In this document: positions 1-64,000 of the stretch, in pieces | How the letters are laid out: each line of letters opens with the position of its first letter | How positions within the stretch are numbered: the stretch's first letter is position 1 | From: an uncultured Candidatus Saccharibacteria bacterium | Lineage (GTDB): Bacteria > Patescibacteriota > Minisyncoccia > Phycocordibacterales > UBA918 | Assembly (NCBI GenBank): GCA_964402035.1 | Contig: CAYOAM010000001.1 | Span: 307,558-371,557, forward strand | Length of the DNA stretch: 64,000 nucleotides | Direction of reading: 5' to 3' | Program-made: the position numbers and the translations under genes | The notes under the pieces: model-generated | The model's input: only the letters and a program-made list of their open reading frames with translations | Database searches by the model: none | Told to the model about the DNA's origin: nothing

Positions 1-701
1 TATTTAAAGCCTATCACGATGCTCCGCTGTACCAAACACTCGCTCGCATAGCGGCTATTTGGATTGCACTCAATGTCGGATACTACAAACTTCTACCGTT
101 TGTGGGCGTGAGCTTGAGTTATAACACATCACCAATCGCCATCTCGCTGTACTATCTCTTTTGGTTTACTCTTACCGTCTATTTATTTTTTAATCTCTTT
201 GAACACTGGATTATTGTCGACAAACGCATCTGGCACTATGGCGTCGAAAGCATGTTCTTTGGCTTGTGCGTGTGGGCGCTGCTCTATCTTCTGGGAACAT
301 TTCCAACAGTCATCCATGCTGTACTCCCCGCTTATACTGACATACTTTTTTCAACTCCCATGTATTTTCTGCCTAAAGCATTTGAAATTTTGGTACAGCA
401 GACATTAATCACCATCCTTGTCTTGGCGCTCTGGTCTCGATTTCGTTCACTTAAAACGGTTATACTCTGGTATGCAATCACATTTGGCGGAGCCCACGTG
501 CTGCTCTACACACACAATGGTGCAGATGCGCCGTACGCCGCGATCATGGCAGGCAGCGCCATACTTTCTGCTGCTCTATTTCCATATTTTATACTTCGTC
601 TAAAAAGTGGTTTTGTGTACAGCTACATGGTGCAGTTTTTATTTTATATAACCCTTGCACTAATCTTCCACACATGGCCCCCTCCACCTTTTCACTTTTA
701 G
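1..701 (+). CDS. polytopic membrane protein, 5' end outside window (reading frame open to position 3)
   Basis: ORF listed from GTG at 102 but frame is open to window edge; >=5 hydrophobic helices; FGGAH (FxxxH) motif faintly reminiscent of CPBP intramembrane proteases, EExxxR motif not found. Confidence 0.5.
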   Translation, partial: FKAYHDAPLYQTLARIAAIWIALNVGYYKLLPFVGVSLSYNTSPIAISLYYLFWFTLTVYLFFNLFEHWIIVDKRIWHYGVESMFFGLCVWALLYLLGTFPTVIHAVLPAYTDILFSTPMYFLPKAFEILVQQTLITILVLALWSRFRSLKTVILWYAITFGGAHVLLYTHNGADAPYAAIMAGSAILSAALFPYFILRLKSGFVYSYMVQFLFYITLALIFHTWPPPPFHF

Positions 702-853
702 TCCAATAAGCGTATGCGCCACGACTCCTGATTTTCAGTTTTGCAAGTAATACAGCCGCTCCAATGAATGCCCGGATGCTCGTCGTACATGTTCCCAGCA
801 TGTACGACCAGGGATAGACGGAAAATCTGTTTTTTTATATATATTTGAACCGA

Positions 854-1945
854 CTACAGGGGATTTTTTGAGACTTTTACATCATCGACGTACATTCTGG
901 TTTCTTGCTGTGTTGCTGATATTCCTACTTCTAGTTTGTTATAGATAGCATTTTGAAGTGGAAGCGTCTGCCCCCGTCCCACGACCACCTTTTTCCCATC
1001 TATCCATAGCTCAACGAGGCCATCTGTCTGATCGAGAGTGAAGTGTGTTTTTACATTGACCCACTTGCCAATAGGAAGGGCAATCATATTCTCCTCACTT
1101 TGCCTCCAGCTGGGCTTACTAAACGCTTTGAGCTCGACAAATGGGTGTCCTTGGTCATCGACAGCGATACGGATTCCCGAGGATTTGTAGAGGTACGTTG
1201 ATTCGAGATCCATGATCGTGAACGGCAAGCCTTCTTCTATGTAGTACCATGCAGAAAACCATACATCATCTCCCGCCTCAAAGTGTATGGCCTCGGTATG
1301 CATAGAGGCTTTTGCAGTCACCATATTCCAAGAAGGAGCTACTGAATAGAGCATCAGTGACTGTTTGCCAGTATGAGCTTGCGTCTGTGATGGTTCAACG
1401 CGATTGTCGATAAACGACGCTTCCCCTATCTCAATTTTATTGCGAAGTCGTACTGAGTCCACGACCTCGGGTGTTGCCGCAGACTGGAGCGTGATCACAT
1501 TCCACGGACTAAAGAGATCAGTCATCGCGATCGTACTTCCAAGTCTCGCAATCGCATCGGCGAGATCTTTTTCTCCCGTGATCATGTCTTGAATCGATCT
1601 GTACTTTTCAAACCCTTCAGAAAATTCCGTACCTACTTTTATTCGAATAGCTTTCTCTTTATCAATGCGATAGATTGCGTCGTTGGTAAACTCATAGTTA
1701 TCAGTTTTGTAGTTTGGATCGTAATAGTGTTCACGAAATTCAAAACTACCATCATCCATAACTTCGTAAATGTCACCGCGCACAACCACAAATGAAACAC
1801 CTTGTACTTCACCACGCACTTCAATATCAGCCTCTGTAAATGTATCAGGAGGGAGTGATTCTGATGACCCATTGTATTCGCTAAACACTAAAATTAGACT
1901 ACCAATCACGATACACACAATTATAAGACCGAGTATTTTTTTCAT
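854..1945 (-). CDS. secreted/membrane-anchored protein with concanavalin-A/LamG-like beta-sandwich C-terminal domain (possible polysaccharide lyase/lectin)
   Basis: N-terminal signal-anchor MKKILGLIIVCIVIGSLILVFS; C-terminal LVELWIDGKKV...NKLEVGISA pattern typical of jelly-roll lectin/lyase folds; family not assignable by eye. Confidence 0.45.
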   Translation of the reverse strand: MKKILGLIIVCIVIGSLILVFSEYNGSSESLPPDTFTEADIEVRGEVQGVSFVVVRGDIYEVMDDGSFEFREHYYDPNYKTDNYEFTNDAIYRIDKEKAIRIKVGTEFSEGFEKYRSIQDMITGEKDLADAIARLGSTIAMTDLFSPWNVITLQSAATPEVVDSVRLRNKIEIGEASFIDNRVEPSQTQAHTGKQSLMLYSVAPSWNMVTAKASMHTEAIHFEAGDDVWFSAWYYIEEGLPFTIMDLESTYLYKSSGIRIAVDDQGHPFVELKAFSKPSWRQSEENMIALPIGKWVNVKTHFTLDQTDGLVELWIDGKKVVVGRGQTLPLQNAIYNKLEVGISATQQETRMYVDDVKVSKNPL

Positions 1946-1993
1946 ACTATTCTTTATGCATTACACAAGTACATGTTCATCTGCAGGTATGCT

Positions 1994-2758
1994 CTATATT
2001 ACTCCGTCAGGACTATACCCCGCAAAGCCAAGTAGGTACACCCACAAAAGCCACGAAGCTATGGGAATGACCGATACTGCAATCCAAAAATACACCATAT
2101 GCAGACGCGTTGCGGGCACGACACCATGTAAAGTGTCCCCAAAGACAAACTTTGGCCACAGGATATAAAGACCGTAGGTCAGGAATATAAACGGAACAAA
2201 CGCAAATAGATTTACAAAATCACCCGCCATGAACAACAATGGCCCTTTAAATTGTTGCTCGACCAAGATGCCCCAGAGACCACCCACTATGAGCGTTTGC
2301 CATGCACTAAACTGGTATCTCCTATGGAAGAAAATAATGACCACAGTCAAGCCTGCATAAAAACCTGTGTACGAAATAAGGTGCAAGAGTATACCTGACC
2401 ATGCAGTATAGGGAGCAATAGCGTCGAGCCGATAGCCTATGGTGAGCAATGTTTCTTCGAGCGCTAGAAGCAGAAATACAGGCACCGCAACATATATCGG
2501 ACTCTGTACAAAAAAAGAACAGACACGACGAATAGTACGTTGGAATAGAACATAGAGTAGCGGTAATGCAACAAAAAATAGGTACATGCCATCCCCAGTG
2601 CCACCAAACATCGGCACCAATGCAGCTACGCCATAGGCAATTGTAAGCGCTTGAAGTACTCTTCGCTTTTTCGCATCTTCTAGAAAACCGTTACCTTCTC
2701 TGAACACCCAAAAGAGTACTGGTATCGTGAGATAGAAGAAAAAAATATAGGCCCACAT
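1994..2758 (-). CDS. polytopic integral membrane protein, unknown function
   Basis: 254 aa, ~8 hydrophobic segments, no recognisable motif. Confidence 0.55.
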   Translation of the reverse strand: MWAYIFFFYLTIPVLFWVFREGNGFLEDAKKRRVLQALTIAYGVAALVPMFGGTGDGMYLFFVALPLLYVLFQRTIRRVCSFFVQSPIYVAVPVFLLLALEETLLTIGYRLDAIAPYTAWSGILLHLISYTGFYAGLTVVIIFFHRRYQFSAWQTLIVGGLWGILVEQQFKGPLLFMAGDFVNLFAFVPFIFLTYGLYILWPKFVFGDTLHGVVPATRLHMVYFWIAVSVIPIASWLLWVYLLGFAGYSPDGVI

Positions 2759-2864
2759 AAGATCCCAAGGATTCCTTATCGTATATTGTACTACATAATA
2801 GTAAGCGAACAGTACAACACAAAAACTCCCCGAAGGGAGTTTTTGTGTTGCTTCTTACCCTATC

Positions 2865-3890
2865 TTACGCGTTCCATACTCGTTGTGCAAATTTCCACGA
2901 GAATTTTGCGACGACAAGGAGGATCACGGCATACAGGAGATACTGGAGAATCTGGAGCAAGAGTGATACAAGTCCGATTGAGATCTGCTGCAAGACACGG
3001 TTCATGTCAATCAGTGACTGCTGGACTGATGCCTTCCAAGAATCCTTGATCTGATCCCCATTCACAAATGCATTTTCATACACGCTAATATTGAAGGTAG
3101 TGTATAAAAGACGATCAAGTTCCTGCGCTTTTGCGCGATTGATCCCTTCGATCTGAGCGTTCACATTCATACGTTCTACCGTCAATCGTTCGATGATGTT
3201 GATTTTGCTATCAATGATCTTTGCAAGACTCTCGACATCTTTGGTCTGAGTTGCAAGCACCGTGATGTTGTCATACGCGGCTATTGCCTGGTTGAGTGTT
3301 GCATCGATAGACTGCAATTTTTTTTCAAGAATATCGGTCTCGCTCGTATAATCTTCAACAAGACGCTTTATCGTGTAGCTGTTTTCACTGAGATTTTTTG
3401 GATCGAGATTCTTGATAAAAGTTAAGATTTCTGGCACACTTCCCTGCTTCACTTTAAATGTGTAGTTGCACCCGCGATCGTATTCATTTGAACTCTCAAA
3501 GATAACATCCTCACGACTCTTGAGGGAAAGTATAGTCGAACATTCTTTGTCTGCATCGCGAGTCTCGAATGTTGCACTATAGTCTTTGACTTCAAAAGAT
3601 TCTGCATCGTTGCCCGATGTATATCCTGGCTGCGGTGGCATAATCGGCATGCTCGCAACATTACGTGTCGACAATTTTGAGCCACCGTTATACGTCATAT
3701 CCATTTCAGCGCCGCCATAGCTGGGCGCATTGGATACCCCGTAACCAGTATTTGAAGTAGAAATACTATTCCGTGCGGTGTTGAGGAGGCTCAGTACAAA
3801 CGACAATATTAATACACCCACAAAACCAATGAGTGCGTACTTGAGTATAGTTCGTGGGCCTACAGTCTTGAGTTGTTCAAAAATATCCAT
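2865..3890 (-). CDS. DUF4349-like membrane protein (N- and C-terminal TM helices, central coiled-coil ectodomain)
   Basis: TM at residues ~15-37 and ~300-330, coiled-coil segment; directly downstream of anti-sigma-like gene and ECF sigma factor on same strand. Confidence 0.45.
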   Translation of the reverse strand: MDIFEQLKTVGPRTILKYALIGFVGVLILSFVLSLLNTARNSISTSNTGYGVSNAPSYGGAEMDMTYNGGSKLSTRNVASMPIMPPQPGYTSGNDAESFEVKDYSATFETRDADKECSTILSLKSREDVIFESSNEYDRGCNYTFKVKQGSVPEILTFIKNLDPKNLSENSYTIKRLVEDYTSETDILEKKLQSIDATLNQAIAAYDNITVLATQTKDVESLAKIIDSKINIIERLTVERMNVNAQIEGINRAKAQELDRLLYTTFNISVYENAFVNGDQIKDSWKASVQQSLIDMNRVLQQISIGLVSLLLQILQYLLYAVILLVVAKFSWKFAQRVWNA

Positions 3891-3958
3891 ATCGATTTTT
3901 AATGAATAAAAGGTATTCTCTATCTATAGTACTACGAACAGACGTTTGAAAAGTAACA

Positions 3959-4741
3959 CTACTGCACGAGATATTCAGCCTCTACCGTAAATGCTACCGT
4001 ATATGTAAGTCCTGTTTCGGGTACCGCTATGAGACCATCTTTTTTCGTTTCAAAGAAACCATCACCATCATCCACAAACATGCGTGCAGACAGAGTCTCA
4101 CCCTCAACAAGGGTGCGAGACAGCGGTACAGTCACCTGCCGCATCTCTTTGGCAGAGAGAAGGCTGCTCGTACCCACAATAGCCTCACTACTGTCATATA
4201 CGACCACATATCCATCAGTGGTGAGTGTTGCGAAGAGTTGCACATACGGCATTGCATTATGGACAGGTAGTACCTCAATATAGGGTACCGATGCTGCCCC
4301 TTGCTTGCCCATGGTACGAGTACTATCGTCTGCGGGAGCCATCATTGAAAATGAAGAGGTGTCTTCTATCGGACTGTTATAGAGCATGTCTTCAGTTGTC
4401 GGTATCGCGGACTCCGTGCGTGGCAAATCTTCAAGTGACGTGGGTACAGGTGATCGCGGAGTTTCAATAAGCATCAGAAGCAAAACGGCAACAGCCCCAA
4501 CCGGTGCAACGCGCACTAGCCACCAACGCACATTTTCTGCATACGGAGATGGTGTGGCGGGTTTTATATTTGAAGAAAGTACGCGCATACGGAGATTTTG
4601 GATAAAATCAAAATCAATAGGCACTTTGGGATGTGCATCGATGAGCACAGAAACGACTGCACGCACTTCTGCGTCACGCTCCTTAAGCGTCGCATCAAGC
4701 GCATATATGTCGCGAAGTATCTTGTCGAGATCTTTGTCCAT
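3959..4741 (-). CDS. putative membrane-spanning anti-sigma factor
   Basis: Immediately downstream of ECF sigma gene (37-bp gap), cytoplasmic N-terminal ~90 aa, single TM (WWLVRVAPVGAVAVLLLMLI), extracytoplasmic C-terminal domain; assignment by context only. Confidence 0.5.
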   Translation of the reverse strand: MDKDLDKILRDIYALDATLKERDAEVRAVVSVLIDAHPKVPIDFDFIQNLRMRVLSSNIKPATPSPYAENVRWWLVRVAPVGAVAVLLLMLIETPRSPVPTSLEDLPRTESAIPTTEDMLYNSPIEDTSSFSMMAPADDSTRTMGKQGAASVPYIEVLPVHNAMPYVQLFATLTTDGYVVVYDSSEAIVGTSSLLSAKEMRQVTVPLSRTLVEGETLSARMFVDDGDGFFETKKDGLIAVPETGLTYTVAFTVEAEYLVQ

Positions 4742-4777
4742 AATAATATCTAGTACGCTGAATGATTAATAACGTAA

Positions 4778-5344
4778 CTACTGCAAAAATCGTGCACACA
4801 ACACGAGAATAGCGGCTTTTGCCCCAAAGGTGTCACGAACCGTCCGAATAGCGCGTGAAAATGCCATTTTGACACTATCTTCCGAACCCCCCACCACTGC
4901 AGCAATTTCTTTATAGGAGAGCTCATCCCACACCCGAAGCATAACAATTTCACGCTGCGTTGGCTTCAGTGTGTGCAGATACTTTTCAATTTTTTGTACG
5001 GTATCGCGAGCATCTATCTTCTCTTCTGTCCGCTCATCTTGACCGAGGTCAAAAATATCTTCAATATCCACCACCGTCTTTTTGGTGCGGTAGTAATCAA
5101 CAACCGCATTGCGCGCTATGGCATAGAGCCATGATGAAAATGAGCCTTTATCAGATTTAAAACTGCCAATCTTCTCAAATGCCTTGAGAAACGTGGCGGA
5201 CACTATGTCCTCGGTTGCGTCCTTGTTGAAGGTCTTGTAGTAGACAAATCGATAAATTTTTTCTACATATCTATCATAAAGCGCACCAAATGCTTGTGTG
5301 TCACCCTTTTGGCATTTCTCAACAAACACGCGATCATCTTCCAT
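4778..5344 (-). CDS. RNA polymerase ECF-type sigma-70 family factor
   Basis: Region 2 (FLKAFEKIGSF...WLYAIARNAVVDYYR) and region 4 HTH (REIVMLRVWDELSYKEIAAVVGGSEDSVKMAFSRA). Confidence 0.9.
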   Translation of the reverse strand: MEDDRVFVEKCQKGDTQAFGALYDRYVEKIYRFVYYKTFNKDATEDIVSATFLKAFEKIGSFKSDKGSFSSWLYAIARNAVVDYYRTKKTVVDIEDIFDLGQDERTEEKIDARDTVQKIEKYLHTLKPTQREIVMLRVWDELSYKEIAAVVGGSEDSVKMAFSRAIRTVRDTFGAKAAILVLCARFLQ

Positions 5345-5360
5345 ATTATGAATAGTATAT

Positions 5361-5390
5361 CAAAAAAGAGATGGCCAAACGACCATCTCA
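5361..5390 (-). terminator. rho-independent terminator (minus strand) ending the upstream ORF-poor transcript
   Basis: AGATGG-CCAAACGA-CCATCT hairpin followed on minus strand by CTTTTTTG. Confidence 0.5.
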
Positions 5391-5394
5391 AAAT

Positions 5395-5765
5395 TATGTG
5401 GTACAGGCTGCTCGACTAAAAAGTCTATCAGCAAGCGCGGGACCAAAAGAGCATGCGGCCCTCATTGTAACCGCGTTATAGCGAAGTGTGAGTGCAAAAC
5501 TCATATCTGGTGCATGCGACATAGACACAGGCATCAGCTGGACGTAGCAATAGCCATGAGCTGCTTCCACAAGAATTCGCACGTACCCAATAAAAAGGTG
5601 GGGCAATCGACCTTCCCACAAAACCAGAAAGATTGGGGTCGGATTATTTCGAGCGGAATTATACGACTCTTGTAGCTCTCGCAGCGTGGGACACGCTGCG
5701 AGAGACTGAAAGCTTGGGGGCCCTCTTCTTCTCACAACAAACCTCCTGCTCAAAAACATGAACCT
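5395..5765 (-). ncRNA. candidate structured non-coding RNA, family unassigned
   Basis: ~400 nt with no protein-like ORF (only an R/C/A-rich 121-aa frame), minus-strand -35/-10-like TTGCGG-18nt-TACACT at ~5772-5800, perfect 13-bp hairpin CTCTCGCAGCGTG/CACGCTGCGAGAG at 5679-5707, and a terminator at 5361-5390. Confidence 0.3.
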
Positions 5766-5809
5766 CTGAGACTAGTGTACGATATCAGCTGTCATTTCCG
5801 CAAACAGTG

Positions 5810-6406
5810 TTATACCGTATTGCGTGCATTTTTCAGTAACTGTGCCCACCAAATGAGTTCTTCAATAAGCCGATCAGCACTACCTTCGTTTGGTGCAAAT
5901 GCTTTTTCCTTTAGACTGCCATTTGCTTCAAGCAGATCCCACGGTGAAACTATATGCACGGCACTTTTAAGTGGTACAAGTCCAACATCAATCACGACTT
6001 GTCGCAATTGCTCAACGGCGCGCACAGCTCCGTATGTTCCGTATCCGACAAATGCCGAAGGCTTTTTATTCCACTCTTTTTTTAAGTGATCAATATTGTT
6101 TTTGAGTGATGCGGGGTAGCCGTGATTGTACTCGGGAGTTACAAATACAAAACCATCAGTATTAGCGATCTTCTCTGCCCAACGGTCTATGTCTGGTTTT
6201 CCATAGGCTCCCAATACTTTACTGGGAGATACAGCCTCTGCAAACATCAGCAACGGATAGTCTTTGAGATCCAGGAGTTCAACTTCGACATCTTCCTTAT
6301 TTGAAAGAAGATCAGCGATCCAGTGTGCGGGTTTATCACCAAATCGTCCCTCACGGATACTTCCGATCACTACTCCTATACGTATTTTTTCTTGCATAGT
6401 CGGCAT
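5810..6406 (-). CDS. NADPH-dependent FMN reductase family flavoprotein (NAD(P)H-dependent oxidoreductase)
   Basis: RIGVVIGSIREGRFG N-terminal flavodoxin-like motif, FVTPEYNHGYPASLKNNIDHL. Confidence 0.85.
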   Translation of the reverse strand: MPTMQEKIRIGVVIGSIREGRFGDKPAHWIADLLSNKEDVEVELLDLKDYPLLMFAEAVSPSKVLGAYGKPDIDRWAEKIANTDGFVFVTPEYNHGYPASLKNNIDHLKKEWNKKPSAFVGYGTYGAVRAVEQLRQVVIDVGLVPLKSAVHIVSPWDLLEANGSLKEKAFAPNEGSADRLIEELIWWAQLLKNARNTV

Positions 6407-6430
6407 TATAACTTTATTTGATCACAGAAT

Positions 6431-6467
6431 ACAGAAGCGCCAGCCTTAAGGCTGGCGCTTCTGTATT
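6431..6467. terminator. perfect 17-bp inverted repeat hairpin downstream of 6648..7970 gene
   Basis: ACAGAAGCGCCAGCC-TTAA-GGCTGGCGCTTCTGT; second palindrome ACTTGGGAGTTGAACTCCCAAGT at 6489-6511; T-runs weak. Confidence 0.4.
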
Positions 6468-6647
6468 TGCTACAGTTCAGATTCTGCACTTGGGAGTTGA
6501 ACTCCCAAGTCATCCCAACAAAGTACACATCTTCATAAACCTTCAAGTTCAAGGCGGCAAGTCAAAATACTACGAGACATATGGGGTTATATGGTGAGTA
6601 GTATTTTGATGCAGCCAACGCAGAAATTGAAGGTTTTGAAATGTGGA

Positions 6648-7949
6648 CTAAAATTCGTCGCGTGCTTCGTCGATCAAGTCAAGTGCTTCATCAATCAAAT
6701 CCTCTGCCTCACTTTCATCACCATCACTGATTGCATCGTCAGCATCGTCAAGGAGGTCTTGCGCTTCATCGAGCAAATCTTCAGCATTACCGACATCTTC
6801 CCCATCATCAAGTGCATCTTCCACATCATTTTCTACATCATTGAGTTCATCTTGTGCGTCTTCAAGCTGATTCTCAATATCGTCATTGTCACTACTATCA
6901 TCATCGTCATCACTATTATTCTCATTTCCTATCGCATCAAGCGCTTCATCAACGGTATCTTCTGCTTCTTCTGCAAGATCGATCGCCTCATCATAATCCT
7001 CGTCGTCAAATGCACTTTCAGCATCATCGAGTAAATCACGTGCATCATCGAGAAGGTCATTTGCCTCATCTACGTCATCACCATCATCCTCTGCTTCATC
7101 GATATCGTCCTGCGCATCATCAATCTGACCATCGACATCATCAATAAGATCATCTGCCTCACTCTCTTCAGTGTCTCCCCCTGCATCCTCAATGGCATTT
7201 TCAGCGTTCTTTTGTGCATCCTCTGCTGCATCAAGTGCATCCTCAAAATCATCACTGAAAAATGCTTTGACCGCATCGAGGAAATCATCTTTTGCATCTT
7301 CTAAGTTCTCGCGTGCAGATGCGATATCAGCTGCGTCCGTATTATCATCGACTGCATCTTCAGCGTCGTCGATAGCATCGAGTGCATCCTCGATTGCAGC
7401 GCGCGCATCTGACTCGTCAGAATCAATAGCGTCCTCGTCTTCCGTATCATGCTTTGTTACGGATGTCGCAAGAGGAATATTTTGTGTTTTGAGGGTTGTG
7501 TTTAGTTGTGCTTGTAACTGTGCGAGTTGCAACTCGAGATTTTTTTGAGCCGATGTTGCTGCTCCCTGTACTTCACCCACCCCTCCACCTGCGACAAGTT
7601 CTTCATACTTGGCACGCGATTGAGATCCAAAATAGCCTATCGCAGGAGAGAGCTTATTGGCCTGCTGCCACTTAATGACGGCAAGCTCGGTCAGTGTCTT
7701 AAACTCACCGGTCTCATGCCCTGCAGATCCAACACCACTTTCAGCAATAGTGTAGCCTGCACCATTGAGATATTGCTGCAAGCAGCGCACATCCTCTCCT
7801 TCAACACCAAATTCTAGATTTCGATTAAATGTGCAAGTGTCGGCGCGTACAGTAACCGGCGCGAGCACGATGAATAATGTACTCACAATAGCGAGCAGCA
7901 CACCAAGCGTGTGCCGCTCCGTTATACTTTTTACTGAAATATTTATCAT
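6648..7949 (-). CDS. secreted peptidoglycan-binding (PG_binding_1) protein with ~300-aa hyper-acidic D/E-rich repeat tail
   Basis: Signal-anchor then CLQQYLNGAGY...TLTELAVIKWQQANKL PG-binding domain; coiled-coil; tail ~40% Asp/Glu with 14-aa repeats (xDLLDxAxDLLDDA); likely start MINISVK at 7949 (ORF open to 7970). Confidence 0.8.
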   Translation of the reverse strand: MINISVKSITERHTLGVLLAIVSTLFIVLAPVTVRADTCTFNRNLEFGVEGEDVRCLQQYLNGAGYTIAESGVGSAGHETGEFKTLTELAVIKWQQANKLSPAIGYFGSQSRAKYEELVAGGGVGEVQGAATSAQKNLELQLAQLQAQLNTTLKTQNIPLATSVTKHDTEDEDAIDSDESDARAAIEDALDAIDDAEDAVDDNTDAADIASARENLEDAKDDFLDAVKAFFSDDFEDALDAAEDAQKNAENAIEDAGGDTEESEADDLIDDVDGQIDDAQDDIDEAEDDGDDVDEANDLLDDARDLLDDAESAFDDEDYDEAIDLAEEAEDTVDEALDAIGNENNSDDDDDSSDNDDIENQLEDAQDELNDVENDVEDALDDGEDVGNAEDLLDEAQDLLDDADDAISDGDESEAEDLIDEALDLIDEARDEF

Positions 7950-8039
7950 ATACGCACCAGTATACAGCACACAGATATATGTGCACTGTTTATTTCCTGT
8001 TGATCAGTTGCAGCGCAACGGACGCTACCTGAACCTCGT

Positions 8040-9290
8040 TTAGTTTGTCGCAATCAAGGCTACTTTTTTTCCTCGTCGAACGTGCGCTATGCCATTCTTA
8101 AAATCCGCAACTTCAATTGCTTTATGTATATCAACAACAGTTATCTCATTGACGGCAACACCCTTCTGTTCAATAAGTCGTCGGGCTTCGCCCTTCGATG
8201 TTGCTAGTCCTGTCTGCGTGAGGATATCAATCATTGTTGTGCCAATTGCGACTTTTGTTAGTGGTACTTCTTTACGTATAAACGCCACATCCTGTTTGCT
8301 CATTGTCGCAAAGTCTCCTGCTCCATAGAGTATCTCAGATACCCGTGAAGCACTCTCTGCAGATGTCACTCCGTGAATCATCGTCGTAATCTCATGTGCC
8401 AGTGCTTTTTGTCCAATACGCATGTGCGGTGCAGCTTCATGTGCCGCAAGTATTTCAGCAATGTTCTGTAGCGACAGAAAGGTAAAGATCTTCAAATACT
8501 CTGGCAGACCTTCATCTGATACGTTGAGCCAAAACTGATAGAAAGCAAATGGCGATGTGAGCTTTGGGTCAAGCCATACAGCATTTCCTTCTGACTTTCC
8601 AAATTTCTTGCCAGTTTTTTTATCCGTGATGATGGGTGTCGTGAGTGCGTACGCATTTCCCCCCTCTCTACGTCGTACGAGTTCAACGCCTGAGATAATA
8701 TTCGCCCATTGGTCCGAGCCACCTACCTGCAGATCAACGCCATACTTTTTATACAAATGCCAGAAATCGTACCCCTGCAAAAGCGAATATGAAAATTCTG
8801 TATAGGAAATAGAATCTTCCTCCGTATCGAGACGCTTCTTGATAATATCTCGCTTAATGAGCTGATTGACCGTGAAATGCTTTCCGGTATCACGAAGAAA
8901 TTCGATGAGCGATACCTTCCTAAGCCAGTCATAATTGTCATAGATTTTAAATTTCTTCTTTCCCAAGACCGATGCTAGCTGCGCCGTAATCGCTTTTTTA
9001 TTCTGTGCGACAATTTTCAAATCAAGGAGCTGTCTCTCCCCACTTTCTCGCGGATCCCCAATCATGCCAGTGCCGCCACCGACAAGAAAAACCACTGTAT
9101 GACCTGCATCAGCCAAATGCTTCATCATAAAGATAGGTACCAGATTCCCCACATGGAGTGATGCTGCTGTTGGGTCGATACCGAGATACACGGTGCGTTT
9201 TTGAGCAAGAAACTCTTGCGCTGTACCACCACCTTCATGCACGATAAATCCGCGCTCCTTAAGATCTGCTGTAATATTTTCAATCTTCAT
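8040..9290 (-). CDS. tyrS: tyrosine--tRNA ligase
   Basis: HIGH motif (HVGNLVP), KMSKS motif (KFGKS), C-terminal S4 domain; likely start MKIENITADL at 9290 (ORF extends to 9338). Confidence 0.95.
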   Translation of the reverse strand: MKIENITADLKERGFIVHEGGGTAQEFLAQKRTVYLGIDPTAASLHVGNLVPIFMMKHLADAGHTVVFLVGGGTGMIGDPRESGERQLLDLKIVAQNKKAITAQLASVLGKKKFKIYDNYDWLRKVSLIEFLRDTGKHFTVNQLIKRDIIKKRLDTEEDSISYTEFSYSLLQGYDFWHLYKKYGVDLQVGGSDQWANIISGVELVRRREGGNAYALTTPIITDKKTGKKFGKSEGNAVWLDPKLTSPFAFYQFWLNVSDEGLPEYLKIFTFLSLQNIAEILAAHEAAPHMRIGQKALAHEITTMIHGVTSAESASRVSEILYGAGDFATMSKQDVAFIRKEVPLTKVAIGTTMIDILTQTGLATSKGEARRLIEQKGVAVNEITVVDIHKAIEVADFKNGIAHVRRGKKVALIATN

Positions 9291-9363
9291 AATGTGAGGA
9301 ATTATAGAGAGATTATTGCATTGTGTCCATGAGGCCATCTACCAGTAGTGGTATTATGCACCT

Positions 9364-11424
9364 ATGAAGAAGGTCCTTATAGTGATTGCCTTCCTTGGAG
9401 TTTTGCTGCTACTCGGTAGTTATGCCCTCCATCGAGACGGGTTAGCAAAATACCAAGGCCTCGGTTCTGTTGTAACACTTGATCGCTACCTAAAACCGAT
9501 CAGCATCAAGGAAAATGCAAAAGGTCTCTATGTATTTGAGACCGAGTCCATTCCCGTAGCGTTCAAAAAACTCCTGGTACAAAAGGAGGACGCGTACTTT
9601 TACTACCATCCAGGAATAAATCCCATAAGCATGGTGCGTGCACTGACACACTATTTTTTTACAGGACGAATTGGAGGATCAAGCACGCTCACACAGCAAC
9701 TTGCAAAAAATCTCTTGGGTACTGAATCAAACAGGACCATCTACAATAAAGTAAAAGAGACTGCCTACGCGATAAGTCTCGAAATATTTCTTTCAAAAGA
9801 ATCTATTCTCTCGATGTATGCAAACACGGTTTTTTTAGGAAACCAAGTGCAGGGATTTGAAACAGGGAGCTATGCGTATTTTGATAAGCCACTCAAGGAA
9901 ACAACAACAAATGAACAACTTGCGCTACTCGCGACCCTCTCGCACCCAAGCACCAGAAATCCATGGGAAAAAGACAATGCAGTGTACGCCGAAGCTTTAC
10001 ACAAAGAGCTCGCTCCCGATACAACGTTTATACCGGCGAAAGTCACAACCGCGTATGCTTTTCAAACAAAAAGTGCGTTTGAATTGGATTCTGCAGCTAT
10101 CACATGCACATCGACCTGTACGACCACCATCGATCTAAAACTCAATGAGTTTATACGAAATGCGATCCAAAAATATACTGAAACAGAGTCTGCACGTGGT
10201 GCACGCAATGGCGCCGTCGTCGTGATTGATCCAAAAAATTCTGAACTGCTTGCGCTTGTGGGCAGCCCTGACCCAACAAGCACAAAGGACGGCAACCGGA
10301 TCAACATGGCGCTCGCGCCACGCCCTATTGGCTCTACCGTTAAACCTCTCCTCTATCTCAAGGGATTTATGGAAGGATTGCGCCCGTTTACACTTGTTGA
10401 AGATCGCGAATACAAATATCCCATAGCGACTGGTTTTTCACTGTATCCAAAAAACTATGATGGGAAATATCGCGGCACGATCACGCTCCATGAAGCACTG
10501 AGCAACAGTCTCAATGTGCCCTCAGTCAAAGTCCTTGAATATATTGGACTTGAAAAATTCTATGGCTATCTTTCAGAATCATTGCATTTCAAACCAATAC
10601 AGGATTATGACAGTTACCAGTATGGCATCGCACTCGGAGGACTTGAAATGGATCTTCTCTCACTCACCCACTATTTCACGATCTTTCCACGGTACGGTAC
10701 CCGCGCACAGCTCAAAACAATCCTCACTGCTGCAGATCAACCAACACTACCCCCACAATCACACATAGATACGACCGAGATCGTTGCAGATCCTAAATAT
10801 GTTGAACTCGTCAATGCTATTTTGAGTGATCGATTTACCGGTGTTGAGCAGTTTGGACTTGCGAGCAACTTAAACCTGACCACCAAAGAGTACGGTGTAA
10901 AGACAGGCACCTCACGCGATTTTCATGATAGCTGGGTCGTGGGGTATACACCTGATTTTGTCGTAGGTGTCTGGATTGGAAACACTGAAAATGAAGCACT
11001 GGAGCAAGTGAGTGGGCAGTCGGGTGCTGGTGTCGTGTGGCATGAAGTTATGGAGTACCTCCTCGCTTCTCCCTACCACACAGACACGACGTTTATTACC
11101 AAGGATATTGTAAGTGTACCCATTGGCAATTCAAATCAATGGGGTCTTGCCGGTGACAAAATCGCAACGATACAGAGCCTGCTTCAAAAAAATAATCTTA
11201 TCCTGAGTGTGCACGATGGCGATACATTTGAATTTACAAACGACACCACCATCCCACTGCGCGCGCGCAACCGCGTCTCGTGGACAGCAAATGGTAAGCC
11301 ACTTGGTGAAGGCGAAGAAGTGTTTTTCAAACCAACAGCCGCCGGCAACTATGAAATCACTGCTACTGATCCGCTCTTAGGCAATCGAGAGATTCTGCTT
11401 ATCAAGGTAGTTTCGCGAGACTAG
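9364..11424 (+). CDS. class A penicillin-binding protein (glycosyltransferase GT51 + transpeptidase) with PBP1C-type C-terminal beta-sandwich domain
   Basis: GT51 motifs (TLTQQLAKNL), SxxK (STVK), SNS (SNSLN), KTGT; C-terminal VSWTANGKPLGEGEEVFFKPTAAGNYEI resembles PbpC C-terminal domain. Confidence 0.9.
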   Translation: MKKVLIVIAFLGVLLLLGSYALHRDGLAKYQGLGSVVTLDRYLKPISIKENAKGLYVFETESIPVAFKKLLVQKEDAYFYYHPGINPISMVRALTHYFFTGRIGGSSTLTQQLAKNLLGTESNRTIYNKVKETAYAISLEIFLSKESILSMYANTVFLGNQVQGFETGSYAYFDKPLKETTTNEQLALLATLSHPSTRNPWEKDNAVYAEALHKELAPDTTFIPAKVTTAYAFQTKSAFELDSAAITCTSTCTTTIDLKLNEFIRNAIQKYTETESARGARNGAVVVIDPKNSELLALVGSPDPTSTKDGNRINMALAPRPIGSTVKPLLYLKGFMEGLRPFTLVEDREYKYPIATGFSLYPKNYDGKYRGTITLHEALSNSLNVPSVKVLEYIGLEKFYGYLSESLHFKPIQDYDSYQYGIALGGLEMDLLSLTHYFTIFPRYGTRAQLKTILTAADQPTLPPQSHIDTTEIVADPKYVELVNAILSDRFTGVEQFGLASNLNLTTKEYGVKTGTSRDFHDSWVVGYTPDFVVGVWIGNTENEALEQVSGQSGAGVVWHEVMEYLLASPYHTDTTFITKDIVSVPIGNSNQWGLAGDKIATIQSLLQKNNLILSVHDGDTFEFTNDTTIPLRARNRVSWTANGKPLGEGEEVFFKPTAAGNYEITATDPLLGNREILLIKVVSRD

Positions 11425-11429
11425 GCATT

Positions 11430-11458
11430 TTGACAACAGATCTCGTGTCATGTATAAG
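11430..11458 (+). promoter_or_regulatory. sigma70-like promoter (TTGACA-17-TATAAG) upstream of 11493 gene
   Basis: sequence match only. Confidence 0.35.
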
Positions 11459-11492
11459 CCTAAGAGATCAATCACCGTCATAGTGAGGACAC

Positions 11493-12017
11493 ATGCGACA
11501 GAGAGACCTTGAGAAGGACATTTTAGTCCGCTTATGGGATGAAATCCTATTCAGAAAATACGGACCAGACTTCAAGAGAAAGGACCCGACGCGCTTTGAA
11601 GATCCAGAAGCCGATACATTTCTATGGCTCCTGCGCCTGACCTTCTACAGTTTTAGTTGGGGTCAGAGAATGGCGACTGTCGACCCAAAGCTGATTGAGG
11701 GTCTGGCAATGTATGCCGGCGAACTGCACAGTGACCATCCGCAAGTTGGAGGTCCATTTGGAAATCGCTCCAACGACATTGTCTTCGGGATGTACAAGGG
11801 GTTAGTCAGCACTTTCCGACATGCCATTGAAAGTGGTACGGCAACATACCGAAAGGACGGTCATGTGTGGTTTGGAGGATTTGAAATTCCGAATTGGTTT
11901 GTCGATGAGTGCACAGACAAACTACACACAAAGGCGGATGATCTCGACAAGCTTTGGAAGGATAGTGCCCCTCGCGAAAGATACATTCAGCGTCGCAGAA
12001 AACTCAGAACTTCATAA
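11493..12017 (+). CDS. hypothetical protein
   Basis: 174-aa ORF with own promoter-like element and strong downstream terminator. Confidence 0.6.
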   Translation: MRQRDLEKDILVRLWDEILFRKYGPDFKRKDPTRFEDPEADTFLWLLRLTFYSFSWGQRMATVDPKLIEGLAMYAGELHSDHPQVGGPFGNRSNDIVFGMYKGLVSTFRHAIESGTATYRKDGHVWFGGFEIPNWFVDECTDKLHTKADDLDKLWKDSAPRERYIQRRRKLRTS

Positions 12018-12018
12018 T

Positions 12019-12049
12019 ACCTCCACACACCTGTGTGTGAGGTTTTTTT
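12019..12049 (+). terminator. rho-independent terminator
   Basis: CCTCCACACAC-CTG-TGTGTGAGG hairpin + TTTTTTT. Confidence 0.65.
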
Positions 12050-12142
12050 ACATCTCGTGTCAAAGCATGATTCTGCAACTCCTAAGTACTAACTCAAGCC
12101 TGGTTAGACAAGAGTTAGTTTATCTTTCAACTTCCTACCAAC

Positions 12143-13780
12143 TCAAAATTGTAGTGCAAGAAATCGCTTATCACGTATGGACTGCACATATCCCGCCTCA
12201 ACCGCCTTCTGTACATAGAGGTCTGATTGTTTTTTATCTCCTAGGCGATGATAGATACGAGCGAGTACCATATAATTTTCTTTTGCATCAAAATTATCAA
12301 ACTTCTTTTTAAGTTTTTCTGCATCAGCAGTGCGTCCAAGCAACATATAGGTTGCATACAGATTTTGTAGGTTGGAATCATCGACTAGTCCTTTTACTAA
12401 TTTTTGATTAACTTCAAGAGCCTTTTCTAAATCGCGTGTCTGGGCTGTGACTACATTAAGTCCGAGCAGAAACCAACCATACTGATTGAGTACAGCGTCG
12501 TTTTTTGGATCTACTTTGAGCGCAAGTTCAAAGTATTCTTTCACCTTAGCAACATTACCTAATTCCCACTCTGCATTCGCAAGCGAAAGGTACTGATCAA
12601 CACTTTTTTTCTTTGAAGCAGCTGCTGCTTTTTTATAGTACGCCGCAGCCTGTGCTGCATCGTCCAGTGCCCCGTAAGCGTCTCCAATAGAGTAACTTAG
12701 ATACGCCTTATCAGCCTTCTTTGCCTTTTTATACGCACTCAATAGCTCTTTGAGGCGCGCGGCTGGATCTTGAGTATCTAGGTCAACCTGAAGATTTAAA
12801 TCCAATGCATCGACTGCGTCTGCAAAAGATATAGTGGACTTCGGCGCAACAACCGTCATCTTGACTCCATAATCTTTAAGCGAGATGTCTGTGTACGTGA
12901 ATACAGTCTCCTTACGCTTTTCAAATGGTGGAATAACCATAACATCGACCATTCGGACCGGTAGTTTTGTAACGTTATCAAACCACAAAGAAACATAAGA
13001 ACGATCCGTTATTTTATCTACAAACTCATTATTTTTGATGCCACTTTCAAAACCTTCAATAGAAAAAACAGTGACTTCATTATCCCCTGGCATTTCGGCA
13101 ATAGTCTTCTTTAGCTCTTTAAAATAAGCTGCAAATACATCTGATCTATAAATCAGGTCATACCGTGTTGCATTCTCTACAACAATGGAATCTCCGACAT
13201 CACCGTCAAAAAACTGGAACAACCCAAGTTTTCGCGCAAGTGCTGCAGAAGCATCAAATGCTGCTATAGGGTTTGGGTCATCATTTTTTGTTAATGCAAT
13301 ATCAAATAGTTCTTCAAGCTCTAGTGCTTCAGCAAAATCGGTAGCACGTACTGCGGGGACCTCGATCCACTTATTTTTTACTGACTTGATACGCGTTTCA
13401 GGAAAGCGAATATACACTGTTTCTCCTTTTGTTATGAAGTCTAGTTTGTATTCTGTTCCTCGCTTAGAAGTACCAAGTTGCAAGGAGGTGACTACATCTG
13501 ATTCAACATACGTCGTACTTGCGTGCGTCGGCACGATATTCCCTTTCAAAGCATAATTGACATAGTACGCAGGGTACTTGTCCAGTGCACTTTTCTTATG
13601 CAATTCTAAAGCTGAACGCAAGTCGAGTGTAACGCTCGTATCCTCATCTACTGAATCAAAAAAATAAGTGTGGAGCGCATTAGGTGCCATGGAATCCAAG
13701 TCCTCATTTGCCTGCACTGTTGGAGCATTAAGGACAGCGAAAAACCCTAAAATCAGAATCGTTATTATTGTCTGTATCAT
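12143..13780 (-). CDS. secreted TPR-repeat protein
   Basis: N-terminal signal peptide (MIQTIITILILGFFAVLNAPTVQA); C-terminal ~200 aa of tetratricopeptide repeats. Confidence 0.8.
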   Translation of the reverse strand: MIQTIITILILGFFAVLNAPTVQANEDLDSMAPNALHTYFFDSVDEDTSVTLDLRSALELHKKSALDKYPAYYVNYALKGNIVPTHASTTYVESDVVTSLQLGTSKRGTEYKLDFITKGETVYIRFPETRIKSVKNKWIEVPAVRATDFAEALELEELFDIALTKNDDPNPIAAFDASAALARKLGLFQFFDGDVGDSIVVENATRYDLIYRSDVFAAYFKELKKTIAEMPGDNEVTVFSIEGFESGIKNNEFVDKITDRSYVSLWFDNVTKLPVRMVDVMVIPPFEKRKETVFTYTDISLKDYGVKMTVVAPKSTISFADAVDALDLNLQVDLDTQDPAARLKELLSAYKKAKKADKAYLSYSIGDAYGALDDAAQAAAYYKKAAAASKKKSVDQYLSLANAEWELGNVAKVKEYFELALKVDPKNDAVLNQYGWFLLGLNVVTAQTRDLEKALEVNQKLVKGLVDDSNLQNLYATYMLLGRTADAEKLKKKFDNFDAKENYMVLARIYHRLGDKKQSDLYVQKAVEAGYVQSIRDKRFLALQF

Positions 13781-13951
13781 AAATATACGAGGTAAACTAT
13801 AATAATTTTAGTGTACCACAAAAACAATCCCAGATTAATACGGCCACCTACTGATCGTGATGGCCCTCTTTTTTCTGCTTATTTCGAAAATTTGAAGTCA
13901 TGGAGTCAGTGAGAAATGGCGTCAGCCACCATTTCCTATGCGATAATATCC

Positions 13952-16900
13952 CTACTCGGTGATAGTAAACGTCGCGCCTTCGGTGCGGCCAAAGACTTCA
14001 GGGAAATAGAGCTCCTCGGCGCGAGCTGGCATGTGTTGGAAGGTACCCGGCACCAATGCTCGCAAGAAGTATTCGTATTCATAGACGCCAGGCGAGAGAG
14101 TGTCTATGTAGAGAAATACACGGTCATCGTGCGACTCCACATGCGATGGCCAAAGTTTTCGCGCAACTTTTTTGTATTCACCACCGAGATCACGAATGGC
14201 TCCAAAAATCTGCGCCGTCTGAGGACTAGTAAATGTACTTTCAATGCGATCAAAAGCACGGATGAACATGTTGTCGGGCGGCACGACATATCCCATCGCA
14301 TCGTTATCATATCCTTTTTGACCTTCACCATACTCTCCATCCTGGTTTTGCAACGACTGGTCTTCGGTATTAAGATTGAAGTTTACGATTTCAAAACCTG
14401 CAGGGATAATGTCTTCCACCGCTATATGACTATATACGCCAGGAATTGAAAGTGTGATTTTGCCACGGACAATGTCACCCACCTGTGCGCTCGACACCGG
14501 AGTACTATTTTTGGTGTTGGCCGCATCATAGGCGTATAAATCGCGTGTGATCGTGATACCCTCATCGCGCGGCGGCAGTGACTCAACCGGCAAGAAGTAC
14601 TTGAGCGCCATGTCATAGTAGAAATTGTTTTTCTGTTCATTGCGCTTGGTTCGTTCAAACGTGAGGGGCAACAATTTTTCACGCTCAAAAGAATCTATCG
14701 ATATGACGTGTGTAAAGGTTTCCCAAATATTTTTTGGTGTGAAATTGTGGACAAAAATCTCTGCGCCATCAAGCAAACCGCGCAGTGAAAATTCTGACTC
14801 ACTTTCATGTTGCCATTTGAGATAATCAACCATCGCATCGACGACAACAAAGGTGTTGTGTGTGCCGCCCCACACACCGTCTTTGTCTCTGCCGGCCAAT
14901 ATCCAACGCAAGATATTTCCTATCATTGGATGTTCGTCATCGTGCACCACCAGTGCCTTGAGCAAGAGTGCAGTGTCAGTAATCGCTGTCTGGCTCACAC
15001 CCCAACTCTCAAATTGAACTGGATTTTTTAGATACGCACCGCGACCATCGATATCAATGCGACCAAGCAGTGCCGTATATACTTTTGATACTTCACTGCG
15101 CGTGTACGAATCATAGGTAAGGATCGCAAGATATGTCAGTGATTTGCTACTAATGCGCTCTTGTATGTACGGTGTATCGGCAATAAACGTTTTTATATAT
15201 TGCGTAAGTGCAGTGTCCGTACCTCGAGCACGTCGCACGACATACTCGGCAAATATCACCGTATCCTTATGCGTATCATCGGGATACATTCGATATGCAT
15301 CTGCTGCATGCATCTCAATATACGTGAGCGCATTATCAAGGACGCCATCACGTATGGTGTAACCAGCATCCTGCAGATTGAGTAAGGTCAGAGCAACATG
15401 TGTCGTCAAGAAAAGGTCAGGCTCCATACCTTTGTAATATGCAAATCCTCCATCAAATGTCTGGACTTCATATATGCGTGATAGTCCTTGAGCGACTACC
15501 GTATCAACGTCATAGCGCACACCTTCGTATTCAATATTTTCAAAACTGCCTACTACGTTTGGAACCTTGAGCGCTGACTTGAGTGTCGCAATAGTTGAGA
15601 GCGCACTCGCAAGCTGCTCCCCACATCCATACGGATACGTGACCATGTAGTTGAGTGCATCAGTCAAAAATACTGCCATGGTGGCATTTGCATGGATGGT
15701 GAGACCTCCTTCATTTGAGATCACTTCTTTTGGAATATAGATATACTCTGTTGCTGTATCTGCACTCGTGAAGTTTGCAGTGGCGACGGTTTCAAACGTC
15801 GTATTTGGCGTAATAGATATAGACTGCTCAACACTATCTTCAAATGTGCCATCCTTTGCCGTAAAGGTAAAGATATGTTCACCTGCTTTTTTATTCTTTG
15901 GTGCACGCACATCAAAGTAGACCGTTTTTGATTCTCCTGCAGCAATTTTAACGGCATCAGTTTTGTCCCCTAAAAATTCAAGAGACGTACTGTCAAGCTG
16001 TACATCGACGGTTGTTGCATGATCAGTTTGATTGAAGACTTGTGCACCAAGTGAGAAGGTATCACCCGGCACCACAAATCGTGGCTTCAATGGCACCGCC
16101 ATTAGATCTTTCTTGGTCGTAAATTCTTTGTAGTCAACACCAAGTTTCGTGTCTTTGGTGACGCCCAAGGATTCTATTTGCCAGGTTGTGAGATTGTCAG
16201 GTAGCGTAAACTTCACCGTACCTTTTCCGTTTTCATCCGTGATCACCGAGGCTTCCCAGTATGCCGTATCCTTGAAGAGACCTCGTTTCTTTTTTGAGAG
16301 ATCATCGGGATTTGCGCCACCACCACCTTTTGTTCCAAGCGGTATCGCCACTTCATAGAGAATGTTTTTGAGGTTACTTGCTGTTGAAACCGACAGTGGA
16401 AAACCATCATAGAAAAATACCAATGGATTCTTTTTTGGATTTCCTTTGAGTGCCAAGACCGAGAGATCAGCAACAGCAAGCGACACCTCAGCAGAGACTG
16501 GATTTCCTAGATTGTCCTTTGTTTCGACAGAAAGCACCACGTCTTCTCCAGGTAGGTAGGTCGTTTTATTGGACGATACGGCGACGTCGAGTGCGTGCTC
16601 TTTGACACCGACGTCATAGCGGACACTTCCAAACTTTACCTCCGGATTTGGAGAAATAAGCAGTGCAGCAACATACATGTTGGGAGCATAGCTGCTTTTT
16701 ACCGGGAAACTGTGTTTGTATAGTCCACCAACTACGTCTGCAATCCAGTAATCATAGACGGTACCGCGCTCCGCAGTGATCAACACCTTTGCTTTCTCAT
16801 ACGGAGATTTAATCAATAGTGTCGCGGTGTCGCCAACATCCACAGAAGTTTTTTCAACTTCAAGATCAAGTTCATAACTATTGTTTGGTGGCGCCGCTAC

Positions 16901-19900
16901 CGCTTGTGACCCATAAATGTACATGTGCGCAGTCGTCTCGATGTCTCGACCTCCTGCATCTTTTCCTGAAATACGTATTTCGTACTCACCTTCCTCAGCA
17001 AAAGATAGCGACCCACTCCAATTGCCATCCTTGTCAGTCCGTATATTTTCAGAATTAATATCTTTGAAACGTTTTTCCGATCGATAGTAGAAGCCACCAT
17101 CCACTTCCTGTCGCTTGAATGTTTCCCAGTTGATTTGACGCACAGTGCGCGTGAGGTTGGATACGGCAAGCGGCGCACCCTGTGTGTCCACTGTTTTTAT
17201 GCGAAGTGTTGTTGGTGTATTTTTGCTCGTATAATAATCATCGGTTTTTGCTCCAATATAAAAATCTCCTTTATGTACAATAAATGACTTCTGCGTGGAC
17301 ACCGACCGTCCGTTGATATCCCGCACGGTTATCGAGACCGTGATGAGCTTGCTGCCGACAACATCATCGCTACTAAAATACGACATCAAATCAAGTTGCC
17401 GTTCGATTGTTGCCTTCCCCGCTTCATCAAGCGTCGTTTCACCACGAAATAGGAAATTGTCGCCATACCCACACTCATAGCAGTAGTACCATCCACCGCC
17501 AAAATTGAAATACTCGTCAGTGTAGCGATCAAAATAATAATCTTGTGCCGTGACCGAGTACGACACCTTGCCTTCTGAGAGTGCGGTACCAAAATAGTAC
17601 TCTGCCGCAACATCAATGTGCATCGTATCGCGATCGACATACTCCTCCTTGGAGGCCTTTGCATCAATAGCAAAGGCGGACGGGACATACTCCTCAACAT
17701 CAAACCAGCCGTATGCGTCGAGACCTGAAATCGTGTAGGTGCCGAGTGGTGCATCGTCGGGCAAGGTAAACGACGTGTTAAATGTACCAAATGCACTCAT
17801 AACGAGCGGCACCTGATAGACCGTTTCTCCTAGAGCATTTCTCACCTCGAGGTTTACGTTGCCTTTGTTCCATATTTCATAACTACCGTCAAAGCCAATA
17901 CGATCAATACCACGGATATAGACCGTATGTCCGGGTCGATATATTGGTCGATCGGTATAGACATAAGTGCGCGAAGCGTTGCCTGCAGCACCACTGTATT
18001 GCAATTGATCTGCCCAATCGGTCACGATAGCGCTATCAGTCCCCCGTCGCACGACCACACCTGCAACGTTTGTGTCACTTACGACACGCGCAACACCTGA
18101 CGGATCGGTAGCGCCCACTGAACCTTTGGTAAACGCTGTATTATACCCACCGGCATACTGGTCGACGCTTGCTCCGACAACAGGATTCATTGACTTACTT
18201 TCCGTCACCCAATAGAGGTTACGTGCACGTTCAATATTTTTGTCACGCACAATATTTCTCTGTGCGTACTGACTTTGATCATTGCTCTCATATCTCGGTT
18301 CATATCGTTCGATTTCTTTCTTCCCAACAACGAGGTTGGTGACACTCACATAGGTGCGATCATATTGCGGTTTGCGCAACGTTCCTGACTGCATGTATGC
18401 ATTCATCGTCAAGAGTGGATGGCTAAAGGTCACCACATAGTGACCACGCACATCGGCAAAATAGTCCGCAAGATGTATTTGAAAATAATTGTTCACCCAA
18501 TAACGCTTTGGTAGTGGAATTTGAACACTCTTATCTTCTAGACACCCAACACCACTCGGTGGTGTAGTCCCAAGGTCATTTTGCATCGCGATCAGAGTGC
18601 TTTCCAAAAATGCCTCAGGTGACATGCGGCATACGTTCATGTTGACGTACTCCATGTTCTCCGTCGCATACGTCAACGTTGTTTTATCAGGCGTCGTGAC
18701 GTTGTATTGAGGCTGCATGTTGTGGAAGCGTACATACGATTCCTTTGCTGCTTCTGTTTTAAACGACAGGTCTACTGATGCTCGTGCATCAAATACATCT
18801 GTGAGCGTTAGGTTTACCGTGTACTTAGTCTCTGGCAATAGACCGTATCGGATGTTTGTTTCAAATTCTCCGGCACCACACTTGTAGTATGGACTTGCTT
18901 CGCTCACAAACTGTGAATTCGACCAACGACCAAACACTATGTAGTCACTCGCCTTTACATACGAGGAGAGCCCCTGCTCACTCGGATCCTTAATAGGTGC
19001 ATTGGTACAGATATACATGCCATCGAGCGGCGCGCCCGACGCTCCCTGCGCTGGCAATGTCCGCAAAATATTGAACGTTGGATAGGAATGAAGTGGTACT
19101 TTGATCGGTTCTTGATTGACGCGCAGACCATCAGTCGTCATCAAGCGCTCGAGATTGAGATCAAATGAAAGATCGCGTGCGATTTTTTCAGGATCAAATG
19201 AAAAGATAAGAGTCCTGGTATCTGGCTCTTTTTCACATTCAGAGCCGAGCATGATGGTCTCATTGTTTTGATCGACTTTGCAGCGATCCGCATACGCAAC
19301 AGAACGCAGGCCCGTTGCATACATGCGCGACTGATCTTTATCTATGTTTTCAAAAAAAGTGAGCACCAATGTCCCCTGCGGATCAAGAAAATCGGGTCGT
19401 GCAAGTGATGTACGATCTGATTCTGCACGCACACCTGCAACCACACTCGGAACTGCTATACGTTGCTGCCTCACTTCAGCAAGGTTTTGATTGCCGGCAA
19501 GCGGTACCGCACCTTCGATTGAAAACTCATACGCTGTTTCAAAATCCCATACATTTTTGCGTCCATGCCGATCTGCTTTTGCGCGTACAAATACCTTGCT
19601 GCGATCCACCTCGGTCACTGATTTCTTGAGTTTGGTATCGTAGCGTGTTTGCTCACCGTACGTGACATTGACCGGGACGGTATCACCTGCTGCATTGCGA
19701 ACCATAACTGCTTCTGCAGTCTTTTCCAAATCGACCGATTGATTGAAATCGACAATGATGGGTGATCGATACCCCACAATGCCTTCTGAAACAGATACGT
19801 AGCGCAATGGTCGCGTGGTAAACGTATGTGTTGTCGGCGCGACAGCAAGCCCATCGACTGACGTCAAACCTTCCCCTATGTCGACGGTGTATGAAGACGA

Positions 19901-20620
19901 AGGGATCAAGGTCGTCTCCGGAATAAATTGCAAGTTGCGCGTGCTAATCCATTTAAAATGTCCTGGTGTCTCGGGAGTGATCGTGATCGGAATTTCTTTT
20001 AGCTCCTGCTCACTGAGAGTAGTGAGCGGCACCATTGGTCGATTGAATAGTATCGTGATCTCGGTATCTTCGTGAGATTCACCCTCGGTCGCGGGCAAGA
20101 TGGCGAGTACTTTTGGATCTTCATCAACATAAAAATCTCCGGACATTTCGAGTGCATCCGCTTTGAGATTGACCGCATAGTACGTACCAGTTTTCAGCGG
20201 ATCGGCTGGATCAAAATAGATCATCCCTTCCTCGGTATCAGTAGTCCATGTGCCCTTCACTTCAGGACTAAAGGAGATGCTTGCTTGCGCAACAGCGTCA
20301 GAGACACCGTTAGGTACCTTGACTGGTATGGTTGCGCTCTGTGATATTTTTTCCGGCACAAAAGCAAATACTGTGGAGTATTTTTTTATTGCCACCGCCT
20401 CTTGTCGCTCATGGAGCGCCAATCCCAAAATAGCTATAGCGACGAGTGCAGCAATGCTCGTCATGAGATAGGTGTGTGTATTGAAGTACGACACAAATCG
20501 TTCTTGCACAGTTGGTGTAGCAGTGTTTATCGGGACCGTAGGTATCGGCGTAGAAGAAACCACTTCATTGGGTACAATGTCCGTCGTTGGTTTTGCTACT
20601 ATCCCCTCTTTTTCCTCCAT
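13952..20620 (-). CDS. alpha-2-macroglobulin family protein, thioester-containing, membrane-anchored (2222 aa)
   Basis: YPYGCGEQ thioester motif; N-terminal TM anchor; very large multi-MG-domain architecture typical of bacterial A2M (YfhM-like). Confidence 0.9.
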   Translation of the reverse strand: MEEKEGIVAKPTTDIVPNEVVSSTPIPTVPINTATPTVQERFVSYFNTHTYLMTSIAALVAIAILGLALHERQEAVAIKKYSTVFAFVPEKISQSATIPVKVPNGVSDAVAQASISFSPEVKGTWTTDTEEGMIYFDPADPLKTGTYYAVNLKADALEMSGDFYVDEDPKVLAILPATEGESHEDTEITILFNRPMVPLTTLSEQELKEIPITITPETPGHFKWISTRNLQFIPETTLIPSSSYTVDIGEGLTSVDGLAVAPTTHTFTTRPLRYVSVSEGIVGYRSPIIVDFNQSVDLEKTAEAVMVRNAAGDTVPVNVTYGEQTRYDTKLKKSVTEVDRSKVFVRAKADRHGRKNVWDFETAYEFSIEGAVPLAGNQNLAEVRQQRIAVPSVVAGVRAESDRTSLARPDFLDPQGTLVLTFFENIDKDQSRMYATGLRSVAYADRCKVDQNNETIMLGSECEKEPDTRTLIFSFDPEKIARDLSFDLNLERLMTTDGLRVNQEPIKVPLHSYPTFNILRTLPAQGASGAPLDGMYICTNAPIKDPSEQGLSSYVKASDYIVFGRWSNSQFVSEASPYYKCGAGEFETNIRYGLLPETKYTVNLTLTDVFDARASVDLSFKTEAAKESYVRFHNMQPQYNVTTPDKTTLTYATENMEYVNMNVCRMSPEAFLESTLIAMQNDLGTTPPSGVGCLEDKSVQIPLPKRYWVNNYFQIHLADYFADVRGHYVVTFSHPLLTMNAYMQSGTLRKPQYDRTYVSVTNLVVGKKEIERYEPRYESNDQSQYAQRNIVRDKNIERARNLYWVTESKSMNPVVGASVDQYAGGYNTAFTKGSVGATDPSGVARVVSDTNVAGVVVRRGTDSAIVTDWADQLQYSGAAGNASRTYVYTDRPIYRPGHTVYIRGIDRIGFDGSYEIWNKGNVNLEVRNALGETVYQVPLVMSAFGTFNTSFTLPDDAPLGTYTISGLDAYGWFDVEEYVPSAFAIDAKASKEEYVDRDTMHIDVAAEYYFGTALSEGKVSYSVTAQDYYFDRYTDEYFNFGGGWYYCYECGYGDNFLFRGETTLDEAGKATIERQLDLMSYFSSDDVVGSKLITVSITVRDINGRSVSTQKSFIVHKGDFYIGAKTDDYYTSKNTPTTLRIKTVDTQGAPLAVSNLTRTVRQINWETFKRQEVDGGFYYRSEKRFKDINSENIRTDKDGNWSGSLSFAEEGEYEIRISGKDAGGRDIETTAHMYIYGSQAVAAPPNNSYELDLEVEKTSVDVGDTATLLIKSPYEKAKVLITAERGTVYDYWIADVVGGLYKHSFPVKSSYAPNMYVAALLISPNPEVKFGSVRYDVGVKEHALDVAVSSNKTTYLPGEDVVLSVETKDNLGNPVSAEVSLAVADLSVLALKGNPKKNPLVFFYDGFPLSVSTASNLKNILYEVAIPLGTKGGGGANPDDLSKKKRGLFKDTAYWEASVITDENGKGTVKFTLPDNLTTWQIESLGVTKDTKLGVDYKEFTTKKDLMAVPLKPRFVVPGDTFSLGAQVFNQTDHATTVDVQLDSTSLEFLGDKTDAVKIAAGESKTVYFDVRAPKNKKAGEHIFTFTAKDGTFEDSVEQSISITPNTTFETVATANFTSADTATEYIYIPKEVISNEGGLTIHANATMAVFLTDALNYMVTYPYGCGEQLASALSTIATLKSALKVPNVVGSFENIEYEGVRYDVDTVVAQGLSRIYEVQTFDGGFAYYKGMEPDLFLTTHVALTLLNLQDAGYTIRDGVLDNALTYIEMHAADAYRMYPDDTHKDTVIFAEYVVRRARGTDTALTQYIKTFIADTPYIQERISSKSLTYLAILTYDSYTRSEVSKVYTALLGRIDIDGRGAYLKNPVQFESWGVSQTAITDTALLLKALVVHDDEHPMIGNILRWILAGRDKDGVWGGTHNTFVVVDAMVDYLKWQHESESEFSLRGLLDGAEIFVHNFTPKNIWETFTHVISIDSFEREKLLPLTFERTKRNEQKNNFYYDMALKYFLPVESLPPRDEGITITRDLYAYDAANTKNSTPVSSAQVGDIVRGKITLSIPGVYSHIAVEDIIPAGFEIVNFNLNTEDQSLQNQDGEYGEGQKGYDNDAMGYVVPPDNMFIRAFDRIESTFTSPQTAQIFGAIRDLGGEYKKVARKLWPSHVESHDDRVFLYIDTLSPGVYEYEYFLRALVPGTFQHMPARAEELYFPEVFGRTEGATFTITE

Positions 20621-20673
20621 AGTTTTCTTTGTCTCCTTAGTATAGCACCGTGCTTACAAAGACACATGCACAT

Positions 20674-21186
20674 CTACGTCAAATAACTATCAAAATATAT
20701 GGCGTGACACGTATAGCCACCAGGATTTTTTTGTAAGTAGTCTTGATGATAGTTTTCAGCGGGCCAAAAACGAGTTAGTGGCTCAAGTGTGGTCACGACC
20801 GGATCCTGCCATCGTCCGGATTCGTTCACAATATCAATAAAGTTTTCAGCCTCTTTCTTTTCAGTATCGTCGGCATAGAAAATCGCAGATCGATACGAGG
20901 TACCACGATCATTCCCCTGCCGATTGAGTGTCGTAGGATTGTGAATCTGAAAAAAGAAATCCAGTACTTGCTTGTATGAAATAATCGCAGGGTCATAGGT
21001 CACTTCGAGAGCCTCTGCATGCCCTTGATGGTTCTCGTAGGTAGGATTGCCATTCGTACCGCCGCAATATCCTGTTTCTGTGTCGACAACGCCCTTTAGA
21101 TCACGGAAAAGATCCTCGAGTCCCCAAAAACACCCTCCTGCTAGTACCGCTTTTTTTAGGGCTGTCTCCATATCAGCATTATACAA
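20674..21186 (-). CDS. msrA: peptide methionine (S)-sulfoxide reductase
   Basis: GGCFWG active-site motif at N-terminus, conserved C-terminal region. Confidence 0.95.
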
Positions 21187-21218
21187 CGCAGTATTACAAA
21201 CACCGTTTCATGATGACA

Positions 21219-22031
21219 CTACCACGTCTCTGCAAACAGTGAATCTTCTTCAGTAGCGGTTTCACCCCAGCAGATCTCAACTGGCTCACCAATGAGGTCT
21301 GCTAGATACTGCTCCGCATCGTGTTGATCACCAATGCGATCAATAAGTCCTTTTTCCAACGCCGCAGTTCCGAGCAACGAGTATCCATCCGCGAGTTCAG
21401 CTACTTTTTCACGAGGAATCTTTCTATTCTCCGCAATAGCATCCACAAAGTTATTGTGTATGACATCAATATCGCGTTGCAAAAGTGAACGTTCTTCTTC
21501 CGTCATCAGTCGACTTGGGTCACCGATATCTTTATACCGAGCTGATGTGATAGTAGAATACTCCACCCCTTCTTTTTTGTTTTTCTCTATCTCATTTACT
21601 ATTGGCAGTATGACTCCGATACTCCCCACATCACTATTTTTAGAAGCAAATATAATGTCTGCACCGGTAGCTACCCAGTAGGCCGCAGAAAGCCCACTCG
21701 AGCGTATGAGCGCTACCGCAGGTTTATCCAATCGTTGTATTGCATGCGCAATTTCTTCGGCAGCAACAGGCTGACCGCCGTTTGAATCAATATCAAGGAT
21801 TAATCCTCGAATGGTCTCATCATCCTTAGCTTCCTGTATGGCAGTCAACACATCATCCGAAATCGTCTGTGTCGTTCCCATACTGTGAGCAGTTGTAGTA
21901 ATAAGATCTCCATAGAGCGTTATGCCTCGAACGTTGCACAAGTCAGCAGAATCTAAAAAATATACAAACAGCACTGATACTCCAAGTATACCGGCAAATC
22001 CAAACACAATACCTCCTGCAATTTTAAACAT
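21219..22031 (-). CDS. sppA: signal peptide peptidase SppA (S49 family, 36K type)
   Basis: N-terminal TM; GSIGV catalytic Ser region; ClpP/crotonase fold pattern. Confidence 0.85.
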   Translation of the reverse strand: MFKIAGGIVFGFAGILGVSVLFVYFLDSADLCNVRGITLYGDLITTTAHSMGTTQTISDDVLTAIQEAKDDETIRGLILDIDSNGGQPVAAEEIAHAIQRLDKPAVALIRSSGLSAAYWVATGADIIFASKNSDVGSIGVILPIVNEIEKNKKEGVEYSTITSARYKDIGDPSRLMTEEERSLLQRDIDVIHNNFVDAIAENRKIPREKVAELADGYSLLGTAALEKGLIDRIGDQHDAEQYLADLIGEPVEICWGETATEEDSLFAETW

Positions 22032-22365
22032 ACAAGCAGTATAGCAGAACTACATTGGTGTGTAACAAGGCAACCGATTACTTCCCCACCACATATGTTC
22101 GACTTCCCTTTGTAACAACATAGGATTCATATCCTGCGTTGTTATTTCAGCACTAAAGAATAACCGTTCTCATTTGCAGTGCTTCTTCGAGTATTGATTC
22201 TAATTGTCGATAGTCGGAGTCGGTATCAAAAATCTGGGCGCGTGCGTCAGCACGATTGATGACGTGATAGATGTGGTTACCAACATTGACTCTTTCGATC
22301 CGTAGCATGCATATAGCATATCACCCGTTGCGGTTGTTTAATTTAATGGTGGCTGACCCCATTCT

Positions 22366-22422
22366 TTCATTCTTCCATTCTTTTGACCTCATTCTATGCC
22401 ATTCTCCATTCCCCATTCTCCT
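22366..22422. repeat. CATTC(T)/GAATG pentanucleotide microsatellite (~8 copies)
   Basis: ccCATTCTttCATTCTtcCATTCT...CATTCTcCATTCccCATTCT seen directly. Confidence 0.6.
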
Positions 22423-22519
22423 CTTATTGCAAGGACAGAAAGGAAACTAAGATGATGTTTTTGCGTTCCTGGACATTCGTAAAGTCGCAAAAAGAGACAA
22501 AACAATCGTAACTGTCCAC

Positions 22520-22590
22520 ATTCACTCAAGCGTTCACTGCCAAATGGGTAGTATGCAAAGAGGGTGGTGAGATAAGCAATGCGCACAAAA
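22520..22590 (-). pseudogene. degraded rhs fragment (homologous to the LLAYYPFGSQRL segment of the main RHS protein)
   Basis: translation ...LFAYYPFGSERL... and nucleotide similarity to 30860-30910/24380-24420 regions. Confidence 0.45.
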
Positions 22591-22774
22591 CCTTATCCGC
22601 TATTCTTGGTGATGCTAGTACAGCTGAAATTAGGCAACCTGTATGAACCCATCAGAGAGCGTAGAGAGTCTGGAGCACCTCACTCACTTCTACTCTATTG
22701 TACCTTAGTGACAAACCAAACATTATGCAGCAGTTAGTTCGGTTTTTGTGAGTAATTCTTATGAATTAGTGTGG

Positions 22775-23089
22775 TTATAATCCATCAACAGCAGTTGTTA
22801 CTTTTATGACAATGCCTTCACCATTAAAGTCTATACTGCAGTCAACTCCGTTTTGTAGAAGATATATATGCTTTTCGTCGCTCGAGCGCATATCGATATC
22901 CTGACCATCATTTAGTAACCCACTCATAATATGATCTACTTGATCTCTTTGCATACCCACCTTGATATCGTTACAACGCTGTCGTATATCACTCAACTCT
23001 GGATATACAGTGAGATAAATTATAAATATCAGAAAAATTATTATTGGTAATCCTACTGCCATTCCAATGTACTTAATAATTTTTTTCAT
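22775..23089 (-). CDS. small membrane-anchored protein, candidate immunity protein for orphan rhs toxin tip 3
   Basis: 104 aa, N-terminal TM, AT-rich, starts 3 bp after orphan tip 3 stop. Confidence 0.5.
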   Translation of the reverse strand: MKKIIKYIGMAVGLPIIIFLIFIIYLTVYPELSDIRQRCNDIKVGMQRDQVDHIMSGLLNDGQDIDMRSSDEKHIYLLQNGVDCSIDFNGEGIVIKVTTAVDGL

Positions 23090-23091
23090 AT

Positions 23092-24141
23092 TTAATCTTC
23101 TTCACGTTCACCAGAAAGTGTGTTTTTTAGACTGTTAAGTGCATTTGATAATTGACTCAATACTCTACTAAGAGCAGACGTTGCATTGGGGTCAATCGAC
23201 CTACCAAGACCTGCTGTATAGGCGTTGTCATTCAAGTTTGTTATCGAGTTGTTACCAACTCCAGATTGTGTGAGAAGATTTGTAGCAAAGTTATTACTAT
23301 TATGTTGTCCGCTGACATTCGGATTGCCAAAAACTGAGTATTTACCAACAACTTCTGGTGAACTATTGTAGCTATTTACTATGGATGCTTCAAATTCCTC
23401 CGAGGTCATCCCATCCGGGGGTTCAATAGTTTGAATACCGCTATATTGATCACGAGAAAGTCCAAAATCACTGCCGCGATTAACATCCTTGAATAAGTCC
23501 CCTGTAACAAAATTCTCTGTATACCCTCCTAGTGTGACTCTTGAGTAGTCATCAACCCCATCAATTCTTGGTAGTGCATTTGGATTGTCAGGAGTAATGA
23601 GTACAAACGAATGGGCACCAATTCCTCCAATTACCGCTACATCAATTGGTCTGCTTGCCAACTCTACTTTCTCACCTGTAGGATCAAAAAGTATAAGCGG
23701 ATTATTTCTCGCATACGAATAAGTGTTGAACTGTTGTGGGTCTAGCAAGAATTGATTAGGATTGTCACGACTCGCTGGATCCATCGATATCCATTTTCCA
23801 TAATTGCTGTTCAAGTATCTTGCTCCTGCATATGTAAGCTCAGTCTCAGGATCATAGTCATGCCCTGTATAGCGATTCGTTTGTGTAAAGGAACTGGAAG
23901 TGGTGGTACCTATGAATCGTATCTCATCTAAGTATACCGTCTGGGTGGTGGCAGATTCAATGTTAAGAGCGAGGGTATTGTTGTATGAGGAGATTCCAAG
24001 GTCGGAGAGTGGTATGGATACTTCTTGCCAGGTGTTGGTGAGGTATCCACTTGGGAGGTAGTTTTCAATAACGCGGTTTTGGATCACTTGACCAAGGTGG
24101 TTGGTGAAATAGATATCGAGCTCTCCGGTGTTCGTGCCCAT
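23092..24141 (-). CDS. orphan RHS C-terminal cassette 3 (conserved 160-aa RHS-shell terminus + unique C-terminal toxin domain, unassigned)
   Basis: N-terminal 160 aa ~identical to main RHS residues MGTNTGELDIYF...YSYxRNNP; divergent tail after DPTGE. Confidence 0.75.
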   Translation of the reverse strand: MGTNTGELDIYFTNHLGQVIQNRVIENYLPSGYLTNTWQEVSIPLSDLGISSYNNTLALNIESATTQTVYLDEIRFIGTTTSSSFTQTNRYTGHDYDPETELTYAGARYLNSNYGKWISMDPASRDNPNQFLLDPQQFNTYSYARNNPLILFDPTGEKVELASRPIDVAVIGGIGAHSFVLITPDNPNALPRIDGVDDYSRVTLGGYTENFVTGDLFKDVNRGSDFGLSRDQYSGIQTIEPPDGMTSEEFEASIVNSYNSSPEVVGKYSVFGNPNVSGQHNSNNFATNLLTQSGVGNNSITNLNDNAYTAGLGRSIDPNATSALSRVLSQLSNALNSLKNTLSGEREED

Positions 24142-24400
24142 ATAGAGCCAGAATGAGAGGGTGCTGTATGGGGTGGTGTTGAAGGAGCTATGGGTATATG
24201 AGATACCTCCCCATGGAGATGTGTATTGGGCTTTGAGGCTGTGGGTACCTGCGTATGTGGTACTGGTGGAGTTTGTGAGGGTGACCGTCCATGATCCGTT
24301 GTCCGTCCATGGTGAGGTGAAGGAGTCTGCATAGATGTATGAAGAGATGGTGCTTTGACTTCCCCCTCCTTCACTGAGGCGTTCACTGCCTTGGAGCAGA
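23650..24400 (-). repeat. rhs homology block copy D (shared with 30190-31025)
   Basis: near-identical nucleotide runs extending upstream of the orphan start codon in a disrupted frame. Confidence 0.7.
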
Positions 24401-24484
24401 TAATTCCTAATACTTCTCCTATGTATTTCGTTACTATTTCTTCTTGCATCTCTCAGGAACTAAAGGAATACGAGGTAATCAATG

Positions 24485-24700
24485 TTACTTGTCTTCGAGT
24501 CTAAATTTTACACCATGCTCATCCTTAGTCGCTCTTTCAAAAGCCAATTTCCACTCTTCCCAGAATGCTGGGTCGGCGGTTCCTCCATCTTGAAGAATTG
24601 ACATTCCGCCTAGCATCCCACCAATTTCACTTGACTTAGTCTTTTGGTAGTAATTTTCTAGGAAATAGAACATTGCTCTGTATGCTTCTTTTTCATTCAT
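24485..24700 (-). CDS. small cytoplasmic protein, candidate immunity protein for orphan tip 2
   Basis: 71 aa, begins 2 bp after orphan tip 2 stop. Confidence 0.45.
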   Translation of the reverse strand: MNEKEAYRAMFYFLENYYQKTKSSEIGGMLGGMSILQDGGTADPAFWEEWKLAFERATKDEHGVKFRLEDK

Positions 24701-24701
24701 A

Positions 24702-25766
24702 TTAATCTTGATCTTGATCTGATCTTGGTAATCGTCTTTGATGCACTGGTTCAGGAGCCGACAATCCTGTCTCAGAATTGAATGTTCTCGGAGTGACGTT
24801 TTGCCCTCCGTTTATGATTTGACCGTCTCTAGTCTGCACCCAAGTCTGACTACCATTTTTGTTTAATCTTGCCGACCAGGTATTTCCCCACTTATCAGAG
24901 CCAAGAGTAGTACTTGGATCATCTGCAACATTCTGCAGAAGCTGTCTATTCTGGGGAGTGTCAGCGAGATGCCCCACCTCGTCACGGAATATATGAGATA
25001 ACCTATTTTCAGGTATCAGGTGCCTTATGTCTGGCTTCCCATCCAAAGAACCGATTACAATACTAAATACTATTTTCTGGTTCTCAGAAAGACTATCATA
25101 ATTTTCTTGTCCAAACACATAGTACCCAACAGGGTTGGTACTCTGCGGAGCCAAAGCAGAGTCAAATGTTTCGTCTGGTGTATAGGCGTAGTTTGCGTCA
25201 TCAAGTGCCAAGCTGCCAAATACCGCCAGTGCAATGCTTACCAATATTGGCACTGGATTTTCACCATTATTATCGACGAATACTATCGGGTTGTTTCGAG
25301 AGTAACTATAGCTATTCAACTGTTGCGGGTCTCTCAAAAGAAAATGTTGTCGTATTCCTTTTGCCTCTAGCGAGTTAGCATCTCCAAGTAACAATGACAC
25401 CGGATCCTGCGCAGTGAACCGTCCTGTGTTTCCATCATAATACCTCGCACCCATGTACGTGAGACTTGTTTCTTCGTCATAGTCATGCCCGGTATATCGA
25501 TTGCTCTGTGTAAAGGAACTGGAAGTGGTGGTACCTATGAATCGTATCTCATCTAAGTATACCGTCTGGGTGGTGGCAGATTCAATGTTAAGAGCGAGGG
25601 TATTGTTGTATGAGGAGATTCCAAGGTCGGAGAGTGGTATGGATACTTCTTGCCAGGTGTTGGTGAGGTATCCACTTGGGAGGTAGTTTTCAATAACGCG
25701 GTTTTGGATCACTTGACCAAGGTGGTTGGTGAAATAGATATCGAGCTCTCCGGTGTTCGTGCCCAT
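24702..25766 (-). CDS. orphan RHS C-terminal cassette 2 (unique tail with a hydrophobic helix and HxxD-containing domain, unassigned)
   Basis: N-terminal 165 aa match main RHS incl. RYYDGNTGRFTAQDPV; junction VDNNGE replaces DPxGL. Confidence 0.75.
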   Translation of the reverse strand: MGTNTGELDIYFTNHLGQVIQNRVIENYLPSGYLTNTWQEVSIPLSDLGISSYNNTLALNIESATTQTVYLDEIRFIGTTTSSSFTQSNRYTGHDYDEETSLTYMGARYYDGNTGRFTAQDPVSLLLGDANSLEAKGIRQHFLLRDPQQLNSYSYSRNNPIVFVDNNGENPVPILVSIALAVFGSLALDDANYAYTPDETFDSALAPQSTNPVGYYVFGQENYDSLSENQKIVFSIVIGSLDGKPDIRHLIPENRLSHIFRDEVGHLADTPQNRQLLQNVADDPSTTLGSDKWGNTWSARLNKNGSQTWVQTRDGQIINGGQNVTPRTFNSETGLSAPEPVHQRRLPRSDQDQD

Positions 25767-26165
25767 ATAGAGCCAGAATGAGAGGGTGCTGTATGGGGTG
25801 GTGTTGAAGGAGCTATGGGTATATGAGATACCTCCCCATGGAGATGTGTATTGGGCTTTGAGGCTGTGGGTACCTGCGTATGTGGTACTGGTGGAGTTTG
25901 TGAGGGTGACCGTCCATGAGCCTGCGTCTGTCCATGGAGACTGCCAGCTGTCGGTGTATAGGTATGACGATGTGGTGGTGTCTCCTCCCCCTTCATCGAG
26001 ACGTTGGCTGCCGAAGGGATAGTATGCGAGGAGGGTGGTGAGGTATCCATCATCATCGGTTTGTGCTTGGGTGCTGCCGAGGTGGTCGAGGTGGGTGTGA
26101 TAGGTGCTTGCAGATCCGCCTGTGCCAGAGACTGATGCTATGAGGGTGTCACCTGCGTAGAGAAA
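25290..26165 (-). repeat. rhs homology block copy C
   Basis: ~0.88 kb near-identical to 30190-31025 including ~400 bp upstream of the orphan ATG (ends at AGDTLIASV-equivalent). Confidence 0.7.
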
Positions 26166-26211
26166 AAGGTACCTGACACCCTATTCCAAAAAGTGACACT
26201 TATTACTATTT

Positions 26212-27504
26212 TTATGAAGGAGACGGAATTGTTTCATTTTTTGAACTTTCTACAATAAACTTTGCACGTTCGTAAAGCTCATCATAAGTAATGATTTCAA
26301 TATTTCTGGAATCACGCCGAAAAAGTTCAAAGGTTTTTGCTTTGATTAAAGCTTCTTTATTTTCTCCTCCAAACTGCCTTGAATGACCAATAACCAAAAT
26401 GGCTTTTGGATCATAAGATTTTTGTTTAATTGGTTTCCCTATATCATCAAAGTGACTTGAAGGATCTGACTCTGCCTTAACTTGCAGACTAGCTTTTTGC
26501 TCCAGGATTTGCGACAACGCAGACGTTAAATCATCTGATAATTTCCAAGCATTTGAACGGTTTTTGTCTCTGCCATACAATTCCGTATCAGGTTTTTTCA
26601 ACTCAACTAAAACAGTAAACTTATTACACCCTAATAAGAAATCAGAAACTGCAGCTTCCTTACCAGACATATCGACTCCAGATACAGTCACCTCTCTTTG
26701 TAAAATAGAGAGGAATCTATAATCTAAACCATAACCAAAAATCCAATTATTTTCTTCAAAAAAATGTTGCCACGCAGCTTCTGCTCCAAGCTGTTTAATG
26801 TTGTTCTCTGTTTTATATTTATCGACATATCCATCTTCCTCTAATAATTTCCTAAATATTTCCAGCTTACTTTTTCGGTAGCCAATATTAACAATATCGT
26901 TTGAAGTAATTATTCCACTACTAAGTAGCTCCTCAATAATTTTGTGACCATCCTCTCTCATTAGTAGAGTAGTAATCTTCTTTTTTGTATCCTCATCAAT
27001 TGTAGGCAAGTTGTCTGTATTGAGTGAAATTTTTCGTTCGTTTATACTTCCAAGATCTAATGCAGATATCATCTGCATATAGCCGATTATTTGTTTAAAA
27101 AAACCATATGAGAATGTGATTTGTTCTTCTTGGGGTTCGTACCCAGTTTTCTTGTAGTACTTAAAACGTTTGACAGAAATACTTTTGATTTCGTTACTTT
27201 CTTTGATGAACGTAAAGGTTGTTTTAATCTTATTTCTTACTCGCTCGGGGTGCTCAAACTCAATTGCATCAGGAACTCCATTATCATCACTGGAGACGAC
27301 GGTAAAAAACTTTCCAGCACCATTTTTAAATTGATGCGTATATAGAGTATCTCGAACGTAATTATCAACGATTTCTGATTCAGTAGATTCTTCGTATTTA
27401 TGTAAACCCATATTAGTACCTAGTATGCACCGATAAATTAGACTTTCAAAGTCTATCATTAACGTCTTACGCCGTATCGCAAAAGCACTGTTACTCGAAG
27501 GCAT
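26212..27504 (-). CDS. Shedu-like DUF4263-type PD-(D/E)xK nuclease (putative anti-phage defence protein)
   Basis: QREV...SDFLLG...VLVELKKP E/D/ExK motif set, C-terminal ILVIGHSR...EIITYDELYERA; ~33% GC, embedded in rhs cassette array. Confidence 0.45.
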   Translation of the reverse strand: MPSSNSAFAIRRKTLMIDFESLIYRCILGTNMGLHKYEESTESEIVDNYVRDTLYTHQFKNGAGKFFTVVSSDDNGVPDAIEFEHPERVRNKIKTTFTFIKESNEIKSISVKRFKYYKKTGYEPQEEQITFSYGFFKQIIGYMQMISALDLGSINERKISLNTDNLPTIDEDTKKKITTLLMREDGHKIIEELLSSGIITSNDIVNIGYRKSKLEIFRKLLEEDGYVDKYKTENNIKQLGAEAAWQHFFEENNWIFGYGLDYRFLSILQREVTVSGVDMSGKEAAVSDFLLGCNKFTVLVELKKPDTELYGRDKNRSNAWKLSDDLTSALSQILEQKASLQVKAESDPSSHFDDIGKPIKQKSYDPKAILVIGHSRQFGGENKEALIKAKTFELFRRDSRNIEIITYDELYERAKFIVESSKNETIPSPS

Positions 27505-27575
27505 TAATCATGACTGCCCCACTTTGTATTAACAAATTAGGAGTCAGGCACCTTAGTCACGATTATCTGACACAA

Positions 27576-27938
27576 CTAGAGTAGATCAATTTCTGCTACA
27601 AGTGTTAACTCAAGATCTTCTACTTCAGCACTGGTCATTGCTTTTTGTTTATTTAAGAAACCTTCCTTGATAAGTAAGGGAACTATTCTTAGTATTGTAT
27701 CTCTACTCACATCCTTAATTATAAATTCATGTACATCAATACTTGAAAAGCCTTTTCTTTCTATCGAATCCTGTACTTCCTGAATGTGGCGATACGGCTG
27801 AATAGCAGACACATTGTAAAAAGAACCATCCAACTGGAGATAAAAGTCTCTCAAATTTTTTTGTTCGACCTCCCACTCAATTGCCGCGTCAGTATAACCA
27901 GTTGTATTCTTATGAAAGTATATCTTTAATTTTTTCAT
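27576..27938 (-). CDS. candidate immunity protein for orphan tip 1
   Basis: 120 aa, AT-rich, begins 3 bp after orphan tip 1 stop. Confidence 0.5.
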   Translation of the reverse strand: MKKLKIYFHKNTTGYTDAAIEWEVEQKNLRDFYLQLDGSFYNVSAIQPYRHIQEVQDSIERKGFSSIDVHEFIIKDVSRDTILRIVPLLIKEGFLNKQKAMTSAEVEDLELTLVAEIDLL

Positions 27939-27941
27939 GTA

Positions 27942-28985
27942 TCATCCTTCTATTTTTTTAGTCTTAATCTTTTCTAGCTCCGCTTGGAACTGCTTTGGCG
28001 TCAAGTTGCCGTTTGGTACTATTTCGTAATGATTTGGATTATCTCCTCGTTGGATAATTTTGAGAGTATCAGGTAGTGAAGTTATTTGATTGGCACCACC
28101 AAATTTCCCAAGACTTGAAGCGTCTGTATTTACAGAAATACCTCTAATATCAGCTACAAAACCATCAGCATCAATCTTGATTTCGTTTGGTTTTATACTG
28201 AATAGATTATTCCCTGAACCACCCCTAAACACAGGCACTAAGTTATCTCCATTCCTAACCAAAGAACCCACATTCGCCTTATTGCCAAACGCCATGAAAG
28301 CCAACTGTAGCGAGAGCTTCTGTGAAGGACTCATGTTGTCATAACCCGGCACCAAAGGATTAGTTCCCGATGGAACATTTGTTAGGTCGGTCGATTCAGC
28401 CGGCGAATACGCATAATTAACATCAGTTGCAAAATTAACAATACAAGCAAATGCAATCGCGAGTCCTAGCGGTAGGATATCACCTCCAGGGTCATACACA
28501 ATCATTGGATTATTACGTCCGTAGCTATATGTATTAAGCTGTTGCGGGTCTCTAAGTAAGAGTTCCAACGGTCGTCCATACTGTGATTCCCAAGTACGAG
28601 CTCCTAGATCAAGATTTGCCGGATCCATCGATATCCATTTTCCATAATTGCTGTTCAAGTATCTTGCTCCTGCATATGTAAGCTCAGTCTCAGGATCATA
28701 GTCATGCCCGGTATATCGATTGCTCTGTGTAAAAGAACTGGAAGTGGTGGTACCTATGAATCGTATCTCATCTAAGTATACCGTCTGTGCAGTAGCAGAT
28801 TCAATGTTAAGAGCAAGAGTGTTGTTGTATGCACTGATACCAAGGTCAGAGAGTGGTATCGAGACCTGTTGCCAGGTGTTGGTCTCAAAACCGAGAGGAA
28901 GATAGTCTTCAATGACACGATTTTGGATGACTTGACCAAGGTGATTGGTGAAGTATATATCAAGCTCTCCGGTGTTCGTGCCCAT
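27942..28985 (-). CDS. orphan RHS C-terminal cassette 1 (unique tail; FRGG...E pattern faintly ART-like, unassigned)
   Basis: N-terminal 153 aa match main RHS; tail diverges after YDPGGD. Confidence 0.75.
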   Translation of the reverse strand: MGTNTGELDIYFTNHLGQVIQNRVIEDYLPLGFETNTWQQVSIPLSDLGISAYNNTLALNIESATAQTVYLDEIRFIGTTTSSSFTQSNRYTGHDYDPETELTYAGARYLNSNYGKWISMDPANLDLGARTWESQYGRPLELLLRDPQQLNTYSYGRNNPMIVYDPGGDILPLGLAIAFACIVNFATDVNYAYSPAESTDLTNVPSGTNPLVPGYDNMSPSQKLSLQLAFMAFGNKANVGSLVRNGDNLVPVFRGGSGNNLFSIKPNEIKIDADGFVADIRGISVNTDASSLGKFGGANQITSLPDTLKIIQRGDNPNHYEIVPNGNLTPKQFQAELEKIKTKKIEG

Positions 28986-29085
28986 ATAGAGCCAGAATGA
29001 GAGGGTGCTGTATGGAGTGGTGTTGAAGGATGATGGGTGTGTATATGAGATACCTCCCCATGGAGACGTGTATTGGGCTTTGAGG
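28520..29085 (-). repeat. rhs homology block copy B
   Basis: 28986-29085 identical to 30611-30710 upstream of orphan ATG; ends abruptly at GATTAATCGTGACTG. Confidence 0.7.
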
Positions 29086-29089
29086 CCGA

Positions 29090-29521
29090 TTAATCGTGAC
29101 TGTCACCTTTCTTTCTTGCTGCCCCAAGTATTATCATACTTAAACATATTGGGGGAACTAAAATTATCAATAAGTTAATGATCCAATAGTCTGAATTGGG
29201 GAGTTTGATCAGGTCGCCAGAGAAAAACAAAACTGCATATACTGCACTAAAAATAACAATTAAGTTTGAATTTACTTTATTAGGAGCTTCAATCAATGAA
29301 ATTAATTTGAATATTACTAAAAAAATTAACGAACTTACAGATGAGATACAAAAGAATATAAATAGTAAATATGCTGTTAATTTAATTACGTTAGCATCTA
29401 CGACTCCATCTAACATATAAGAATACAAACCCGTATAGTAATGAATTGCCATAAAGACAGGACATGCCACTACCGCAGCGATCCAGCCACCTATAAAAGT
29501 ATTTAATGAATTTTTTCTCAC
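29090..29521 (-). CDS. polytopic (4-TM) membrane protein, candidate cognate immunity protein of the main RHS toxin
   Basis: 143 aa, 4 hydrophobic helices, ~30% GC, 17 bp downstream of RHS stop. Confidence 0.55.
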   Translation of the reverse strand: MRKNSLNTFIGGWIAAVVACPVFMAIHYYTGLYSYMLDGVVDANVIKLTAYLLFIFFCISSVSSLIFLVIFKLISLIEAPNKVNSNLIVIFSAVYAVLFFSGDLIKLPNSDYWIINLLIILVPPICLSMIILGAARKKGDSHD

Positions 29522-29538
29522 ATTATTTAATGATTAAT

Positions 29539-32500
29539 TTAGTAATCAACATTTACATTGATTGGTTTGTTCCAAGTATTGTTAAACCATTTATGGAACG
29601 AGTTATTATTACTGGTCAAATCAATACATCCTGCCGAACCCGCGGTCCAGCCTCCATGAATATAATATCCAGTATCTCCGCTTGAATTACTTAATTCAGT
29701 CCGTTGGGTTCCCCAAGCGGCAGGACCTCCTGGCCAAGGCCCAATTTTTCCCCCTATGAGTGGTATATTTTGAGTGATTCCGCTTACTAGTGAGCCAGCT
29801 TTCCTTGCACCAGAAACGTCAGCCCAATTCTGTGTTTTGTTAGGGTCGGCACTCCATATTCCCTCTGGAATTGGATCATTCCCACTATTCCCAGAAACCC
29901 CTTCCCAACTAAGCCCAGGCATAGCAATACCGTACGAGGTATCGTATGCAGAGAGAGTCTTATTATCAAAATTTAATTCAAGATTCTGGCCAGGAAGAAT
30001 AATATAATTTCCGGCTTTAATTTTGTCTGGGTTGTTTATTCCATTAGCTTTAGCAATTTGACTGATTCCTAGTGATGTTCCATACTTTTCGTTTATCTGC
30101 TTTTGGATATGCGTAAGTGTATCTCCTTTTTCAATTTCTCCTGAATCAACATTAAATAATCCAAGTGGGTCTATAAATCTGAGAGGGTTATTTCTGCTAT
30201 ATGCATAGTAATTAAATTGTTGAGGGTCGTACAGAAATGTTTCTGGACTCTGCTGACTCACTGGATCCTGCGCAGTGAACCGTCCTGTGCTTCCATCATA
30301 ATACCGTGCCCCCATGTACGTGAGACTTGTCTCTTCGTCATACTGGTGCCCTGTATATCGATTCGTTTGTGTAAAGGAACTGGAGGTTGTGGTACCCACA
30401 AATCGTATCTCATCTAAGTATACCGTCTGGGTGGTAGCAGATTCAATGTTGAGTGCAAGGGTGTTGTTGTATGCACTGATACCAAGGTCTGAGAGTGGTA
30501 TAGATACCTGTTGCCAGGTGTTGGTCTCAAAACCGAGAGGAAGATAGTCTTCAATGACACGATTTTGGATGACTTGACCAAGGTGATTGGTGAAGTATAT
30601 ATCAAGCTCTCCGGTGTTCGTGCCCATATAGAGCCAGAATGAGAGGGTGCTGTATGGAGTGGTGTTGAAGGATGATGGGTGTGTATATGAGATACCTCCC
30701 CATGGAGACGTGTATTGGGCTTTGAGGCTGTGGGTACCTGCCGATACTGGAGTGGTGGCGTTTGAGAGGGTGACACTCCACGAACCTCCATCGGTCCATG
30801 GTGAAGTGAGAGAGTCTGCATAGAGGTATGAAGATGTGGTGGTGTCTCCTCCCCCTTCATCGAGACGTTGGCTGCCGAAGGGATAGTATGCGAGGAGGGT
30901 GGTGAGGTATCCGTCGGTGTCGGTTTGTGCTTGGGTGCTGCCGAGGTGATCGAGGTGAGTGTGGTATGTGCTTGCAGATCCGCCTGTGCCAGAGACTGAT
31001 GCTATGAGGGTGTCACCTGCATAAATATGTTTGGTTGCAGATGAGCCATACTCATAGAGATTTGATGGATAGAATGTCGTGCCAGAAGGACCGGTCTTTT
31101 GCGTACGTTGTCCGGTGTGGTCGTATGCATAGGTGACGGTCGTGCCACTTGATACACTTTGCGTGAGGCGATTTTGGTAGTTCCAGGTGTTCGCAAGACC
31201 TGCGCTAGTTGACGCAAGGTTTCCGTTGGTATCGTATGCATAGGTAACTCCGTTGATACTCGTTGCCGCATGAGGGTTCGCATAATTGCTTCCGGTATTG
31301 CCGCTATAGGTGTATGCACCAACATCTGATTTTGAAGTGATGTTGCCGATAGCGTTGTATACGTATGTCTGCGTGTATGGTGTGCTGCTTGCGCCGGTTG
31401 TCGAGGCACTGGTGAGGCGGTAGAGGTCATCGTATGTGTATGTGGTGGTTGCAGCACCATGGGTATCGGAGCGATCCACGATTTGGGTTATGTTCCCGAC
31501 GGCGTCATAGGTGTATGAGAGATTTTGGACTGTCGCTGCATAGTATGGATACGTGAGTGTCGTTGAAGTACCACTTCCGGTACTTGAAGCAAGTACAAAT
31601 GTGGAAGTTGTGGTACTCCATGCACCTTCTGCATTCCAAATGTCCCAAAACTTGATGCGCCAGTAGAATGTGGTTGACGAAGCAAGTGCTGATCCTGCGT
31701 ATGCGATATCAGGACTGCGGCCACCTTGTGCCGTGGTACTCGATAGCGTTGTTTTTGTTGAATCCCAATATGAGGAGGTGAAAGCGGATGAAGTTGAAAC
31801 TTGTATCTGGTATGAAGCTGCAGTATCGGTTGCATTGCTGTCGTTAAAGATTGCAGAAAACTCAGGGGTGCCATCGGTCACACTCGTCGGATTTGTTTGT
31901 CCTTCGGCAAGGAGAGATGATGGTGCAGTCGGTGCAGAGTTGGTAGCAGATGCAGTATAGGTAGCGTATATAGATACTTTGCGGGCGAAATATGTTGGTG
32001 AAGTTATTGGGTTTGACCAATCAGGATAGGTGATCGATTTAAGCGCGTATTGGTTTGTTGATCCTGTATCCCAATAGACTGTTGCAGAGCTGTCGTGTCC
32101 CTGCCAGAGCCAGTAGGTGGTGCCAGACGCAAGACTATAACTTGGCATGGTCATATCTACCCATGATGCAGTCGTGCCCACCCCACCGGTGACGCTTGAG
32201 GTCGCGAGCGGAGCGTTTGGTGCACCACTCGAATCAGAATAAAGTGCTGCGATTTTGTTCATGGTGCCTGCTGTCGTCTTTTTGGTATACGCAGTTATCT
32301 TGGAGAGCGTACCGTTTTCACTGTTCATAGAAAACTTTGAACCTATGTAGTTCCAGGTGTCAGCATTGGTGCCACCGATCGTACCATAGCCGAAGGTGGG
32401 ATCTACGCGTACCGGATAGGTTGCGGTATCTAGATACTCTTGCGGGACAATCACGCGCAGTGCCCCTTTCTCATACGAGAGTGATCCCCAGACCGCCACA

Positions 32501-35500
32501 CCTTTTGCGTCAACAATCTTCGGGCGGAAAATATGAAAGACTTTTCCCGATTTAAATTCCCCATCTTTCTTTTCTTTGTGGTACACGGCGTATGAACCCA
32601 CAATATTTTCCGGGCGACGTACAACCACGACACCTTCTGCGTCTGTACATGCAGTTTCGGTGCATGAGAGTTTTTCTTCGAAAGTTTCTTCGGTCAGAGG
32701 TGGCTGGTACAAAAAGTCGAGATCGTCGGTTCCTGAAAGTGTAAAGGTGAATGTATTTTTTTGTGGTTTCTCATCGAGGACCACTTCAATCTCAAAACCA
32801 CCCGCCTCCATACCTTCTCGGGGAGCAAGTGGGTACGCCTCAACCGATTCGCTTCCCCCATCCCATTCCACAACGTTTCGTAATGGAGAATAATATGGGA
32901 CCGCAAACGGAAGTTCGTAACGAACAGAAAGATCAACCGCGCCGCTCCAGGTATTTAGGCGTACTTCTGGCAGTGATTTGTCGACGTGCGCAGTGTATGT
33001 ATCAAACCTGGTATCGGCATCAGAGATAAATTGATACGTACGTGCAGTCTCGCGAGGAGTTTTCTGTGAAAGTCCATCTGGTATAAACAGTATTTCTTCC
33101 TTCAGTACCGGCTCGAGTGCTGAGTCTGTCGTCGTCGCCGTGGTGGTTCCCAATAGATCTCTTTGTACGGTTGTAGTGGTGGCAATCTCATTGGCAGTAT
33201 CTTCATGCAGTACGGTGTCGGTTGTAGTAGCATCGAGGACTTCAGGTGTCGTGGTAGGCACTGCTATGGACGGAGACTCTGCGTCGGTGAGGGAGTTTTC
33301 CAACACCTGCATTAAATCTTCAAAGTCAGGTGCGTCAGTGGTGTGTACTGCTTCATTTTCCATCTCAACCGCTCCCATAGTTTCGGTAGCATCAGCTAAG
33401 AGTGCTGCTTCCACACCACGCAGTTCATCTCCGCCTCCCCCTGTAGGTGGAGGCACCGACGTCACGATACTGGAAAGACGATAGAGCGCGTTTGCATCGT
33501 ATGTCTTTGTGGTACTTGCTCCATTGCCACGCTGTTCATAGACCACCAGTCCGGTAGGTGCATAATCAATATCGCTGATAAGTGACTGCCACGACCCACC
33601 GCTCTCTTTTTGCTGTACTTTTTCAAGCTGTCCTGCGCTGTTGTATATATATGCCACGCGTGATAGATCAGGAAAGACAATCTCGGTTTGCTGTCCTTGT
33701 CGATCGTAATCATAGGAAATGACAAAGGTCGAGGTTGCAATGGTCGTTGTCGCAAAATCTGGGAGGCTATTTGGGGTATACGCGTATGAAGTCGTTGCAG
33801 CTCCTAGACTCACTGCTTGGCACAACTGCATTTTGCCATTTGTGCAGGTGTCATAGGTATAGGTTATTTCTGTACCTGTTCCTCCGGTGTAGTTTTCTGT
33901 GAGCGGACGGTTAAGATCGTCGTATGTGCGCACTATCACCTGTCCCTTAGGATCAGTGGTGGTCGCGACATTTCCTGCAGCATCGTATGCAAAACTCCAG
34001 TTGCCAAAGGTGTTATCACTTGCTGCATGGAGATCTTGCATAGTGAGACGACGAGAGAGACCGTCATAGGTAATGGCACGTACATTCCCTAATGCGTCGG
34101 TGATTGTTGCAAGGTTGTCGTTGGTCGTCCACAGATATGCGGTCGCGTACGTACTGGTGCTGTTGTATTCAGTAGTGGTCGAGAGGCGACCAAATGCATC
34201 ATACGAGAACATCTTCTTATTGCCGATCGGATCAAAAACTGTTTCAGACCACTGGTCGTAGACCGTTGCGGTTGTGCCCACAGCAGTTGTGGAAGTTGCC
34301 ATGCGTCCAAGCGCATCATACACATAGGTTGTATACAGATTGCTTTGCGAAGTCGACGCAGTACGTGCAGAGCCAGTATCAAAGTACGGCAATGATTCCT
34401 TTTCCAAGAGTCCATTATTTCCATACACAAGATCACGTACAGCGTACTGATTGGAGTCCTCCGCCTCGACACGTGTCTGCATTTTCCTGCCAAATCCATC
34501 TGCATACTCGTATGTGTCCGTTGTCGTAGCGGTATTTAAATATGACCTTGTGTTAACCGACACCGCACCTTGTGTGTCAGTATAGGTGTATGTGGTTTTA
34601 GTAACTGGTGTTCCGGTCTGTGGGTCGGGAATCTTTTCTTCTTTCGGTCGATCAAATGCATCATAGACGATAACGGATGTACGCCCGTTTGGATCGGTCG
34701 AAGTACTTACCTTTCCACTTGAGTAATCATATGTCTGTATCGTGGTGTACCCCAATGGGTTTGTGGTAGTTGCAGGATACAAATTTAGTGCGTCATAGGT
34801 ATACGATGTAGCCTTATCACGAGCATCTTTATACTGTGTCACTAGCCCGTAACTGTTGTATGTTTTTTCTTCATCAATGTACGTACTGCCACTCACCCAC
34901 GATTCACGCTTGGTGAGATTGCCGTCGGTTACATTACCAAGGCTTTGATTGTCATAATACAAACGATCTTCTTTTATCTTGGTTGCTGCATAGTTGAGCA
35001 ATCGTTGCGATGATGGCAACCCTACGATGTACGCTGTGGTATTTGTGGCATAGGTATAGGCGACCGTGCGCTTGTCCGTATCTGAGTCAACATAGGTACC
35101 ATCCATAGAGGCATCTACACTTCCCCACTCAGTAATCGATGTTGTATTTCCATAGCTGTCATATGTAAATGACTTAGCCAGATCACGATGATCGCCATCA
35201 CCATCGTATGAAAGCACCACCTCACTAAGCGGAGAGACAAAAGTTGCATTATCGCCTCGATCAGCCTCAAGCCAATTGGTCCATTGAATATTGTATAGAT
35301 TGTTCGTACGATCAAATAAGTCAACGCGATATGATAGACCGATACGCGCAATGGCGTCTCCAGACTCATTACTGCTGGTACTATTGCCGTTCCCTTGGTG
35401 CTGATAGGTAACGGACCGCGAGAGTCCACTATTCTTCTCAACCGCACCAAAGCCAGCAAATTTTCTGTCGCGCGGACTGCTTGAGGAAAAATAAAAATCA

Positions 35501-37995
35501 CCGTCCTTATATGAGTACGTATCTGTCCATGATTCCCCAACTATCGGCTTATATGTGGTGGTCGCTACCGTCTGTAGCAACATCGGTAGGTGTGGGTTTG
35601 CAACAGAAGACGTACTTAGTCGATACTCTGGACTACCTTTGTACTCAAAATGTACCTCTCCACCTCTCTTATCAGTGGCGGTAGCAAGCATATCGGACAC
35701 CATACCACTGCCTATGTATACTGTATTCTCTAAGTAAGCATCGTAATGATCTTTGCGACTCACTAATATATCAGTGACACCGTCTCCATTTGTATCAGCA
35801 AGCCGTGCTCCACTATCATGTGCGTTTTCTCGCACAAACGGGACAGGAATTGAATACGTAAGATCTTCAGTCCAGCCATTACCTCTGTGTAGATACACCT
35901 TATTAATCACGGTACTACCATAGTGATCTGTTCTATATATAAGAATATCAACAAGACCATCACCATTTACATCTCCTAATCGTGAGCCAGAATCAATACT
36001 GTTTTCATATACAAATGGAACTGGGATCGTCCATGATGTATCCTGTGTCCAACCTGAACCGGTATTAAAATATACCTTGTTGGCCAATGTGCTTCCATTG
36101 TGATCAGTTCGGAAAATCAGGATGTCCGTGAGACCATCGCCATTAACATCAGCGAGACGCGCACCTGAATCACTTGTATTTGAATAAATAAATGGCTCTG
36201 GTAACACCCATGAAGCATTCAGACTCCATCCAGAACCGGTATTGAGATATACTTTGTTTACAAGAGTGGATCCATTGTGATCTGTGCGATACATTAAAAT
36301 ATCAGTGAGCCCATCTCCATTGGCGTCTGCGAGACGCGCACCAAGATCATATGGACCTTCTTGAAATATTTCTGGGATTATCCAAGACATATCTAAATTC
36401 CAGCTATCACCATCATTGATGTATACATTTTTGTACTCGGTCGCAGGAGACCCAAGAATTTTAAAACTTTGGAGAAGGTCAGCAAGACCATCACCATTTA
36501 CATCAACCAAATTAAATCCTTTGTCCTCACCATTTTCATAGAACAGCTCTGGCACAATAAATGTTGAGCTTGCAATCCAATCTGCTCCTGTGTTTAGGTA
36601 AACACCCTGTTGGGTGGAGCCTCCAGCCCCTGCCTCTTCGTAGCTCTGGACGATGTCAAGTAATGCATCACCGTTAACGTCAGCAAGGTAGGAACCTGCG
36701 CTGTACGTGTTATTTCTTACAAATGGCGCTGGTACTGTAGTAGAAGCTTGTACCCATGCATTACTAGATGTGCTATACGTAAAAGAGGTGTCAGGTAGCG
36801 TAGAGGAAGCAGCACTATTTAGACCAATTTCTGTTATTGTTTTTAGCAAAGAACGCCTATCATTATTTGCTGCACTATAGCTCAAATTGTATTCATGCAC
36901 TTTTGTACCACTTATAAATGTCTGTATTTTATCGACACGATACGTAGTATCAATCGGAAACTTCGAAACATGCGAGCGTGTCAAGTCGTCACGAGTTTCT
37001 CTCACAAAACGTATTTCAAAAGGACCGTCAGTGGTCCCACTGCCTGTGTAAACGATAGTGTCGGGATATATCTGACCTGCTTCCTTGTGGTACGAGTACT
37101 TGATGTAATTATCATTGGTGTCACGGATTTCTGAAACCATCCATGCGTAAACCTCACTTGTTGAGGAAGCGTTATCTTTTCGTGCATTGGTAGTGCTGCC
37201 GAAAGTGTAGACCAACCCTTGCTTGTCGGTTGCCATCCATACATTGTTGGTATACACATATTTCAAAAAGGATCCCGCATCTACCTTAGGACGATATTCA
37301 GTAGTAGACCCTACTTGAACAAGTTCACTGGAGAATGAAGAATAAAATGTTGAACTAGTACTTACGTATAGATTTTCTACGCCATGTTTGTTAAGTCGTT
37401 TTATAAACGGTATATCAATACTCCATCCAAATCCCACCCAATCAAACTCAGAAACAGCGGCACTATTGTATGAGAGGTGTATTGCAGGCGTACGATCATT
37501 TCTTCCCGGGGGAAAGGACAATGGGTATTCAAATGACAGAGATCCATCGAGCGGACTAACTAGTAGCAGATCTGTCACGAAACTACGAGTATTGCTCATT
37601 CCCTGACTTTCACTACCAGCCTCTCCACTACCCATGGCTAACGACTGTGTAATTGGCGGTTCATCTCCTATCGTTTCCACTCCATCTGATACTGAAATCT
37701 CGCTATCACCAACAGTAGAATCAGTAGCTTTCTTTGTTTTCGTTGCATCTGGCACAAGCGCTTTTACTTCGCCTGATTGAAGCAACACAGTTTCAGTCTG
37801 CGAGTTGGCTACTACTCCTGTAGCGCCACCCGCAAGAGAAGTTTGCTGTTCAGTCACTGCTATCTGTTCATCTGCAAAGACATGCACCAATGGTTGAGTC
37901 AACAAAAAAACCGCGAGGGTAAAACTCGCGGTTTTTTTCGACAAAGCAAATACAGTATTTCTTAAGAAAAGACGCCCTAAACGTCTACGATGCAT
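29539..37995 (-). CDS. giant fused TcB/TcC-like RHS (YD-repeat) polymorphic toxin with LysM + L,D-transpeptidase-fold C-terminal toxin domain (2818 aa)
   Basis: signal peptide; SpvB-like N-terminal region; 5 tandem FG-GAP-like repeats (LADVNGDGLTDIL...NTGSGW); many YD repeats (YxYDxxGR); RHS core end PxxxxDPLGL; C-terminus GDTLTHIQKQ...AGNYIILP (LysM) and YYIHGGWTAGSAGCIDL (His...GC(I)xL as in YkuD). Confidence 0.9.
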   Translation of the reverse strand: MHRRRLGRLFLRNTVFALSKKTASFTLAVFLLTQPLVHVFADEQIAVTEQQTSLAGGATGVVANSQTETVLLQSGEVKALVPDATKTKKATDSTVGDSEISVSDGVETIGDEPPITQSLAMGSGEAGSESQGMSNTRSFVTDLLLVSPLDGSLSFEYPLSFPPGRNDRTPAIHLSYNSAAVSEFDWVGFGWSIDIPFIKRLNKHGVENLYVSTSSTFYSSFSSELVQVGSTTEYRPKVDAGSFLKYVYTNNVWMATDKQGLVYTFGSTTNARKDNASSTSEVYAWMVSEIRDTNDNYIKYSYHKEAGQIYPDTIVYTGSGTTDGPFEIRFVRETRDDLTRSHVSKFPIDTTYRVDKIQTFISGTKVHEYNLSYSAANNDRRSLLKTITEIGLNSAASSTLPDTSFTYSTSSNAWVQASTTVPAPFVRNNTYSAGSYLADVNGDALLDIVQSYEEAGAGGSTQQGVYLNTGADWIASSTFIVPELFYENGEDKGFNLVDVNGDGLADLLQSFKILGSPATEYKNVYINDGDSWNLDMSWIIPEIFQEGPYDLGARLADANGDGLTDILMYRTDHNGSTLVNKVYLNTGSGWSLNASWVLPEPFIYSNTSDSGARLADVNGDGLTDILIFRTDHNGSTLANKVYFNTGSGWTQDTSWTIPVPFVYENSIDSGSRLGDVNGDGLVDILIYRTDHYGSTVINKVYLHRGNGWTEDLTYSIPVPFVRENAHDSGARLADTNGDGVTDILVSRKDHYDAYLENTVYIGSGMVSDMLATATDKRGGEVHFEYKGSPEYRLSTSSVANPHLPMLLQTVATTTYKPIVGESWTDTYSYKDGDFYFSSSSPRDRKFAGFGAVEKNSGLSRSVTYQHQGNGNSTSSNESGDAIARIGLSYRVDLFDRTNNLYNIQWTNWLEADRGDNATFVSPLSEVVLSYDGDGDHRDLAKSFTYDSYGNTTSITEWGSVDASMDGTYVDSDTDKRTVAYTYATNTTAYIVGLPSSQRLLNYAATKIKEDRLYYDNQSLGNVTDGNLTKRESWVSGSTYIDEEKTYNSYGLVTQYKDARDKATSYTYDALNLYPATTTNPLGYTTIQTYDYSSGKVSTSTDPNGRTSVIVYDAFDRPKEEKIPDPQTGTPVTKTTYTYTDTQGAVSVNTRSYLNTATTTDTYEYADGFGRKMQTRVEAEDSNQYAVRDLVYGNNGLLEKESLPYFDTGSARTASTSQSNLYTTYVYDALGRMATSTTAVGTTATVYDQWSETVFDPIGNKKMFSYDAFGRLSTTTEYNSTSTYATAYLWTTNDNLATITDALGNVRAITYDGLSRRLTMQDLHAASDNTFGNWSFAYDAAGNVATTTDPKGQVIVRTYDDLNRPLTENYTGGTGTEITYTYDTCTNGKMQLCQAVSLGAATTSYAYTPNSLPDFATTTIATSTFVISYDYDRQGQQTEIVFPDLSRVAYIYNSAGQLEKVQQKESGGSWQSLISDIDYAPTGLVVYEQRGNGASTTKTYDANALYRLSSIVTSVPPPTGGGGDELRGVEAALLADATETMGAVEMENEAVHTTDAPDFEDLMQVLENSLTDAESPSIAVPTTTPEVLDATTTDTVLHEDTANEIATTTTVQRDLLGTTTATTTDSALEPVLKEEILFIPDGLSQKTPRETARTYQFISDADTRFDTYTAHVDKSLPEVRLNTWSGAVDLSVRYELPFAVPYYSPLRNVVEWDGGSESVEAYPLAPREGMEAGGFEIEVVLDEKPQKNTFTFTLSGTDDLDFLYQPPLTEETFEEKLSCTETACTDAEGVVVVRRPENIVGSYAVYHKEKKDGEFKSGKVFHIFRPKIVDAKGVAVWGSLSYEKGALRVIVPQEYLDTATYPVRVDPTFGYGTIGGTNADTWNYIGSKFSMNSENGTLSKITAYTKKTTAGTMNKIAALYSDSSGAPNAPLATSSVTGGVGTTASWVDMTMPSYSLASGTTYWLWQGHDSSATVYWDTGSTNQYALKSITYPDWSNPITSPTYFARKVSIYATYTASATNSAPTAPSSLLAEGQTNPTSVTDGTPEFSAIFNDSNATDTAASYQIQVSTSSAFTSSYWDSTKTTLSSTTAQGGRSPDIAYAGSALASSTTFYWRIKFWDIWNAEGAWSTTTSTFVLASSTGSGTSTTLTYPYYAATVQNLSYTYDAVGNITQIVDRSDTHGAATTTYTYDDLYRLTSASTTGASSTPYTQTYVYNAIGNITSKSDVGAYTYSGNTGSNYANPHAATSINGVTYAYDTNGNLASTSAGLANTWNYQNRLTQSVSSGTTVTYAYDHTGQRTQKTGPSGTTFYPSNLYEYGSSATKHIYAGDTLIASVSGTGGSASTYHTHLDHLGSTQAQTDTDGYLTTLLAYYPFGSQRLDEGGGDTTTSSYLYADSLTSPWTDGGSWSVTLSNATTPVSAGTHSLKAQYTSPWGGISYTHPSSFNTTPYSTLSFWLYMGTNTGELDIYFTNHLGQVIQNRVIEDYLPLGFETNTWQQVSIPLSDLGISAYNNTLALNIESATTQTVYLDEIRFVGTTTSSSFTQTNRYTGHQYDEETSLTYMGARYYDGSTGRFTAQDPVSQQSPETFLYDPQQFNYYAYSRNNPLRFIDPLGLFNVDSGEIEKGDTLTHIQKQINEKYGTSLGISQIAKANGINNPDKIKAGNYIILPGQNLELNFDNKTLSAYDTSYGIAMPGLSWEGVSGNSGNDPIPEGIWSADPNKTQNWADVSGARKAGSLVSGITQNIPLIGGKIGPWPGGPAAWGTQRTELSNSSGDTGYYIHGGWTAGSAGCIDLTSNNNSFHKWFNNTWNKPINVNVDY
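30190..31025 (-). repeat. rhs homology block copy A (inside main RHS gene; source of orphan homology)
   Basis: shared with three orphan cassettes. Confidence 0.75.
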
Positions 37996-38108
37996 GATTA
38001 TTTCATAATATCAGACCTACCATGACTTTATTGAATTTATCCACATACGGTATACTATATACACATGATGCTTATTCATGACATAGTTACAACCGTTAAA
38101 ATTTATTT

Positions 38109-38567
38109 ATGTTTATTCAAATGTCAGATTCACAACGAGCTATGGTGCGGTCATACGGCACCCTTGCTGCCCGCATTCTTATGGGAGCATTATTCGTGCT
38201 TGCTGGACTTGGTAAAACCGGAGCACAATTTGCAGGTACGGTAGGGTACATCGCGGGAGCAGGTCTTCCGATGCCGGAGCTACTTGCCATACTCACGATC
38301 ATAGTAGAAATCGGTGGCGGTCTTATGATTATTCTTGGATATCGTATTGGGACTGCGGCAATCGCACTCATCGGCTTTACCCTCCTCGCATCATGGTTCT
38401 TCCACAATCCCAAGACGTGGGAAGGAAACGTTTCCCAACAGATTATGTTTATGAAAAATCTAGCGATCTGCGGCGGACTCCTCTACATGCTCGCGTATGG
38501 TCCTGGCACTGGTCCATCACTACAAAAGAAGTGTGCTCCAAAGGAAGCGTCCGGGGCAACTGCTTAG
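38109..38567 (+). CDS. DoxX family membrane protein
   Basis: ARILMGALFVLAGLGK, 4 TM, DoxX-like pattern. Confidence 0.75.
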   Translation: MFIQMSDSQRAMVRSYGTLAARILMGALFVLAGLGKTGAQFAGTVGYIAGAGLPMPELLAILTIIVEIGGGLMIILGYRIGTAAIALIGFTLLASWFFHNPKTWEGNVSQQIMFMKNLAICGGLLYMLAYGPGTGPSLQKKCAPKEASGATA

Positions 38568-38589
38568 TTATTCTTCAAAAACGAAAAAA

Positions 38590-38627
38590 ACAAAAACCAC
38601 CCGTCAGGGTGGTTTTTGTTTTTTTCA
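38590..38627. terminator. bidirectional rho-independent terminator
   Basis: ACCACCC-GTCA-GGGTGGT flanked by A-run and TTTTTGTTTTTTT. Confidence 0.65.
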
Positions 38628-38631
38628 TGAT

Positions 38632-39000
38632 CTAGAGAGAAGCAACTTCCTTGCGCCAACAGGGTGCTGATGCATTCCAAGGCTTCGTACCTTGTGCCTC
38701 ATACAGCTCACGTGCGTACGCCATGTTGCCGAAGATTTCATTGAGATTGTACCCCAACTTATCCGCCTGCTTTTGGTGATACCGACGATTGATTTGCATC
38801 ACACCGGTATCAGCATTATCAACCATCCCTCGAAGTACTGACCCATCAGCGAGTGTGTGACGAAATCGTGACTCACACTTCGCGATACTGATCATAACAG
38901 GCATATCCTCAAAATATGAGCGAACCGCCTCTTCAACTTCTTTGGGATTTGCCGTGTCGAGTTCTGCCGCATAGGCAGTTTTGGCTCCGTCCAGATTCAT
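38632..39000 (-). CDS. small lytic transglycosylase (SLT domain) protein; likely N-terminally extended to ~39090 with signal peptide and non-ATG start
   Basis: ES...GVMQIN...Y SLT motifs; in-frame upstream LILSNLLTTIALVSSFVTVPVEETAFG with no ATG before stop. Confidence 0.6.
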   Translation of the reverse strand: MNLDGAKTAYAAELDTANPKEVEEAVRSYFEDMPVMISIAKCESRFRHTLADGSVLRGMVDNADTGVMQINRRYHQKQADKLGYNLNEIFGNMAYARELYEAQGTKPWNASAPCWRKEVASL

Positions 39001-39298
39001 GTCAATGTTCCCGAATGCCGTCTCTTCAACTGGTACCGTGACGAAAGATGATACAAGCGCAATCGTCGTAAGTAGGTTGCTTAAAATAAGCCAAGGGTCT
39101 TATCTAACAAAAAATCCGGCTTTAACCGAATCTCTTACATAATAGCATATTTTGGAGAAAAGTCAATATTATTCGATGATTTTAAACCTTTGTCAAGAAA
39201 TAAAACCTATATTTTAGGCCGTATTTTGCAAAATTGACATTACAGCATTATGGTCGCCAAACTGCCTCTTCTGAAAGTCACAAAGATGGTTGAGTACT

Positions 39299-40141
39299 TT
39301 AGGTCTGTTTTTGCCTGAGGAGCGCTAGAGAACCGTATAAACCTCCCTCATCCTTCAAAACAGCATCCACAATAGGCGGACATGGCATCAAACCATCCAA
39401 AAGTGCGGCAGTTTTTTCCTGAATAGGTGCCAAAAGTATTCGAGGATCCCCAACGATCATGGAACCACCGAGGACAATCACATCCGGGGACCAATAGACT
39501 ATCGTGTTTTTGAGTCCATAGGCGAGATATTGAGCAAGCTCCTCCCATACCGCATCGCTCTGTGGTACTTCATACGGTTTCTTCCCTACCCGAAGCTGTA
39601 GAGCTTCCCCAGAGATCAAATCCTCCAGAGAACCACTTTTTGCACTAGGTATAACCGTGTGGTCGATGTCGATGACTTGCTTTCCCGGCTCAAAACCAGC
39701 GCTCGCAATATCAATATGGCCATCTACTAGGCGCACTCCTCCGACACCTGTGCTCACCGTGTGATATGCCACAATCGAGTAACCTTTTCCAGCCCCCACG
39801 ACTGCCTCGCCAAGTCCCACAAGTGCAGTGTCATTTTCAATAGAAACAGTCGCATTAAAACGTTCCATAAGCGTATCTTTGAGTGGTTTACCTACCCAGT
39901 CCAAAAGTACGGTCTCACTGAGAATCATGCTTTTCTCATGATTGAGGGGACCACGAATACCGCCCGCAATTGCGGTTACTGTCTCACCCGCTAAGAGTGT
40001 TTCTGCCTCCTGTACAAATTTATTTATACCGTCATCAAATATAGGCGGGGTTTCAAACTTCACCACCTTGTCGATCGTGCTCGCATCTTTTGAAGTTGCG
40101 ATTCTCGTCTTGGTGCCTCCTATATCAAATACTAAATACAT
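39299..40141 (-). CDS. ROK family sugar kinase (glucokinase-like)
   Basis: MYLVFDIGGTKTR N-terminal ATP motif, ROK fold pattern. Confidence 0.8.
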   Translation of the reverse strand: MYLVFDIGGTKTRIATSKDASTIDKVVKFETPPIFDDGINKFVQEAETLLAGETVTAIAGGIRGPLNHEKSMILSETVLLDWVGKPLKDTLMERFNATVSIENDTALVGLGEAVVGAGKGYSIVAYHTVSTGVGGVRLVDGHIDIASAGFEPGKQVIDIDHTVIPSAKSGSLEDLISGEALQLRVGKKPYEVPQSDAVWEELAQYLAYGLKNTIVYWSPDVIVLGGSMIVGDPRILLAPIQEKTAALLDGLMPCPPIVDAVLKDEGGLYGSLALLRQKQT

Positions 40142-40147
40142 ATCGTG

Positions 40148-41431
40148 TTACTCACCATTACTCTCTAATATTCGGCGAGTTTCTTTTTTGTAGAGCTCTA
40201 CGTGCGGTTGATCAAATGCATTAATGTCGAAAGCTGTCGCAATAAACATAACTTCAAGCATACGCTCTGCCATATACGCGCCCATCGTTTCTGCATCAAC
40301 GCGCACCAGCGACGTACGTGCATACGGAAGTTTTGCTTCTACATATGCCGCATGGACTCCTGCCATAATCGCCTCAGGAATACGGCTGTACGATCGATCG
40401 CCTATGATCGTGGTTTGTGCTCCCGTCTCGATAGTGCCAATCTCATACGCACTTTTTGATGTTTCTATGCCCACAAATGTGGTAAATGTGCCCGGAAAAC
40501 CGGAAAGGTACAGTTGTGCGGTAGCGTGGAGTTCGCGTGGTGTCGCTACGAGAGGAGCAGCACCGATGCGCACTTGAGATCCGTTCTTCGTCTCAGTTTT
40601 TCCCAGACTTTCTGCAAAAAGTTGCTGGTACCATCGCATCAGGTTGTCGAGTCGTGCGTCCTCTGAAAATAGCACGTGTGTATGCATACCGCTTTCAAGA
40701 TGAGTCGCAAGGACTGCAGCCGAAAATGCCCCTGCATTTTCGGCTACTTCTCCAAGCGAGCGATCTATACTTTCTCGCGCACCACGTAGCAATGCCTCTG
40801 CATCAAAGCCAAGGAGGAGTGCTGGCACCAGTCCGACGGTTGTAAATACAGAATAGCGCCCACCTACTTCTTTGGGCATTGCTGCATATGCGATGCCACG
40901 CTCTTTGGCATAGGTATGGAGTTTGGTATCAGGATCCCCAATGCAGATCACGCGACGGTATGCTTCGTCACCATGGCGATTTTTAAGAGCAGTCAAAACG
41001 ATATCAGCATTCACGAGTGTCTCCGTTGTACTACCCGATTTTGAAATAACCACTACCGCAATGTCTGCAAGTGCTACTGACTCACAGAGAGCGAGGACTT
41101 CTCGCATCTTTCGCTCATCCATCATATCAAGCACCGTGAGCGTTGGTGTCGCCTCTGTTTTGAGGGCACCATACAATGCTTCGGTACCCACACTCGATCC
41201 TCCAATACCAATAAGTACCACATGTCGCGCGTGTCCTACGGCACGCGCGACAGCTTCTGCTTTTGCAAGATGCTGTTCATCAAAAGGCACGGTTAGTGCC
41301 GCTTCAGGTACGTCATAATCCCGCTCATTCACCTGCGCCTTGAGTTTTGCTCCATAAGCTGCCAACGCATCAACCCGAGCCCGCACATTGTCCTTAGGCA
41401 CCAAAGCCGTTTTTTCAAATATGTACTCCAT
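40148..41431 (-). CDS. pgi: glucose-6-phosphate isomerase (short bacterial/archaeal type)
   Basis: VVLIGIGGSSVG SIS motif, conserved PGI C-terminal region. Confidence 0.85.
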   Translation of the reverse strand: MEYIFEKTALVPKDNVRARVDALAAYGAKLKAQVNERDYDVPEAALTVPFDEQHLAKAEAVARAVGHARHVVLIGIGGSSVGTEALYGALKTEATPTLTVLDMMDERKMREVLALCESVALADIAVVVISKSGSTTETLVNADIVLTALKNRHGDEAYRRVICIGDPDTKLHTYAKERGIAYAAMPKEVGGRYSVFTTVGLVPALLLGFDAEALLRGARESIDRSLGEVAENAGAFSAAVLATHLESGMHTHVLFSEDARLDNLMRWYQQLFAESLGKTETKNGSQVRIGAAPLVATPRELHATAQLYLSGFPGTFTTFVGIETSKSAYEIGTIETGAQTTIIGDRSYSRIPEAIMAGVHAAYVEAKLPYARTSLVRVDAETMGAYMAERMLEVMFIATAFDINAFDQPHVELYKKETRRILESNGE

Positions 41432-41568
41432 GACCCAGAAAGTATAGCATCTAAGAAGCGAAGGGATCTACGATGGTGTTAAAAATGGTCAATTGACTTC
41501 TCTATATACGAAGCGTAGTATTTTGCCAGCTTCAGTTACCAAACAAACCGGATCAAGGAGATCAGGCT

Positions 41569-41853
41569 ATGAGAAATGTATTCTTGATATTAGGCTGCAT
41601 CCTTAGCTGCGGGGGGTTTCTTCAAATCTTCCAGATGATAATCAGCCAGGATGATGAAAAGGCGCAACTTGTGCTAATCAAACAACTTAGGGAAGAACTT
41701 CGCGCGAATGATCTTGGTAAAGCAGGAGTATCTTTCACCGAATACGCATATGCAGAGAACCGTCGGCATAATCGTGCGAGAGCGTTCAGTGTAGCATTGA
41801 GCGCAATGTCGGCCGGGATTGTGATACTGATTGTGCTCCTTTATTTCAAATAA
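41569..41853 (+). CDS. small two-TM membrane protein, hypothetical
   Basis: 94 aa, followed by hairpin+T-run at ~41860-41905. Confidence 0.5.
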   Translation: MRNVFLILGCILSCGGFLQIFQMIISQDDEKAQLVLIKQLREELRANDLGKAGVSFTEYAYAENRRHNRARAFSVALSAMSAGIVILIVLLYFK

Positions 41854-41959
41854 CACGAAATCGCCTCGCCCAAGCGGAAATCATCCGCTCGGGCGATTTT
41901 CTTTTCATATAAAAAGACTGCCCAAAACGACAGTCTCAAAAAATTTTCCTAGATATTCC

Positions 41960-42247
41960 CTACTTTTTCTTTTTTCTTTTTCTTGTGGGCTGGCAAACAG
42001 ACTTCTTTTTCGTTTTCTGTTGCGTTTTCAGACGAGCCACAGATTTCTTTCTGACCGCCTGAATGCATCGTTGCATTTCACGATCGTACTTACGTGATAA
42101 AGCTCGATACTGTTTTCCAGGTGGATATGGCCAATTTTCAACGGCTTTAGTGAACTGCTTGATCGCTCTGCCCATATACTCATCACCTGCTTCAGAAGTG
42201 ATGAGTTCGAGTGCTCTTTCTTCAGGCGTTTTCTGACGCTTCGGCAT
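41960..42247 (-). CDS. small highly basic protein, hypothetical
   Basis: 95 aa, C-terminal K/R-rich tail. Confidence 0.4.
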   Translation of the reverse strand: MPKRQKTPEERALELITSEAGDEYMGRAIKQFTKAVENWPYPPGKQYRALSRKYDREMQRCIQAVRKKSVARLKTQQKTKKKSVCQPTRKRKKKK

Positions 42248-42313
42248 CGATATGCCCCTTTCACTGTTCCCTAAAGACTATAGCACTCTAGTAAACGAAG
42301 ACAAGTGTGGTCC

Positions 42314-43027
42314 CTACTTCCCCTTCCCTAAAATCAAATTATTGAATATCTTTCCAACCACTCCCACCAAAAGTCCAAAGAGTGCCATACCACTAAACTT
42401 TGCCACTATAAAAATAACAGTCCCTGCAACCCCGGGAGGAATTGGTGCAGGTAGACCCCCAAGAAACACTGAAAATGTCCAAAACATACCACCAGGAATG
42501 CTCCAATACTGTCCATCGGGACTAAAAAATACATGCAGGAGTACACCAAAGATAAGTGTCACCAGTATCAATGTCGAAGCATAGAGCACGATATTAAAAC
42601 TAAAAATACCCAAAGTATCTTCTGCACCCTTTACATGGAGGCGAGAGAGTTTCGCAAGCCGTACCAAGCGCAAAAATCTGATTATGCGCACAATGCGTGA
42701 AGATTTTAGGAATGTCAGGTTCCCAATGCCGATAAACGTCGGCACGATAGCAACAAGATCGACAATACCAAAAAAACTCAGTGCATACTCACTTTTACGT
42801 TTTGTCGCCCAGAGCCTTAGGGCATACTCAATGGAAAATAGAGTTACCGTGCTCCACTCAATAATTAGAAATATCGAGTGATATGCTTGTAATGATGTTA
42901 CCGTTTCAAGTGTGATAGCAAAAATAGAAACGATAGTGGCAAGAGCAAATAAATCATTTACAATAGAAAAATACTTCGACCGTGGATTCTCGAATGTCGC
43001 AAGTACTGCTTGTTTTGAAAATTGCAT
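42314..43027 (-). CDS. ion transport family protein (voltage-sensor-containing cation channel-like)
   Basis: S4-like helix RIVRIIRFLRLVRLAKLSR with Arg every third position; multiple TM helices. Confidence 0.7.
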   Translation of the reverse strand: MQFSKQAVLATFENPRSKYFSIVNDLFALATIVSIFAITLETVTSLQAYHSIFLIIEWSTVTLFSIEYALRLWATKRKSEYALSFFGIVDLVAIVPTFIGIGNLTFLKSSRIVRIIRFLRLVRLAKLSRLHVKGAEDTLGIFSFNIVLYASTLILVTLIFGVLLHVFFSPDGQYWSIPGGMFWTFSVFLGGLPAPIPPGVAGTVIFIVAKFSGMALFGLLVGVVGKIFNNLILGKGK

Positions 43028-43066
43028 ATCTACGTCTTCAGCAACTTACCTCCGCACAAATAGCCC

Positions 43067-43837
43067 TTACACTTGCTTCGGAGTGCACAGATCTGCTTTT
43101 TTCATAATATAATCGTGTGCTTCATCGACAGAGTCAACCAGGTGGTAGATCGCCATATCTTCTTTGTGTATTGTCTTGTACTTTTTGTAGAGCGTTTCAT
43201 CTATCCACTTCAGAAGTGGGCTCCAATAGTCCTTTCCGTAAAGGATAATCGGAATTTTTGAGATCTTTTTAGTTTGTACCAGTGTAATAAGTTCAAACAG
43301 CTCATCAAGCGTACCAAAACCTCCAGGGAAATAGACATACACTTCGGAGGCAAAAGAGAGCATCACTTTGCGGGTGAAGAAAAAATGAAAATGTTCTGCA
43401 TCGGTCGTATAGGGATTGAGACGCTGCTCCATCGGAAGCTCAATATTGATACCTACTGATTTTCCCCCCACCTTAAATGCACCCACGTTTGCAGCTTCCA
43501 TAACCCCGGGGCCTCCGCCGGTAATGACGGCAAAACCGCTTTTTGCAAGTTTTGCCGCAAGTCCTTCTGACGCTTTGTAAATCTCATCGCCAGCCTCACA
43601 ACGAGCCGTACCAAAAAAAGTGACGGCAAGTCCGTAGCGGCGCAATATTTCAAAACCAGAGACAAACTCGGACATGATGCGGAATATGCGCCATGACTGT
43701 ACGGCATCACCATTGGGATCAAGCAGATCCGACATCACGCGACATGCAGGGTATTGTGTCTTGCTCGGATCAGGTATGTCCGCCATTTTGCCTTTGCGTA
43801 AAGAAAATTTCATAGAACATACGAATGCTATACGCAA
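43067..43837 (-). CDS. LOG family protein (cytokinin riboside 5'-monophosphate phosphoribohydrolase-like, TIGR00730)
   Basis: ITGGGPGVMEAAN and YFPGGFGTLDELFE motifs; start may be internal Met. Confidence 0.85.
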   Translation of the reverse strand: MRIAFVCSMKFSLRKGKMADIPDPSKTQYPACRVMSDLLDPNGDAVQSWRIFRIMSEFVSGFEILRRYGLAVTFFGTARCEAGDEIYKASEGLAAKLAKSGFAVITGGGPGVMEAANVGAFKVGGKSVGINIELPMEQRLNPYTTDAEHFHFFFTRKVMLSFASEVYVYFPGGFGTLDELFELITLVQTKKISKIPIILYGKDYWSPLLKWIDETLYKKYKTIHKEDMAIYHLVDSVDEAHDYIMKKADLCTPKQV

Positions 43838-43843
43838 ATGATA

Positions 43844-44434
43844 TCACAGCCACGGTATCTCATACGAATCAAATTCGGGGAGAAGTTTTTTATCATAGAG
43901 CAGTCGCGACGTAACTTCCGCATGTGACTTTGCACCAGTAAGTGCATTGTGCGGTGTTGGTTCTTGCGGTATGCCGCAATAATTTAAAATGGCATCAAGA
44001 TCAAGTGCAGAGCGATGATTTTTAATTGGTGGCGTGAGTCCGCGTTTGACCATATGCATCCATGCAAGTGTATGCGTATCAATCGTACGATACGCAAAAG
44101 GCCAGTCCGTATGTCCGGCTCGTCCTGCCGCAGCTTTAACATAGTCGCGATCAAACGAGACATTTTGTCCAACAAATGTCTGATCCTCGGTCTCTTGTGC
44201 CCATGCAATGAATGCATGCACCATATCGCCCTCGCTCGGTTTCTCTGGATCCGTGATTTCTTCTTTAGTAAAACCACAGACGGCTAAAGCTTCGTCCATG
44301 ATGTGTGCACCATCCCAGATGTGACACTCCATATAAAACTGTCGTGTAGGATTTGAAAAATCGATAGCGCCTAAAGACACCATCGAGTGTTTCTCATAAT
44401 CGGTCCCGGACGCCTCTACATCAACGATAAGCAT
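43844..44434 (-). CDS. DEDDh 3'-5' exonuclease domain protein
   Basis: DVEASG (Exo I), FDRDY (Exo II), HNALTGA (Exo III) motifs. Confidence 0.75.
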   Translation of the reverse strand: MLIVDVEASGTDYEKHSMVSLGAIDFSNPTRQFYMECHIWDGAHIMDEALAVCGFTKEEITDPEKPSEGDMVHAFIAWAQETEDQTFVGQNVSFDRDYVKAAAGRAGHTDWPFAYRTIDTHTLAWMHMVKRGLTPPIKNHRSALDLDAILNYCGIPQEPTPHNALTGAKSHAEVTSRLLYDKKLLPEFDSYEIPWL

Positions 44435-44469
44435 AGGTACCAGTATACCGCATCGTGTATAAAGACTAG

Positions 44470-44757
44470 CTATGGCGTAGTGACGGACAGCGGTGCTTCT
44501 GGTGCTGGCTCCTTATGGACTTTATCGTACGTCTTTTTTAAAATACTATCGAGGCGAGGATACTTTGCACGATACACGGCAAGTCGCGCTTGCAAATGAG
44601 GTGCATCCAGCAAGAAAAGATAAAGTGCAAAACCAATCATGATCCATCCAGGAAGTAACGGCAAAATGAGGGATACGAGCCCAAATGTAAACATGCCCGT
44701 GGCAACGGTTTTTCGCAGTAGCGGACGTTTTCTTAAGAGTTTCATATTCCGGGACAA
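44470..44757 (-). CDS. PGPGW-family small transmembrane protein
   Basis: LLPGWIM motif in TM region. Confidence 0.5.
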   Translation of the reverse strand: MSRNMKLLRKRPLLRKTVATGMFTFGLVSLILPLLPGWIMIGFALYLFLLDAPHLQARLAVYRAKYPRLDSILKKTYDKVHKEPAPEAPLSVTTP

Positions 44758-45197
44758 TTTGCGGCGGGTGTGTATCCTGATGCAGCAGCTTCTTCTTTGG
44801 TACTAAACCAGACCTGATTTAGTTCCGTTATGCGTTTTGCTCCTGAACACCATGGCAGGTGATACTTGTTCCCTTTCTTGGATCCCACATAGGTCCCCGT
44901 CTTTTTTATGGACGATGTTGTAGTACCTACAGGTGGAGCCAAAACTCCGGCTGGTGCCGCTACCAGTGATGACGTAGCAGCATTCACTTTCTGTATACTA
45001 CGCACCTGCGGCTCAACGGTAACCGACAGTCTGCCAAGCCCAAAACCCATCACTCCCGTAAGGACGACGAGAAGTCCGACAAAGACTCGATCATCAAGGA
45101 TCAAGGCCTTGATTTTGAGCACAATGTTAGGTATACTCACTCGGTCATTATACACGAAGACCCCGGGTCTTCTTTGATTAAAAACTATCCATGGCAA
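44742..45197 (-). CDS. membrane-anchored protein with C-terminal KYHLPWC...CPG Cys motif domain, function unknown
   Basis: TM then Thr/Ser linker then conserved-looking Cys-containing ~45-aa module. Confidence 0.5.
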
Positions 45198-45475
45198 CTA
45201 AAAAAGCTGGAGGTACAGCCAAAAACCTACGTGATTCAAACCCAAAGTACTTGGGCGTTAAAGTAGCGCACGGCGATTCTGTACGTACTGGTGAGATTAT
45301 CGTCCGTCAGCGCGGTACCAAGATCCTTCCCGGGAAAAACGTAGGTACTGGCAAAGACCACACCATCTACTCCTCAATCAACGGTATCGTTTCCTTTAAA
45401 AACACCCGAAAGACAGGTTTTGACGGACGCACCGCAAGTCGTAAGGCAGTCGATGTTGTCCCTCACGCTAGGTAA
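45191..45475 (+). CDS. rpmA: 50S ribosomal protein L27
   Basis: [15 protein letters not shown]...IIVRQRGTK...GKDHTI canonical L27 sequence. Confidence 0.95.
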
Positions 45476-45486
45476 ATTGACACCCT

Positions 45487-45527
45487 TGAGCATTAAAAAA
45501 CACCGTAAAGACGGTGTTTTTTAATGC
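45487..45527. terminator. bidirectional terminator, perfect 19-bp palindrome
   Basis: GAGCATTAAAAAACACCGT-AAAG-ACGGTGTTTTTTAATGCTC. Confidence 0.7.
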
Positions 45528-45540
45528 TCAGGTAAAAAAG

Positions 45541-45568
45541 TTGCATTCTTAATATTATATGGTATAAT
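45541..45568 (+). promoter_or_regulatory. near-consensus sigma70 promoter TTGCAT-16-TATAAT
   Basis: sequence match; precedes 45610 ORF. Confidence 0.45.
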
Positions 45569-45609
45569 ATATCAGGCTTAGTTTTTCTCTTACTGTGGGA
45601 GTTTTTGCG

Positions 45610-45957
45610 ATGAGCGACCAATTTAACGTCTGCTGCCTCAGTTGCGACTCGGTTTTCAACCCTAACAAGGGCAGCGACCTCTGGCATAAGGCCAAAAGAC
45701 GTTTGGAAGCAGGCTACCTAGACGCACTGCATGTTACTGGAACCGTATGTGGGTGTGTGACCCTTCCTGCTGAGCCGGAAGCTCGATTTCGAGTTTTCGG
45801 GTACAACAGTAACTGCGAGGATTTTGACATCCCATTCGGGGAACTCCGTCCGGCGGTTCAGCAATATCTGAGCCTGAGGCGAAATAAAACGGTTGACGTC
45901 TTTATCGCCGGAGTCTCCGACCATGTCCGTCGAAAGTTGGACATGGTCAACTGCTGA
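45610..45957 (+). CDS. small Cys-rich hypothetical protein
   Basis: GGGAG 8 nt upstream of ATG; CCLSC...CGC; imperfect long hairpin downstream (45976-46019). Confidence 0.4.
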   Translation: MSDQFNVCCLSCDSVFNPNKGSDLWHKAKRRLEAGYLDALHVTGTVCGCVTLPAEPEARFRVFGYNSNCEDFDIPFGELRPAVQQYLSLRRNKTVDVFIAGVSDHVRRKLDMVNC

Positions 45958-46063
45958 CACGCTGGCTATAATACCCCCCGAGTTCGGACCACACGCTATG
46001 TGTGTATCCGGCTCGGGGTTAATTCGTTCAATTTTTCGAAACATTCTTTTTTAGGAGACGGCA

Positions 46064-46387
46064 ATGACACTTCTTCACATCGGTGACGTGGTGAGTTGGT
46101 CTCAAGCTTTTGATCGGGCACGCAAGTTTCTGATCAAAGATCAGCTTACTGCTGTGGCAATAGTCCCCGAGCATGAATATGCAGAAGGAAACTACTTCGC
46201 CACGCACCTCGATGAGTTTACACCTATATTTGGCGCAATCGATAGCGTCCTCGACAACCTCGCTGAGACATCACGTATGCTCTACCCAGGTGCAACTACA
46301 TTTCGGCTCATGCACGGGGCAGCTCGATATCCTCGGCCTGAAGGAGTGATTGACGGCTGGATGTTCATCATCGTCTATAACAATTAA
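46064..46387 (+). CDS. hypothetical protein
   Basis: AGGAG RBS 7 nt upstream; hairpin+T-run at ~46400-46445. Confidence 0.6.
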   Translation: MTLLHIGDVVSWSQAFDRARKFLIKDQLTAVAIVPEHEYAEGNYFATHLDEFTPIFGAIDSVLDNLAETSRMLYPGATTFRLMHGAARYPRPEGVIDGWMFIIVYNN

Positions 46388-46493
46388 TTCCGCTCTCCAC
46401 AAAAAAGACCGTTGTGTCAATTTTTTGGTGCAGCGGTTTTTTCTTTTGTCTTCTTATGCCTAATTATGTCAAGGTTAAACCTTGACATTGGGA

Positions 46494-47207
46494 CTACTTT
46501 TTCCGACCTTGGATTGATACAAACAGAGGGTATTCGGGGTGTTTGGATATTGTCCCAAGCGTTTGAATAGAGTCAACTTCAAGACCCGCTTCCTTTAGAG
46601 CATCTGTAGTTTCTTTGAGTGTATACATATAAAAATCATTTCTGGTAAGAGGGTTAATAGGCAAATTTACTTTCCCAGAAATCATATTTCCATGCTCAGT
46701 ATAGTCAACAAACATCGAGCGCCAGATATGGTGACTGTCGGGATTGGTGGTGACAATATTAAACGCTGCTTCTTTTTTAAGTATCCTTGCCAATTCCTGT
46801 GATGCCATCTCTAGATCCGCAAGATGAAACCAGACATTGATGGAAATTACTCCATCTGCACTGTCGGTCGCAACGGGTAATGTATATGCGTTCCCAACGA
46901 CAAAATGAAGATGTTCATTTTTCCCGTAGAGTTCTGTTGCACGTTTTGTCAGAATTTCTGAAGGTTCAATACCAATGTATTCACCACGAAAACTCCCCAG
47001 TTGCTGTGAACAGATCCCCTGCCCCGATCCTATTTCTACAATGGTACCGTCACCAATATTAGACGCCCATGTTTTAAGCATCGGGTATATCTCTTTGTCG
47101 CGCGTCATACTGCGCTCACCCTCGACCGACCTGATCCACTCTTGCGCTACGACTTCGTCCTCAAAAGGGTTTTCTTCTCGCTGCTGTGTTGGCTTTACTT
47201 TATCCAT
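46494..47207 (-). CDS. class I SAM-dependent methyltransferase
   Basis: VEIGSGQGICSQQL motif I. Confidence 0.8.
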   Translation of the reverse strand: MDKVKPTQQREENPFEDEVVAQEWIRSVEGERSMTRDKEIYPMLKTWASNIGDGTIVEIGSGQGICSQQLGSFRGEYIGIEPSEILTKRATELYGKNEHLHFVVGNAYTLPVATDSADGVISINVWFHLADLEMASQELARILKKEAAFNIVTTNPDSHHIWRSMFVDYTEHGNMISGKVNLPINPLTRNDFYMYTLKETTDALKEAGLEVDSIQTLGTISKHPEYPLFVSIQGRKK

Positions 47208-47263
47208 GTACTAAAGATACACTGTCTGCATTAGCCATCCAAACACATAATCACGCATCACAT

Positions 47264-47839
47264 ATGCCTAGCCCAGAAGGACTCAAAACTGACGATGAAA
47301 AGATGCGTTCGCAGCTTGAAACATATATTAGAGAACATGAATTGTCATTCAGACATGTAGAGCGAGTCTATGCAGATGCACTACAGTCGGAAGACATCCC
47401 GACCGTTACGAATATTGATCTGCAGCAGCATATGCAACGCATGTTTGACCGGAAGTTTCCCCTCAATCAAATCGTGGAAATTGCTAAAAATATGCGCAAA
47501 GAGTATGTTGCACTTGCAAAGGAACTTTCGGAAAGTAAGGAGGTATTCCCTTTTCCAGGGATGGATCCATATAGTTATACAGGCGCAAAAAAAACAGATG
47601 AGGAATTCCCTGGGTTGACCACAGATACTGATATTCTTATTGGGCGAATGAAAAAAGAAGGGATAAGGATTGTTTTGACTATGGGTGAAGGTATGGATGC
47701 CGCTAGCGGAAACGTCTACGTATTGCCAGCGGGTGAGAGCGATGTTCTGTATGATGGCATATTCCCAAACCAACTAGCAAGCAATATGATCACCGATAAA
47801 CGACTACGTCGACTAAGTTTGTTGGAAAAAATAATGTAG
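47264..47839 (+). CDS. hypothetical protein
   Basis: ORF from 47186; first ATG 47264; overlaps 3' end of convergent... divergent MTase start region. Confidence 0.5.
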   Translation: MPSPEGLKTDDEKMRSQLETYIREHELSFRHVERVYADALQSEDIPTVTNIDLQQHMQRMFDRKFPLNQIVEIAKNMRKEYVALAKELSESKEVFPFPGMDPYSYTGAKKTDEEFPGLTTDTDILIGRMKKEGIRIVLTMGEGMDAASGNVYVLPAGESDVLYDGIFPNQLASNMITDKRLRRLSLLEKIM

Positions 47840-47851
47840 CAATGAGCAACA

Positions 47852-47898
47852 CAAAAACAGGGCGATTCCTTTGGAATCGCCCTGTTTTTGTGTTTTTA
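47852..47898. terminator. bidirectional terminator
   Basis: AAAAACAGGGCGATTCC-TTT-GGAATCGCCCTGTTTTTG. Confidence 0.7.
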
Positions 47899-47933
47899 TT
47901 ATCTTGCGATAATATATTGGAACTTTACTAATC

Positions 47934-49796
47934 CTACGGAGCAACTTCCATCAACAATGCCTTGGTCTTTGGTCCAACAATACCGACCGATGCTAGGTTG
48001 TTTGCAGCTTGAAAATCTTTGACTGCAGCTTCGGTTAATGCGCCAAAGTACCCTGTGACACTGCCCTTGAAATGTCCTAAACGCGCAAGTGTTCGCTGAA
48101 GCAAGCTTACCTCTTCCCCAGTCCAACCTACGGCTAGCGTATTTTTAATCGCGACACCTTGTCCCACTGTGGTCTCAAGTGCTAAAGAACCGTACTCATA
48201 GGCACCCACATCTATAGCACCTACAGCAGTGCGTGTCTGACTTGCGTACGGATGCACATACTGCTTGGTCGGCGCAAGACTCATGGAACCAACGGATCCC
48301 GGATTTGCTCCCGCATTCACCGCAGAAGAGGTATTTGTGAGCCGGTAGTCGTAGGTGCTCTGTGAGACAAAGCCAGGGGTGTTGGTGAAGATGTTGTTTG
48401 AAGCGGTGAGGCTTACGTTTGGTACAGGGTTTCCAGTACCCACAAAGAGATTGTTCGTCACTTTGCCCGTAGGTGCACCTGAGGCACGAACGAACTGCGT
48501 GGTATTCACCCCGGTGTCATTCACAAACGTGTTGTTAATGACATAGAGGATCTGCGAAGGGTTCGTGGCACCTTCTGCTGCGTATGAGATCATAGCGCTG
48601 CGATTGGCGGCATTTGGGCTCTTCTGGATAATGTTGCCGATGATGTATGACTCACCACCGTTTGAGAGATCGATTTCATAGCTCTCATTGGATTGTTCTC
48701 CCGTAATGCGGTTATAGAGGATAAAGTTCTTCTTGGCACGACTCTTCACCATTTGTCCTTGATCAACAGCGGCGTGTATGTAGCTGTCTTCAAGTGTGAA
48801 CGAGGCTATACCTCCAATATAGATGTTATGGATACCGCCACTTCCCCCCACGCCATTGCGGTCAAACTCACTATTCTTGATCACAATGTCTGATTCGGGA
48901 TTGTGTGCTGAGAGGATACCGTTCTCATTGTCGTGGAAGTACGAATTGAGGATGGTAAGGTCTCCTCCTTCTGCTCTAATACCTGCCCCATTGAGGTCAG
49001 GCACCTTGGCATTTGAAAACTCAATACCATCGACCGTCACGTTGTTTCCACCAATAGTCCAGATTGCTTTACCATTCGGTATGACGCCCGTATTGCTGCG
49101 TCGCATGTGTGCTTTTCCACCGACGCCCTTTAATGTCAGATTGTTTTGATACCATGCAGCAAAATCGTCAGTGTAGGTACCGGCATCAATGAGCACTGTG
49201 TCTCCGTCTCTGGCAACAACATTGGCCTGACTTGGCTTTGCATACTGCTTGCCTACTCCTACCGTAAGTACATTGCCGGTGACCGGTGTTGTCGTCGGTG
49301 TTGGTACAGGCACTGGTACTGGTGTTGGAACAGGTGGTGTGGTTGTTGGTGTTGGTACCGGAACTGGTATTGGAGTAGGAACCGGAGGCGGTGGCGGTAC
49401 TGGTACAGGCACTGGTGTTGGAACAGGTGGTGTGGTTGTTGGTGTTGGTACCGGAACCGGTGTAGGCACAGGGGTCGGAGCAGAAACAAATCTAAGATAC
49501 TCTTTATACACCCATCCATCACAACCGCTACTGAAATCAACTTTCCACCAGACTAATTGCCTAACAGTCACTGGGCCTTCTGCCAAGGTACCAGTGGCGT
49601 TTTTATCCTGCGTGCAGAGTCGTGCACTGCCCGTTGAGGCGGATTTTCGAACCGCTACTTTTGAAATAGTTTTTACGTTTGTGCCGACCGTCCATGTATT
49701 TGATGACGTCGTTGCTGCAAACGCAACCGGTGCACACTGCATTACACTGATCGACAGTATACATAGAGCAAAAAATAATTTCTTAATCACTGACAT
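47934..49796 (-). CDS. secreted cell-wall-associated protein: SH3b-like domain, Pro/Thr-rich linker, right-handed beta-helix domain, C-terminal PG_binding_1 domain
   Basis: signal peptide; [11 protein letters not shown]... linker; parallel beta-helix repeat pattern (NxxxxG, GIxxxxxN); C-terminal [11 protein letters not shown]...[15 protein letters not shown]. Confidence 0.8.
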
Positions 49797-49944
49797 GTAG
49801 ATGATATTAGGTGTTAACAAGTGAAATATACCACAGCACGGGCAGCATTATTCACACTGAGGACGGCGTTACCCGTTACTAAAAACAAAAAGAGGCGTGA
49901 TTCCAAAAGAATCGCGCCTCTTTTTGTTTTTTTCTATCCCCACG

Positions 49945-50670
49945 TTATTTTTCTAGAATCTCAATACCCGAAATAATAACCGGCACAACAGGTACATCAC
50001 GAGCACCCGTCTCTACTTTCCCAATAGTATCGACAATGTCGATACCCTGGATCACCCGTCCAAACACCGGATGCTTGCTTGCAGCTGGCTCCTTGTCATA
50101 ATCAAGACCAACATTGTTTCCGGTATTAATAAAGAATTGGCTACCACCTGAGTTTGGTTGACCAGTATTTGCCATCGCTATCGTACCCTTCACATTGGTG
50201 AGGCGCGGATCAGCGACAAATTCGTCTTCGATCGTGTATCCGGGTCCACCCTGACCATATACCGCAGGATTTGAACCTTTGGAGTTTGGATCTCCACCCT
50301 GGATCATAAAGCCATCAATCACACGGTGAAACTTTGTATTGTTATAAAATCCCTCTTTTGCGAGCTTTACGAAATTGCCAACCGTAATAGGCATAGCATC
50401 TTGATAGAGCTCAAGGACAATATCTCCTTTTGAGGTATGAAAGGTTGCTGTTGGATTTGCTTTTTTTTGTTCATCCATAGTGTTTGGTGTATTTGATGCT
50501 TGAGTAATATTTTCTGGCGGTGAGAGTGGTCCTGGCAGTTGGTCGTTGAATGTATCACTATTTGGCGAAAGTGATAATTCTCCGGAACTGTACCCGACCC
50601 ACATACCGATAGCACCAACCAGGATCACACTTCCTGTGATGGTAATAATAATGTGTTTGATGTCTGCCAT
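49945..50670 (-). CDS. peptidyl-prolyl cis-trans isomerase, cyclophilin type, membrane-anchored
   Basis: FHRVIDGFMIQGGDP signature. Confidence 0.9.
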   Translation of the reverse strand: MADIKHIIITITGSVILVGAIGMWVGYSSGELSLSPNSDTFNDQLPGPLSPPENITQASNTPNTMDEQKKANPTATFHTSKGDIVLELYQDAMPITVGNFVKLAKEGFYNNTKFHRVIDGFMIQGGDPNSKGSNPAVYGQGGPGYTIEDEFVADPRLTNVKGTIAMANTGQPNSGGSQFFINTGNNVGLDYDKEPAASKHPVFGRVIQGIDIVDTIGKVETGARDVPVVPVIISGIEILEK

Positions 50671-50671
50671 A

Positions 50672-51118
50672 CTATTTTTTTGCTTCTATACTAATAGAGA
50701 CTTCCCCTTTAAAACCTCCTGTTTGCACCAGTATGGTTTGCATACCTAGATCTTTGAAAACGCCAGAAAATAGTATATCGCGCTCTTCAAGTGCAACACC
50801 ATACCGAGTGTGTACGGCGGCGATAATATCAGAGACGTGCACACCCTTAAAAAGATGGCCCTTTTCATTTGCTGCAGCAAAAATAACCAGGGGTTTGAGC
50901 GCGGAGTCCTCAGCAAGCCCCCGAAGTGTTGACTCTTTTTTATCGCCTCGCTCTTTTTGTGATGCTTGCTGCGCATGCGCCTTTTTCACATGCTCCGCGG
51001 TCGCAGGGACCGCCAACTTACGAGGAATAAGATTGTTGTACGCAAAACCATCCGCCACATCTTTGACTTCGTGTTTCTTCCCTATCTTTGGAACGTTCTG
51101 CAAAAAGAGTACTTTCAT
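50672..51118 (-). CDS. rplI: 50S ribosomal protein L9
   Basis: MKVLFLQNVPKIGKKHEVKDVADGFAYNNLIPRKLAVPAT L9 N-domain. Confidence 0.9.
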   Translation of the reverse strand: MKVLFLQNVPKIGKKHEVKDVADGFAYNNLIPRKLAVPATAEHVKKAHAQQASQKERGDKKESTLRGLAEDSALKPLVIFAAANEKGHLFKGVHVSDIIAAVHTRYGVALEERDILFSGVFKDLGMQTILVQTGGFKGEVSISIEAKK

Positions 51119-51157
51119 ATAACCCCGCTATCATAACGAAATAACGAACGAACAGCA

Positions 51158-51197
51158 ACCAAGCACTTCTTTTCCTATCAGAAAAGAAGTGCTTGGT
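51158..51197 (-). terminator. hairpin terminator downstream of ctp
   Basis: CCAAGCACTTCTTTTC-loop-GAAAAGAAGTGCTTGG perfect 16-bp stem. Confidence 0.5.
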
Positions 51198-52498
51198 TAG
51201 CGATTGAGATATTCGCGAGCAGCATCCATCTGTGGGTCTTTCTCTGCCTCACGATCTTCGGGAGTACGCTCGACCTCAACATCTGGAGCCAAACCACCAT
51301 TTGAAATTGAGACGCCATTTGGAGTGAGCCATCGGGCTATGGTCACTTTGAGTGAAGCGCCATGGGGTAGATCAATGAGTTCCTGCACTGAGCCTTTTCC
51401 AAATGTATGCTGGCCAATCAGTGTTGCAACACCATGCTCTTTTAGAGCGCCCGCCAAAATTTCTGCAGCCGAGGCAGAACCCCCATCAATCAACACCACC
51501 GTTTTAAAATCACGATACTTATGCAGATCTTTTCCTGAACTTCGATAGAGTTGTTCCGCTTGCTCTGTCCCAAAATTTTCTCGTACGATCACTTTTCCGG
51601 TTGGCAAGAAATAGCTCGCAATACCAACCGCACTCTGAAGAAACCCACCAGGATTACCTCGGAGATCCAAAATGAGCTTCTTGCTACCGCTTTCCATAAA
51701 TGCACGCAACGCTTCCTGCATCTTTGCCTCCGATATCGCAGAAAAATTGTAGAGCGCAATCATAAATACCCCGTCTTTGCTTTCTGTCTTTATGGTCGGG
51801 ATGACAATGGTATCGCGCACAATAGTAACTTCAATGGGCTTTTCGGCACCCTTTCTATAGAGTGTGAGTGATACCGATGTCCCCTTCTCACCACGAATAT
51901 GCGAGACCGCTTCATCAACACTCATATGCTCGGTCGACTTGCCATCAATAGACACCAACACATCTCCCGTAAGAATGCCCGCCTTTTCCGAAGGTGACTC
52001 CGGTAGTGGCGCGATAACGGTGATCAGGCTATCTTTCATCCCAACTTCCATTCCCACACCACCAAACTCTCCCGCGATGTCTGACTCAAATGCAGCCGCT
52101 TCCTCGGGCGGAAAAAAGACCGTATACGGATCACCATAGGCGCTCACCAATCCTTCGATTGCGCCCCAGACACGCGCTTCGTCACTCAGGGGATCCGTCG
52201 TTGTTGAGCTTACAAAACGTTCATCAAGTGTGTGCCATACTTTCCAGAAGAGATCCAGTTGCACCTCCTCCTTTGGAGCCGCTGATGAAAACAAGAACGA
52301 TCCCAGACTTGCAGATTGATTACTTTCTGCTCCCACCTGCATACCTGAAAAAAATGCAGCTGCCGCAAAAAAGAATGCAAGGCCATAGCCTAATAGTGAT
52401 GATTTTTTCAAGCCACCACCCGCTGATGTACGTTCCCCCGTCTCCAAAATCACGACTCCTTCGGGTTTTGCGATTGTCTGTTCATCCATAAGTATCAC
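51197..52498 (-). CDS. ctpA: carboxyl-terminal processing protease (S41, PDZ-containing)
   Basis: LILDLRGNPGG, PDZ segment, catalytic S/K region. Confidence 0.9.
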   Translation of the reverse strand: MILMDEQTIAKPEGVVILETGERTSAGGGLKKSSLLGYGLAFFFAAAAFFSGMQVGAESNQSASLGSFLFSSAAPKEEVQLDLFWKVWHTLDERFVSSTTTDPLSDEARVWGAIEGLVSAYGDPYTVFFPPEEAAAFESDIAGEFGGVGMEVGMKDSLITVIAPLPESPSEKAGILTGDVLVSIDGKSTEHMSVDEAVSHIRGEKGTSVSLTLYRKGAEKPIEVTIVRDTIVIPTIKTESKDGVFMIALYNFSAISEAKMQEALRAFMESGSKKLILDLRGNPGGFLQSAVGIASYFLPTGKVIVRENFGTEQAEQLYRSSGKDLHKYRDFKTVVLIDGGSASAAEILAGALKEHGVATLIGQHTFGKGSVQELIDLPHGASLKVTIARWLTPNGVSISNGGLAPDVEVERTPEDREAEKDPQMDAAREYLNR

Positions 52499-52560
52499 GC
52501 ATTATTACATACACAGAGTCGTATGTACAAAGCATAAGTCTAGAGTGGTACACTGTAGGT

Positions 52561-53472
52561 ATGATTCAAAAATATGAAGGCACAGGCGTGACGTGGATAG
52601 ATCTCCTCACACCTTCACCAGAAGAAGTCCGTGCCATCATGGAAGAGTGCAATATTCCGCCAGAACTCCTCGGTGACCTCACGACCCCGGTACCGCGCTC
52701 TGAAGGTACCGCTTCCGGGAACACGATAAAGATCAATATAGATTTTCCTGTCGTCAAACAAAAAGAGATTGAGCGCACGCATGAGATCAAGTTTCTGATT
52801 AGCCAAAAGACGCTGATTACGGTGCGCTACGAAGAAATTACCGCGCTCCATACCTTTGGAAAGGAATTCGAAGTTCTTTCAACACTAAAGCGTGCGACAA
52901 AGGGAGTGAGCGGCGCAACGCTCTTTATTGCACTTATGGGAACCCTCTACGACAGCCTTGCATCAAAACTCGACTACACAGAATCGCGCCTCGCATTTAT
53001 CGAGCAAGAAATGTTTGAAGAACGCGAACGAGAAATGGTGTTTGAGATTTCACGCCTGAGCCAAACCTTGATCACGTTCAAACAAATACTTTTTTCACAC
53101 AAAGAAGTACTGGAATTAGTGCAACCAAAATTTATCACCATTTTTGGCGATGAATTTGAGTCACACTTGAGCGACTTGGCAACGTACTACCAATTTCTCA
53201 CACGACGTGTGAGCACCCTTACCGATTCACTCCACGAACTCCGCGATACCAACAACTCTCTGCTTTCAACGAAACAGAACGAGACAATGAAAGTGCTCAC
53301 CATCATGGCGTTTGTCACCTACCCACTCACCCTTATTTCGTCCGTGTTTGGTATGAATACGGAACACACGCCTTTTGTGGGGGGCGCCTACGGTTTTTGG
53401 ATAATTATTGGTATTATGGCGGCTGCCGCTTCTTTACTCTTTATTTACTTCAAGCATAAAAACTGGTTATAA
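52561..53472 (+). CDS. corA: CorA family magnesium/cobalt transporter
   Basis: C-terminal YPLTLISSVFGMN signature + 2 TM. Confidence 0.9.
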   Translation: MIQKYEGTGVTWIDLLTPSPEEVRAIMEECNIPPELLGDLTTPVPRSEGTASGNTIKINIDFPVVKQKEIERTHEIKFLISQKTLITVRYEEITALHTFGKEFEVLSTLKRATKGVSGATLFIALMGTLYDSLASKLDYTESRLAFIEQEMFEEREREMVFEISRLSQTLITFKQILFSHKEVLELVQPKFITIFGDEFESHLSDLATYYQFLTRRVSTLTDSLHELRDTNNSLLSTKQNETMKVLTIMAFVTYPLTLISSVFGMNTEHTPFVGGAYGFWIIIGIMAAAASLLFIYFKHKNWL

Positions 53473-53633
53473 ATATGTCTAAAGAAACTCATATGCTTTG
53501 TTGTCCGCGCTAAAAAGAAATTCATCGTATAATCCATACGCCTCATTTCTTTTTAGCTTGACGTCGCGCCTCTGAGTTTTTAAGAACATATTTAAAAACA
53601 GACAATCAGTCTTCAGAACATCAACATATTTTT

Positions 53634-55088
53634 ATGTCTTTCCTAACTTTTAAGAAAAAAGATAGCGACCTACCACCGCTGTATATTAAAAACACCCTCA
53701 CACGCGAACTTGAAGAGTTTGTACCGCTTTCAAAGGACCAAGTCACCATCTACACCTGTGGCCCTACGGCGTACGATTTTGCACATATTGGAAATCTCCG
53801 CGCATACGTGTTTTCAGATATCTTGAAGCGTACGCTTTTGCTCAATGGATACGATGTAAACCATACAATTAACATCACTGACTTTGGCCACCTCTCGGGC
53901 GATGGCGATGACGGCGAAGACAAGATGGTAATCGCGATTAAACGCGAGGGCAAACCGCATACGATGGCATCCGTTAAAGAGATTGCGCAGATTTACAGTG
54001 AGGCATTCAAACAAGATATGGATGCGCTCGGAATCATGCCGCCAACACAGTACACGCCTGCCAGTGACTTCATCAATGAAGAAATTGCATTGGTTAAGGA
54101 GCTCGACCAGAAAGGATACACGTACACCACAAGCGACGGTGTGTACTTTGATATTTCTCATTTTCCAACCTATGGAAGACTCGGCAACATTAACCTAGAA
54201 GCTCTTAAAGAAGGTGCCCGTGTTGCGGCAAATCCTGAAAAGAAGCATCCTGCCGATTTTGCTGTTTGGAAATTTGGTGAACTTGGCTGGGAGAGTCCCT
54301 GGGGCAAAGGATTCCCCGGTTGGCATATTGAGTGTACTGCAATGGCATTTGCGACTCTGGGTAACCAAATCGACATTCATACCGGCGGAATCGATCATAT
54401 TGCTACACACCACAATGGCGAAATTGCCCAAGCAGAAGCGGCAACGGGAAAAACATATGTGAAATACTGGATGCATAATGCATTCATCACATTGGATCAA
54501 AAGCGTATTGGAAAGTCTGTTGGAAATGCAATCTACTTGAAAACCTTGGTAGAGCACGGATATGATCCGCTTGCCTATCGCTACTGGCTCCTTACCGGGC
54601 ACTACTCTTCCCCGATGGATTTTACCTTTGAAGCACTCGATGGCGCAAAACAGGCACACTTTAAACTTCGCCGTTTTGTGTACGGAGATCTCAAAGATGT
54701 GACACCGGGAACGATTGATGAAAACTACACGATGGAATTCTTTGCTGCGATCAACAATGACCTTGATACACCAGCCGCAATCGCACTTCTCTGGCAACTT
54801 GTAAAGGACAAAAATATTTCAGACGAAGACAAACTAGCGACCATCCGATTTTTCGATACGACACTCAACCTTGGTCTATCCGAAGAAAATGATGAGGCTG
54901 CACACAATCTCGGCGTCATCTCACTCGAATCACTTTCACCCGAACTTCAGTCATTGATCAAAGACCGTGAAAAAGCCCGCAGCGAAAAACGCTGGGCCGA
55001 TGCCGATATCCTGCGCCAACAGATCAATAACCACGGCTATCTTGTTGTAGATACTGAAGACGGTACCGTAATCACAAAATCGGCTTAA
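53634..55088 (+). CDS. cysS: cysteine--tRNA ligase
   Basis: HIGH (AHIGNLR), KMSKS-like (RIGKSVGN), zinc-binding Cys, DALR-like C-term. Confidence 0.95.
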   Translation: MSFLTFKKKDSDLPPLYIKNTLTRELEEFVPLSKDQVTIYTCGPTAYDFAHIGNLRAYVFSDILKRTLLLNGYDVNHTINITDFGHLSGDGDDGEDKMVIAIKREGKPHTMASVKEIAQIYSEAFKQDMDALGIMPPTQYTPASDFINEEIALVKELDQKGYTYTTSDGVYFDISHFPTYGRLGNINLEALKEGARVAANPEKKHPADFAVWKFGELGWESPWGKGFPGWHIECTAMAFATLGNQIDIHTGGIDHIATHHNGEIAQAEAATGKTYVKYWMHNAFITLDQKRIGKSVGNAIYLKTLVEHGYDPLAYRYWLLTGHYSSPMDFTFEALDGAKQAHFKLRRFVYGDLKDVTPGTIDENYTMEFFAAINNDLDTPAAIALLWQLVKDKNISDEDKLATIRFFDTTLNLGLSEENDEAAHNLGVISLESLSPELQSLIKDREKARSEKRWADADILRQQINNHGYLVVDTEDGTVITKSA

Positions 55089-55190
55089 TATAAAGTCTTT
55101 TTTAAAAAAACCGTTTGCATTGACGTCTAGTTGTGCTCAATGCTAGATTGTTACCTGTACAGCACATTTCCAAACCATAAGGAGCGGCGC

Positions 55191-55679
55191 ATGCAGACTC
55201 ATGTCCACCCTCGTACTGGGGCTGCTATCGAAGGGGTTCGACTACCTCCAGGCAGCATCATCAGCAAGAGAGACTGGTACGATTCATCGGACGGTAAATG
55301 GCGTAAAGCTGGGCATGTAGCGGGTATTACCCTCGAGCGCGGCTGCACGACCATTTGGGTTCGTCAGCCCAAAAAACTCTCAATCAACGCTTGCACCTTG
55401 CTCGACTATCTCAAGACGCAGCCGTGGGGCAAGAAGACATGTATCGGGGAACGCGATCGCACTTTCTATGTCATTCCGAGTCCGACTTTCAACTGGGACG
55501 GGCGGATCGATATCGAAGCGATGCGTGTCATGCACCCTGAATGCGTTCAAGAACTCATCGACAACGGCCATCTTGCTTTCAGTGAGGAAGAGGCGACCAA
55601 CTGGTTGTCTGAGTACGCGACCGTGCGGGACAAGCACAAAAATCGCGTATACACCCTCACCAACGAGAGAGCTCAATAG
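55191..55679 (+). CDS. hypothetical protein
   Basis: AAGGAG RBS before ATG at 55191; own promoter-like TTGACG-18-TAGATT; terminator downstream. Confidence 0.5.
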   Translation: MQTHVHPRTGAAIEGVRLPPGSIISKRDWYDSSDGKWRKAGHVAGITLERGCTTIWVRQPKKLSINACTLLDYLKTQPWGKKTCIGERDRTFYVIPSPTFNWDGRIDIEAMRVMHPECVQELIDNGHLAFSEEEATNWLSEYATVRDKHKNRVYTLTNERAQ

Positions 55680-55710
55680 GCTAGGGCTTCCGTCACTCGC
55701 GCATGTATCC

Positions 55711-55745
55711 AGGCCAACATCGAAAGATGTTGGCCTTTTTCTACA
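55711..55745 (+). terminator. rho-independent terminator
   Basis: AGGCCAACATC-GAAA-GATGTTGGCCT + TTTTTCT. Confidence 0.65.
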
Positions 55746-55820
55746 GATCTCCTATACACATGCTATGCACCGAAAGCCAACAGAGCTACAAAAAGTGCAT
55801 CGTGATACAATGTCGCCACT

Positions 55821-57224
55821 ATGGCCGATGACTCTCGCAATACTTCAGGTACTCCCAAGCGCCTACGTACCCCACCGCACAACCTCGATGCGGAGCGAGC
55901 GCTCTTGGGCGCTGTCATTCTTCGACCCGACACACTCCACGATGTAACCGTTACCACATACCCTGAATCGTTTTATGCAGAAAAACATCGCGATATTTTT
56001 CGTGCCATTGTAGGACTTTTTAGTAAGGGAAATCCAATTGACCTCCTTTCAATATCACATGCCCTCACAGAAAAAGGAGCACTCGATCGCGTTGGTGGTT
56101 CTAGTTACTTGACCGAACTTATCGATGTCGTACCGGCTGCCGGCAACGCGACATACTATGCCAGCCTCGTTCAGCAAAAGTTTGTGCTCCGTAGTCTCAT
56201 CAGTGCTGCAGATGAACTCGCAGAGATGGGATTTTCAAATCCTGAAGATGTTGATGTCATCCTCGATGCGGCAGAAAAACGCATCTACCAAATCACCCAA
56301 TCCCCTACCGCGCAGCGTTTTGTAGCACTCAAAGAAACACTGGGCGAAGCATGGGAACGATTGGAGAAACTGCATAATTCAACGGAAGAGTTGCGCGGAG
56401 TCCGATCAGGATTTCCAGCGCTCGACAACTTGCTTGCGGGTTTTCAAAAATCAGACCTCATTATTCTTGCTGCGCGTCCTAGTATGGGAAAGACGACGCT
56501 TGCGCTTGATATTGCTCGCAATGCTGCTGTCCAACACAAAGCGCATGTTGGATTCTTTTCTCTCGAAATGAGTTCTCAGCAACTTGTCGACCGCATGGTC
56601 GCTGCCGAAGCAAAAGTTGATGCGTGGAAACTACGCACCGGAAAATTGAGTTCCGATTCCGAATTTGCTCTCGTTCAGGAAGCCCTCGGACGCCTCGGCG
56701 AAGCACCGATTCATATCGACGACCAGCCGGGCAACAACATTCTCAAGATGCGTTCGGCGGCACGCAGGCTGAAAAATGAGCACGGCCTCGACATTATTGT
56801 TGTTGATTATCTCCAGCTCATGATGCCAACACAAACTCGCTCGAGCGACTCGATGGTGCAGCAGGTGACCGAGATTTCTCGCTCGCTCAAAAACCTCGCG
56901 CGTGAGCTCAATGTACCCGTCATTGCTCTTTCGCAGCTTTCGCGCGCGGTAGAACAGCGTGGTGGGAAGCCACGACTGTCAGACCTTCGCGACTCTGGTT
57001 CGATCGAGCAGGATGCAGACGTCGTGATGTTCATCCACCGCGAAGATAAGGTAAATCCAAACTCAGACAAACCAAATATCGCCGAAATTATGATTGAAAA
57101 ACACCGCAATGGACCTACCGGAAAAATTGAACTCTACTTTGATGACAAACGTACCACCTTCCTCCCGCTCGATACCAAGTCCAATTTTCAGGGAGCTGCT
57201 GCGGGGGCCGATGAAGATTTCTAG
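55821..57224 (+). CDS. dnaB: replicative DNA helicase DnaB
   Basis: Walker A ARPSMGKT, DnaB N- and C-domain motifs, no intein. Confidence 0.95.
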   Translation: MADDSRNTSGTPKRLRTPPHNLDAERALLGAVILRPDTLHDVTVTTYPESFYAEKHRDIFRAIVGLFSKGNPIDLLSISHALTEKGALDRVGGSSYLTELIDVVPAAGNATYYASLVQQKFVLRSLISAADELAEMGFSNPEDVDVILDAAEKRIYQITQSPTAQRFVALKETLGEAWERLEKLHNSTEELRGVRSGFPALDNLLAGFQKSDLIILAARPSMGKTTLALDIARNAAVQHKAHVGFFSLEMSSQQLVDRMVAAEAKVDAWKLRTGKLSSDSEFALVQEALGRLGEAPIHIDDQPGNNILKMRSAARRLKNEHGLDIIVVDYLQLMMPTQTRSSDSMVQQVTEISRSLKNLARELNVPVIALSQLSRAVEQRGGKPRLSDLRDSGSIEQDADVVMFIHREDKVNPNSDKPNIAEIMIEKHRNGPTGKIELYFDDKRTTFLPLDTKSNFQGAAAGADEDF

Positions 57225-57235
57225 TATCACTACAC

Positions 57236-57856
57236 ATGTCTCCACTTGAACGACTCACTGAACTGTTTCAAAAATTTCCGGGCATTGGTCCGCGCCAAGC
57301 ACAGCGTTTTACCTATCACCTCCTCGCACAAGATAGGAGCTACATCGACACACTGGCTTCCTTGATCAAGGAAGTGAGAAACGGCATGCACGAATGTGCA
57401 CTCTGTTTTCGACACTACACTCCTGACCACGGCGAGACACTATGTGACATTTGTAGCACCGACCGCGACCCTTCCCAACTCCTCATCGTTGAGCGCGACC
57501 AAGACATACTTCCCGTCGAACGAGCACAGATATATAAGGGTTTTTATTTTGTGTTGGGTGGCACCATACCACTCCTTGATCAGCATCATACAAGCAAAAC
57601 ACGTGGTCCAGCGCTTAAAGCGATCGTCGCAAAACGCATTGAGCAAGGACTCACTGAAGTGATTTTGGCTTTTTCGGTTAATCCGGATGGAGAAAATACT
57701 GCCCGCTATGTCGAAGCTGAGCTTGGACCGCTCGCAACCTCCCACAACCTCACAATATCCATCCTCGGACGTGGACTTTCGACGGGCAGTGAACTCGAGT
57801 ATGCTGACGCCGAGACCATTAAAAGCGCGCTCCAAAACCGCTCCCGGCACTCCTAG
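57236..57856 (+). CDS. recR: recombination protein RecR
   Basis: HhH N-term, C4 zinc finger CALC...CDIC, Toprim domain. Confidence 0.95.
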   Translation: MSPLERLTELFQKFPGIGPRQAQRFTYHLLAQDRSYIDTLASLIKEVRNGMHECALCFRHYTPDHGETLCDICSTDRDPSQLLIVERDQDILPVERAQIYKGFYFVLGGTIPLLDQHHTSKTRGPALKAIVAKRIEQGLTEVILAFSVNPDGENTARYVEAELGPLATSHNLTISILGRGLSTGSELEYADAETIKSALQNRSRHS

Positions 57857-57948
57857 ATACACCCGCATTCTTTGACGGCAAAAGACTTCAGGTGTACCCT
57901 TTTCCGTGGACCCGCAGTTTTTGGGCCGTTTTTTGTTAAGGGGGTACC

Positions 57949-58308
57949 GTGACGCATACACGACATTGCATACACTTCCCCGACTGTCATGAACTCACCG
58001 CTCCGGAGGTGACTGCTCGGCTTCGTACACACATACACGAAGAGAGATGTCAGCACTGCACCAAAGCGCTTCGGCGCATGAAACCTGCATATCTCGAGGA
58101 AATGTGTAGCCGAAAGGTTCAAGAGACACAAGATCCTTTTGCACGTCAGGCACTTATGCTTTATTTGGGTGTAATTAAGAGTCGTGAGAAGCGTCTCATT
58201 GCTCTCTTTTGGCGAGAACAGAGTATATGCTTGAAAGACCATAAACTGAAGCAACAGAGTAATGGTGGTCACCGTCCGACCTACCAAAGCCAAGCGATGA
58301 GTCGCTAA
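57949..58308 (+). CDS. His/Cys-rich hypothetical protein (possible metal-binding)
   Basis: AAGGGGG upstream of GTG start; strong terminator immediately downstream; preferred over antisense ORF 57853..58293. Confidence 0.45.
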   Translation: MTHTRHCIHFPDCHELTAPEVTARLRTHIHEERCQHCTKALRRMKPAYLEEMCSRKVQETQDPFARQALMLYLGVIKSREKRLIALFWREQSICLKDHKLKQQSNGGHRPTYQSQAMSR

Positions 58309-58314
58309 ACGACA

Positions 58315-58348
58315 AACCCCGAGCGCGAGCTCGGGGTATTTTTTATCT
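58315..58348 (+). terminator. rho-independent terminator
   Basis: CCCCGAGCGCGAGCTCGGGG + TATTTTTTAT. Confidence 0.7.
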
Positions 58349-58366
58349 TAATACATTTTTACAAAC

Positions 58367-58404
58367 ACATTAAAACCCCTCGTAGATGAGGGGTTTTAAT
58401 GTTC
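58367..58404. terminator. perfect palindromic hairpin, terminator for rplU (minus)
   Basis: ACATTAAAACCCCTC-GTAGAT-GAGGGGTTTTAATGT. Confidence 0.6.
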
Positions 58405-58405
58405 T

Positions 58406-58759
58406 TTACTTGAAGGCTTCGATAGTCACCTTACTATATTTCTGTCGGTGCCCTACGCGTCGATCTCGGTTACTCTTAGCTTTAAATCGCACAATAGTGA
58501 GCTTTTCTCCCTTGATATCGGCAACATACTTTGCAGTAACTTTTGCTCCTGCAATATAGGGAGTGCCGATCGTCGTATCTTTGCCATTATCAACAAGGAG
58601 TACTTTATCAAAAGTTACTGCATCTCCCTCTTTGAGTTCGCCTAGAGGAGAAAGAATCTCAACTTCGAGCGTATCACCCACCGACACGACATATTGCTTG
58701 CCACCGGTCTCGATGACGGCAATCTCTTTTTCGGCTGATATTGGGGCTTTCTTTGCCAT
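58406..58759 (-). CDS. rplU: 50S ribosomal protein L21
   Basis: IAVIETGGKQYVVSVGDTLEVE...L21 pattern; likely start MAKKAPIS (ORF extends to 58807). Confidence 0.9.
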   Translation of the reverse strand: MAKKAPISAEKEIAVIETGGKQYVVSVGDTLEVEILSPLGELKEGDAVTFDKVLLVDNGKDTTIGTPYIAGAKVTAKYVADIKGEKLTIVRFKAKSNRDRRVGHRQKYSKVTIEAFK

Positions 58760-58855
58760 AGACCCCGCATAGTACAAGAAAACCCCCAAAAGTGCAACCA
58801 TCTGCATCGGAGCATAGAAAAAGCCCCCGGAACGAGTTCCGAAGGCATTTACGGG

Positions 58856-59389
58856 TCAATCGGTGTACATAAACAAAGTATTATCTAGTGCAACTGAAAG
58901 AGTGACAGGCGACCGTGGTAATACCACCACTTTGACCTCTGAACCATTTGGAAGAGAAGCAAAATGGGCTTTCGCATTTTTTTCTTCTTCCTTCGTACTT
59001 ACCCACAGGACATGGGGTACCACGTCGGTAAGTTGAGAATGCCCACCGGCCTCAACCTCGAAACATATGATCCCAATACCCGCCGCTTGTGCAGCTCTGA
59101 GGAACAGCAACTGATATTGCATTTCATCCTTATTACTTACATCTGCCAGCAGGACGTTGTAAGCGTTACGCCTATACAGTCCTGCCAATTCCTCCACCGC
59201 TGTTGCATCCTGCACATCAGGCAGCTCGCTAAAATAAATATCATCCCGACTAAAAATGCGCCGAGTATTGCCGCCGACACAATAGAGCGTGCAACTTACT
59301 TTCTTTTTTAAGCCAACAATACACTGTATCAGTGCATAAGAAGTCCTTGCGCCAGTAACAGCGTGGACAACCGCAATTGGATTGAGCAT
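58856..59389 (-). CDS. flavoprotein-fold protein (CoaC/Dfp N-domain-like), function uncertain
   Basis: N-terminal IAVVHAVTGARTSYALIQCIVGLKK resembles flavoprotein family Rossmann start. Confidence 0.4.
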   Translation of the reverse strand: MLNPIAVVHAVTGARTSYALIQCIVGLKKKVSCTLYCVGGNTRRIFSRDDIYFSELPDVQDATAVEELAGLYRRNAYNVLLADVSNKDEMQYQLLFLRAAQAAGIGIICFEVEAGGHSQLTDVVPHVLWVSTKEEEKNAKAHFASLPNGSEVKVVVLPRSPVTLSVALDNTLFMYTD

Positions 59390-59503
59390 GTGAGTAGCAC
59401 CTTATTTTGAGGAACAACATATTGTCCTAAGCAGAAACTAATAAAACTATATCACACTTTTATGAAAAAACAATATTTGAAACTTTCCCCTCACCCATCG
59501 TAC

Positions 59504-60592
59504 CTACTCCTCCACCTGTGGTTTTTCGATTGAAAGCTGACCAATTTCCATTGATGCACCGGTGATCCGGGTCACATCTTTATCGATCTTTCCGAGCTCC
59601 TTTTGCGCGGTATTGTAGTGATTCACGGTTGTGCCAAGCGCATTCCCCACTTTTTTAAAATAATCATCATACGCTTTGAGGTGTCGCGAGAGTGCTTCAA
59701 CCTGTACGCCAATTTGTTTTGCTGATTCTTCAATTTTAAATGCGCGAAAGCCATAGAGGACCGACTGGAGATACGCTGCAAACGTCGTTGGCGAGACGAT
59801 GATCACGTTCCGATCTTTATATGCATAGTCTATGAGCGAGCGTGTATTCACTTTCACTGACCCCACTTCATTGACCAGAAGGTCGTAGTAGATTGCTTCT
59901 GCAGGAATATACATAAAGGCAAATGGCAATGTCCCGTCTTTTGGACGGATGTATTTTGCGGTTTCGTCGATGCGCTTCTTGAGATCATTTTTAAATTCTT
60001 TTTCCAATTCATCGCGTCGAATATCGTCGGTCTCATCAACAAGCCTCCGATAGTTGTCAAGGGAAAACTTTGCATCAACCGGGATCATGCCGTCTTTGGT
60101 GTGAATCACGGCATCAACCGTTTCCCCACCCGGAAACATGTACTGCATTTTAAATGCCGTTGCCGGAAGCATGTTTTCAAGTGCAAGCTGGAGTGATGCT
60201 TCACCAAGATTTCCCCGCTGCTTTTGATGTTTAAGAACCTTTTCCAAACTCTGCAGTTGCTCTGCAACCGAAAACACTTGCTTTGAAGATTCTGACACCT
60301 CACTCACCCCCTTCACCACATGCATCAGTTGCTCATTGACCTCTTTGTTGATATCACGTATCAGTTTTTGTGATTCATTAAACTGCATCTTCACCGACTC
60401 GTGCATTGATTTGTTGCTCTCCCCCATACGGTCATTGAGCGTCCGCGTGAGCTCCTGTAGTTGCTGTTGCAAAAGGAGCATCCCCTGCCCATCATCTTTT
60501 TTTGGAGCATTCTTCTGCCCAATGAGTACGTACAAAACCGCCCCAATACCAAGGACGAGTACACCGACAAGAAGCAATAATAGTGTTTCCAT
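59504..60592 (-). CDS. rmuC: DNA recombination protein RmuC
   Basis: N-terminal TM, long coiled coil, conserved RmuC C-terminal nuclease-like region (VIIVSPTTFAAYLQSV). Confidence 0.8.
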   Translation of the reverse strand: METLLLLLVGVLVLGIGAVLYVLIGQKNAPKKDDGQGMLLLQQQLQELTRTLNDRMGESNKSMHESVKMQFNESQKLIRDINKEVNEQLMHVVKGVSEVSESSKQVFSVAEQLQSLEKVLKHQKQRGNLGEASLQLALENMLPATAFKMQYMFPGGETVDAVIHTKDGMIPVDAKFSLDNYRRLVDETDDIRRDELEKEFKNDLKKRIDETAKYIRPKDGTLPFAFMYIPAEAIYYDLLVNEVGSVKVNTRSLIDYAYKDRNVIIVSPTTFAAYLQSVLYGFRAFKIEESAKQIGVQVEALSRHLKAYDDYFKKVGNALGTTVNHYNTAQKELGKIDKDVTRITGASMEIGQLSIEKPQVEE

Positions 60593-60679
60593 ACCCCCTA
60601 CAGCGTACCATATTATAAAATAGCTTTATGCACAGCACTTGCGTTTTCTACTTTCTATGACATTGTACAACTGCAACAT

Positions 60680-61009
60680 ATGTCTAAAGACTCCCGATCA
60701 GGCGGCAAATATACAGGAAGTCATACTTCCCTTATACCAGCCGCAGCAAAAATCTGTGACATAGCAAACCGCTGTCCCAACGTAACCAAGATATCGCCTG
60801 GTTTTATTAAAGCAGGACTACCATCTGCGCGTGGCAATCGTCGTGTGAAAATCACGGTTTCCGACGGCAGCATGCTTCTTTCGATACGCGACAATGCCTC
60901 GCACCAAGAAGTACGTGTCTATGCTACCGATATCCATGCAGCAAAATACGCTATTGCGCGTGGCTGCAAGGATGAAGGTATTACCGTTTCATTTCGCGAA
61001 ATAGCGTGA
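60680..61009 (+). CDS. hypothetical protein
   Basis: 109-aa ORF only. Confidence 0.4.
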   Translation: MSKDSRSGGKYTGSHTSLIPAAAKICDIANRCPNVTKISPGFIKAGLPSARGNRRVKITVSDGSMLLSIRDNASHQEVRVYATDIHAAKYAIARGCKDEGITVSFREIA

Positions 61010-61090
61010 GTCGCTTCGCCACCGGACGAAGCCAATATTTCTTTTCAAATATCAGACTAGTGATACTATGGAGCTATAGCAATCTTATAT

Positions 61091-61546
61091 ATGACACTTC
61101 ACGAAACCATCAAAGGCCAGCTTAAAGAGGCGCTCAAGGCAAAAGACGAAGTAAAACTCCGTACAGTGCGCGGCATGCTCACCTCATTTACCAACGAACT
61201 AGTTGCAACCGGTAAAAAACCACAGGATATGTTGCAAGACGAGGAGGTGCTCAAGGTCATTTCACGTCTCGCAAAGCAGCGCAAGGATTCTATCGAGCAA
61301 TTTGTTTCGGGCGGCAGACAAGACCTCGCAGACACCGAGCAAGAAGAACTTGCGGTACTTGTGACATACCTCCCCACCATGATGAGTCGCGAGGAAATTA
61401 GGAAAATCGCAGAGGCAAAGATTGCTGAACTTGGTGCCATTGATAAAAGTAAAATGGGTATGCTCGTGGGCTCACTCATGAAAGATCTCAAGGGTAAAGC
61501 AGACGGTGGCGATGTAAAAGCGGTGGTAGAAGAACTTTTGAAATAA
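61091..61546 (+). CDS. GatB/YqeY domain protein
   Basis: canonical YqeY N-terminus MTLHETIKGQLKEALKAKDEVKLRTVR. Confidence 0.85.
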   Translation: MTLHETIKGQLKEALKAKDEVKLRTVRGMLTSFTNELVATGKKPQDMLQDEEVLKVISRLAKQRKDSIEQFVSGGRQDLADTEQEELAVLVTYLPTMMSREEIRKIAEAKIAELGAIDKSKMGMLVGSLMKDLKGKADGGDVKAVVEELLK

Positions 61547-61551
61547 TAGGT

Positions 61552-61767
61552 ATGGGATTCGGAGCACGAAGAGAAATGCCAAAAGTGGAACTAAAAAAAC
61601 GGTTCAAACTCAGCGAAGCTACAATTCCTGAAATTGAAGGACAAATAGAAATATTAAAAATCGAAATTTCTGGATTGCAGGCAGCAAATGACACTAGTGA
61701 CAAGCAAGCTGAAATTGCGGAAATGGAAGCACGTATTGCTGAGCTTAAGGCTCAAAAGATTAACTAA
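61552..61767 (+). CDS. small coiled-coil hypothetical protein
   Basis: 71 aa heptad-rich; terminator downstream. Confidence 0.4.
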   Translation: MGFGARREMPKVELKKRFKLSEATIPEIEGQIEILKIEISGLQAANDTSDKQAEIAEMEARIAELKAQKIN

Positions 61768-61779
61768 GTGTTTTGTTAA

Positions 61780-61815
61780 AATAAAAAGGCTAAGCATATT
61801 ACTTAGCCTTTTCCT
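61780..61815. terminator. bidirectional terminator
   Basis: AAAAGGCTAAG-CATATTA-CTTAGCCTTTT. Confidence 0.6.
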
Positions 61816-61996
61816 CATCAATCTCGAGAATTCTTAGGAAAACAACTCCAACAACACACGTGCAGGCGACTGCAAAAATAAAAGCAAAAAATTGTAGTAT
61901 GCCATCCTTTGCAAACGCAATAACTCCACTCGTCCCCATCCAGACGATGGCGCAGAGCACGATAATCGCAACCCTAGTATTCATCTTAACCTCCAC
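61799..61996 (-). CDS. small two-TM membrane protein
   Basis: 65 aa hydrophobic. Confidence 0.4.
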   Translation of the reverse strand: MEVKMNTRVAIIVLCAIVWMGTSGVIAFAKDGILQFFAFIFAVACTCVVGVVFLRILEIDEEKAK

Positions 61997-62092
61997 AAAA
62001 TCTGCGGGCAGTCTAGAACAAAACTATCTATGGCGCAACCGGCTATATTTATAGCTACATCACCAGGTCTACTTGGAAGTCCGGCTTCCAAG

Positions 62093-62740
62093 TTAAATTT
62101 TCCTAGCGTCAACGACTGAAAAAGCGCCAATTTTTGTGCGGCGCAAATCCTCAGTGGTTGCAGGATACCCAAGTCGCCTGCCCAATGCTTCTGCCAGCGA
62201 GCGGATATAGACACCACTTGCTACATCCCACGAAAGCAAAATGTGCGCTCGTCCATTTTCGACCTCAACATTTTTTAACTCAAAACCTCGTACTTCCATA
62301 TCGCGCATTGGGATATATGCGATCTCTTTTCCCGTCCGTGCTTTTTTATAGAGCGGCACACCGCCGCGCTTTACAGCAGAATAAATCGGTACTGGGAGTG
62401 AAAGCGTCCCCACCATGGACTCCAGTGCACTTTGCACGTCCACCGCATCAAGCTTTTCAACAATTTCTTCTTCAAGAATCTCTCCTTCCATGTCTCCGGT
62501 TGATCTACGCTCTCCGACACGCACCACGACCTCATACGTCTTTGGCAATTTTAAATAGTCGTTGAGTTTTTTGGTCCCTTCATTGATCCCAATGATCATG
62601 AGCCCAGAAGCCAATGGATCAAGCGTGCCCGCGTGCCCCATTTTCCGAATCCCCAGCTCGACTCGCAAACGGCGAATGACATCAAAAGACGTAATGCCTT
62701 TTGGTTTATCAACAAGCAGCATATTTTCGGGTACATTCAT
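62093..62740 (-). CDS. truB: tRNA pseudouridine(55) synthase
   Basis: LLVDKPKGITSFDV...GHAGTLDPLASG catalytic Asp motif. Confidence 0.9.
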   Translation of the reverse strand: MNVPENMLLVDKPKGITSFDVIRRLRVELGIRKMGHAGTLDPLASGLMIIGINEGTKKLNDYLKLPKTYEVVVRVGERRSTGDMEGEILEEEIVEKLDAVDVQSALESMVGTLSLPVPIYSAVKRGGVPLYKKARTGKEIAYIPMRDMEVRGFELKNVEVENGRAHILLSWDVASGVYIRSLAEALGRRLGYPATTEDLRRTKIGAFSVVDARKI

Positions 62741-62825
62741 AAGAGTGCAAAAGTCTGTGGCGGATATTATGCAACTATGTTAGTATCTTGTCCAGACTTG
62801 TAGAAATATCTTTTGGAGAGGTGCA

Positions 62826-63362
62826 TTGATGCGTAATAAAGCTTTTAAGAACCTGGACGTCGCATACAAGCCAGGAACACGCGTAACAATTGCGCGTACT
62901 GACATTGCTATGGCGTTACTATGCCCCCGTCCGTCGACGGCGGAAGGAACCATAGTCCGCATTCTAGATCGAGGAGCTTCAAGGCAATATCCCTTCATAA
63001 AAATCTATAAAATCTCCTGCACAGGGACATTTCTTCCTGACGAACGAATTAGCTCCTGCGAACATCAAAGTATTTTGTTGCTTGCGCTGCGAGTCACTCA
63101 GGATGTTTTTGATAACTTGTTTCGAGCCGGTCACCTGGACGAGATATTGCAGATCCCGCCAGGCAAAGGTGGACAAAAGTATCTTTTAAGCGCCACCGGA
63201 ATGCAATTCGCGTTACGGTGGGCAAGCGACTCCACATTGTCGCATTACATGTACTGCAACATCAGACCTCCGAAAGAGTTCCTAGCAGCACAGAAACTCT
63301 TAGCGACAAACGAAGAGGTAGCAGCACAAGAGGACGACAAACTTGTTTTCTTCGACACCTAA
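62826..63362 (+). CDS. hypothetical protein
   Basis: 178-aa ORF. Confidence 0.45.
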   Translation: MMRNKAFKNLDVAYKPGTRVTIARTDIAMALLCPRPSTAEGTIVRILDRGASRQYPFIKIYKISCTGTFLPDERISSCEHQSILLLALRVTQDVFDNLFRAGHLDEILQIPPGKGGQKYLLSATGMQFALRWASDSTLSHYMYCNIRPPKEFLAAQKLLATNEEVAAQEDDKLVFFDT

Positions 63363-63382
63363 AATAAGGTGTCGATTTTTTA

Positions 63383-63793
63383 TTATGGCATTTGAATGAC
63401 TACCCCTCTTTTGACGACCGTGCGGCGAAGTTCCTGTTTATGTGATTCGTACACAGGCACAGCTTGCCCTACAAGCGTCCAAAAATTTTTGCCATGATTA
63501 AATTCTTTTAGATGGCAGAGCTCGTGCACAATGATGTAGTCCGCAAGATGTGGCGGAAGGAACAATATACGATAGTTAAAATTGAGGTTGCCACTCTTTG
63601 AACAACTACCCCATCGTCTTTTTTGATCACGTATCGCTACTTTTTTATACTCAAATCCGTAATGCACATTCATGGCATGGAGGCGTTCATGAACAAATGC
63701 GCGAGCTTGCTCTCTGTGTTCAAGATAATGCCGCGAAGGTTGTTTCCTTTTCCGTCGCGATTTTCGTCGCACTACTCTAACCCATTTCCACAT
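63383..63793 (-). CDS. YgjP/DUF45-family (WLM-like) zinc metallopeptidase
   Basis: HELCHLKEFNH HExxH motif, basic N-terminus. Confidence 0.8.
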   Translation of the reverse strand: MWKWVRVVRRKSRRKRKQPSRHYLEHREQARAFVHERLHAMNVHYGFEYKKVAIRDQKRRWGSCSKSGNLNFNYRILFLPPHLADYIIVHELCHLKEFNHGKNFWTLVGQAVPVYESHKQELRRTVVKRGVVIQMP

Positions 63794-64000
63794 AGAAAAA
63801 GTTAAATTACAATCACGTGCGCGTATGAGTGACGGTGTCCACGCCCAAAGTATACCGTACGATCAAATGATCTAAATTTACCTTTTCTAAGATCCAATTT
63901 ATGCTAGGATACAGTGCATTACTTATCATATTCATCCTATGGAGCGCGTATTAACAAAACACACCACAGAACACATTGGCGAAGAAGTCCTTGTAAAGGG

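Follow-up and report, generated by a model that had tools for sequence, protein, structure and literature searches.

The window analyzed here is a stretch of 64,000 nucleotides from a member of the Patescibacteria (CPR). It contains a giant rhs gene followed downstream, in the same orientation, by three spare cassettes that are in frame but start-less, each made of a putative toxin tip and a putative immunity gene. These cassettes (O3, O2, and O1, in their order from the giant gene) are 5'-truncated rhs fragments, each with a small gene behind it and co-oriented with the full-length gene, which is the arrangement that defines an orphan array. They have neither a delivery region nor a start codon of their own ahead of the arm, i.e., the segment shared with the main gene. 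The features are as follows, with the evidence in parentheses.

29539..37995, minus strand: main rhs gene, 2818 aa (open reading frame and Pfam)
30259..31023, minus strand: recombination arm in the main gene, repeated before and inside the orphans (blastn, alignment, mosaic blocks, exact tracts)
30394..30846, minus strand: CBM-like beta-sandwich insert, about residues 2384-2534, between 'YYPFGSQRLDEGGG' and the RHS core (alignment, AF2, Foldseek)
30157..30393, minus strand: main RHS repeat-associated core, the Asp-protease plug (TIGR03696, 77.3 bits)
29542..30156, minus strand: main toxin tip, LysM plus a weak L,D-transpeptidase (YkuD) match, 'YYIHGG..SAGCIDL' (Pfam, PDB)
29090..29521, minus strand: putative immunity gene of the main tip, membrane-helix-rich product (position; no family match)
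27942..29102, minus strand: orphan O3, 39 open RHS codons before the ATG at 28985 plus 347 codons, homology 28696..29086 (blastn, frame, TIGR03696)
27576..27938, minus strand: putative immunity gene of O3, 120 aa (position; no family match)
24702..26180, minus strand: orphan O2, 138 open RHS codons before the ATG at 25766 plus 354 codons, homology 25398..26159 (blastn, frame, TIGR03696)
24485..24700, minus strand: putative immunity gene of O2, 71 aa (position; no family match)
23092..24459, minus strand: orphan O1, 106 open RHS codons before the ATG at 24141 plus 349 codons, homology 23852..24390 (blastn, frame, TIGR03696)
22775..23089, minus strand: putative immunity gene of O1, 104 aa, N-terminal membrane anchor (position and sequence; no family match)
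22515..22574, minus strand: vestigial piece of rhs, 'YLTTLFAYYPFGSERLSECG', at the end of the array opposite the main gene (79% identical to main gene 30850-30909)
24084..24449 (O1 arm), 25709..26056 (O2 arm), and 30414..30860 (inside the intact main gene), minus strand: 'shadow ORFs' in the +1-offset frame, an artifact (list of open reading frames)

Neither the tips of O1-O3 nor the four putative immunity proteins matched a described family in profile searches, including Pfam, and we infer the roles of both from their position. The start of the main immunity gene is uncertain, giving 143 aa from a GTG or 108 aa as called in L005. A Shedu gene lies between O3 and O2, and the genes flanking the array have housekeeping or envelope functions.

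The main protein consists, in order, of a signal peptide, SpvB, FG-GAP repeats, RHS repeats, Ig_Rha78A_N, further RHS repeats, the CBM-like insert, the RHS core, and a tip with LysM and a YkuD-like domain. The hydrophobic leader at its N terminus predicts export by the Sec pathway. Pfam matches include SpvB (3.6e-15), FG-GAP_3 (3.1e-17), RHS_repeat (3.5e-21, three stretches), Ig_Rha78A_N (1.7e-12), and, in the tip, LysM (4.7e-6), which also matches LysM entries of the PDB, and the YkuD catalytic domain (2.1e-3, under its cut-off). The Pfam search of the main protein revealed no PAAR, VgrG, or DUF4150, the domains that would mark it as a type VI secretion system (T6SS) Rhs effector. Instead, SpvB, FG-GAP_3, and RHS_repeat follow the leader in the order of the TcdB/TcaC-type toxins, which have a signal peptide, SpvB, an integrin-like propeller, and RHS at the N-terminal side (Zhang et al. 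2012, PMC3482391); this N-terminal architecture is also shared with the TcB-TcC cocoon of Tc toxins. Among RHS/TcdB-type toxins, a Tox-LD-peptidase class of tips is known, lectin-type domains may sit close to the toxin or within the series of RHS repeats, and the toxin cassettes can form arrays (PMC3482391). The present system differs from them in that no TcA-like partner is evident within the window, and in that its lectin-like domain is not a RicinB, discoidin, or bulb lectin, the families named in that study, and falls below the Pfam cut-offs for CBMs.

This lectin-like domain is an insert of ~150 aa placed between 'YYPFG' and the RHS core; the close relatives P0006-P0008 lack it. The AF2 model of the protein is poor as a whole (47.9), with pLDDT values of 58-88 in the insert only, where it is all-beta. 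Foldseek searches with the modeled insert matched CBM8, CBM11, CBM28, and SGBP-B at E values of 1.6e-6 to 1e-4, and also CBM22 and CBM27, with CBM8 7t7y at E 1.6e-6 (TM 0.57 on the target). By sequence, the insert stays below the cut-offs of the curated CBM families (SGBP_B_XBD, 21.5 versus 26.4 bits; CBM30, 13.6 versus 27). Some of the homologs of the domain (n=1017) are in proteins with CBM30, CBM_4_9, or MAM matches, and tandem homologous copies in other proteins reach these families. As modeled, then, the insert is a CBM-like beta-sandwich, similar in fold to solved CBMs. The earlier note on this DNA had placed such an insert and the final YD repeat in the conserved part of the copies, and the shared tract does contain both the CBM-like insert and the last YD/core segment.

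Blastn aligned O2 (26159-25398) with main 31023-30259 (87% identity, 766 columns), O1 (24390-23852) with main 30876-30338 (84%), and O3 (29086-28696) with main 30728-30338 (94%). The arms, which correspond to the 3' part of the main gene, span the CBM-like insert together with the N-terminal half of the RHS core. The O3 arm begins 4 nt past the stop codon of the immunity gene of the main tip, which makes the junction very tight. Homology to the main gene upstream of the orphan ATGs, as previously reported, precedes all three, but the 300-400 bp given for each is right for O2 (393 bp) and too long for O1 (249 bp) and O3 (101 bp). It had also been proposed that this homology is in a frame no longer encoding the RHS shell, which would produce shadow ORFs, and that some tips may not autoprocess. 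The shadow ORFs do exist. However, the RHS frame is open for 138 (O2), 106 (O1), and 39 (O3) codons before the ATGs, with which it is continuous, and the upstream stop lies 17-70 nt beyond the edge of the homology. The alignment of the arms with the main gene shows no stops and only one indel, of 3 bp, leaving 386-492 uninterrupted codons in each orphan, arm included. The dN/dS values between arm and main gene (0.24 for O2 and 0.33 for O1) indicate that the arms were still coding in the RHS frame while they diverged. The disruption is thus an artifact of reading the wrong frame. All three shadow ORFs are in the +1-offset frame, which is just as open within the intact main gene, where one of them lies. 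Over the whole of that gene this frame is poor in stops (94, compared with 212 for the remaining alternative frame), and five ORFs of at least 128 aa occur in it: the shadow ORFs arise as a side effect of sequence composition.

The open frame also bears on whether the orphans could be expressed alone, from an internal ATG or internal promoters, as toxin/antitoxin-like modules of the kind described for Salmonella rhs orphans. Gene callers annotate proteins of 347-354 aa starting at an internal ATG, the equivalent of Met2457 (30627) within the insert of the main protein, and internal expression of orphan Rhs toxins has precedent (PMC7043789). The missing Shine-Dalgarno sequence at the orphan ATG says little, because most genes of this genome have none. 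Against this, the ATG falls in the middle of the beta-sandwich, where relatives have Ile or Val, so it is not a conserved start, and both the open frame and the homology extend well ahead of it. The product would be half a domain, with no signal peptide and no shell for cleavage. No promoter or terminator signal stands out, the 30 promoter-like sites being no excess over chance (22.4 +/- 5.1 expected). Hence, we regard independent expression as very unlikely.

The second part of the earlier proposal concerns the protease core. Solved Rhs proteins have a pair of catalytic Asp residues (PMC8765631, PMC8636562), e.g., D1324 and D1346 in the internal aspartyl protease of P. protegens RhsA (PMC8765631). 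The first Asp of the main core is D2577 (30267) and the second is D2609, in IDPLGL (30171..30157). All four tips keep both residues, with the first in QDPVS or MDPA(S/N) and a spacing of 32 or 44, and all exceed the cut-off of TIGR03696 (Rhs_assc_core, 32.5 bits), with 77.3 bits for the main gene, 53.1 for O3, 70.8 for O2, and 63.4 for O1. The junction peptides read, as had been noted, IDPLGL (main), FDPTGE (O1, 23685..23671), YDPGGD (O3, 28493..28479), and VDNNGE (O2, D at 25274), the last without the Pro. Relative to the demarcation motif PxxxxDPxGL, the main gene conforms (NNPLRFIDPLGL), in O1 and O3 the residue after DPxG is E or D, and O2 has DNNGE. The Pro of DPxG is absent from just 3 of 64 related cores, which would suit the suggestion that some tips may not autoprocess. 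Still, it is also absent from 4 of the 11 full-length relatives inspected (2000-3000 aa), which have VDKNGE, VDQNGE, VDLTGK, or KDANGE, and 26 of the 64 cores (~40%) have a junction ending in a residue other than Leu. Since non-Leu and Pro-less junctions are common among full-length relatives, loss of autoprocessing is not indicated by the sequence of any of the four tips, each of which could be cleaved. That the arms are pseudogenized and that some tips, notably the one with VDNNGE, have lost autoprocessing seems an extremely improbable account of this locus.

The copies have exchanged sequence in the past. The 78 informative sites that split the copies two against two lie in three unbroken blocks, with 38 sites grouping the main gene with O3, 4 with O1, and 36 with O2, whereas the chance of three perfect blocks under random order is ~1e-27. 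The breakpoints of this mosaic are at about 30436-30367 and 30352-30337. Exact tracts join the main gene and O3 (223 nt), O1 and O2 (308 and 105 nt), and O1 and O3 (89 nt). Together, the perfect blocks and the tracts of 223 and 308 nt reveal exchange between copies. Simulated crossovers between the main gene and the orphans gave intact ORFs of 2803, 2810, and 2805 aa with no internal stop. These results place exchange in the C-terminal region of RHS and agree with the earlier view that the upstream homology is a substrate for recombination, with switching inside the RHS shell.

The orphans could nevertheless be inert fossils of C-terminal displacement that never switch, with only the immunity genes being kept, against the toxins of neighbors. 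The 60-nt remnant at 22515..22574 shows that there is decay within the array, no start codon or evident promoter precedes the orphan arms, and a related metagenomic locus (L001) has a damaged third fragment whose core is deleted. Furthermore, no recombinant between the main gene and an orphan was seen in the two samples carrying the locus, which have the same order, although with such a very small sampling this is weak evidence. On the other hand, all three orphans keep their long open frames, the two longest of the tracts above indicate recent exchange, and the tips are undegraded, the toxin domain of O2 being conserved in other lineages. We think it unlikely, although less so than independent expression, that the orphans are only fossils.

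We consider it quite probable that the locus is an ordinary rhs main/orphan array of the polymorphic-toxin type, formed by C-terminal displacement in a host from the Patescibacteria. Jackson et al. 2009 (BMC Genomics) are said to have proposed the displacement model for the evolution of rhs in Enterobacteriaceae; reportedly, as tips are replaced one after another, the older ones persist behind the main gene, each still attached to part of the core and accompanied by an immunity gene. The phylum and the shell architecture are different here, and the O3 arm follows the main immunity gene almost immediately. The main/orphan design is itself already well known. Cassette arrays are described as the usual situation, at a median of 3 cassettes for each active toxin (PMC3482391). 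The rhs-main/rhs-CT-orphan locus of Salmonella enterica Typhimurium LT2 also has a full-length rhs followed by a 5'-truncated orphan with core homology and its own toxin and immunity genes, and recombination within that shared stretch was shown to give a main gene carrying the orphan's tip (Koskiniemi et al. 2014, PMC3967940). Delivery in Salmonella is by the type VI secretion system, whereas the gene described here has a signal peptide, SpvB, and FG-GAP, and belongs to a Patescibacteria host; its arms cross an inserted CBM-like domain, and it is followed by three orphans and a remnant. The CdiA-CT/CdiI orphan modules are also start-less toxin/immunity arrays behind a conserved pre-toxin piece, usable by homologous recombination, but the CdiA scaffold is filamentous hemagglutinin-like, has a VENN motif, and uses another secretion route (Poole et al. 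2011, PMC3150448). Related loci support the arrangement. A contig from an independent sample (L006) has the main end, immunity gene, O3, immunity gene, Shedu, and O2 arm at 99.98% identity, which argues against misassembly, and L001 has the same design, with the 3' end of a main rhs and an orphan sharing an in-frame arm of 552 bp (86% identical).

How could such an array work? Most likely, incoming tips would recombine into the conserved end of rhs, displacing the prior tip and its immunity gene downstream, where they become orphans. These would still serve as substrates for gene conversion or for homologous recombination of the RecA type. If the main gene crossed over with an orphan arm, 1.6, 4.9, or 6.5 kb would be lost and an intact rhs with another tip would result, while unequal sister exchange would duplicate the interval rather than lose it. 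Switching of this kind may occur in living cells, and the immunity genes could protect the cell meanwhile. Deletions between the main gene and O2 or O1 would cost the Shedu gene, which may select against such events.

New in this array are the Patescibacteria host, arms that span an inserted lectin-like domain, and a cassette boundary that directly follows the first catalytic Asp. Enterobacterial copies are conserved up to PxxxxDPxGL, whereas here high DNA identity ends 2-5 codons past that Asp, which implies that every cassette supplies the second half of the protease plug itself. It is possible, although we propose it only tentatively, that in this Rhs lineage of predicted Sec-exported proteins from Patescibacteria the exchangeable module is everything after the first Asp, and that the recombination arm is the lineage-specific lectin-like domain inserted just before the plug. 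The spacer between the two Asps (31 or 43 residues), the second Asp motif, and the P1 residue would then all belong to the tip, with a cleavage site co-adapted to the toxin it releases. The same boundary is found at the independent locus L001, where homology stops 2 codons past the Asp.

As an rhs main/orphan array, the locus belongs to the known C-terminal-displacement type. All of its genes are on the minus strand, with a full-length rhs gene (main) followed by three 5'-truncated orphans (O3, O2, and O1), which share with the 3' part of main a stretch that we call the arm. The small genes were regarded as putative immunity genes from their positions.

29539..37995, minus: main rhs gene, an ORF of 2818 aa
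29090..29521, minus: small gene with many membrane helices after main, putative immunity
27942..28985, minus: orphan O3 ORF, called from an ATG
27576..27938, minus: small ORF after O3, putative immunity
26212..27504, minus: Shedu defence gene, between the O3 immunity gene and the O2 arm (Pfam SduA_C, 4e-28)
24702..25766, minus: orphan O2 ORF, called from an ATG
24485..24700, minus: small ORF after O2, putative immunity
23092..24141, minus: orphan O1 ORF, called from an ATG
22775..23089, minus: small ORF after O1, putative immunity
22515..22574, minus: 60-nt rhs remnant ('YLTTLFAYYPFGSERLSECG') at the far end of the array, 79% identical to main 30909-30850

Main has an N-terminal hydrophobic leader, SpvB, FG-GAP repeats, RHS repeats, Ig_Rha78A_N, further RHS repeats, and a LysM-containing tip, i.e., the C-terminal toxin part. 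The three orphan ORFs share the start 'MGTNTGELDIYFTNHLGQ', which corresponds to the main protein from residue 2457 on. The flanking genes are chromosomal (alpha-2-macroglobulin, MsrA, S49 peptidase, DoxX, ROK kinase, PGI, DnaB, CysRS, TyrRS, and PBP), and the DnaB is 80% identical to a protein of a "Patescibacteria group bacterium" and 70-72% identical to proteins of Candidatus Kaiserbacteria. The window is part of a 453-kb contig, and the DnaB identity marks the host as a CPR bacterium. The tip-switching design of main and orphan rhs genes, so far studied mostly in Proteobacteria and Firmicutes, thus extends to an ultra-small Patescibacteria (CPR) genome, where 20 kb spent on one toxin locus is a large investment. 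The novelty is modest and lies in the CPR host, in arms that run through an inserted lectin-like domain, and in the position of the cassette boundary, which is at the first catalytic Asp.

How far does the homology between main and the orphans extend, and in which frame? A blastn search of the downstream region against main gave four matches, those of the orphans being O2 26159-25398 to main 31023-30259 (87%), O3 29086-28696 to main 30728-30338 (94%), and O1 24390-23852 to main 30876-30338 (84%). The outer edge at 31023 is essentially the 31025 of the earlier note. Homology does exist upstream of the orphan ATGs, as that note proposed, but it covers 393 bp in O2, 249 bp in O1, and 101 bp in O3 rather than 300-400 bp in each. 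The further proposal that these stretches are frame-disrupted has to be abandoned. The alignment of all four copies has a single 3-bp indel, and 138 (O2), 106 (O1), and 39 (O3) codons are open before the ATG in its own frame, with the nearest upstream in-frame stop 17-70 nt past the homology edge. In O2, this upstream frame reads 'YAGDTLIASVSGTGGSASTYHTHLDHLGSTQAQTD..YYPFGSQRLDEGGG..', the RHS shell sequence itself. Arm-versus-main dN/dS (Nei-Gojobori counts) is 0.24 for O2 and 0.33 for O1; hence, the arms were still coding, in the RHS frame, while they diverged. The shadow ORFs that had been taken as marks of disruption (24084..24449, 25709..26056, and 30414..30860) are all in the +1-offset frame, and the last of them lies within the uninterrupted main gene, so they do not mark disruption and are artefacts. 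Over intact main, stops number 94 in this frame and 212 in the other alternative one, and five ORFs of 128-152 aa lie in the +1-offset frame there. There are two lessons for annotation: ORFs annotated as "orphans" from an internal Met are pieces of a longer open frame, and, in RHS genes rich in Thr/Ser/Gly, ORFs in alternative frames are noise.

The idea that the C-terminal end of the shell holds recombination substrates now has stronger evidence. When all four copies are aligned, the 78 sites that split two against two form three uninterrupted blocks: 38 sites grouping main with O3 against O1 with O2 (30709-30436), 4 grouping main with O1 (30367-30352), and 36 grouping main with O2 against O1 with O3 (30337-30269). 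Under random order, three perfect blocks have a chance of ~1e-27. The pattern therefore places breakpoints at ~30436-30367, which is the end of the insert ('ESATTQTVYLDEIRF.GTTTSSSFTQ'), and at ~30352-30337, at 'NRYTGH/QYDEE' (the slash marks the point). Exact tracts join main and O3 (223 nt, from the O3 arm's first base on), O1 and O2 (308 and 105 nt), and O1 and O3 (89 nt), and 53 nt around the ATG are identical in all four copies. Joining main in silico to each orphan at a shared tract gave proteins of 2803, 2810, and 2805 aa without internal stops, and implied deletions of 1642, 4861, and 6486 bp. Only 4 nt separate the stop of main's putative immunity gene from the start of the O3 arm, a junction expected if an incoming tip had displaced the old one. 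We infer from these traces that tips are switched in living cells and that the design was recently active in this Patescibacteria (CPR) genome; other samples, when searched for switched arrangements, showed the parental order only.

Could the array result from misassembled repeats? Identity between the arms is 84-94%, not 100%, and L006, an independent contig from a second sample, matches window positions 30450..26046 at 99.98%. Hence, the arrangement is not an assembly artefact. A metagenomic relative (L001) begins inside a main rhs gene bearing the same insert, followed by an orphan with a 552-bp arm that is 86% identical, in frame, and open, and then by a third, damaged fragment. In this fragment (L001 3823..3989), the first half of the insert is joined straight to 'KDPTGL' and a hydrophobic tip, with deletion of the remaining insert and of the first-Asp half of the core. 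In a Parcubacteria MAG (L003), an rhs gene of the same architecture bears the insert and an HNH-type tip, and no orphans were found at its locus.

The boundary of the exchanged cassettes is best described relative to the aspartyl protease that releases the tip in characterized systems. In the RhsA of P. protegens, the catalytic residues are D1324 and D1346, and cleavage follows W1350, i.e., D-P-x-G-W (PMC8765631). In the Rhs1 of P. laumondii, which has two DPLGL motifs spaced 17 residues apart, D1338N abolishes cleavage (PMC8636562). Here, the first Asp is in QDPVS (main and O2) or MDPA(S/N) (O1 and O3), and the high DNA identity of cassette pairs stops just past it: at 30259 for main-O2, two codons past D2577 (30259-30267); at 28609/23765 for O1-O3, five codons past the Asp (28609-28625 and 23765-23781); and at nt 847 in L001, from an unrelated sample, two codons past the Asp (839-847). 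Beyond this boundary the protein pattern 'LxDPQQxNxYxYxRNNPxxxxDxxG' is still shared and the DNA is ~60-65% identical, so that each cassette supplies the second half of the protease plug itself. For enterobacteria, the conserved region was described up to PxxxxDPxGL (PMC3967940, PMC8636562), whereas in this locus high DNA identity stops just after the first Asp.

The second Asp is in IDPLGL (main), FDPTGE (O1), YDPGGD (O3), or VDNNGE (O2), and the two Asp are 32 (main and O1) or 44 (O2 and O3) residues apart, compared with 22 in RhsA. It had been suggested from the differing junction motifs that some tips may not autoprocess. We see no positive reason for this, given that all four core peptides score above the TIGR03696 cut-off and that variant junctions are common in relatives. 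Of 64 related cores from a homology search, 38 have L at the last junction position, 6 have E, 5 K, 4 R, 4 N, and 3 D, and the Pro is absent from 3. Four of the full-length relatives (2000-3000 aa) that we inspected have Pro-less junctions (VDKNGEW, VDQNGEW, VDLTGK, and KDANGE), the first two closely resembling the VDNNGEN of O2. A homology search with the O2 junction and tip recovered the toxin domain on other scaffolds and no protein with the same junction. Judging from these sequences, junction variation is normal in this lineage. Four tips on one scaffold (DPLGL, DPTGE, DPGGD, and DNNGE, with two spacer lengths) provide a compact natural test set for the junction features that the Rhs aspartyl protease tolerates.

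The insert precedes the protease core. In relatives lacking it (P0006-P0008), 'YYPFGxxRxDE' runs directly into 'xxNQ(F/Y)xGxxxDxET'; at that point, the window proteins and P0001, P0004, P0005, and P0009 have ~150 extra residues. An AF2 model of insert plus core is all-beta over the insert (pLDDT 58-88); being poor overall (47.9), it is usable for the insert portion alone and gives no orientation of the insert relative to the inside of the shell. Foldseek matched the insert to CBM8, CBM11, CBM28, CBM22, CBM27, CBM4, and the xyloglucan-binding domain of SGBP-B (E 1.6e-6 to 1e-4), and Pfam matches were below curated cut-offs (SGBP_B_XBD, 21.5 bits vs 26.4). A profile-free search of 1.8 billion representatives yielded 1017 homologues, many of them with tandem copies, in proteins reaching CBM30, CBM_4_9, MAM, or Peptidase_M23. 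Large RHS proteins have one or two copies at varying positions: at the same site as here in P0081 and P0181, between earlier RHS repeats in P0101, P0102, P0121, P0200, and P0202, and twice in P0127. With the predicted fold and these contexts, the earlier description as a CBM-like beta-sandwich is a fair one. Previous work had already described lectin-type domains that are embedded among RHS repeats or lie close to the toxin (PMC3482391).

The main tip matches LysM (4.7e-6) and, below threshold, YkuD (2.1e-3; 'YYIHGG..SAGCIDL'); a PDB sequence search with it returned LysM matches only. A Tox-LD-peptidase tip class is listed for RHS/TcdB-type toxins (PMC3482391). The main tip would fit this class, and so would a membrane-embedded immunity protein. 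The O2 tip has a conserved domain, HIFRDxxGHLxDTxxNRxLL...GNxWxA...WVQxRxGxIxNGG (24702..25262, minus; P0342-P0349), which other polymorphic-toxin scaffolds also have at their C termini and which recurs in small proteins with a signal peptide; the family is not covered by Pfam. Neither the tips of O1-O3 nor the four small proteins downstream had a significant family in Pfam and NCBIfam searches, and matches to Tse2-ADPRT (E 0.057) and Peptidase_C26 (E 0.053) were rejected as chance. Right after the junction, the O2 and O3 tips open with a hydrophobic helix and then 'D(A/V)NYAY(T/S)P' (25190..25262 and 28410..28478, minus). Similar helices follow the junction in P0001, P0007, P0107, P0127, and L003, and may represent a common entry or pre-toxin segment.

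Scans of the whole window with Rfam and for tRNAs had no matches, and a promoter/terminator consensus scan of 22000-31200 gave no excess over shuffles. The Shine-Dalgarno check was uninformative for the orphans, as most genes of the window lack such a motif. A TATACT/TATAAT-like box precedes the ATG of many genes by 5-12 nt and, together with the missing Shine-Dalgarno motifs, suggests that leaderless or short-leader transcripts are frequent in this Patescibacteria genome. The Shedu gene has a low GC content (0.33-0.35), is also present on the sister-sample contig L006, and would be taken out by a main-O2 or main-O1 deletion. Adjoining the rhs remnant is the truncated N terminus of a RAYT/IS200-like transposase ('MLRIERVNVGNHIYHVINRADARAQIFDTDSDYRQLESILEEAL', ~22180..22330, minus), with a full-length homologue downstream of the rhs gene in L003 (5655..6329). 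Finally, ~2 kb downstream of the array's distal end lies the alpha-2-macroglobulin (2222 aa, 13952..20620, minus; MG2, bait region, A2M, TED, and bMG10), a second giant envelope protein in a small genome.

Follow-up and report, generated by a model that had tools for sequence, protein, structure and literature searches.

A predicted type I Shedu nuclease gene between the cassettes of an Rhs orphan toxin-immunity array in a Patescibacteria bacterium

Known Rhs orphan arrays and Shedu nucleases

In the Rhs orphan arrays of Enterobacteria such as Salmonella and E. coli, start-less core fragments with distinct toxin tips, each with its immunity gene after it, lie downstream of a main rhs gene. To our knowledge, the classical descriptions of such arrays report only toxin tips and immunity genes inside the array. 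The array analyzed here, contained in a stretch of 64,000 nucleotides (hereafter the window) on a contig of 453 kb, differs from the enterobacterial arrays in that its series of cassettes is interrupted by an unrelated 1.4-kb defence gene, predicted to encode a nuclease of the Shedu (SduA) family.

Among Shedu proteins, type I members have a mean length of 386 aa (Loeff et al., bioRxiv 10.1101/2023.08.10.552762), and 602 of 5,499 Shedu genes lie within R-M systems (Gu et al., bioRxiv 10.1101/2023.08.10.552793). Shedu of B. cereus B4264 (8TI8/8TI9) is an autoinhibited tetramer, in which the motif II aspartate is kept away from the active site, and its activation proceeds from tetramer to octamer. 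The window copy differs from it in its host (Patescibacteria) and in its Rhs-array setting. E. coli SduA (8PS4/8PS5) is a much more distant relative of the window protein than B. cereus Shedu (phmmer E=0.028), and its N-terminal clamp senses free DNA ends (bioRxiv 10.1101/2023.08.10.552762), a property which cannot be carried over to the window protein. On present evidence, nothing in the mechanism of the window Shedu departs from known Shedu biology.

The window locus resembles the genomic armories and GMT islands in that one variable locus holds both an anti-phage gene and a system of secreted antibacterial toxins. The armories and GMT islands are T6SS effector hotspots and mobile islands of Gram-negative Proteobacteria (bioRxiv 10.64898/2026.08.01.741415 and the works it cites). 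Such a combination is in principle already known. In contrast to the armories, the window locus is a Sec-type Rhs orphan array in a Patescibacteria host, without a mobility gene and with one defence gene only; the first two of these particulars, together with the siting of the gene between cassettes, are new. Our literature search found no paper linking Shedu with Rhs and no study of Shedu function in Patescibacteria.

Identity, active site and limits of the Shedu gene

The first-pass annotation of this DNA had described a 430-aa ORF on the minus strand as a Shedu-like (DUF4263) nuclease gene. The ORF is indeed uninterrupted from 26212 to 27504 (-) and contains all the peptide strings that were quoted from it, and the family assignment was clearly borne out by profile searches. 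Twenty PADLOC SduA models match the ORF at 26212-27504, the best being PDLC00392, which covers essentially the whole protein (E=5.2e-144), and PF14082 (SduA_C, formerly DUF4263) reaches 98.9-99 bits (gathering cutoff 27), with profile positions 4-159 of 159 aligned. A profile built from 36 homologs retrieved a single protein from the PDB sequences, B. cereus Shedu (8TI8/8TI9; E=4e-22). The nuclease domains of the two proteins are 24-26% identical, whereas the N-terminal region of the window protein has no detectable sequence similarity to the B. cereus protein, and the sPC4/Whirly (type 1A) assignment is therefore not established for it. Much closer relatives are found among proteins of 387-403 aa from Patescibacteria, Paceibacterota and Nomurabacteria, many of which are 60-88% identical to the window Shedu. 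The Patescibacteria members of PDLC00392 are named 'Shedu immune nuclease family protein'.

The PD-(D/E)xK domain (DUF4263/SduA_C) spans aa 211-380 (26272..26781, minus strand), as delimited by the Pfam match and the alignment to 8TI8. In B. cereus Shedu the active site consists of E204, D249, E264, K266 and Q295 (Gu et al., bioRxiv 10.1101/2023.08.10.552793). The HMMER-aligned counterparts of these residues in the window protein, in an alignment to 8TI8 corrected for an offset of two residues in its deposited chain, are E211, D257, E270, K272 and Q301, respectively, in the numbering of a 399-aa protein (see below). The corresponding codons lie on the minus strand at 26779-26781 (E211), 26641-26643 (D257), 26602-26604 (E270), 26596-26598 (K272) and 26509-26511 (Q301), and all five residues are invariant across the 36 homologs. 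Motif I is thus represented by E211 (GAEAAWQ), motif II by D257 (SDFLLG), motif III by E270 and K272 (VELKK) and motif IV by Q301 (SQILEQK). The E...D...ExK constellation proposed earlier was right in its aspartate (SDFLLG) and its ExK (VELKK) but not in its first glutamate, as the glutamate of QREV, although conserved, is distinct from motif I. The nuclease domain is predicted to fold like that of the solved Shedu structures; the AF2 model of the protein is mediocre, with a pLDDT of 61.8 overall and below 50 for residues 227-265, which include D257 of motif II.

The true start of the gene is most likely Met32 of the 430-aa ORF (ATG at 27411), which would give a coding sequence of 399 aa at 26212..27411 (-). 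This assignment is based on the length of the homologs (387-403 aa; the database copy of the window gene itself is called at 399 aa), on the PADLOC SduA profile match, which begins at aa 36, and on the limit of nucleotide conservation at 27449. In a three-way alignment of the window with two loci carrying close homologs (L100 and L011), conservation starts exactly at a TTGAAA hexamer and continues through CATACT to the Met32 ATG, while the DNA 5' of TTGAAA, including the ATG of the 430-aa ORF, is unrelated among the three. A consensus scan marked TTGAAA-16 nt-CATACT, located 10 nt 5' of the Met32 ATG (27422..27449, minus strand), as a putative promoter. The 31-codon extension upstream of Met32 (27412..27504, minus strand) overlaps this promoter-like site, is unconserved in L100 and L011 and is probably not translated.

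By blastn, the conserved unit comprises the promoter-like site, the coding sequence and ~23 nt of 3' flank, in total 1.26 kb (26189..27449, minus strand), and this would constitute the transferable Shedu module. Its nucleotide identity is 83.3% to L100 and 81.5% to both L011 and L012, the alignment begins and ends at the same positions in each of them, and the nearest non-identical relatives (L100 and L011) share nothing but 26189-27449 with the window. The L011 Shedu protein is 88% identical to that of the window.

In the 399-aa protein, 210 residues precede the DUF4263 domain, an architecture that corresponds to type I Shedu. This N-terminal region (aa 1-210; 26782..27411, minus strand) is presumably the sensor or regulatory domain, and it is predicted to consist of a helix, a five-stranded beta sheet and a helix (aa 11-117), followed by a helical linker. 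The neighbours of the gene vary in each homolog context examined and the conserved module is the gene with its promoter-like site, as for a single-gene system. Comparison of the window Shedu with an 88%-identical homolog gave a dN/dS of 0.044 (dS ~1.5), indicating that the gene is under purifying selection, and contigs from other samples (L002 and L099) carry the locus at 99.95-100% identity. The intact frame, the complete active site, the low dN/dS and the identity across samples together argue for a functional gene. Every defining feature of the Shedu family that can be assessed from sequence was found, and the gene at 26212-27411 (-) is a genuine and intact member of the type I Shedu (SduA) nucleases, a known anti-phage family.

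The Rhs array and its chromosomal setting

All genes of the array are on the minus strand. The main rhs gene (29539..37995) encodes a protein of 2818 aa with a signal-peptide-like N-terminus followed by SpvB, FG-GAP and RHS repeats/YD shell (Pfam SpvB, FG-GAP, RHS_repeat and TEN_YD-shell), and with a toxin tip that combines LysM (26.3 bits against a cutoff of 20.9) and a YkuD-like domain, the latter scoring 18.1 bits and thereby under its cutoff of 23.4. The hydrophobic 143-aa product of the next gene (29090..29521) is, from its position and sequence, the putative immunity protein of the main Rhs toxin. Then follows orphan cassette 1 (27942..29086), which is composed of a core-derived part (28696-29086) and a unique C-terminal toxin domain and is recognized by TIGR03696 (Rhs_assc_core, 47 bits) and by direct repeats with the main rhs gene. 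The 120-aa gene located 3 nt 3' of its toxin ORF (imm1, 27576..27938) has the position of its immunity gene. Orphan cassette 2 (24702..26179; TIGR03696 66.7 bits, repeats 25477-26159) begins as a start-less open frame of 139 core-derived codons (25767-26179), whose in-frame translation matches the main Rhs protein YAGDTLIASVSG, and continues into a 354-aa ORF with a toxin tip of its own. It is followed by a presumed immunity gene of 71 aa (24485..24700), by orphan cassette 3 (23092..24390; 60.1 bits, repeats 23852-24390) and by a presumed immunity gene of 104 aa (22775..23089), the roles of both small genes being suggested by position. The vestige of a further rhs core fragment, with the motif YYPFGSERL (22515..22574; ORF 22389-22586), belongs to repeat family D6 and is 75% identical to 30850-30909. 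Alternate-frame ORFs over the repeated core, such as 25709-26056 and 24084-24449, were considered and rejected as repeat by-products rather than genes.

TIGR03696 is thus present in all three orphans, and the 3' end of the core is repeated at 79-100% identity, as families of direct repeats. Each orphan has a different C-terminal tip and then a small gene, and its upstream frame is open and core-derived but without a start codon. Such start-less core-derived frames are typical of orphan cassettes. The main rhs gene and the three cassettes constitute an Rhs orphan toxin-immunity array by their genetic context.

The Shedu gene was reported in the first-pass annotation to sit between an immunity gene and the next orphan toxin, and this is its exact place, between the 3' end of imm1 (27576) and the core homology of orphan cassette 2 (from ~26163), with the coding sequence ending ~30 nt short of the start-less orphan-2 frame. 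The low GC content that was noted at the same time is also real, as the gene has 34.1% GC, whereas the window as a whole has 45.1% and the rhs core 46.6%. As a mark of insertion specific to Shedu we rejected it, since the four immunity genes of the array are equally AT-rich (31-40% GC); every variable part of the array is low in GC, the Shedu gene being only one of them.

The window encodes TyrRS, CysRS, DnaB, a class A PBP (PBP1) and a Ctp protease, and the presence of these housekeeping genes places the array on a chromosome. All of the nearest named homologs of the TyrRS, at 58-63% identity, belong to Patescibacteria (Kaiserbacteria, Paceibacterota and Parcubacteria), and the host of the array is a Patescibacteria (Parcubacteria-like) bacterium. 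Housekeeping genes also flank the array, with SppA, MsrA and alpha-2-macroglobulin on one side and DoxX, a ROK kinase and PGI on the other, and the array is the only obviously variable region of the neighbourhood. PADLOC analysis of the array proteins and ten flanking ORFs gave no convincing further defence gene beside Shedu, which is thereby the sole recognisable defence gene of the neighbourhood. Residence in a defence island, which is typical of the Shedu family although not defining for it, is not seen for the window copy.

Association with Rhs and origin of the Shedu module

The genomic contexts of close Shedu homologs are of another kind. Homolog P0008 lies with a type I R-M system, a serine recombinase and Thoeris, P0009 with AbiEii and a type III R-M system, P0005 with two methyltransferases, DUF4268 and DUF2726, P0007 with an AlwI-type R-M system and P0006 among housekeeping genes, while a large serine recombinase adjoins the homologs P0002 (L011) and P0124 (L100). 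The PDLC00392 relatives thus adjoin R-M, Thoeris, AbiE or a serine recombinase, whereas an Rhs array is found only in the window lineage. We searched 95 homolog loci, comprising 80 species representatives with flanks of at most 10 kb per side (63 of the 80 with at least 5 kb on one side, flanks totalling 1.14 Mb) and 15 others, by tblastn (E<=1e-3) with the main Rhs protein, the three orphans and the four immunity proteins, and Rhs was found beside Shedu in none of them. Conversely, 36 Shedu sequences used as queries found no Shedu in 24 metagenomic loci, 266 kb in total, which encode core-end relatives and in several cases carry orphan arrays. A metagenome scan with the highly conserved pre-toxin segment returned no loci.

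The toxin-immunity pair next to the Shedu gene was traced separately. Among 5.8 billion proteins imm1 has a single homolog (67%), on contig L098, where it again lies 3' of a CT1-like toxin tail and is followed by an unrelated zinc-ribbon gene, and the homology between L098 and the window ends at 27586, just short of the imm1 stop codon. The pair thus occurs without Shedu (L098) and the Shedu module without Rhs (L100 and L011), from which it follows that they are independent units, joined only in this lineage. Taken together, the association of Shedu with Rhs is real but lineage-specific and not recurrent. The earlier judgement that anti-phage genes riding inside polymorphic-toxin arrays are noteworthy was right as to the co-location but gave it too much weight, as it is confined to one lineage and as toxins together with defence genes had already been described elsewhere. 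A consistent pairing of homologs with a specific rhs tail, an observation named at that time as one that would speak against a defence gene, was looked for and not seen (Rhs in 0/95 loci).

Neither a target-site duplication nor a recombinase was found in the window as a signature of insertion, and the window contains no tRNA genes and no Rfam matches. The 1.4-kb insert has a 7-nt repeat, GTGTCAG, at its two ends (27567-27573 and 26173-26179), but this was discarded as a target-site duplication for lack of significance, since 9.5% of shuffles give an equally good one. Insertion by a recombinase was also rejected; the window lacks the serine recombinase that lies beside L100, L011 and L003, and the homology stops at the promoter-like site.

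The explanation which we hold to be highly probable as a whole is that a type I Shedu immune-nuclease module was acquired horizontally and is lodged in the Rhs array without any role in Rhs function. The oligomeric state, the activation signal, the anti-phage activity in the host and the route of insertion are here inferred. As in B. cereus and E. coli Shedu, the window protein would form a homotetramer through its nuclease domains, and its N-terminal domains may hold it inactive on the DNA of its own cell and detect a feature of nucleic acid that is specific to infection, for example free DNA ends. The nuclease, once licensed, would cut or nick invading DNA, and this would guard the cell against phages and against linear or mobile DNA of other kinds. 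The self-contained 1.26-kb module, with its own promoter-like site, was probably acquired by horizontal transfer and came to lie between the orphan-1 toxin-immunity pair and the orphan-2 core homology. Its placement would then reflect that the array is a variable region of a small genome, tolerant to foreign DNA, and Shedu would take no part in the toxin or immunity function of Rhs; the Rhs placement is most likely a by-product of gene transfer. Three close homologs start 1-5 nt 3' of a restriction-subunit gene (contexts P0008, P0009 and P0007), which fits the idea that restriction products feed Shedu, and the window Shedu subfamily may normally work with an R-M system. No R-M system is present at the window Shedu locus, and the window copy may have lost this linkage and rely on its own promoter-like site.

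Could the ORF instead belong to the Rhs system, whether as a nuclease toxin, as an additional immunity protein or as an accessory factor of orphan cassette 1? It adjoins imm1, shares its strand and is just as low in GC, and PD-(D/E)xK nucleases do occur as tips of polymorphic toxins. We regard this as extremely improbable, as the protein matches defence SduA profiles over its full length and has no Rhs core, Rhs family match, DPxGL junction or secretion signal, as the toxin tip and imm1 occur as a pair without Shedu in L098, as Shedu relatives never neighbour Rhs (0/95 loci), and as the gene has a conserved promoter-like site of its own. The similar suggestion of the first-pass annotation, a novel nuclease-fold immunity or toxin component, is rejected because the homologs are found in defence contexts and none is paired with an Rhs tail. 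That the gene is a silent or decaying passenger, brought in with foreign DNA and no longer expressed or useful in the host, would agree with its isolation from the genes found next to its nearest relatives, namely R-M genes and the serine recombinase. This too appears very unlikely when set against an intact frame of 399 codons with all catalytic residues, the dN/dS of 0.044, the conservation of the promoter-like hexamers and a locus that is 99.95-100% identical in contigs of other samples.

A different reading concerns the array rather than the gene, and supposes that the Rhs orphan arrays of Patescibacteria and related uncultured bacteria are their main armoury and selected capture sites for anti-phage genes. 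The position of the Shedu gene, after imm1 and ~30 nt before an open, start-less orphan-2 frame, is compatible with this, and T6SS effectors and anti-phage systems are co-located in Pantoea, in Vibrio GMT islands, in Serratia and in Pseudomonas (bioRxiv 10.64898/2026.08.01.741415). Further support comes from a related Rhs array (L107), which has extra genes after two of its cassettes; one encodes a ThsB-type TIR protein (PF08937, 74.7 bits, cutoff 21.2) and another an MBL-fold (metallo-beta-lactamase) protein that matches PADLOC PDC-M48B (1e-17) and LmuA. Against it stand the absence of Rhs from the 95 Shedu-homolog loci and of Shedu from the 24 related Rhs loci, and the absence of convincing defence matches inside the other arrays sampled (L102, L111, L120 and L122). 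Only two arrays support the reading, and the L107 genes are defence-like by domain only, with effector domains that are common to toxins and defence systems. We therefore consider it unlikely that the arrays are selected capture sites. It seems similarly doubtful, as part of the same joint reading, that displaced toxin-immunity cassettes bring along or later capture defence genes, and there is little more than a slim chance that one recombination between core repeats gains or loses antibacterial and antiviral functions together. In such an arrangement the Shedu promoter might drive the start-less orphan-2 frame and the downstream immunity genes.

With horizontal acquisition as the preferred explanation, the locus adds a well-delimited Shedu module of 1.26 kb, gene and promoter-like site, from a genome of the Patescibacteria, organisms with small genomes whose antiviral equipment is little studied. 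Its placement among Rhs cassettes is so far anecdotal, as two arrays (the window and L107) make no pattern. If arrays outside the Proteobacteria should regularly collect anti-phage genes, the genomic-armoury idea would extend to Sec-dependent Rhs systems and orphan arrays would offer new ground in the search for unknown defence genes; the TIR and MBL genes of L107 are the observation that keeps this reading alive.

Genomic company of the Shedu homologs

At three loci with close homologs, 1-5 nt separate the start of Shedu from the end of a restriction-subunit gene (L003:4936-9182, L009:5722-9185 and L017:3931-6663; type I HsdR, type III Res and AlwI), and this close spacing suggests that Shedu is co-transcribed with the restriction-modification (R-M) genes there. 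This is in accord with Gu et al. (bioRxiv 10.1101/2023.08.10.552793), who counted 602 of 5,499 Shedu inside R-M systems.

A large serine recombinase adjoins Shedu in the nearest relatives (L100:370-1760, where it is broken by a frameshift, L011:3-344 and L003:9187-10470), which hints that this Shedu subfamily is carried on small recombinase-borne elements. The Shedu copy in the window is without the serine recombinase found beside these three copies.

Additional genes in related Rhs loci

A related Rhs orphan array (L107:1457-8453, JGI contig Ga0208904_1000093) has additional genes between its cassettes, among them a ThsB-type TIR protein (L107:2174-2785; PF08937, 74.7 bits) and a metallo-beta-lactamase-fold protein (L107:6097-7005) with PADLOC matches to PDC-M48B and LmuA. 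Defence-like passengers may recur in Rhs arrays. The toxin tail and immunity pair of cassette 1 was found at only one other locus, L098, and the gene that follows the pair there, in place of Shedu, is possibly a further orphan or immunity-like gene; it encodes a 90-aa cysteine-rich zinc-ribbon protein (L098:614-886).

Orphan cassette frames and the Shedu junction

Every orphan cassette in the window has an open, core-derived frame 5' of its first ATG that is without a start codon (25767-26179, 24142-24390 and 28986-29086). Where the core is repeated, alternate frames also contain long ORFs (25709-26056, 24084-24449 and 30414-30860), which were dismissed as by-products of the repeat. A perfect 9-nt inverted repeat, AGGGTGTCA ... 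TGACACCCT, with a loop of 22 nt (window 26143-26182), lies exactly where the Shedu 3' flank gives way to the core homology of orphan 2. The second arm of this repeat consists of core sequence, namely GDTL codons.

The main Rhs tip and neighbours of the array

The toxin tip of the main Rhs protein (window 29539-30300) combines a LysM domain, above cutoff, with a YkuD-like L,D-transpeptidase fold that scored under cutoff (18.1 bits) and in which an HGG...SAGCID motif is visible. The next gene encodes a hydrophobic 143-aa protein (window 29090-29521), and the arrangement suggests a cell-wall-directed toxin followed by a membrane immunity protein.

Near the Rhs array lies a gene for a 2222-aa bacterial alpha-2-macroglobulin (window 13952-20620) with MG2, A2M, bMG6 and bMG10 domains, and together the alpha-2-macroglobulin and Rhs loci take up ~23 kb of the 453-kb contig, in what appears to be a very small, patescibacterial genome. 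Elsewhere in the window (43067-44434) a LOG/SLOG-family protein is adjacent to a DEDDh exonuclease; the PADLOC matches here were weak or partial (PsyrA, 1e-6 over 49 residues; DEDDh, 5e-17) and probably reflect fold-level similarity rather than a defence system.

Follow-up and report, generated by a model that had tools for sequence, protein, structure and literature searches.

Organization of the RHS Locus

The locus lies on the reverse strand of the 64,000-nt stretch of DNA analyzed here (the window) and comprises a gene for a 2818-aa RHS polymorphic toxin, a small membrane-protein gene directly behind it and three orphan RHS C-terminal cassettes farther downstream (Table 1). The exact RHS protein is present in NCBI/ENA on a 452,957-bp contig. 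It runs from a signal-peptide-like N-terminus through SpvB, FG-GAP repeats and RHS repeats to a Thr-rich/Ig (Ig_Rha78A_N) insert, after which come further RHS repeats, a CBM-like insert, the RHS core end, a LysM domain and a Tlde1-like tip (Pfam scores: RHS_repeat 75.5 bits, FG-GAP_3 63.4, SpvB 56.4, Ig_Rha78A_N 47.9). Read by eye from the translation, the N-terminus has a basic n-region, a hydrophobic core and a VFA-type cleavage context; we infer that it is signal-peptide-like and would direct Sec export.

The residues directly before the tip are RNNPLRFIDPLGL (aa 2601–2613). A partial match to NCBIfam Rhs_assc_core ends at this DPLGL boundary, and alignment shows that the tips diverge just past the equivalent DPxG in all three orphan cassettes and in relatives. 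The protein has RHS repeats and a core with PxxxxDPxGL at its end, beyond which lies a variable tip; these features mark it as an RHS polymorphic toxin, with the tip formed by its last 205 residues. From what is known of RHS/TcC proteins, DPLGL would be the autoproteolytic boundary that releases the tip. The sequence-only reading had placed the RHS gene, RNNPLRFIDPLGL, a LysM-like stretch (GDTLTHIQ...ILPGQ, aa 2624–2670) and the putative active-site segment YYIHGGWTAGSAGCIDL correctly, as the translation confirms, and its view that the tip follows the RHS core boundary holds; the end coordinate it gave, 30185, misses a codon boundary by one base (30186, the start of PLRFIDPLGL), a difference of no consequence.

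The orphan cassettes were identified by protein alignment and blastn, and none of their three tips was assigned to a family by Pfam or NCBIfam. An ORF at 26212..27504, considered as a fourth cassette, was rejected; it encodes an SduA_C (Shedu-type) protein unrelated to RHS. Neither an Rfam scan nor a tRNA scan of the window gave any match. DnaB is 80% identical to Patescibacteria, 72% to Kaiserbacteria and 69% to Paceibacterota proteins, and by the best named matches of this one protein the host genome looks Patescibacteria-like (CPR, monoderm).

Table 1. Positions of the genes, domains and predicted catalytic residues at the RHS locus (window coordinates).
Feature	Position	Strand	Details
RHS polymorphic-toxin gene	29539..37995	(-)	2818 aa; ORF list and translation
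Signal-peptide-like segment	37873..37995	(-)	aa 1–41, MHRRRLGRLFLRN...FTLAVFLLTQPLVHVFA/DEQ; read from translation
SpvB/TcB-type N-terminal domain	37072..37554	(-)	aa 148–308; Pfam PF03534, 56.4 bits, E 3.6e-15
DPLGL, RHS core end	30157..30171	(-)	aa 2609–2613; sequence and Rhs_assc_core profile end
LysM peptidoglycan-binding domain	29992..30135	(-)	tail aa 8–55 = protein aa 2621–2668; Pfam match
Tlde1-like (DUF2778 clade, YkuD fold) catalytic domain	29542..29985	(-)	tail aa 58–205 = protein aa 2671–2818
Predicted catalytic His2780 (tail H167)	29656..29658	(-)	alignment
Predicted catalytic Ser2787 (tail S174)			alignment
Predicted catalytic Cys2790 (tail C177)	29626..29628	(-)	alignment
Candidate cognate immunity gene	29090..29521	(-)	143 aa, GTG start 18 nt past RHS stop
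Orphan RHS C-terminal cassette 1	27942..29086	(-)	3′ RHS fragment, DNA 94% identical to 30338–30728 (blastn), then different tip
Candidate immunity ORF of cassette 1	27576..27938
Orphan RHS C-terminal cassette 2	24702..26136	(-)	RHS fragment 87% identical to 30259–31000, then different tip
Small ORF downstream of cassette 2	24485..24700
Orphan RHS C-terminal cassette 3	23092..24390	(-)	RHS fragment 84% identical to 30338–30876, then different tip
Small ORF downstream of cassette 3	22775..23089

A LysM Domain and a Diverged Tlde1-Like Domain in the Tip

The LysM domain suggested for the tail is borne out. It matches PF01476 above the gathering cutoff of 20.9 (26.4–26.9 bits, E 5e-6; 22.6 bits among the Pfam matches of the RHS protein) and has a beta-alpha-alpha-beta fold, and a PDB sequence search with the tail alone returned LysM proteins only. 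The 148-aa domain behind it is diverged: PF03734 (YkuD) reaches 18.4–18.8 bits, under its cutoff of 23.4, and PF10908 gives no direct match to the window tail even at E ≤ 10. A single-sequence homology search with the tail found three relatives only, and a profile was used instead. Built from four sequences of the catalytic domain, it retrieved 898 proteins (E ≤ 0.01); PF10908 is present in the majority of the 120 matches listed. The homologue P0002 (45% identical) scores 43.7 bits against the PF10908 cutoff of 30.1, 87 of 97 aligned relatives match this family, and hhalign against eight named DUF2778/Tlde1 proteins gave 99.9% (E 4e-36). A profile search of the PDB had Tlde1a as its top match, weakly (E 0.054). 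The AlphaFold model of the tail from its single sequence had a pLDDT of 33; the 97-sequence alignment was used thereafter and raised the AF2 model to a pLDDT of 94. The predicted structure is a YkuD-type beta-sandwich, nearest to Tlde1a by superposition, with an insert at the position of the capping subdomain. Superposition on Tlde1a also lends indirect support to the spatial pairing of His and Cys that the sequence-only reading had named as a check.

The predicted active-site segment YYIHGGWTAGSAGCIDL (aa 2777–2793) holds an invariant His-x9-Cys. In tail numbering, His167, Cys177, Gly173, Gly176 and Asp179 are invariant in the 97 aligned relatives, and S174 is invariant or nearly so. Conservation extends to the Trp148 and Arg152 positions. 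H121, S128, G130 and C131 of Tlde1a align to tail H167, S174, G176 and C177, and the DUF2778-type motif H-x(n)-(S/T)-x-G-C-h is present with the short spacing H167-x9-C177. YkuD enzymes space their His and Cys by 14–17 residues. Because the gap is nine residues, as in Tlde1a (H121/C131), and PF03734 stays below its cutoff, the domain is, judged from its sequence, a diverged member of the Tlde1/DUF2778 clade and not a YkuD-type enzyme. The sequence-only reading, which saw in the segment the arrangement of YkuD L,D-transpeptidases, needs correction to that extent.

Four positions that are near-invariant in the family are changed in the subclade to which the window tail belongs (G94D, W154E, R161D and S165Y). 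At tail position 161, equivalent to Tlde1a R115, the window has Asp where 90 of 97 sequences have Arg; at position 175, equivalent to His129, the second His of (S/T)HGC in Tlde1a, Ala occurs in 95 of 97 and is common to the whole GSAGCID clade. Relative to Tlde1a, whose activity and catalytic residues have been described (PMC9638812), Arg99, predicted to bind mDAP (PMC9638812), is also replaced, by Glu. With the four subclade changes and Ala in place of His129, substrate or chemistry may differ.

Candidate Immunity Gene and Toxin–Partner Neighborhoods

We favor the GTG start of the downstream gene (143 aa) over the 108-aa database annotation because homologues align from residues 3–8 of the longer product. 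The protein has four to five hydrophobic segments (Kyte–Doolittle), and a topology with four TM segments agrees with the positive-inside rule; the ORF for the small polytopic membrane protein that had been proposed next to the tip is real. Family alignment shows a conserved H-x3-G-x-Y-S-x2-L-D-G motif directly after TM1. Searches of Pfam and NCBIfam gave no match, and only five homologues were detectable among 1.84 billion representative proteins. Three of the five have a contig on record, all of them near tips of the LysM-Tlde1 subclade: P0247 (L090) and P0248 (L091) lie directly downstream of such RHS tips, and P0246 (L087-89) is the third gene downstream rather than the first. A further homologue, P0249, was found on no contig. 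This neighborhood is conserved at 30–35% identity, and the 143-aa membrane protein is probably the antidote of the adjacent tip, as far as sequence and gene order can tell.

A small ORF with at least two predicted TM segments follows 46 of 64 related toxin ORFs, against a baseline of 5%. The common partner family, with three TM segments, has no match in Pfam or NCBIfam; hhalign found no relationship between it and the window immunity family, and BLASTP found no similarity between the window candidate and that of locus L001. There are at least two unrelated families of tiny polytopic partner proteins, neither of them in Pfam. The same tip is found on RHS proteins elsewhere (L001, L084, L087-91 and L007), and at other loci the module is found orphaned, in the midst of cassettes for lipase and M91 toxins.

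Relation to Known Systems

Tlde1a of Salmonella Typhimurium (with Tldi1a: PDB 7UMA, 7UO3, 7UO8) is a T6SS effector with the L,D-transpeptidase fold, to which the window tail is 18–22% identical. It is a free 173-aa cargo effector, whereas the window domain is fused to LysM and an RHS shell; Tldi1a is a periplasmic DUF2195 protein, whereas the window candidate is a polytopic membrane protein. RHS-fused DUF2778 domains occur in 11% of the genomes of one Tlde1 family, e.g., in Shigella sonnei (bioRxiv 10.1101/2020.02.18.954545), so RHS delivery, which the sequence-only reading took to be uncommon for such a domain, is not the unusual part. In these fusions of the Tae7/Tlde1c family (Shigella sonnei WP_052983304.1), the DUF2778/Tlde1 domain is the C-terminal RHS tip, as in the window. 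They are proteobacterial and PAAR/T6SS-linked, with no LysM reported (bioRxiv 10.1101/2020.02.18.954545), whereas the window protein is apparently signal-peptide-led, is SpvB/FG-GAP-fronted and LysM-containing, sits in a CPR-like genome and has a membrane immunity candidate.

The tip had also been likened to the classic LysM plus L,D-transpeptidase architecture of Bacillus subtilis YkuD (PDB 1Y7M/2MTZ). The catalytic domain of YkuD belongs to another clade: the window His-Cys spacing is shorter, PF03734 is below cutoff and the relatives are mostly PF10908 proteins. Moreover, YkuD is a housekeeping enzyme and not a toxin tip. Since the peptidoglycan-binding module swaps among relatives of the tip (LysM, PG_binding_1 or PG_binding_3), the LysM fusion in the window is probably independent of that in YkuD, and the likeness probably convergent.

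In its apparently signal-peptide-led RHS protein, exchangeable C-terminal toxin, adjacent candidate immunity gene and orphan cassettes, the locus resembles the Sec-dependent RHS/YD toxins of monoderms, such as B. subtilis WapA, and the TcB-TcC cocoons of Tc toxins, and its order of SpvB, FG-GAP and RHS is that of TcB/TcC. WapA tips are nucleases acting in the cytoplasm, whereas the predicted target of the window tip is the wall; a TcA injector is required by Tc cocoons, whereas Pfam scans found no TcA-like gene in the 64-kb window.

Proposed Action and Alternative Explanations

With a probability of roughly three in four, we consider the locus to be a classical RHS polymorphic-toxin locus, carried by a Patescibacteria-like bacterium, and the tip to be its LysM plus Tlde1-like toxin. 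This explanation builds on the domain identity, the fold, the conserved catalytic residues, the locus organization and the conserved toxin/membrane-protein neighborhood; its predicted elements are export and self-cleavage, the precise reaction, the organism attacked and the mode of immunity. The 2818-aa protein would be exported via Sec, as its N-terminus suggests, form a TcB/TcC-like RHS shell and, as expected from its family, cleave itself after DPLGL. In the freed 205-aa tip, LysM would dock on the glycan strands of peptidoglycan alongside the Tlde1-family Cys/His enzyme, which, by analogy with Salmonella Tlde1a, would attack the L,D bond that joins residue 3 of the stem peptide to D-Ala4, acting as an L,D-carboxypeptidase and/or exchanging D-Ala4 for other D-amino acids. 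Depletion of usable cross-link donors would weaken the wall of a competitor (or host). The producer would be guarded by the adjacent 143-aa protein with about four TM segments, whose conserved post-TM1 loop is predicted to face the wall, and the three downstream orphan cassettes would allow tip exchange by recombination. Several points speak against this explanation: the window tail is below both the PF10908 and the PF03734 cutoffs, its subclade has the four altered near-invariant positions and Ala at the His129 site, the host assignment draws on one protein, the immunity homologue in L087-89 is not the gene next to the tip, and, for a wall-acting enzyme in a monoderm, the need for an RHS shell is not obvious.

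Alternatively, the Tlde1 fold could serve an activity or target other than that of Tlde1a, such as L,D-endopeptidase action, cleavage of protein–peptidoglycan links (as by DpaA) or attack at the membrane surface, on peptidoglycan that is nascent or still lipid-linked. The subclade lacks equivalents of Tlde1a R115, H129 and R99, and membrane-embedded immunity candidates are the rule in the clade, which action at the membrane surface would explain. However, Tlde1 is both the nearest structure that has been solved and the one family assigned with significance, and the catalytic H/S/G/C residues are conserved, as are positions Trp148 and Arg152; we regard a different activity as quite unlikely. 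The tip might instead be no toxin at all but a self-acting wall enzyme or anchor, a YkuD-like LysM plus L,D-transpeptidase module that remodels the producer's own peptidoglycan or tethers the RHS protein to it. Yet the module sits past the DPxGL boundary, where exchangeable toxin tips are found, and three orphan cassettes follow, which bear other tips and have small ORFs downstream; its domain falls in the toxin clade, it is accompanied by a small, conserved partner gene, and its orphan copies elsewhere lie among toxin cassettes, all of which makes a self-acting enzyme very unlikely.

The loss of four near-invariant family positions and the sub-threshold Pfam scores could also be read as signs of a decaying, inactive relic. 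The ORF is intact, however, and the RTEL and GYYIHGG substitutions are common to at least seven divergent sequences (P0001, P0003, L084, L087, L090, L091 and the window), all of which retain the invariant H, S, G, C and D and have a partner gene; this points to a functional subclade rather than decay, and we find a relic very unlikely. Very unlikely, too, is a T6SS-delivered Rhs-Tlde1 effector as in Proteobacteria, the frame in which the domain had been placed. Rhs-DUF2778 fusions beside PAAR genes do exist (bioRxiv 10.1101/2020.02.18.954545), but Pfam scans covering about 45 ORFs of the window turned up no family of the T6SS (PAAR, VgrG and Hcp included) or the T7SS, the N-terminus is signal-peptide-like and followed by SpvB/FG-GAP rather than PAAR, and DnaB groups with Patescibacteria. 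To our knowledge, Patescibacteria have neither a T6SS nor an outer membrane.

Wider Reading

As far as we know, work on Tlde1-type toxins has been confined to Proteobacteria, where they are T6SS cargo and their immunity proteins are soluble and periplasmic. We hypothesize that GSAGCID Tlde1-like toxins may act at the membrane–wall interface on nascent or lipid-linked peptidoglycan and that tiny polytopic membrane proteins may neutralize them by means of a conserved loop on the extracytoplasmic side; we know of no description of such membrane-protein immunity for peptidoglycan-targeting effectors. The Patescibacteria RTEL/GYYIHGG subclade, with Trp154 and Arg161 lost, might be tuned to another stem-peptide chemistry, and its toxins might be used by an episymbiont on the wall of its host and not only against kin. 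That the interface branch and the retuned subclade both exist as described is a tentative proposal, which we hold to be rather doubtful when taken jointly.

CPR bacteria, which spend their lives attached to other cells, are difficult to culture, and the locus is a concrete candidate for a CPR wall-directed weapon with its antidote. It leaves the understanding of RHS or Tlde1 systems unchanged in principle. It does show the Tlde1 family reaching RHS proteins of CPR-like bacteria, Bacteroidota and Acidobacteriota, repeatedly joined to peptidoglycan-binding modules and usually paired with very small membrane proteins that are missing from domain databases.

Organization of the RHS locus

Pfam recognizes SpvB, FG-GAP repeats, RHS repeats (75.5 bits), Ig_Rha78A_N and LysM in the RHS protein, the last of these as the sequence-only reading had proposed, and the N-terminus (MHRRRLGRLFLRN...FTLAVFLLTQPLVHVFA/DEQ) resembles, on reading its sequence, a signal peptide for Sec export. 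The RHS core ends at RNNPLRFIDPLGL (aa 2601-2613; DPLGL at nt 30157..30171), the same point at which the NCBIfam profile Rhs_assc_core stops, and 205 residues remain after it. The strings quoted in the sequence-only reading are all present in this tail and the adjacent ORF does follow the RHS stop codon, so its observation was accurate. Tail and partner gene are AT-richer than the RHS body (GC 0.41, 0.31 and 0.465, respectively). A CBM-like beta-sandwich segment is inserted shortly upstream of the core end; further upstream, the body has a long linker rich in Thr as well as the Ig_Rha78A_N domain (aa 2026-2131).

The three downstream RHS ORFs (22775..29086, minus strand) are classical orphan cassettes: their first ~150 residues are near-identical to RHS aa ~2495-2613, and past DPxG they part into unrelated tips that match no Pfam family. 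The ATG of these ORFs (MGTNTGELDIYF) falls within the CBM-like segment, for which weak SGBP_B_XBD matches (E 5e-4 to 5e-3) were found in them. An SduA_C (Shedu nuclease) ORF sits among the cassettes, and the same arrangement occurs on another contig, L082. Elsewhere, in metagenomic loci, the LysM-Tlde1-like module is itself an orphan cassette, behind an SpvB/FG-GAP/RHS gene with an Ntox44 main tip (L084) and among the Lipase_3-like and Peptidase_M91-like tips of a long array (L085); therefore, it circulates among RHS loci.

Coordinates of the RHS locus, of selected window genes and of related loci
Feature	Position	Strand	Remarks
RHS gene	29539..37995	-	2818-aa ORF translation
SpvB	aa 148-308 of RHS protein	-	Pfam
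CBM-like segment	~30290..30590	-	RHS aa ~2470-2570
Partner gene	29090..29521	-	starts 18 nt past RHS stop codon
Orphan RHS cassette 1	27942..28985	-	shared segment 94% DNA identity; small ORF 27576..27938 follows
Orphan RHS cassette 2	24702..25766	-	shared segment 87% DNA identity; small ORF 24485..24700 follows
Orphan RHS cassette 3	23092..24141	-	shared segment 84% DNA identity; small ORF 22775..23089 follows
SduA_C ORF	26212..27504	-	430 aa, 98.9 bits
Alpha-2-macroglobulin	13952..20620	-	2222 aa; MG2, A2M_BRD, A2M, TED, bMG10
PBP1C-like gene	9364..11424	+	Transgly, Transpeptidase, BiPBP_C
Predicted wall-associated protein	47934..49820	-	628 aa; PG_binding_1
Predicted wall-associated protein	6648..7970	-	440 aa; PG_binding_1, DUF4398
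Module as orphan cassette	L084:1-9289		
Module as orphan cassette	L085:3546-10738		
RHS tip separated from partner homologue	L087:2703-3993		also L088, L089
Membrane-partner loci, GSAGCID clade	L005-L081		e.g., L007:2626-2934, L009:10431-10772, L027:10535-10849, L023:10377-10709

The tail carries a Tlde1-clade, predicted catalytic domain

The proposed L,D-transpeptidase fold was borne out: the structure predicted from a 97-sequence alignment is confident (pLDDT 94, pTM 0.87), the single-sequence model being unusable (pLDDT 33). The family, on the other hand, is the Tlde1 clade and not, as had been suggested, YkuD. PF03734 (YkuD) reaches 18.4 bits on the tail, below its cutoff of 23.4, and 87 of the 97 aligned relatives match PF10908 (Tlde1_dom), 38 additionally matching PF03734. 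The tail sequence has no Pfam match to PF10908; P0002, a homologous protein (45% identical), is a clear member (43.7 bits, cutoff 30.1). As a single-sequence query, the tail retrieved just three relatives, P0002 among them, from 5.8 billion clusters, and a four-sequence profile gathered 898 proteins at E<=0.01, with PF10908 annotated in the majority of the 120 matches listed. Profile-profile comparison with eight proteins named DUF2778, Tlde1 or L,D-transpeptidase (NCBI/JGI) gave 99.9% probability (E 4e-36). LysM (18), PG_binding_1 (5) and PG_binding_3 (4) occur as peptidoglycan-binding modules among the 97 relatives.

His167, Gly173, Gly176, Cys177 and Asp179 (tail numbering) are invariant in the alignment, and Ser174 nearly so; in the full-length RHS protein, the His and Cys are His2780 and Cys2790. 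The best PDB sequence match of the profile is Tlde1a (E 0.054), whose H121/S128/G130/C131 and W93/G94/R97 align with H167/S174/G176/C177 and W148/G149/R152 of the tail. Nine residues separate His and Cys in both proteins, and this spacing is shorter in the DUF2778 clade than in YkuD (bioRxiv 10.1101/2020.02.18.954545). Tlde1a acts as an L,D-carboxypeptidase and also exchanges D-amino acids, and both H121 and C131 are required for its toxicity (bioRxiv 10.1101/2020.02.18.954545; PMC9638812).

The tail departs from the 97-sequence consensus at Gly94 (Asp), Trp154 (Glu), Arg161 (Asp) and Ser165 (Tyr). Arg161 aligns with R115 of Tlde1a and position 154 with R99, a residue for which mDAP binding is predicted (PMC9638812). 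Tlde1a H129, in turn, is replaced by Ala (position 175) throughout the GSAGCID clade to which the tail belongs. Judged by their sequences, the RTEL/GYYIHGG proteins form a coherent, conserved subclade and not a decaying copy, since P0001, P0003 and the L084, L087, L090 and L091 tips also have both signatures, all with the catalytic residues retained.

Rhs-DUF2778 fusions are not as rare as had been supposed: they were reported beside PAAR genes in 11% of the genomes of one subfamily, in a superfamily whose range was given as alpha-, beta- and gammaproteobacterial (bioRxiv 10.1101/2020.02.18.954545). A polymorphic toxin of the RHS/YD type was noted, at the annotation level, in a CPR (Saccharibacteria) genome (PMC6031116). 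Our full-text literature search returned no paper joining Tlde1 with a LysM fusion, or Patescibacteria, Rhs and toxin in the present sense.

A candidate immunity gene and small membrane partners

The partner product has 4-5 hydrophobic segments and no match in Pfam or NCBIfam. An exhaustive HMMER search turned up no more than five homologues among 1.84 billion representative proteins (E 4e-9 to 8.5e-4; 30-35% identity). Their alignments begin at residue 3-8, so the 143-aa form with a GTG start is favored over the annotated one of 108 aa. All three located homologues adjoin tips of the tail's own subclade: P0247 starts 8 nt past an RHS tip with LysM and GYYMHGG...GSAGCIDL (L090), P0248 is directly downstream of such a tip in NCBI assembly GCA_001817265.1 (L091) and P0246 lies three genes downstream (L087-89). 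This neighborhood is good evidence, rather than proof of protection, that the partner is the cognate immunity protein. The family shares an H-x3-G-x-Y-S-x2-L-D-G motif directly past TM1, which would face outward if the protein, whose two termini are basic, spans the membrane four times. In L087-89, the two extra genes between tip and homologue encode a 93-aa 3-TM protein and a membrane-anchored L,D-transpeptidase of the canonical YkuD type (PF03734, 158 aa); such a housekeeping-type enzyme within a toxin/immunity cassette might serve resistance or repair.

In the collected loci of the GSAGCID clade, 64 related toxin ORFs have an ORF downstream, and in 46 cases its product is no longer than 220 aa and has >=2 predicted TM segments. 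The baseline, taken over all ORFs of 80-220 aa from these phylogenetically non-independent loci, is 5.3%. Between 16 and 18 partners form one 3-TM family, absent from Pfam, with a conserved loop past TM1 (PExY...GWxYxS..Y) and a range covering Bacteroidota, Alpha- and Deltaproteobacteria and Myxococcota; hhalign found it unrelated to the window partner family. Salmonella Tlde1a, in contrast, is countered by a soluble periplasmic DUF2195 protein (bioRxiv 10.1101/2020.02.18.954545).

Delivery, mechanism and genomic context

T6SS delivery was the frame of the sequence-only reading, which named Tlde1 effectors as known T6SS toxins. Pfam scans found no T6SS or T7SS family among 45 window ORFs, and the closest named DnaB relatives are of CPR type ("Patescibacteria group bacterium", 80%; Candidatus Kaiserbacteria, 72% and 70%; Candidatus Paceibacterota, 69%). 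CPR bacteria are monoderm, and no T6SS is known from them; therefore, the frame is unsuitable here, and a Sec-exported RHS protein, TcB/TcC-like or WapA-like, fits better. We give a probability of about three in four to a mechanism in which the RHS shell would be exported via Sec and its autocleavage would free a LysM-targeted Tlde1-like Cys/His enzyme, which would edit stem peptides while the small membrane protein would neutralize it in the producer. The analysis itself establishes fold, family and locus organization, and it is from these that chemistry, delivery and immunity are inferred. Peptidoglycan was rightly named as the predicted target.

The remaining window is ordinary chromosome (PGI, ROK kinase, TyrRS, CysRS, DnaB, RecR, L9, TruB, CorA), which also codes for a PBP1C-like protein and a protease of family S41; across the 64 kb, no tRNA was detected by ARAGORN, and Rfam gave no family at gathering score. 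Two predicted wall-associated proteins carry PG_binding_1. The PBP1C-like gene lies near one for a bacterial alpha-2-macroglobulin, a pairing chiefly known from diderms and found here in a Patescibacteria-like genome.
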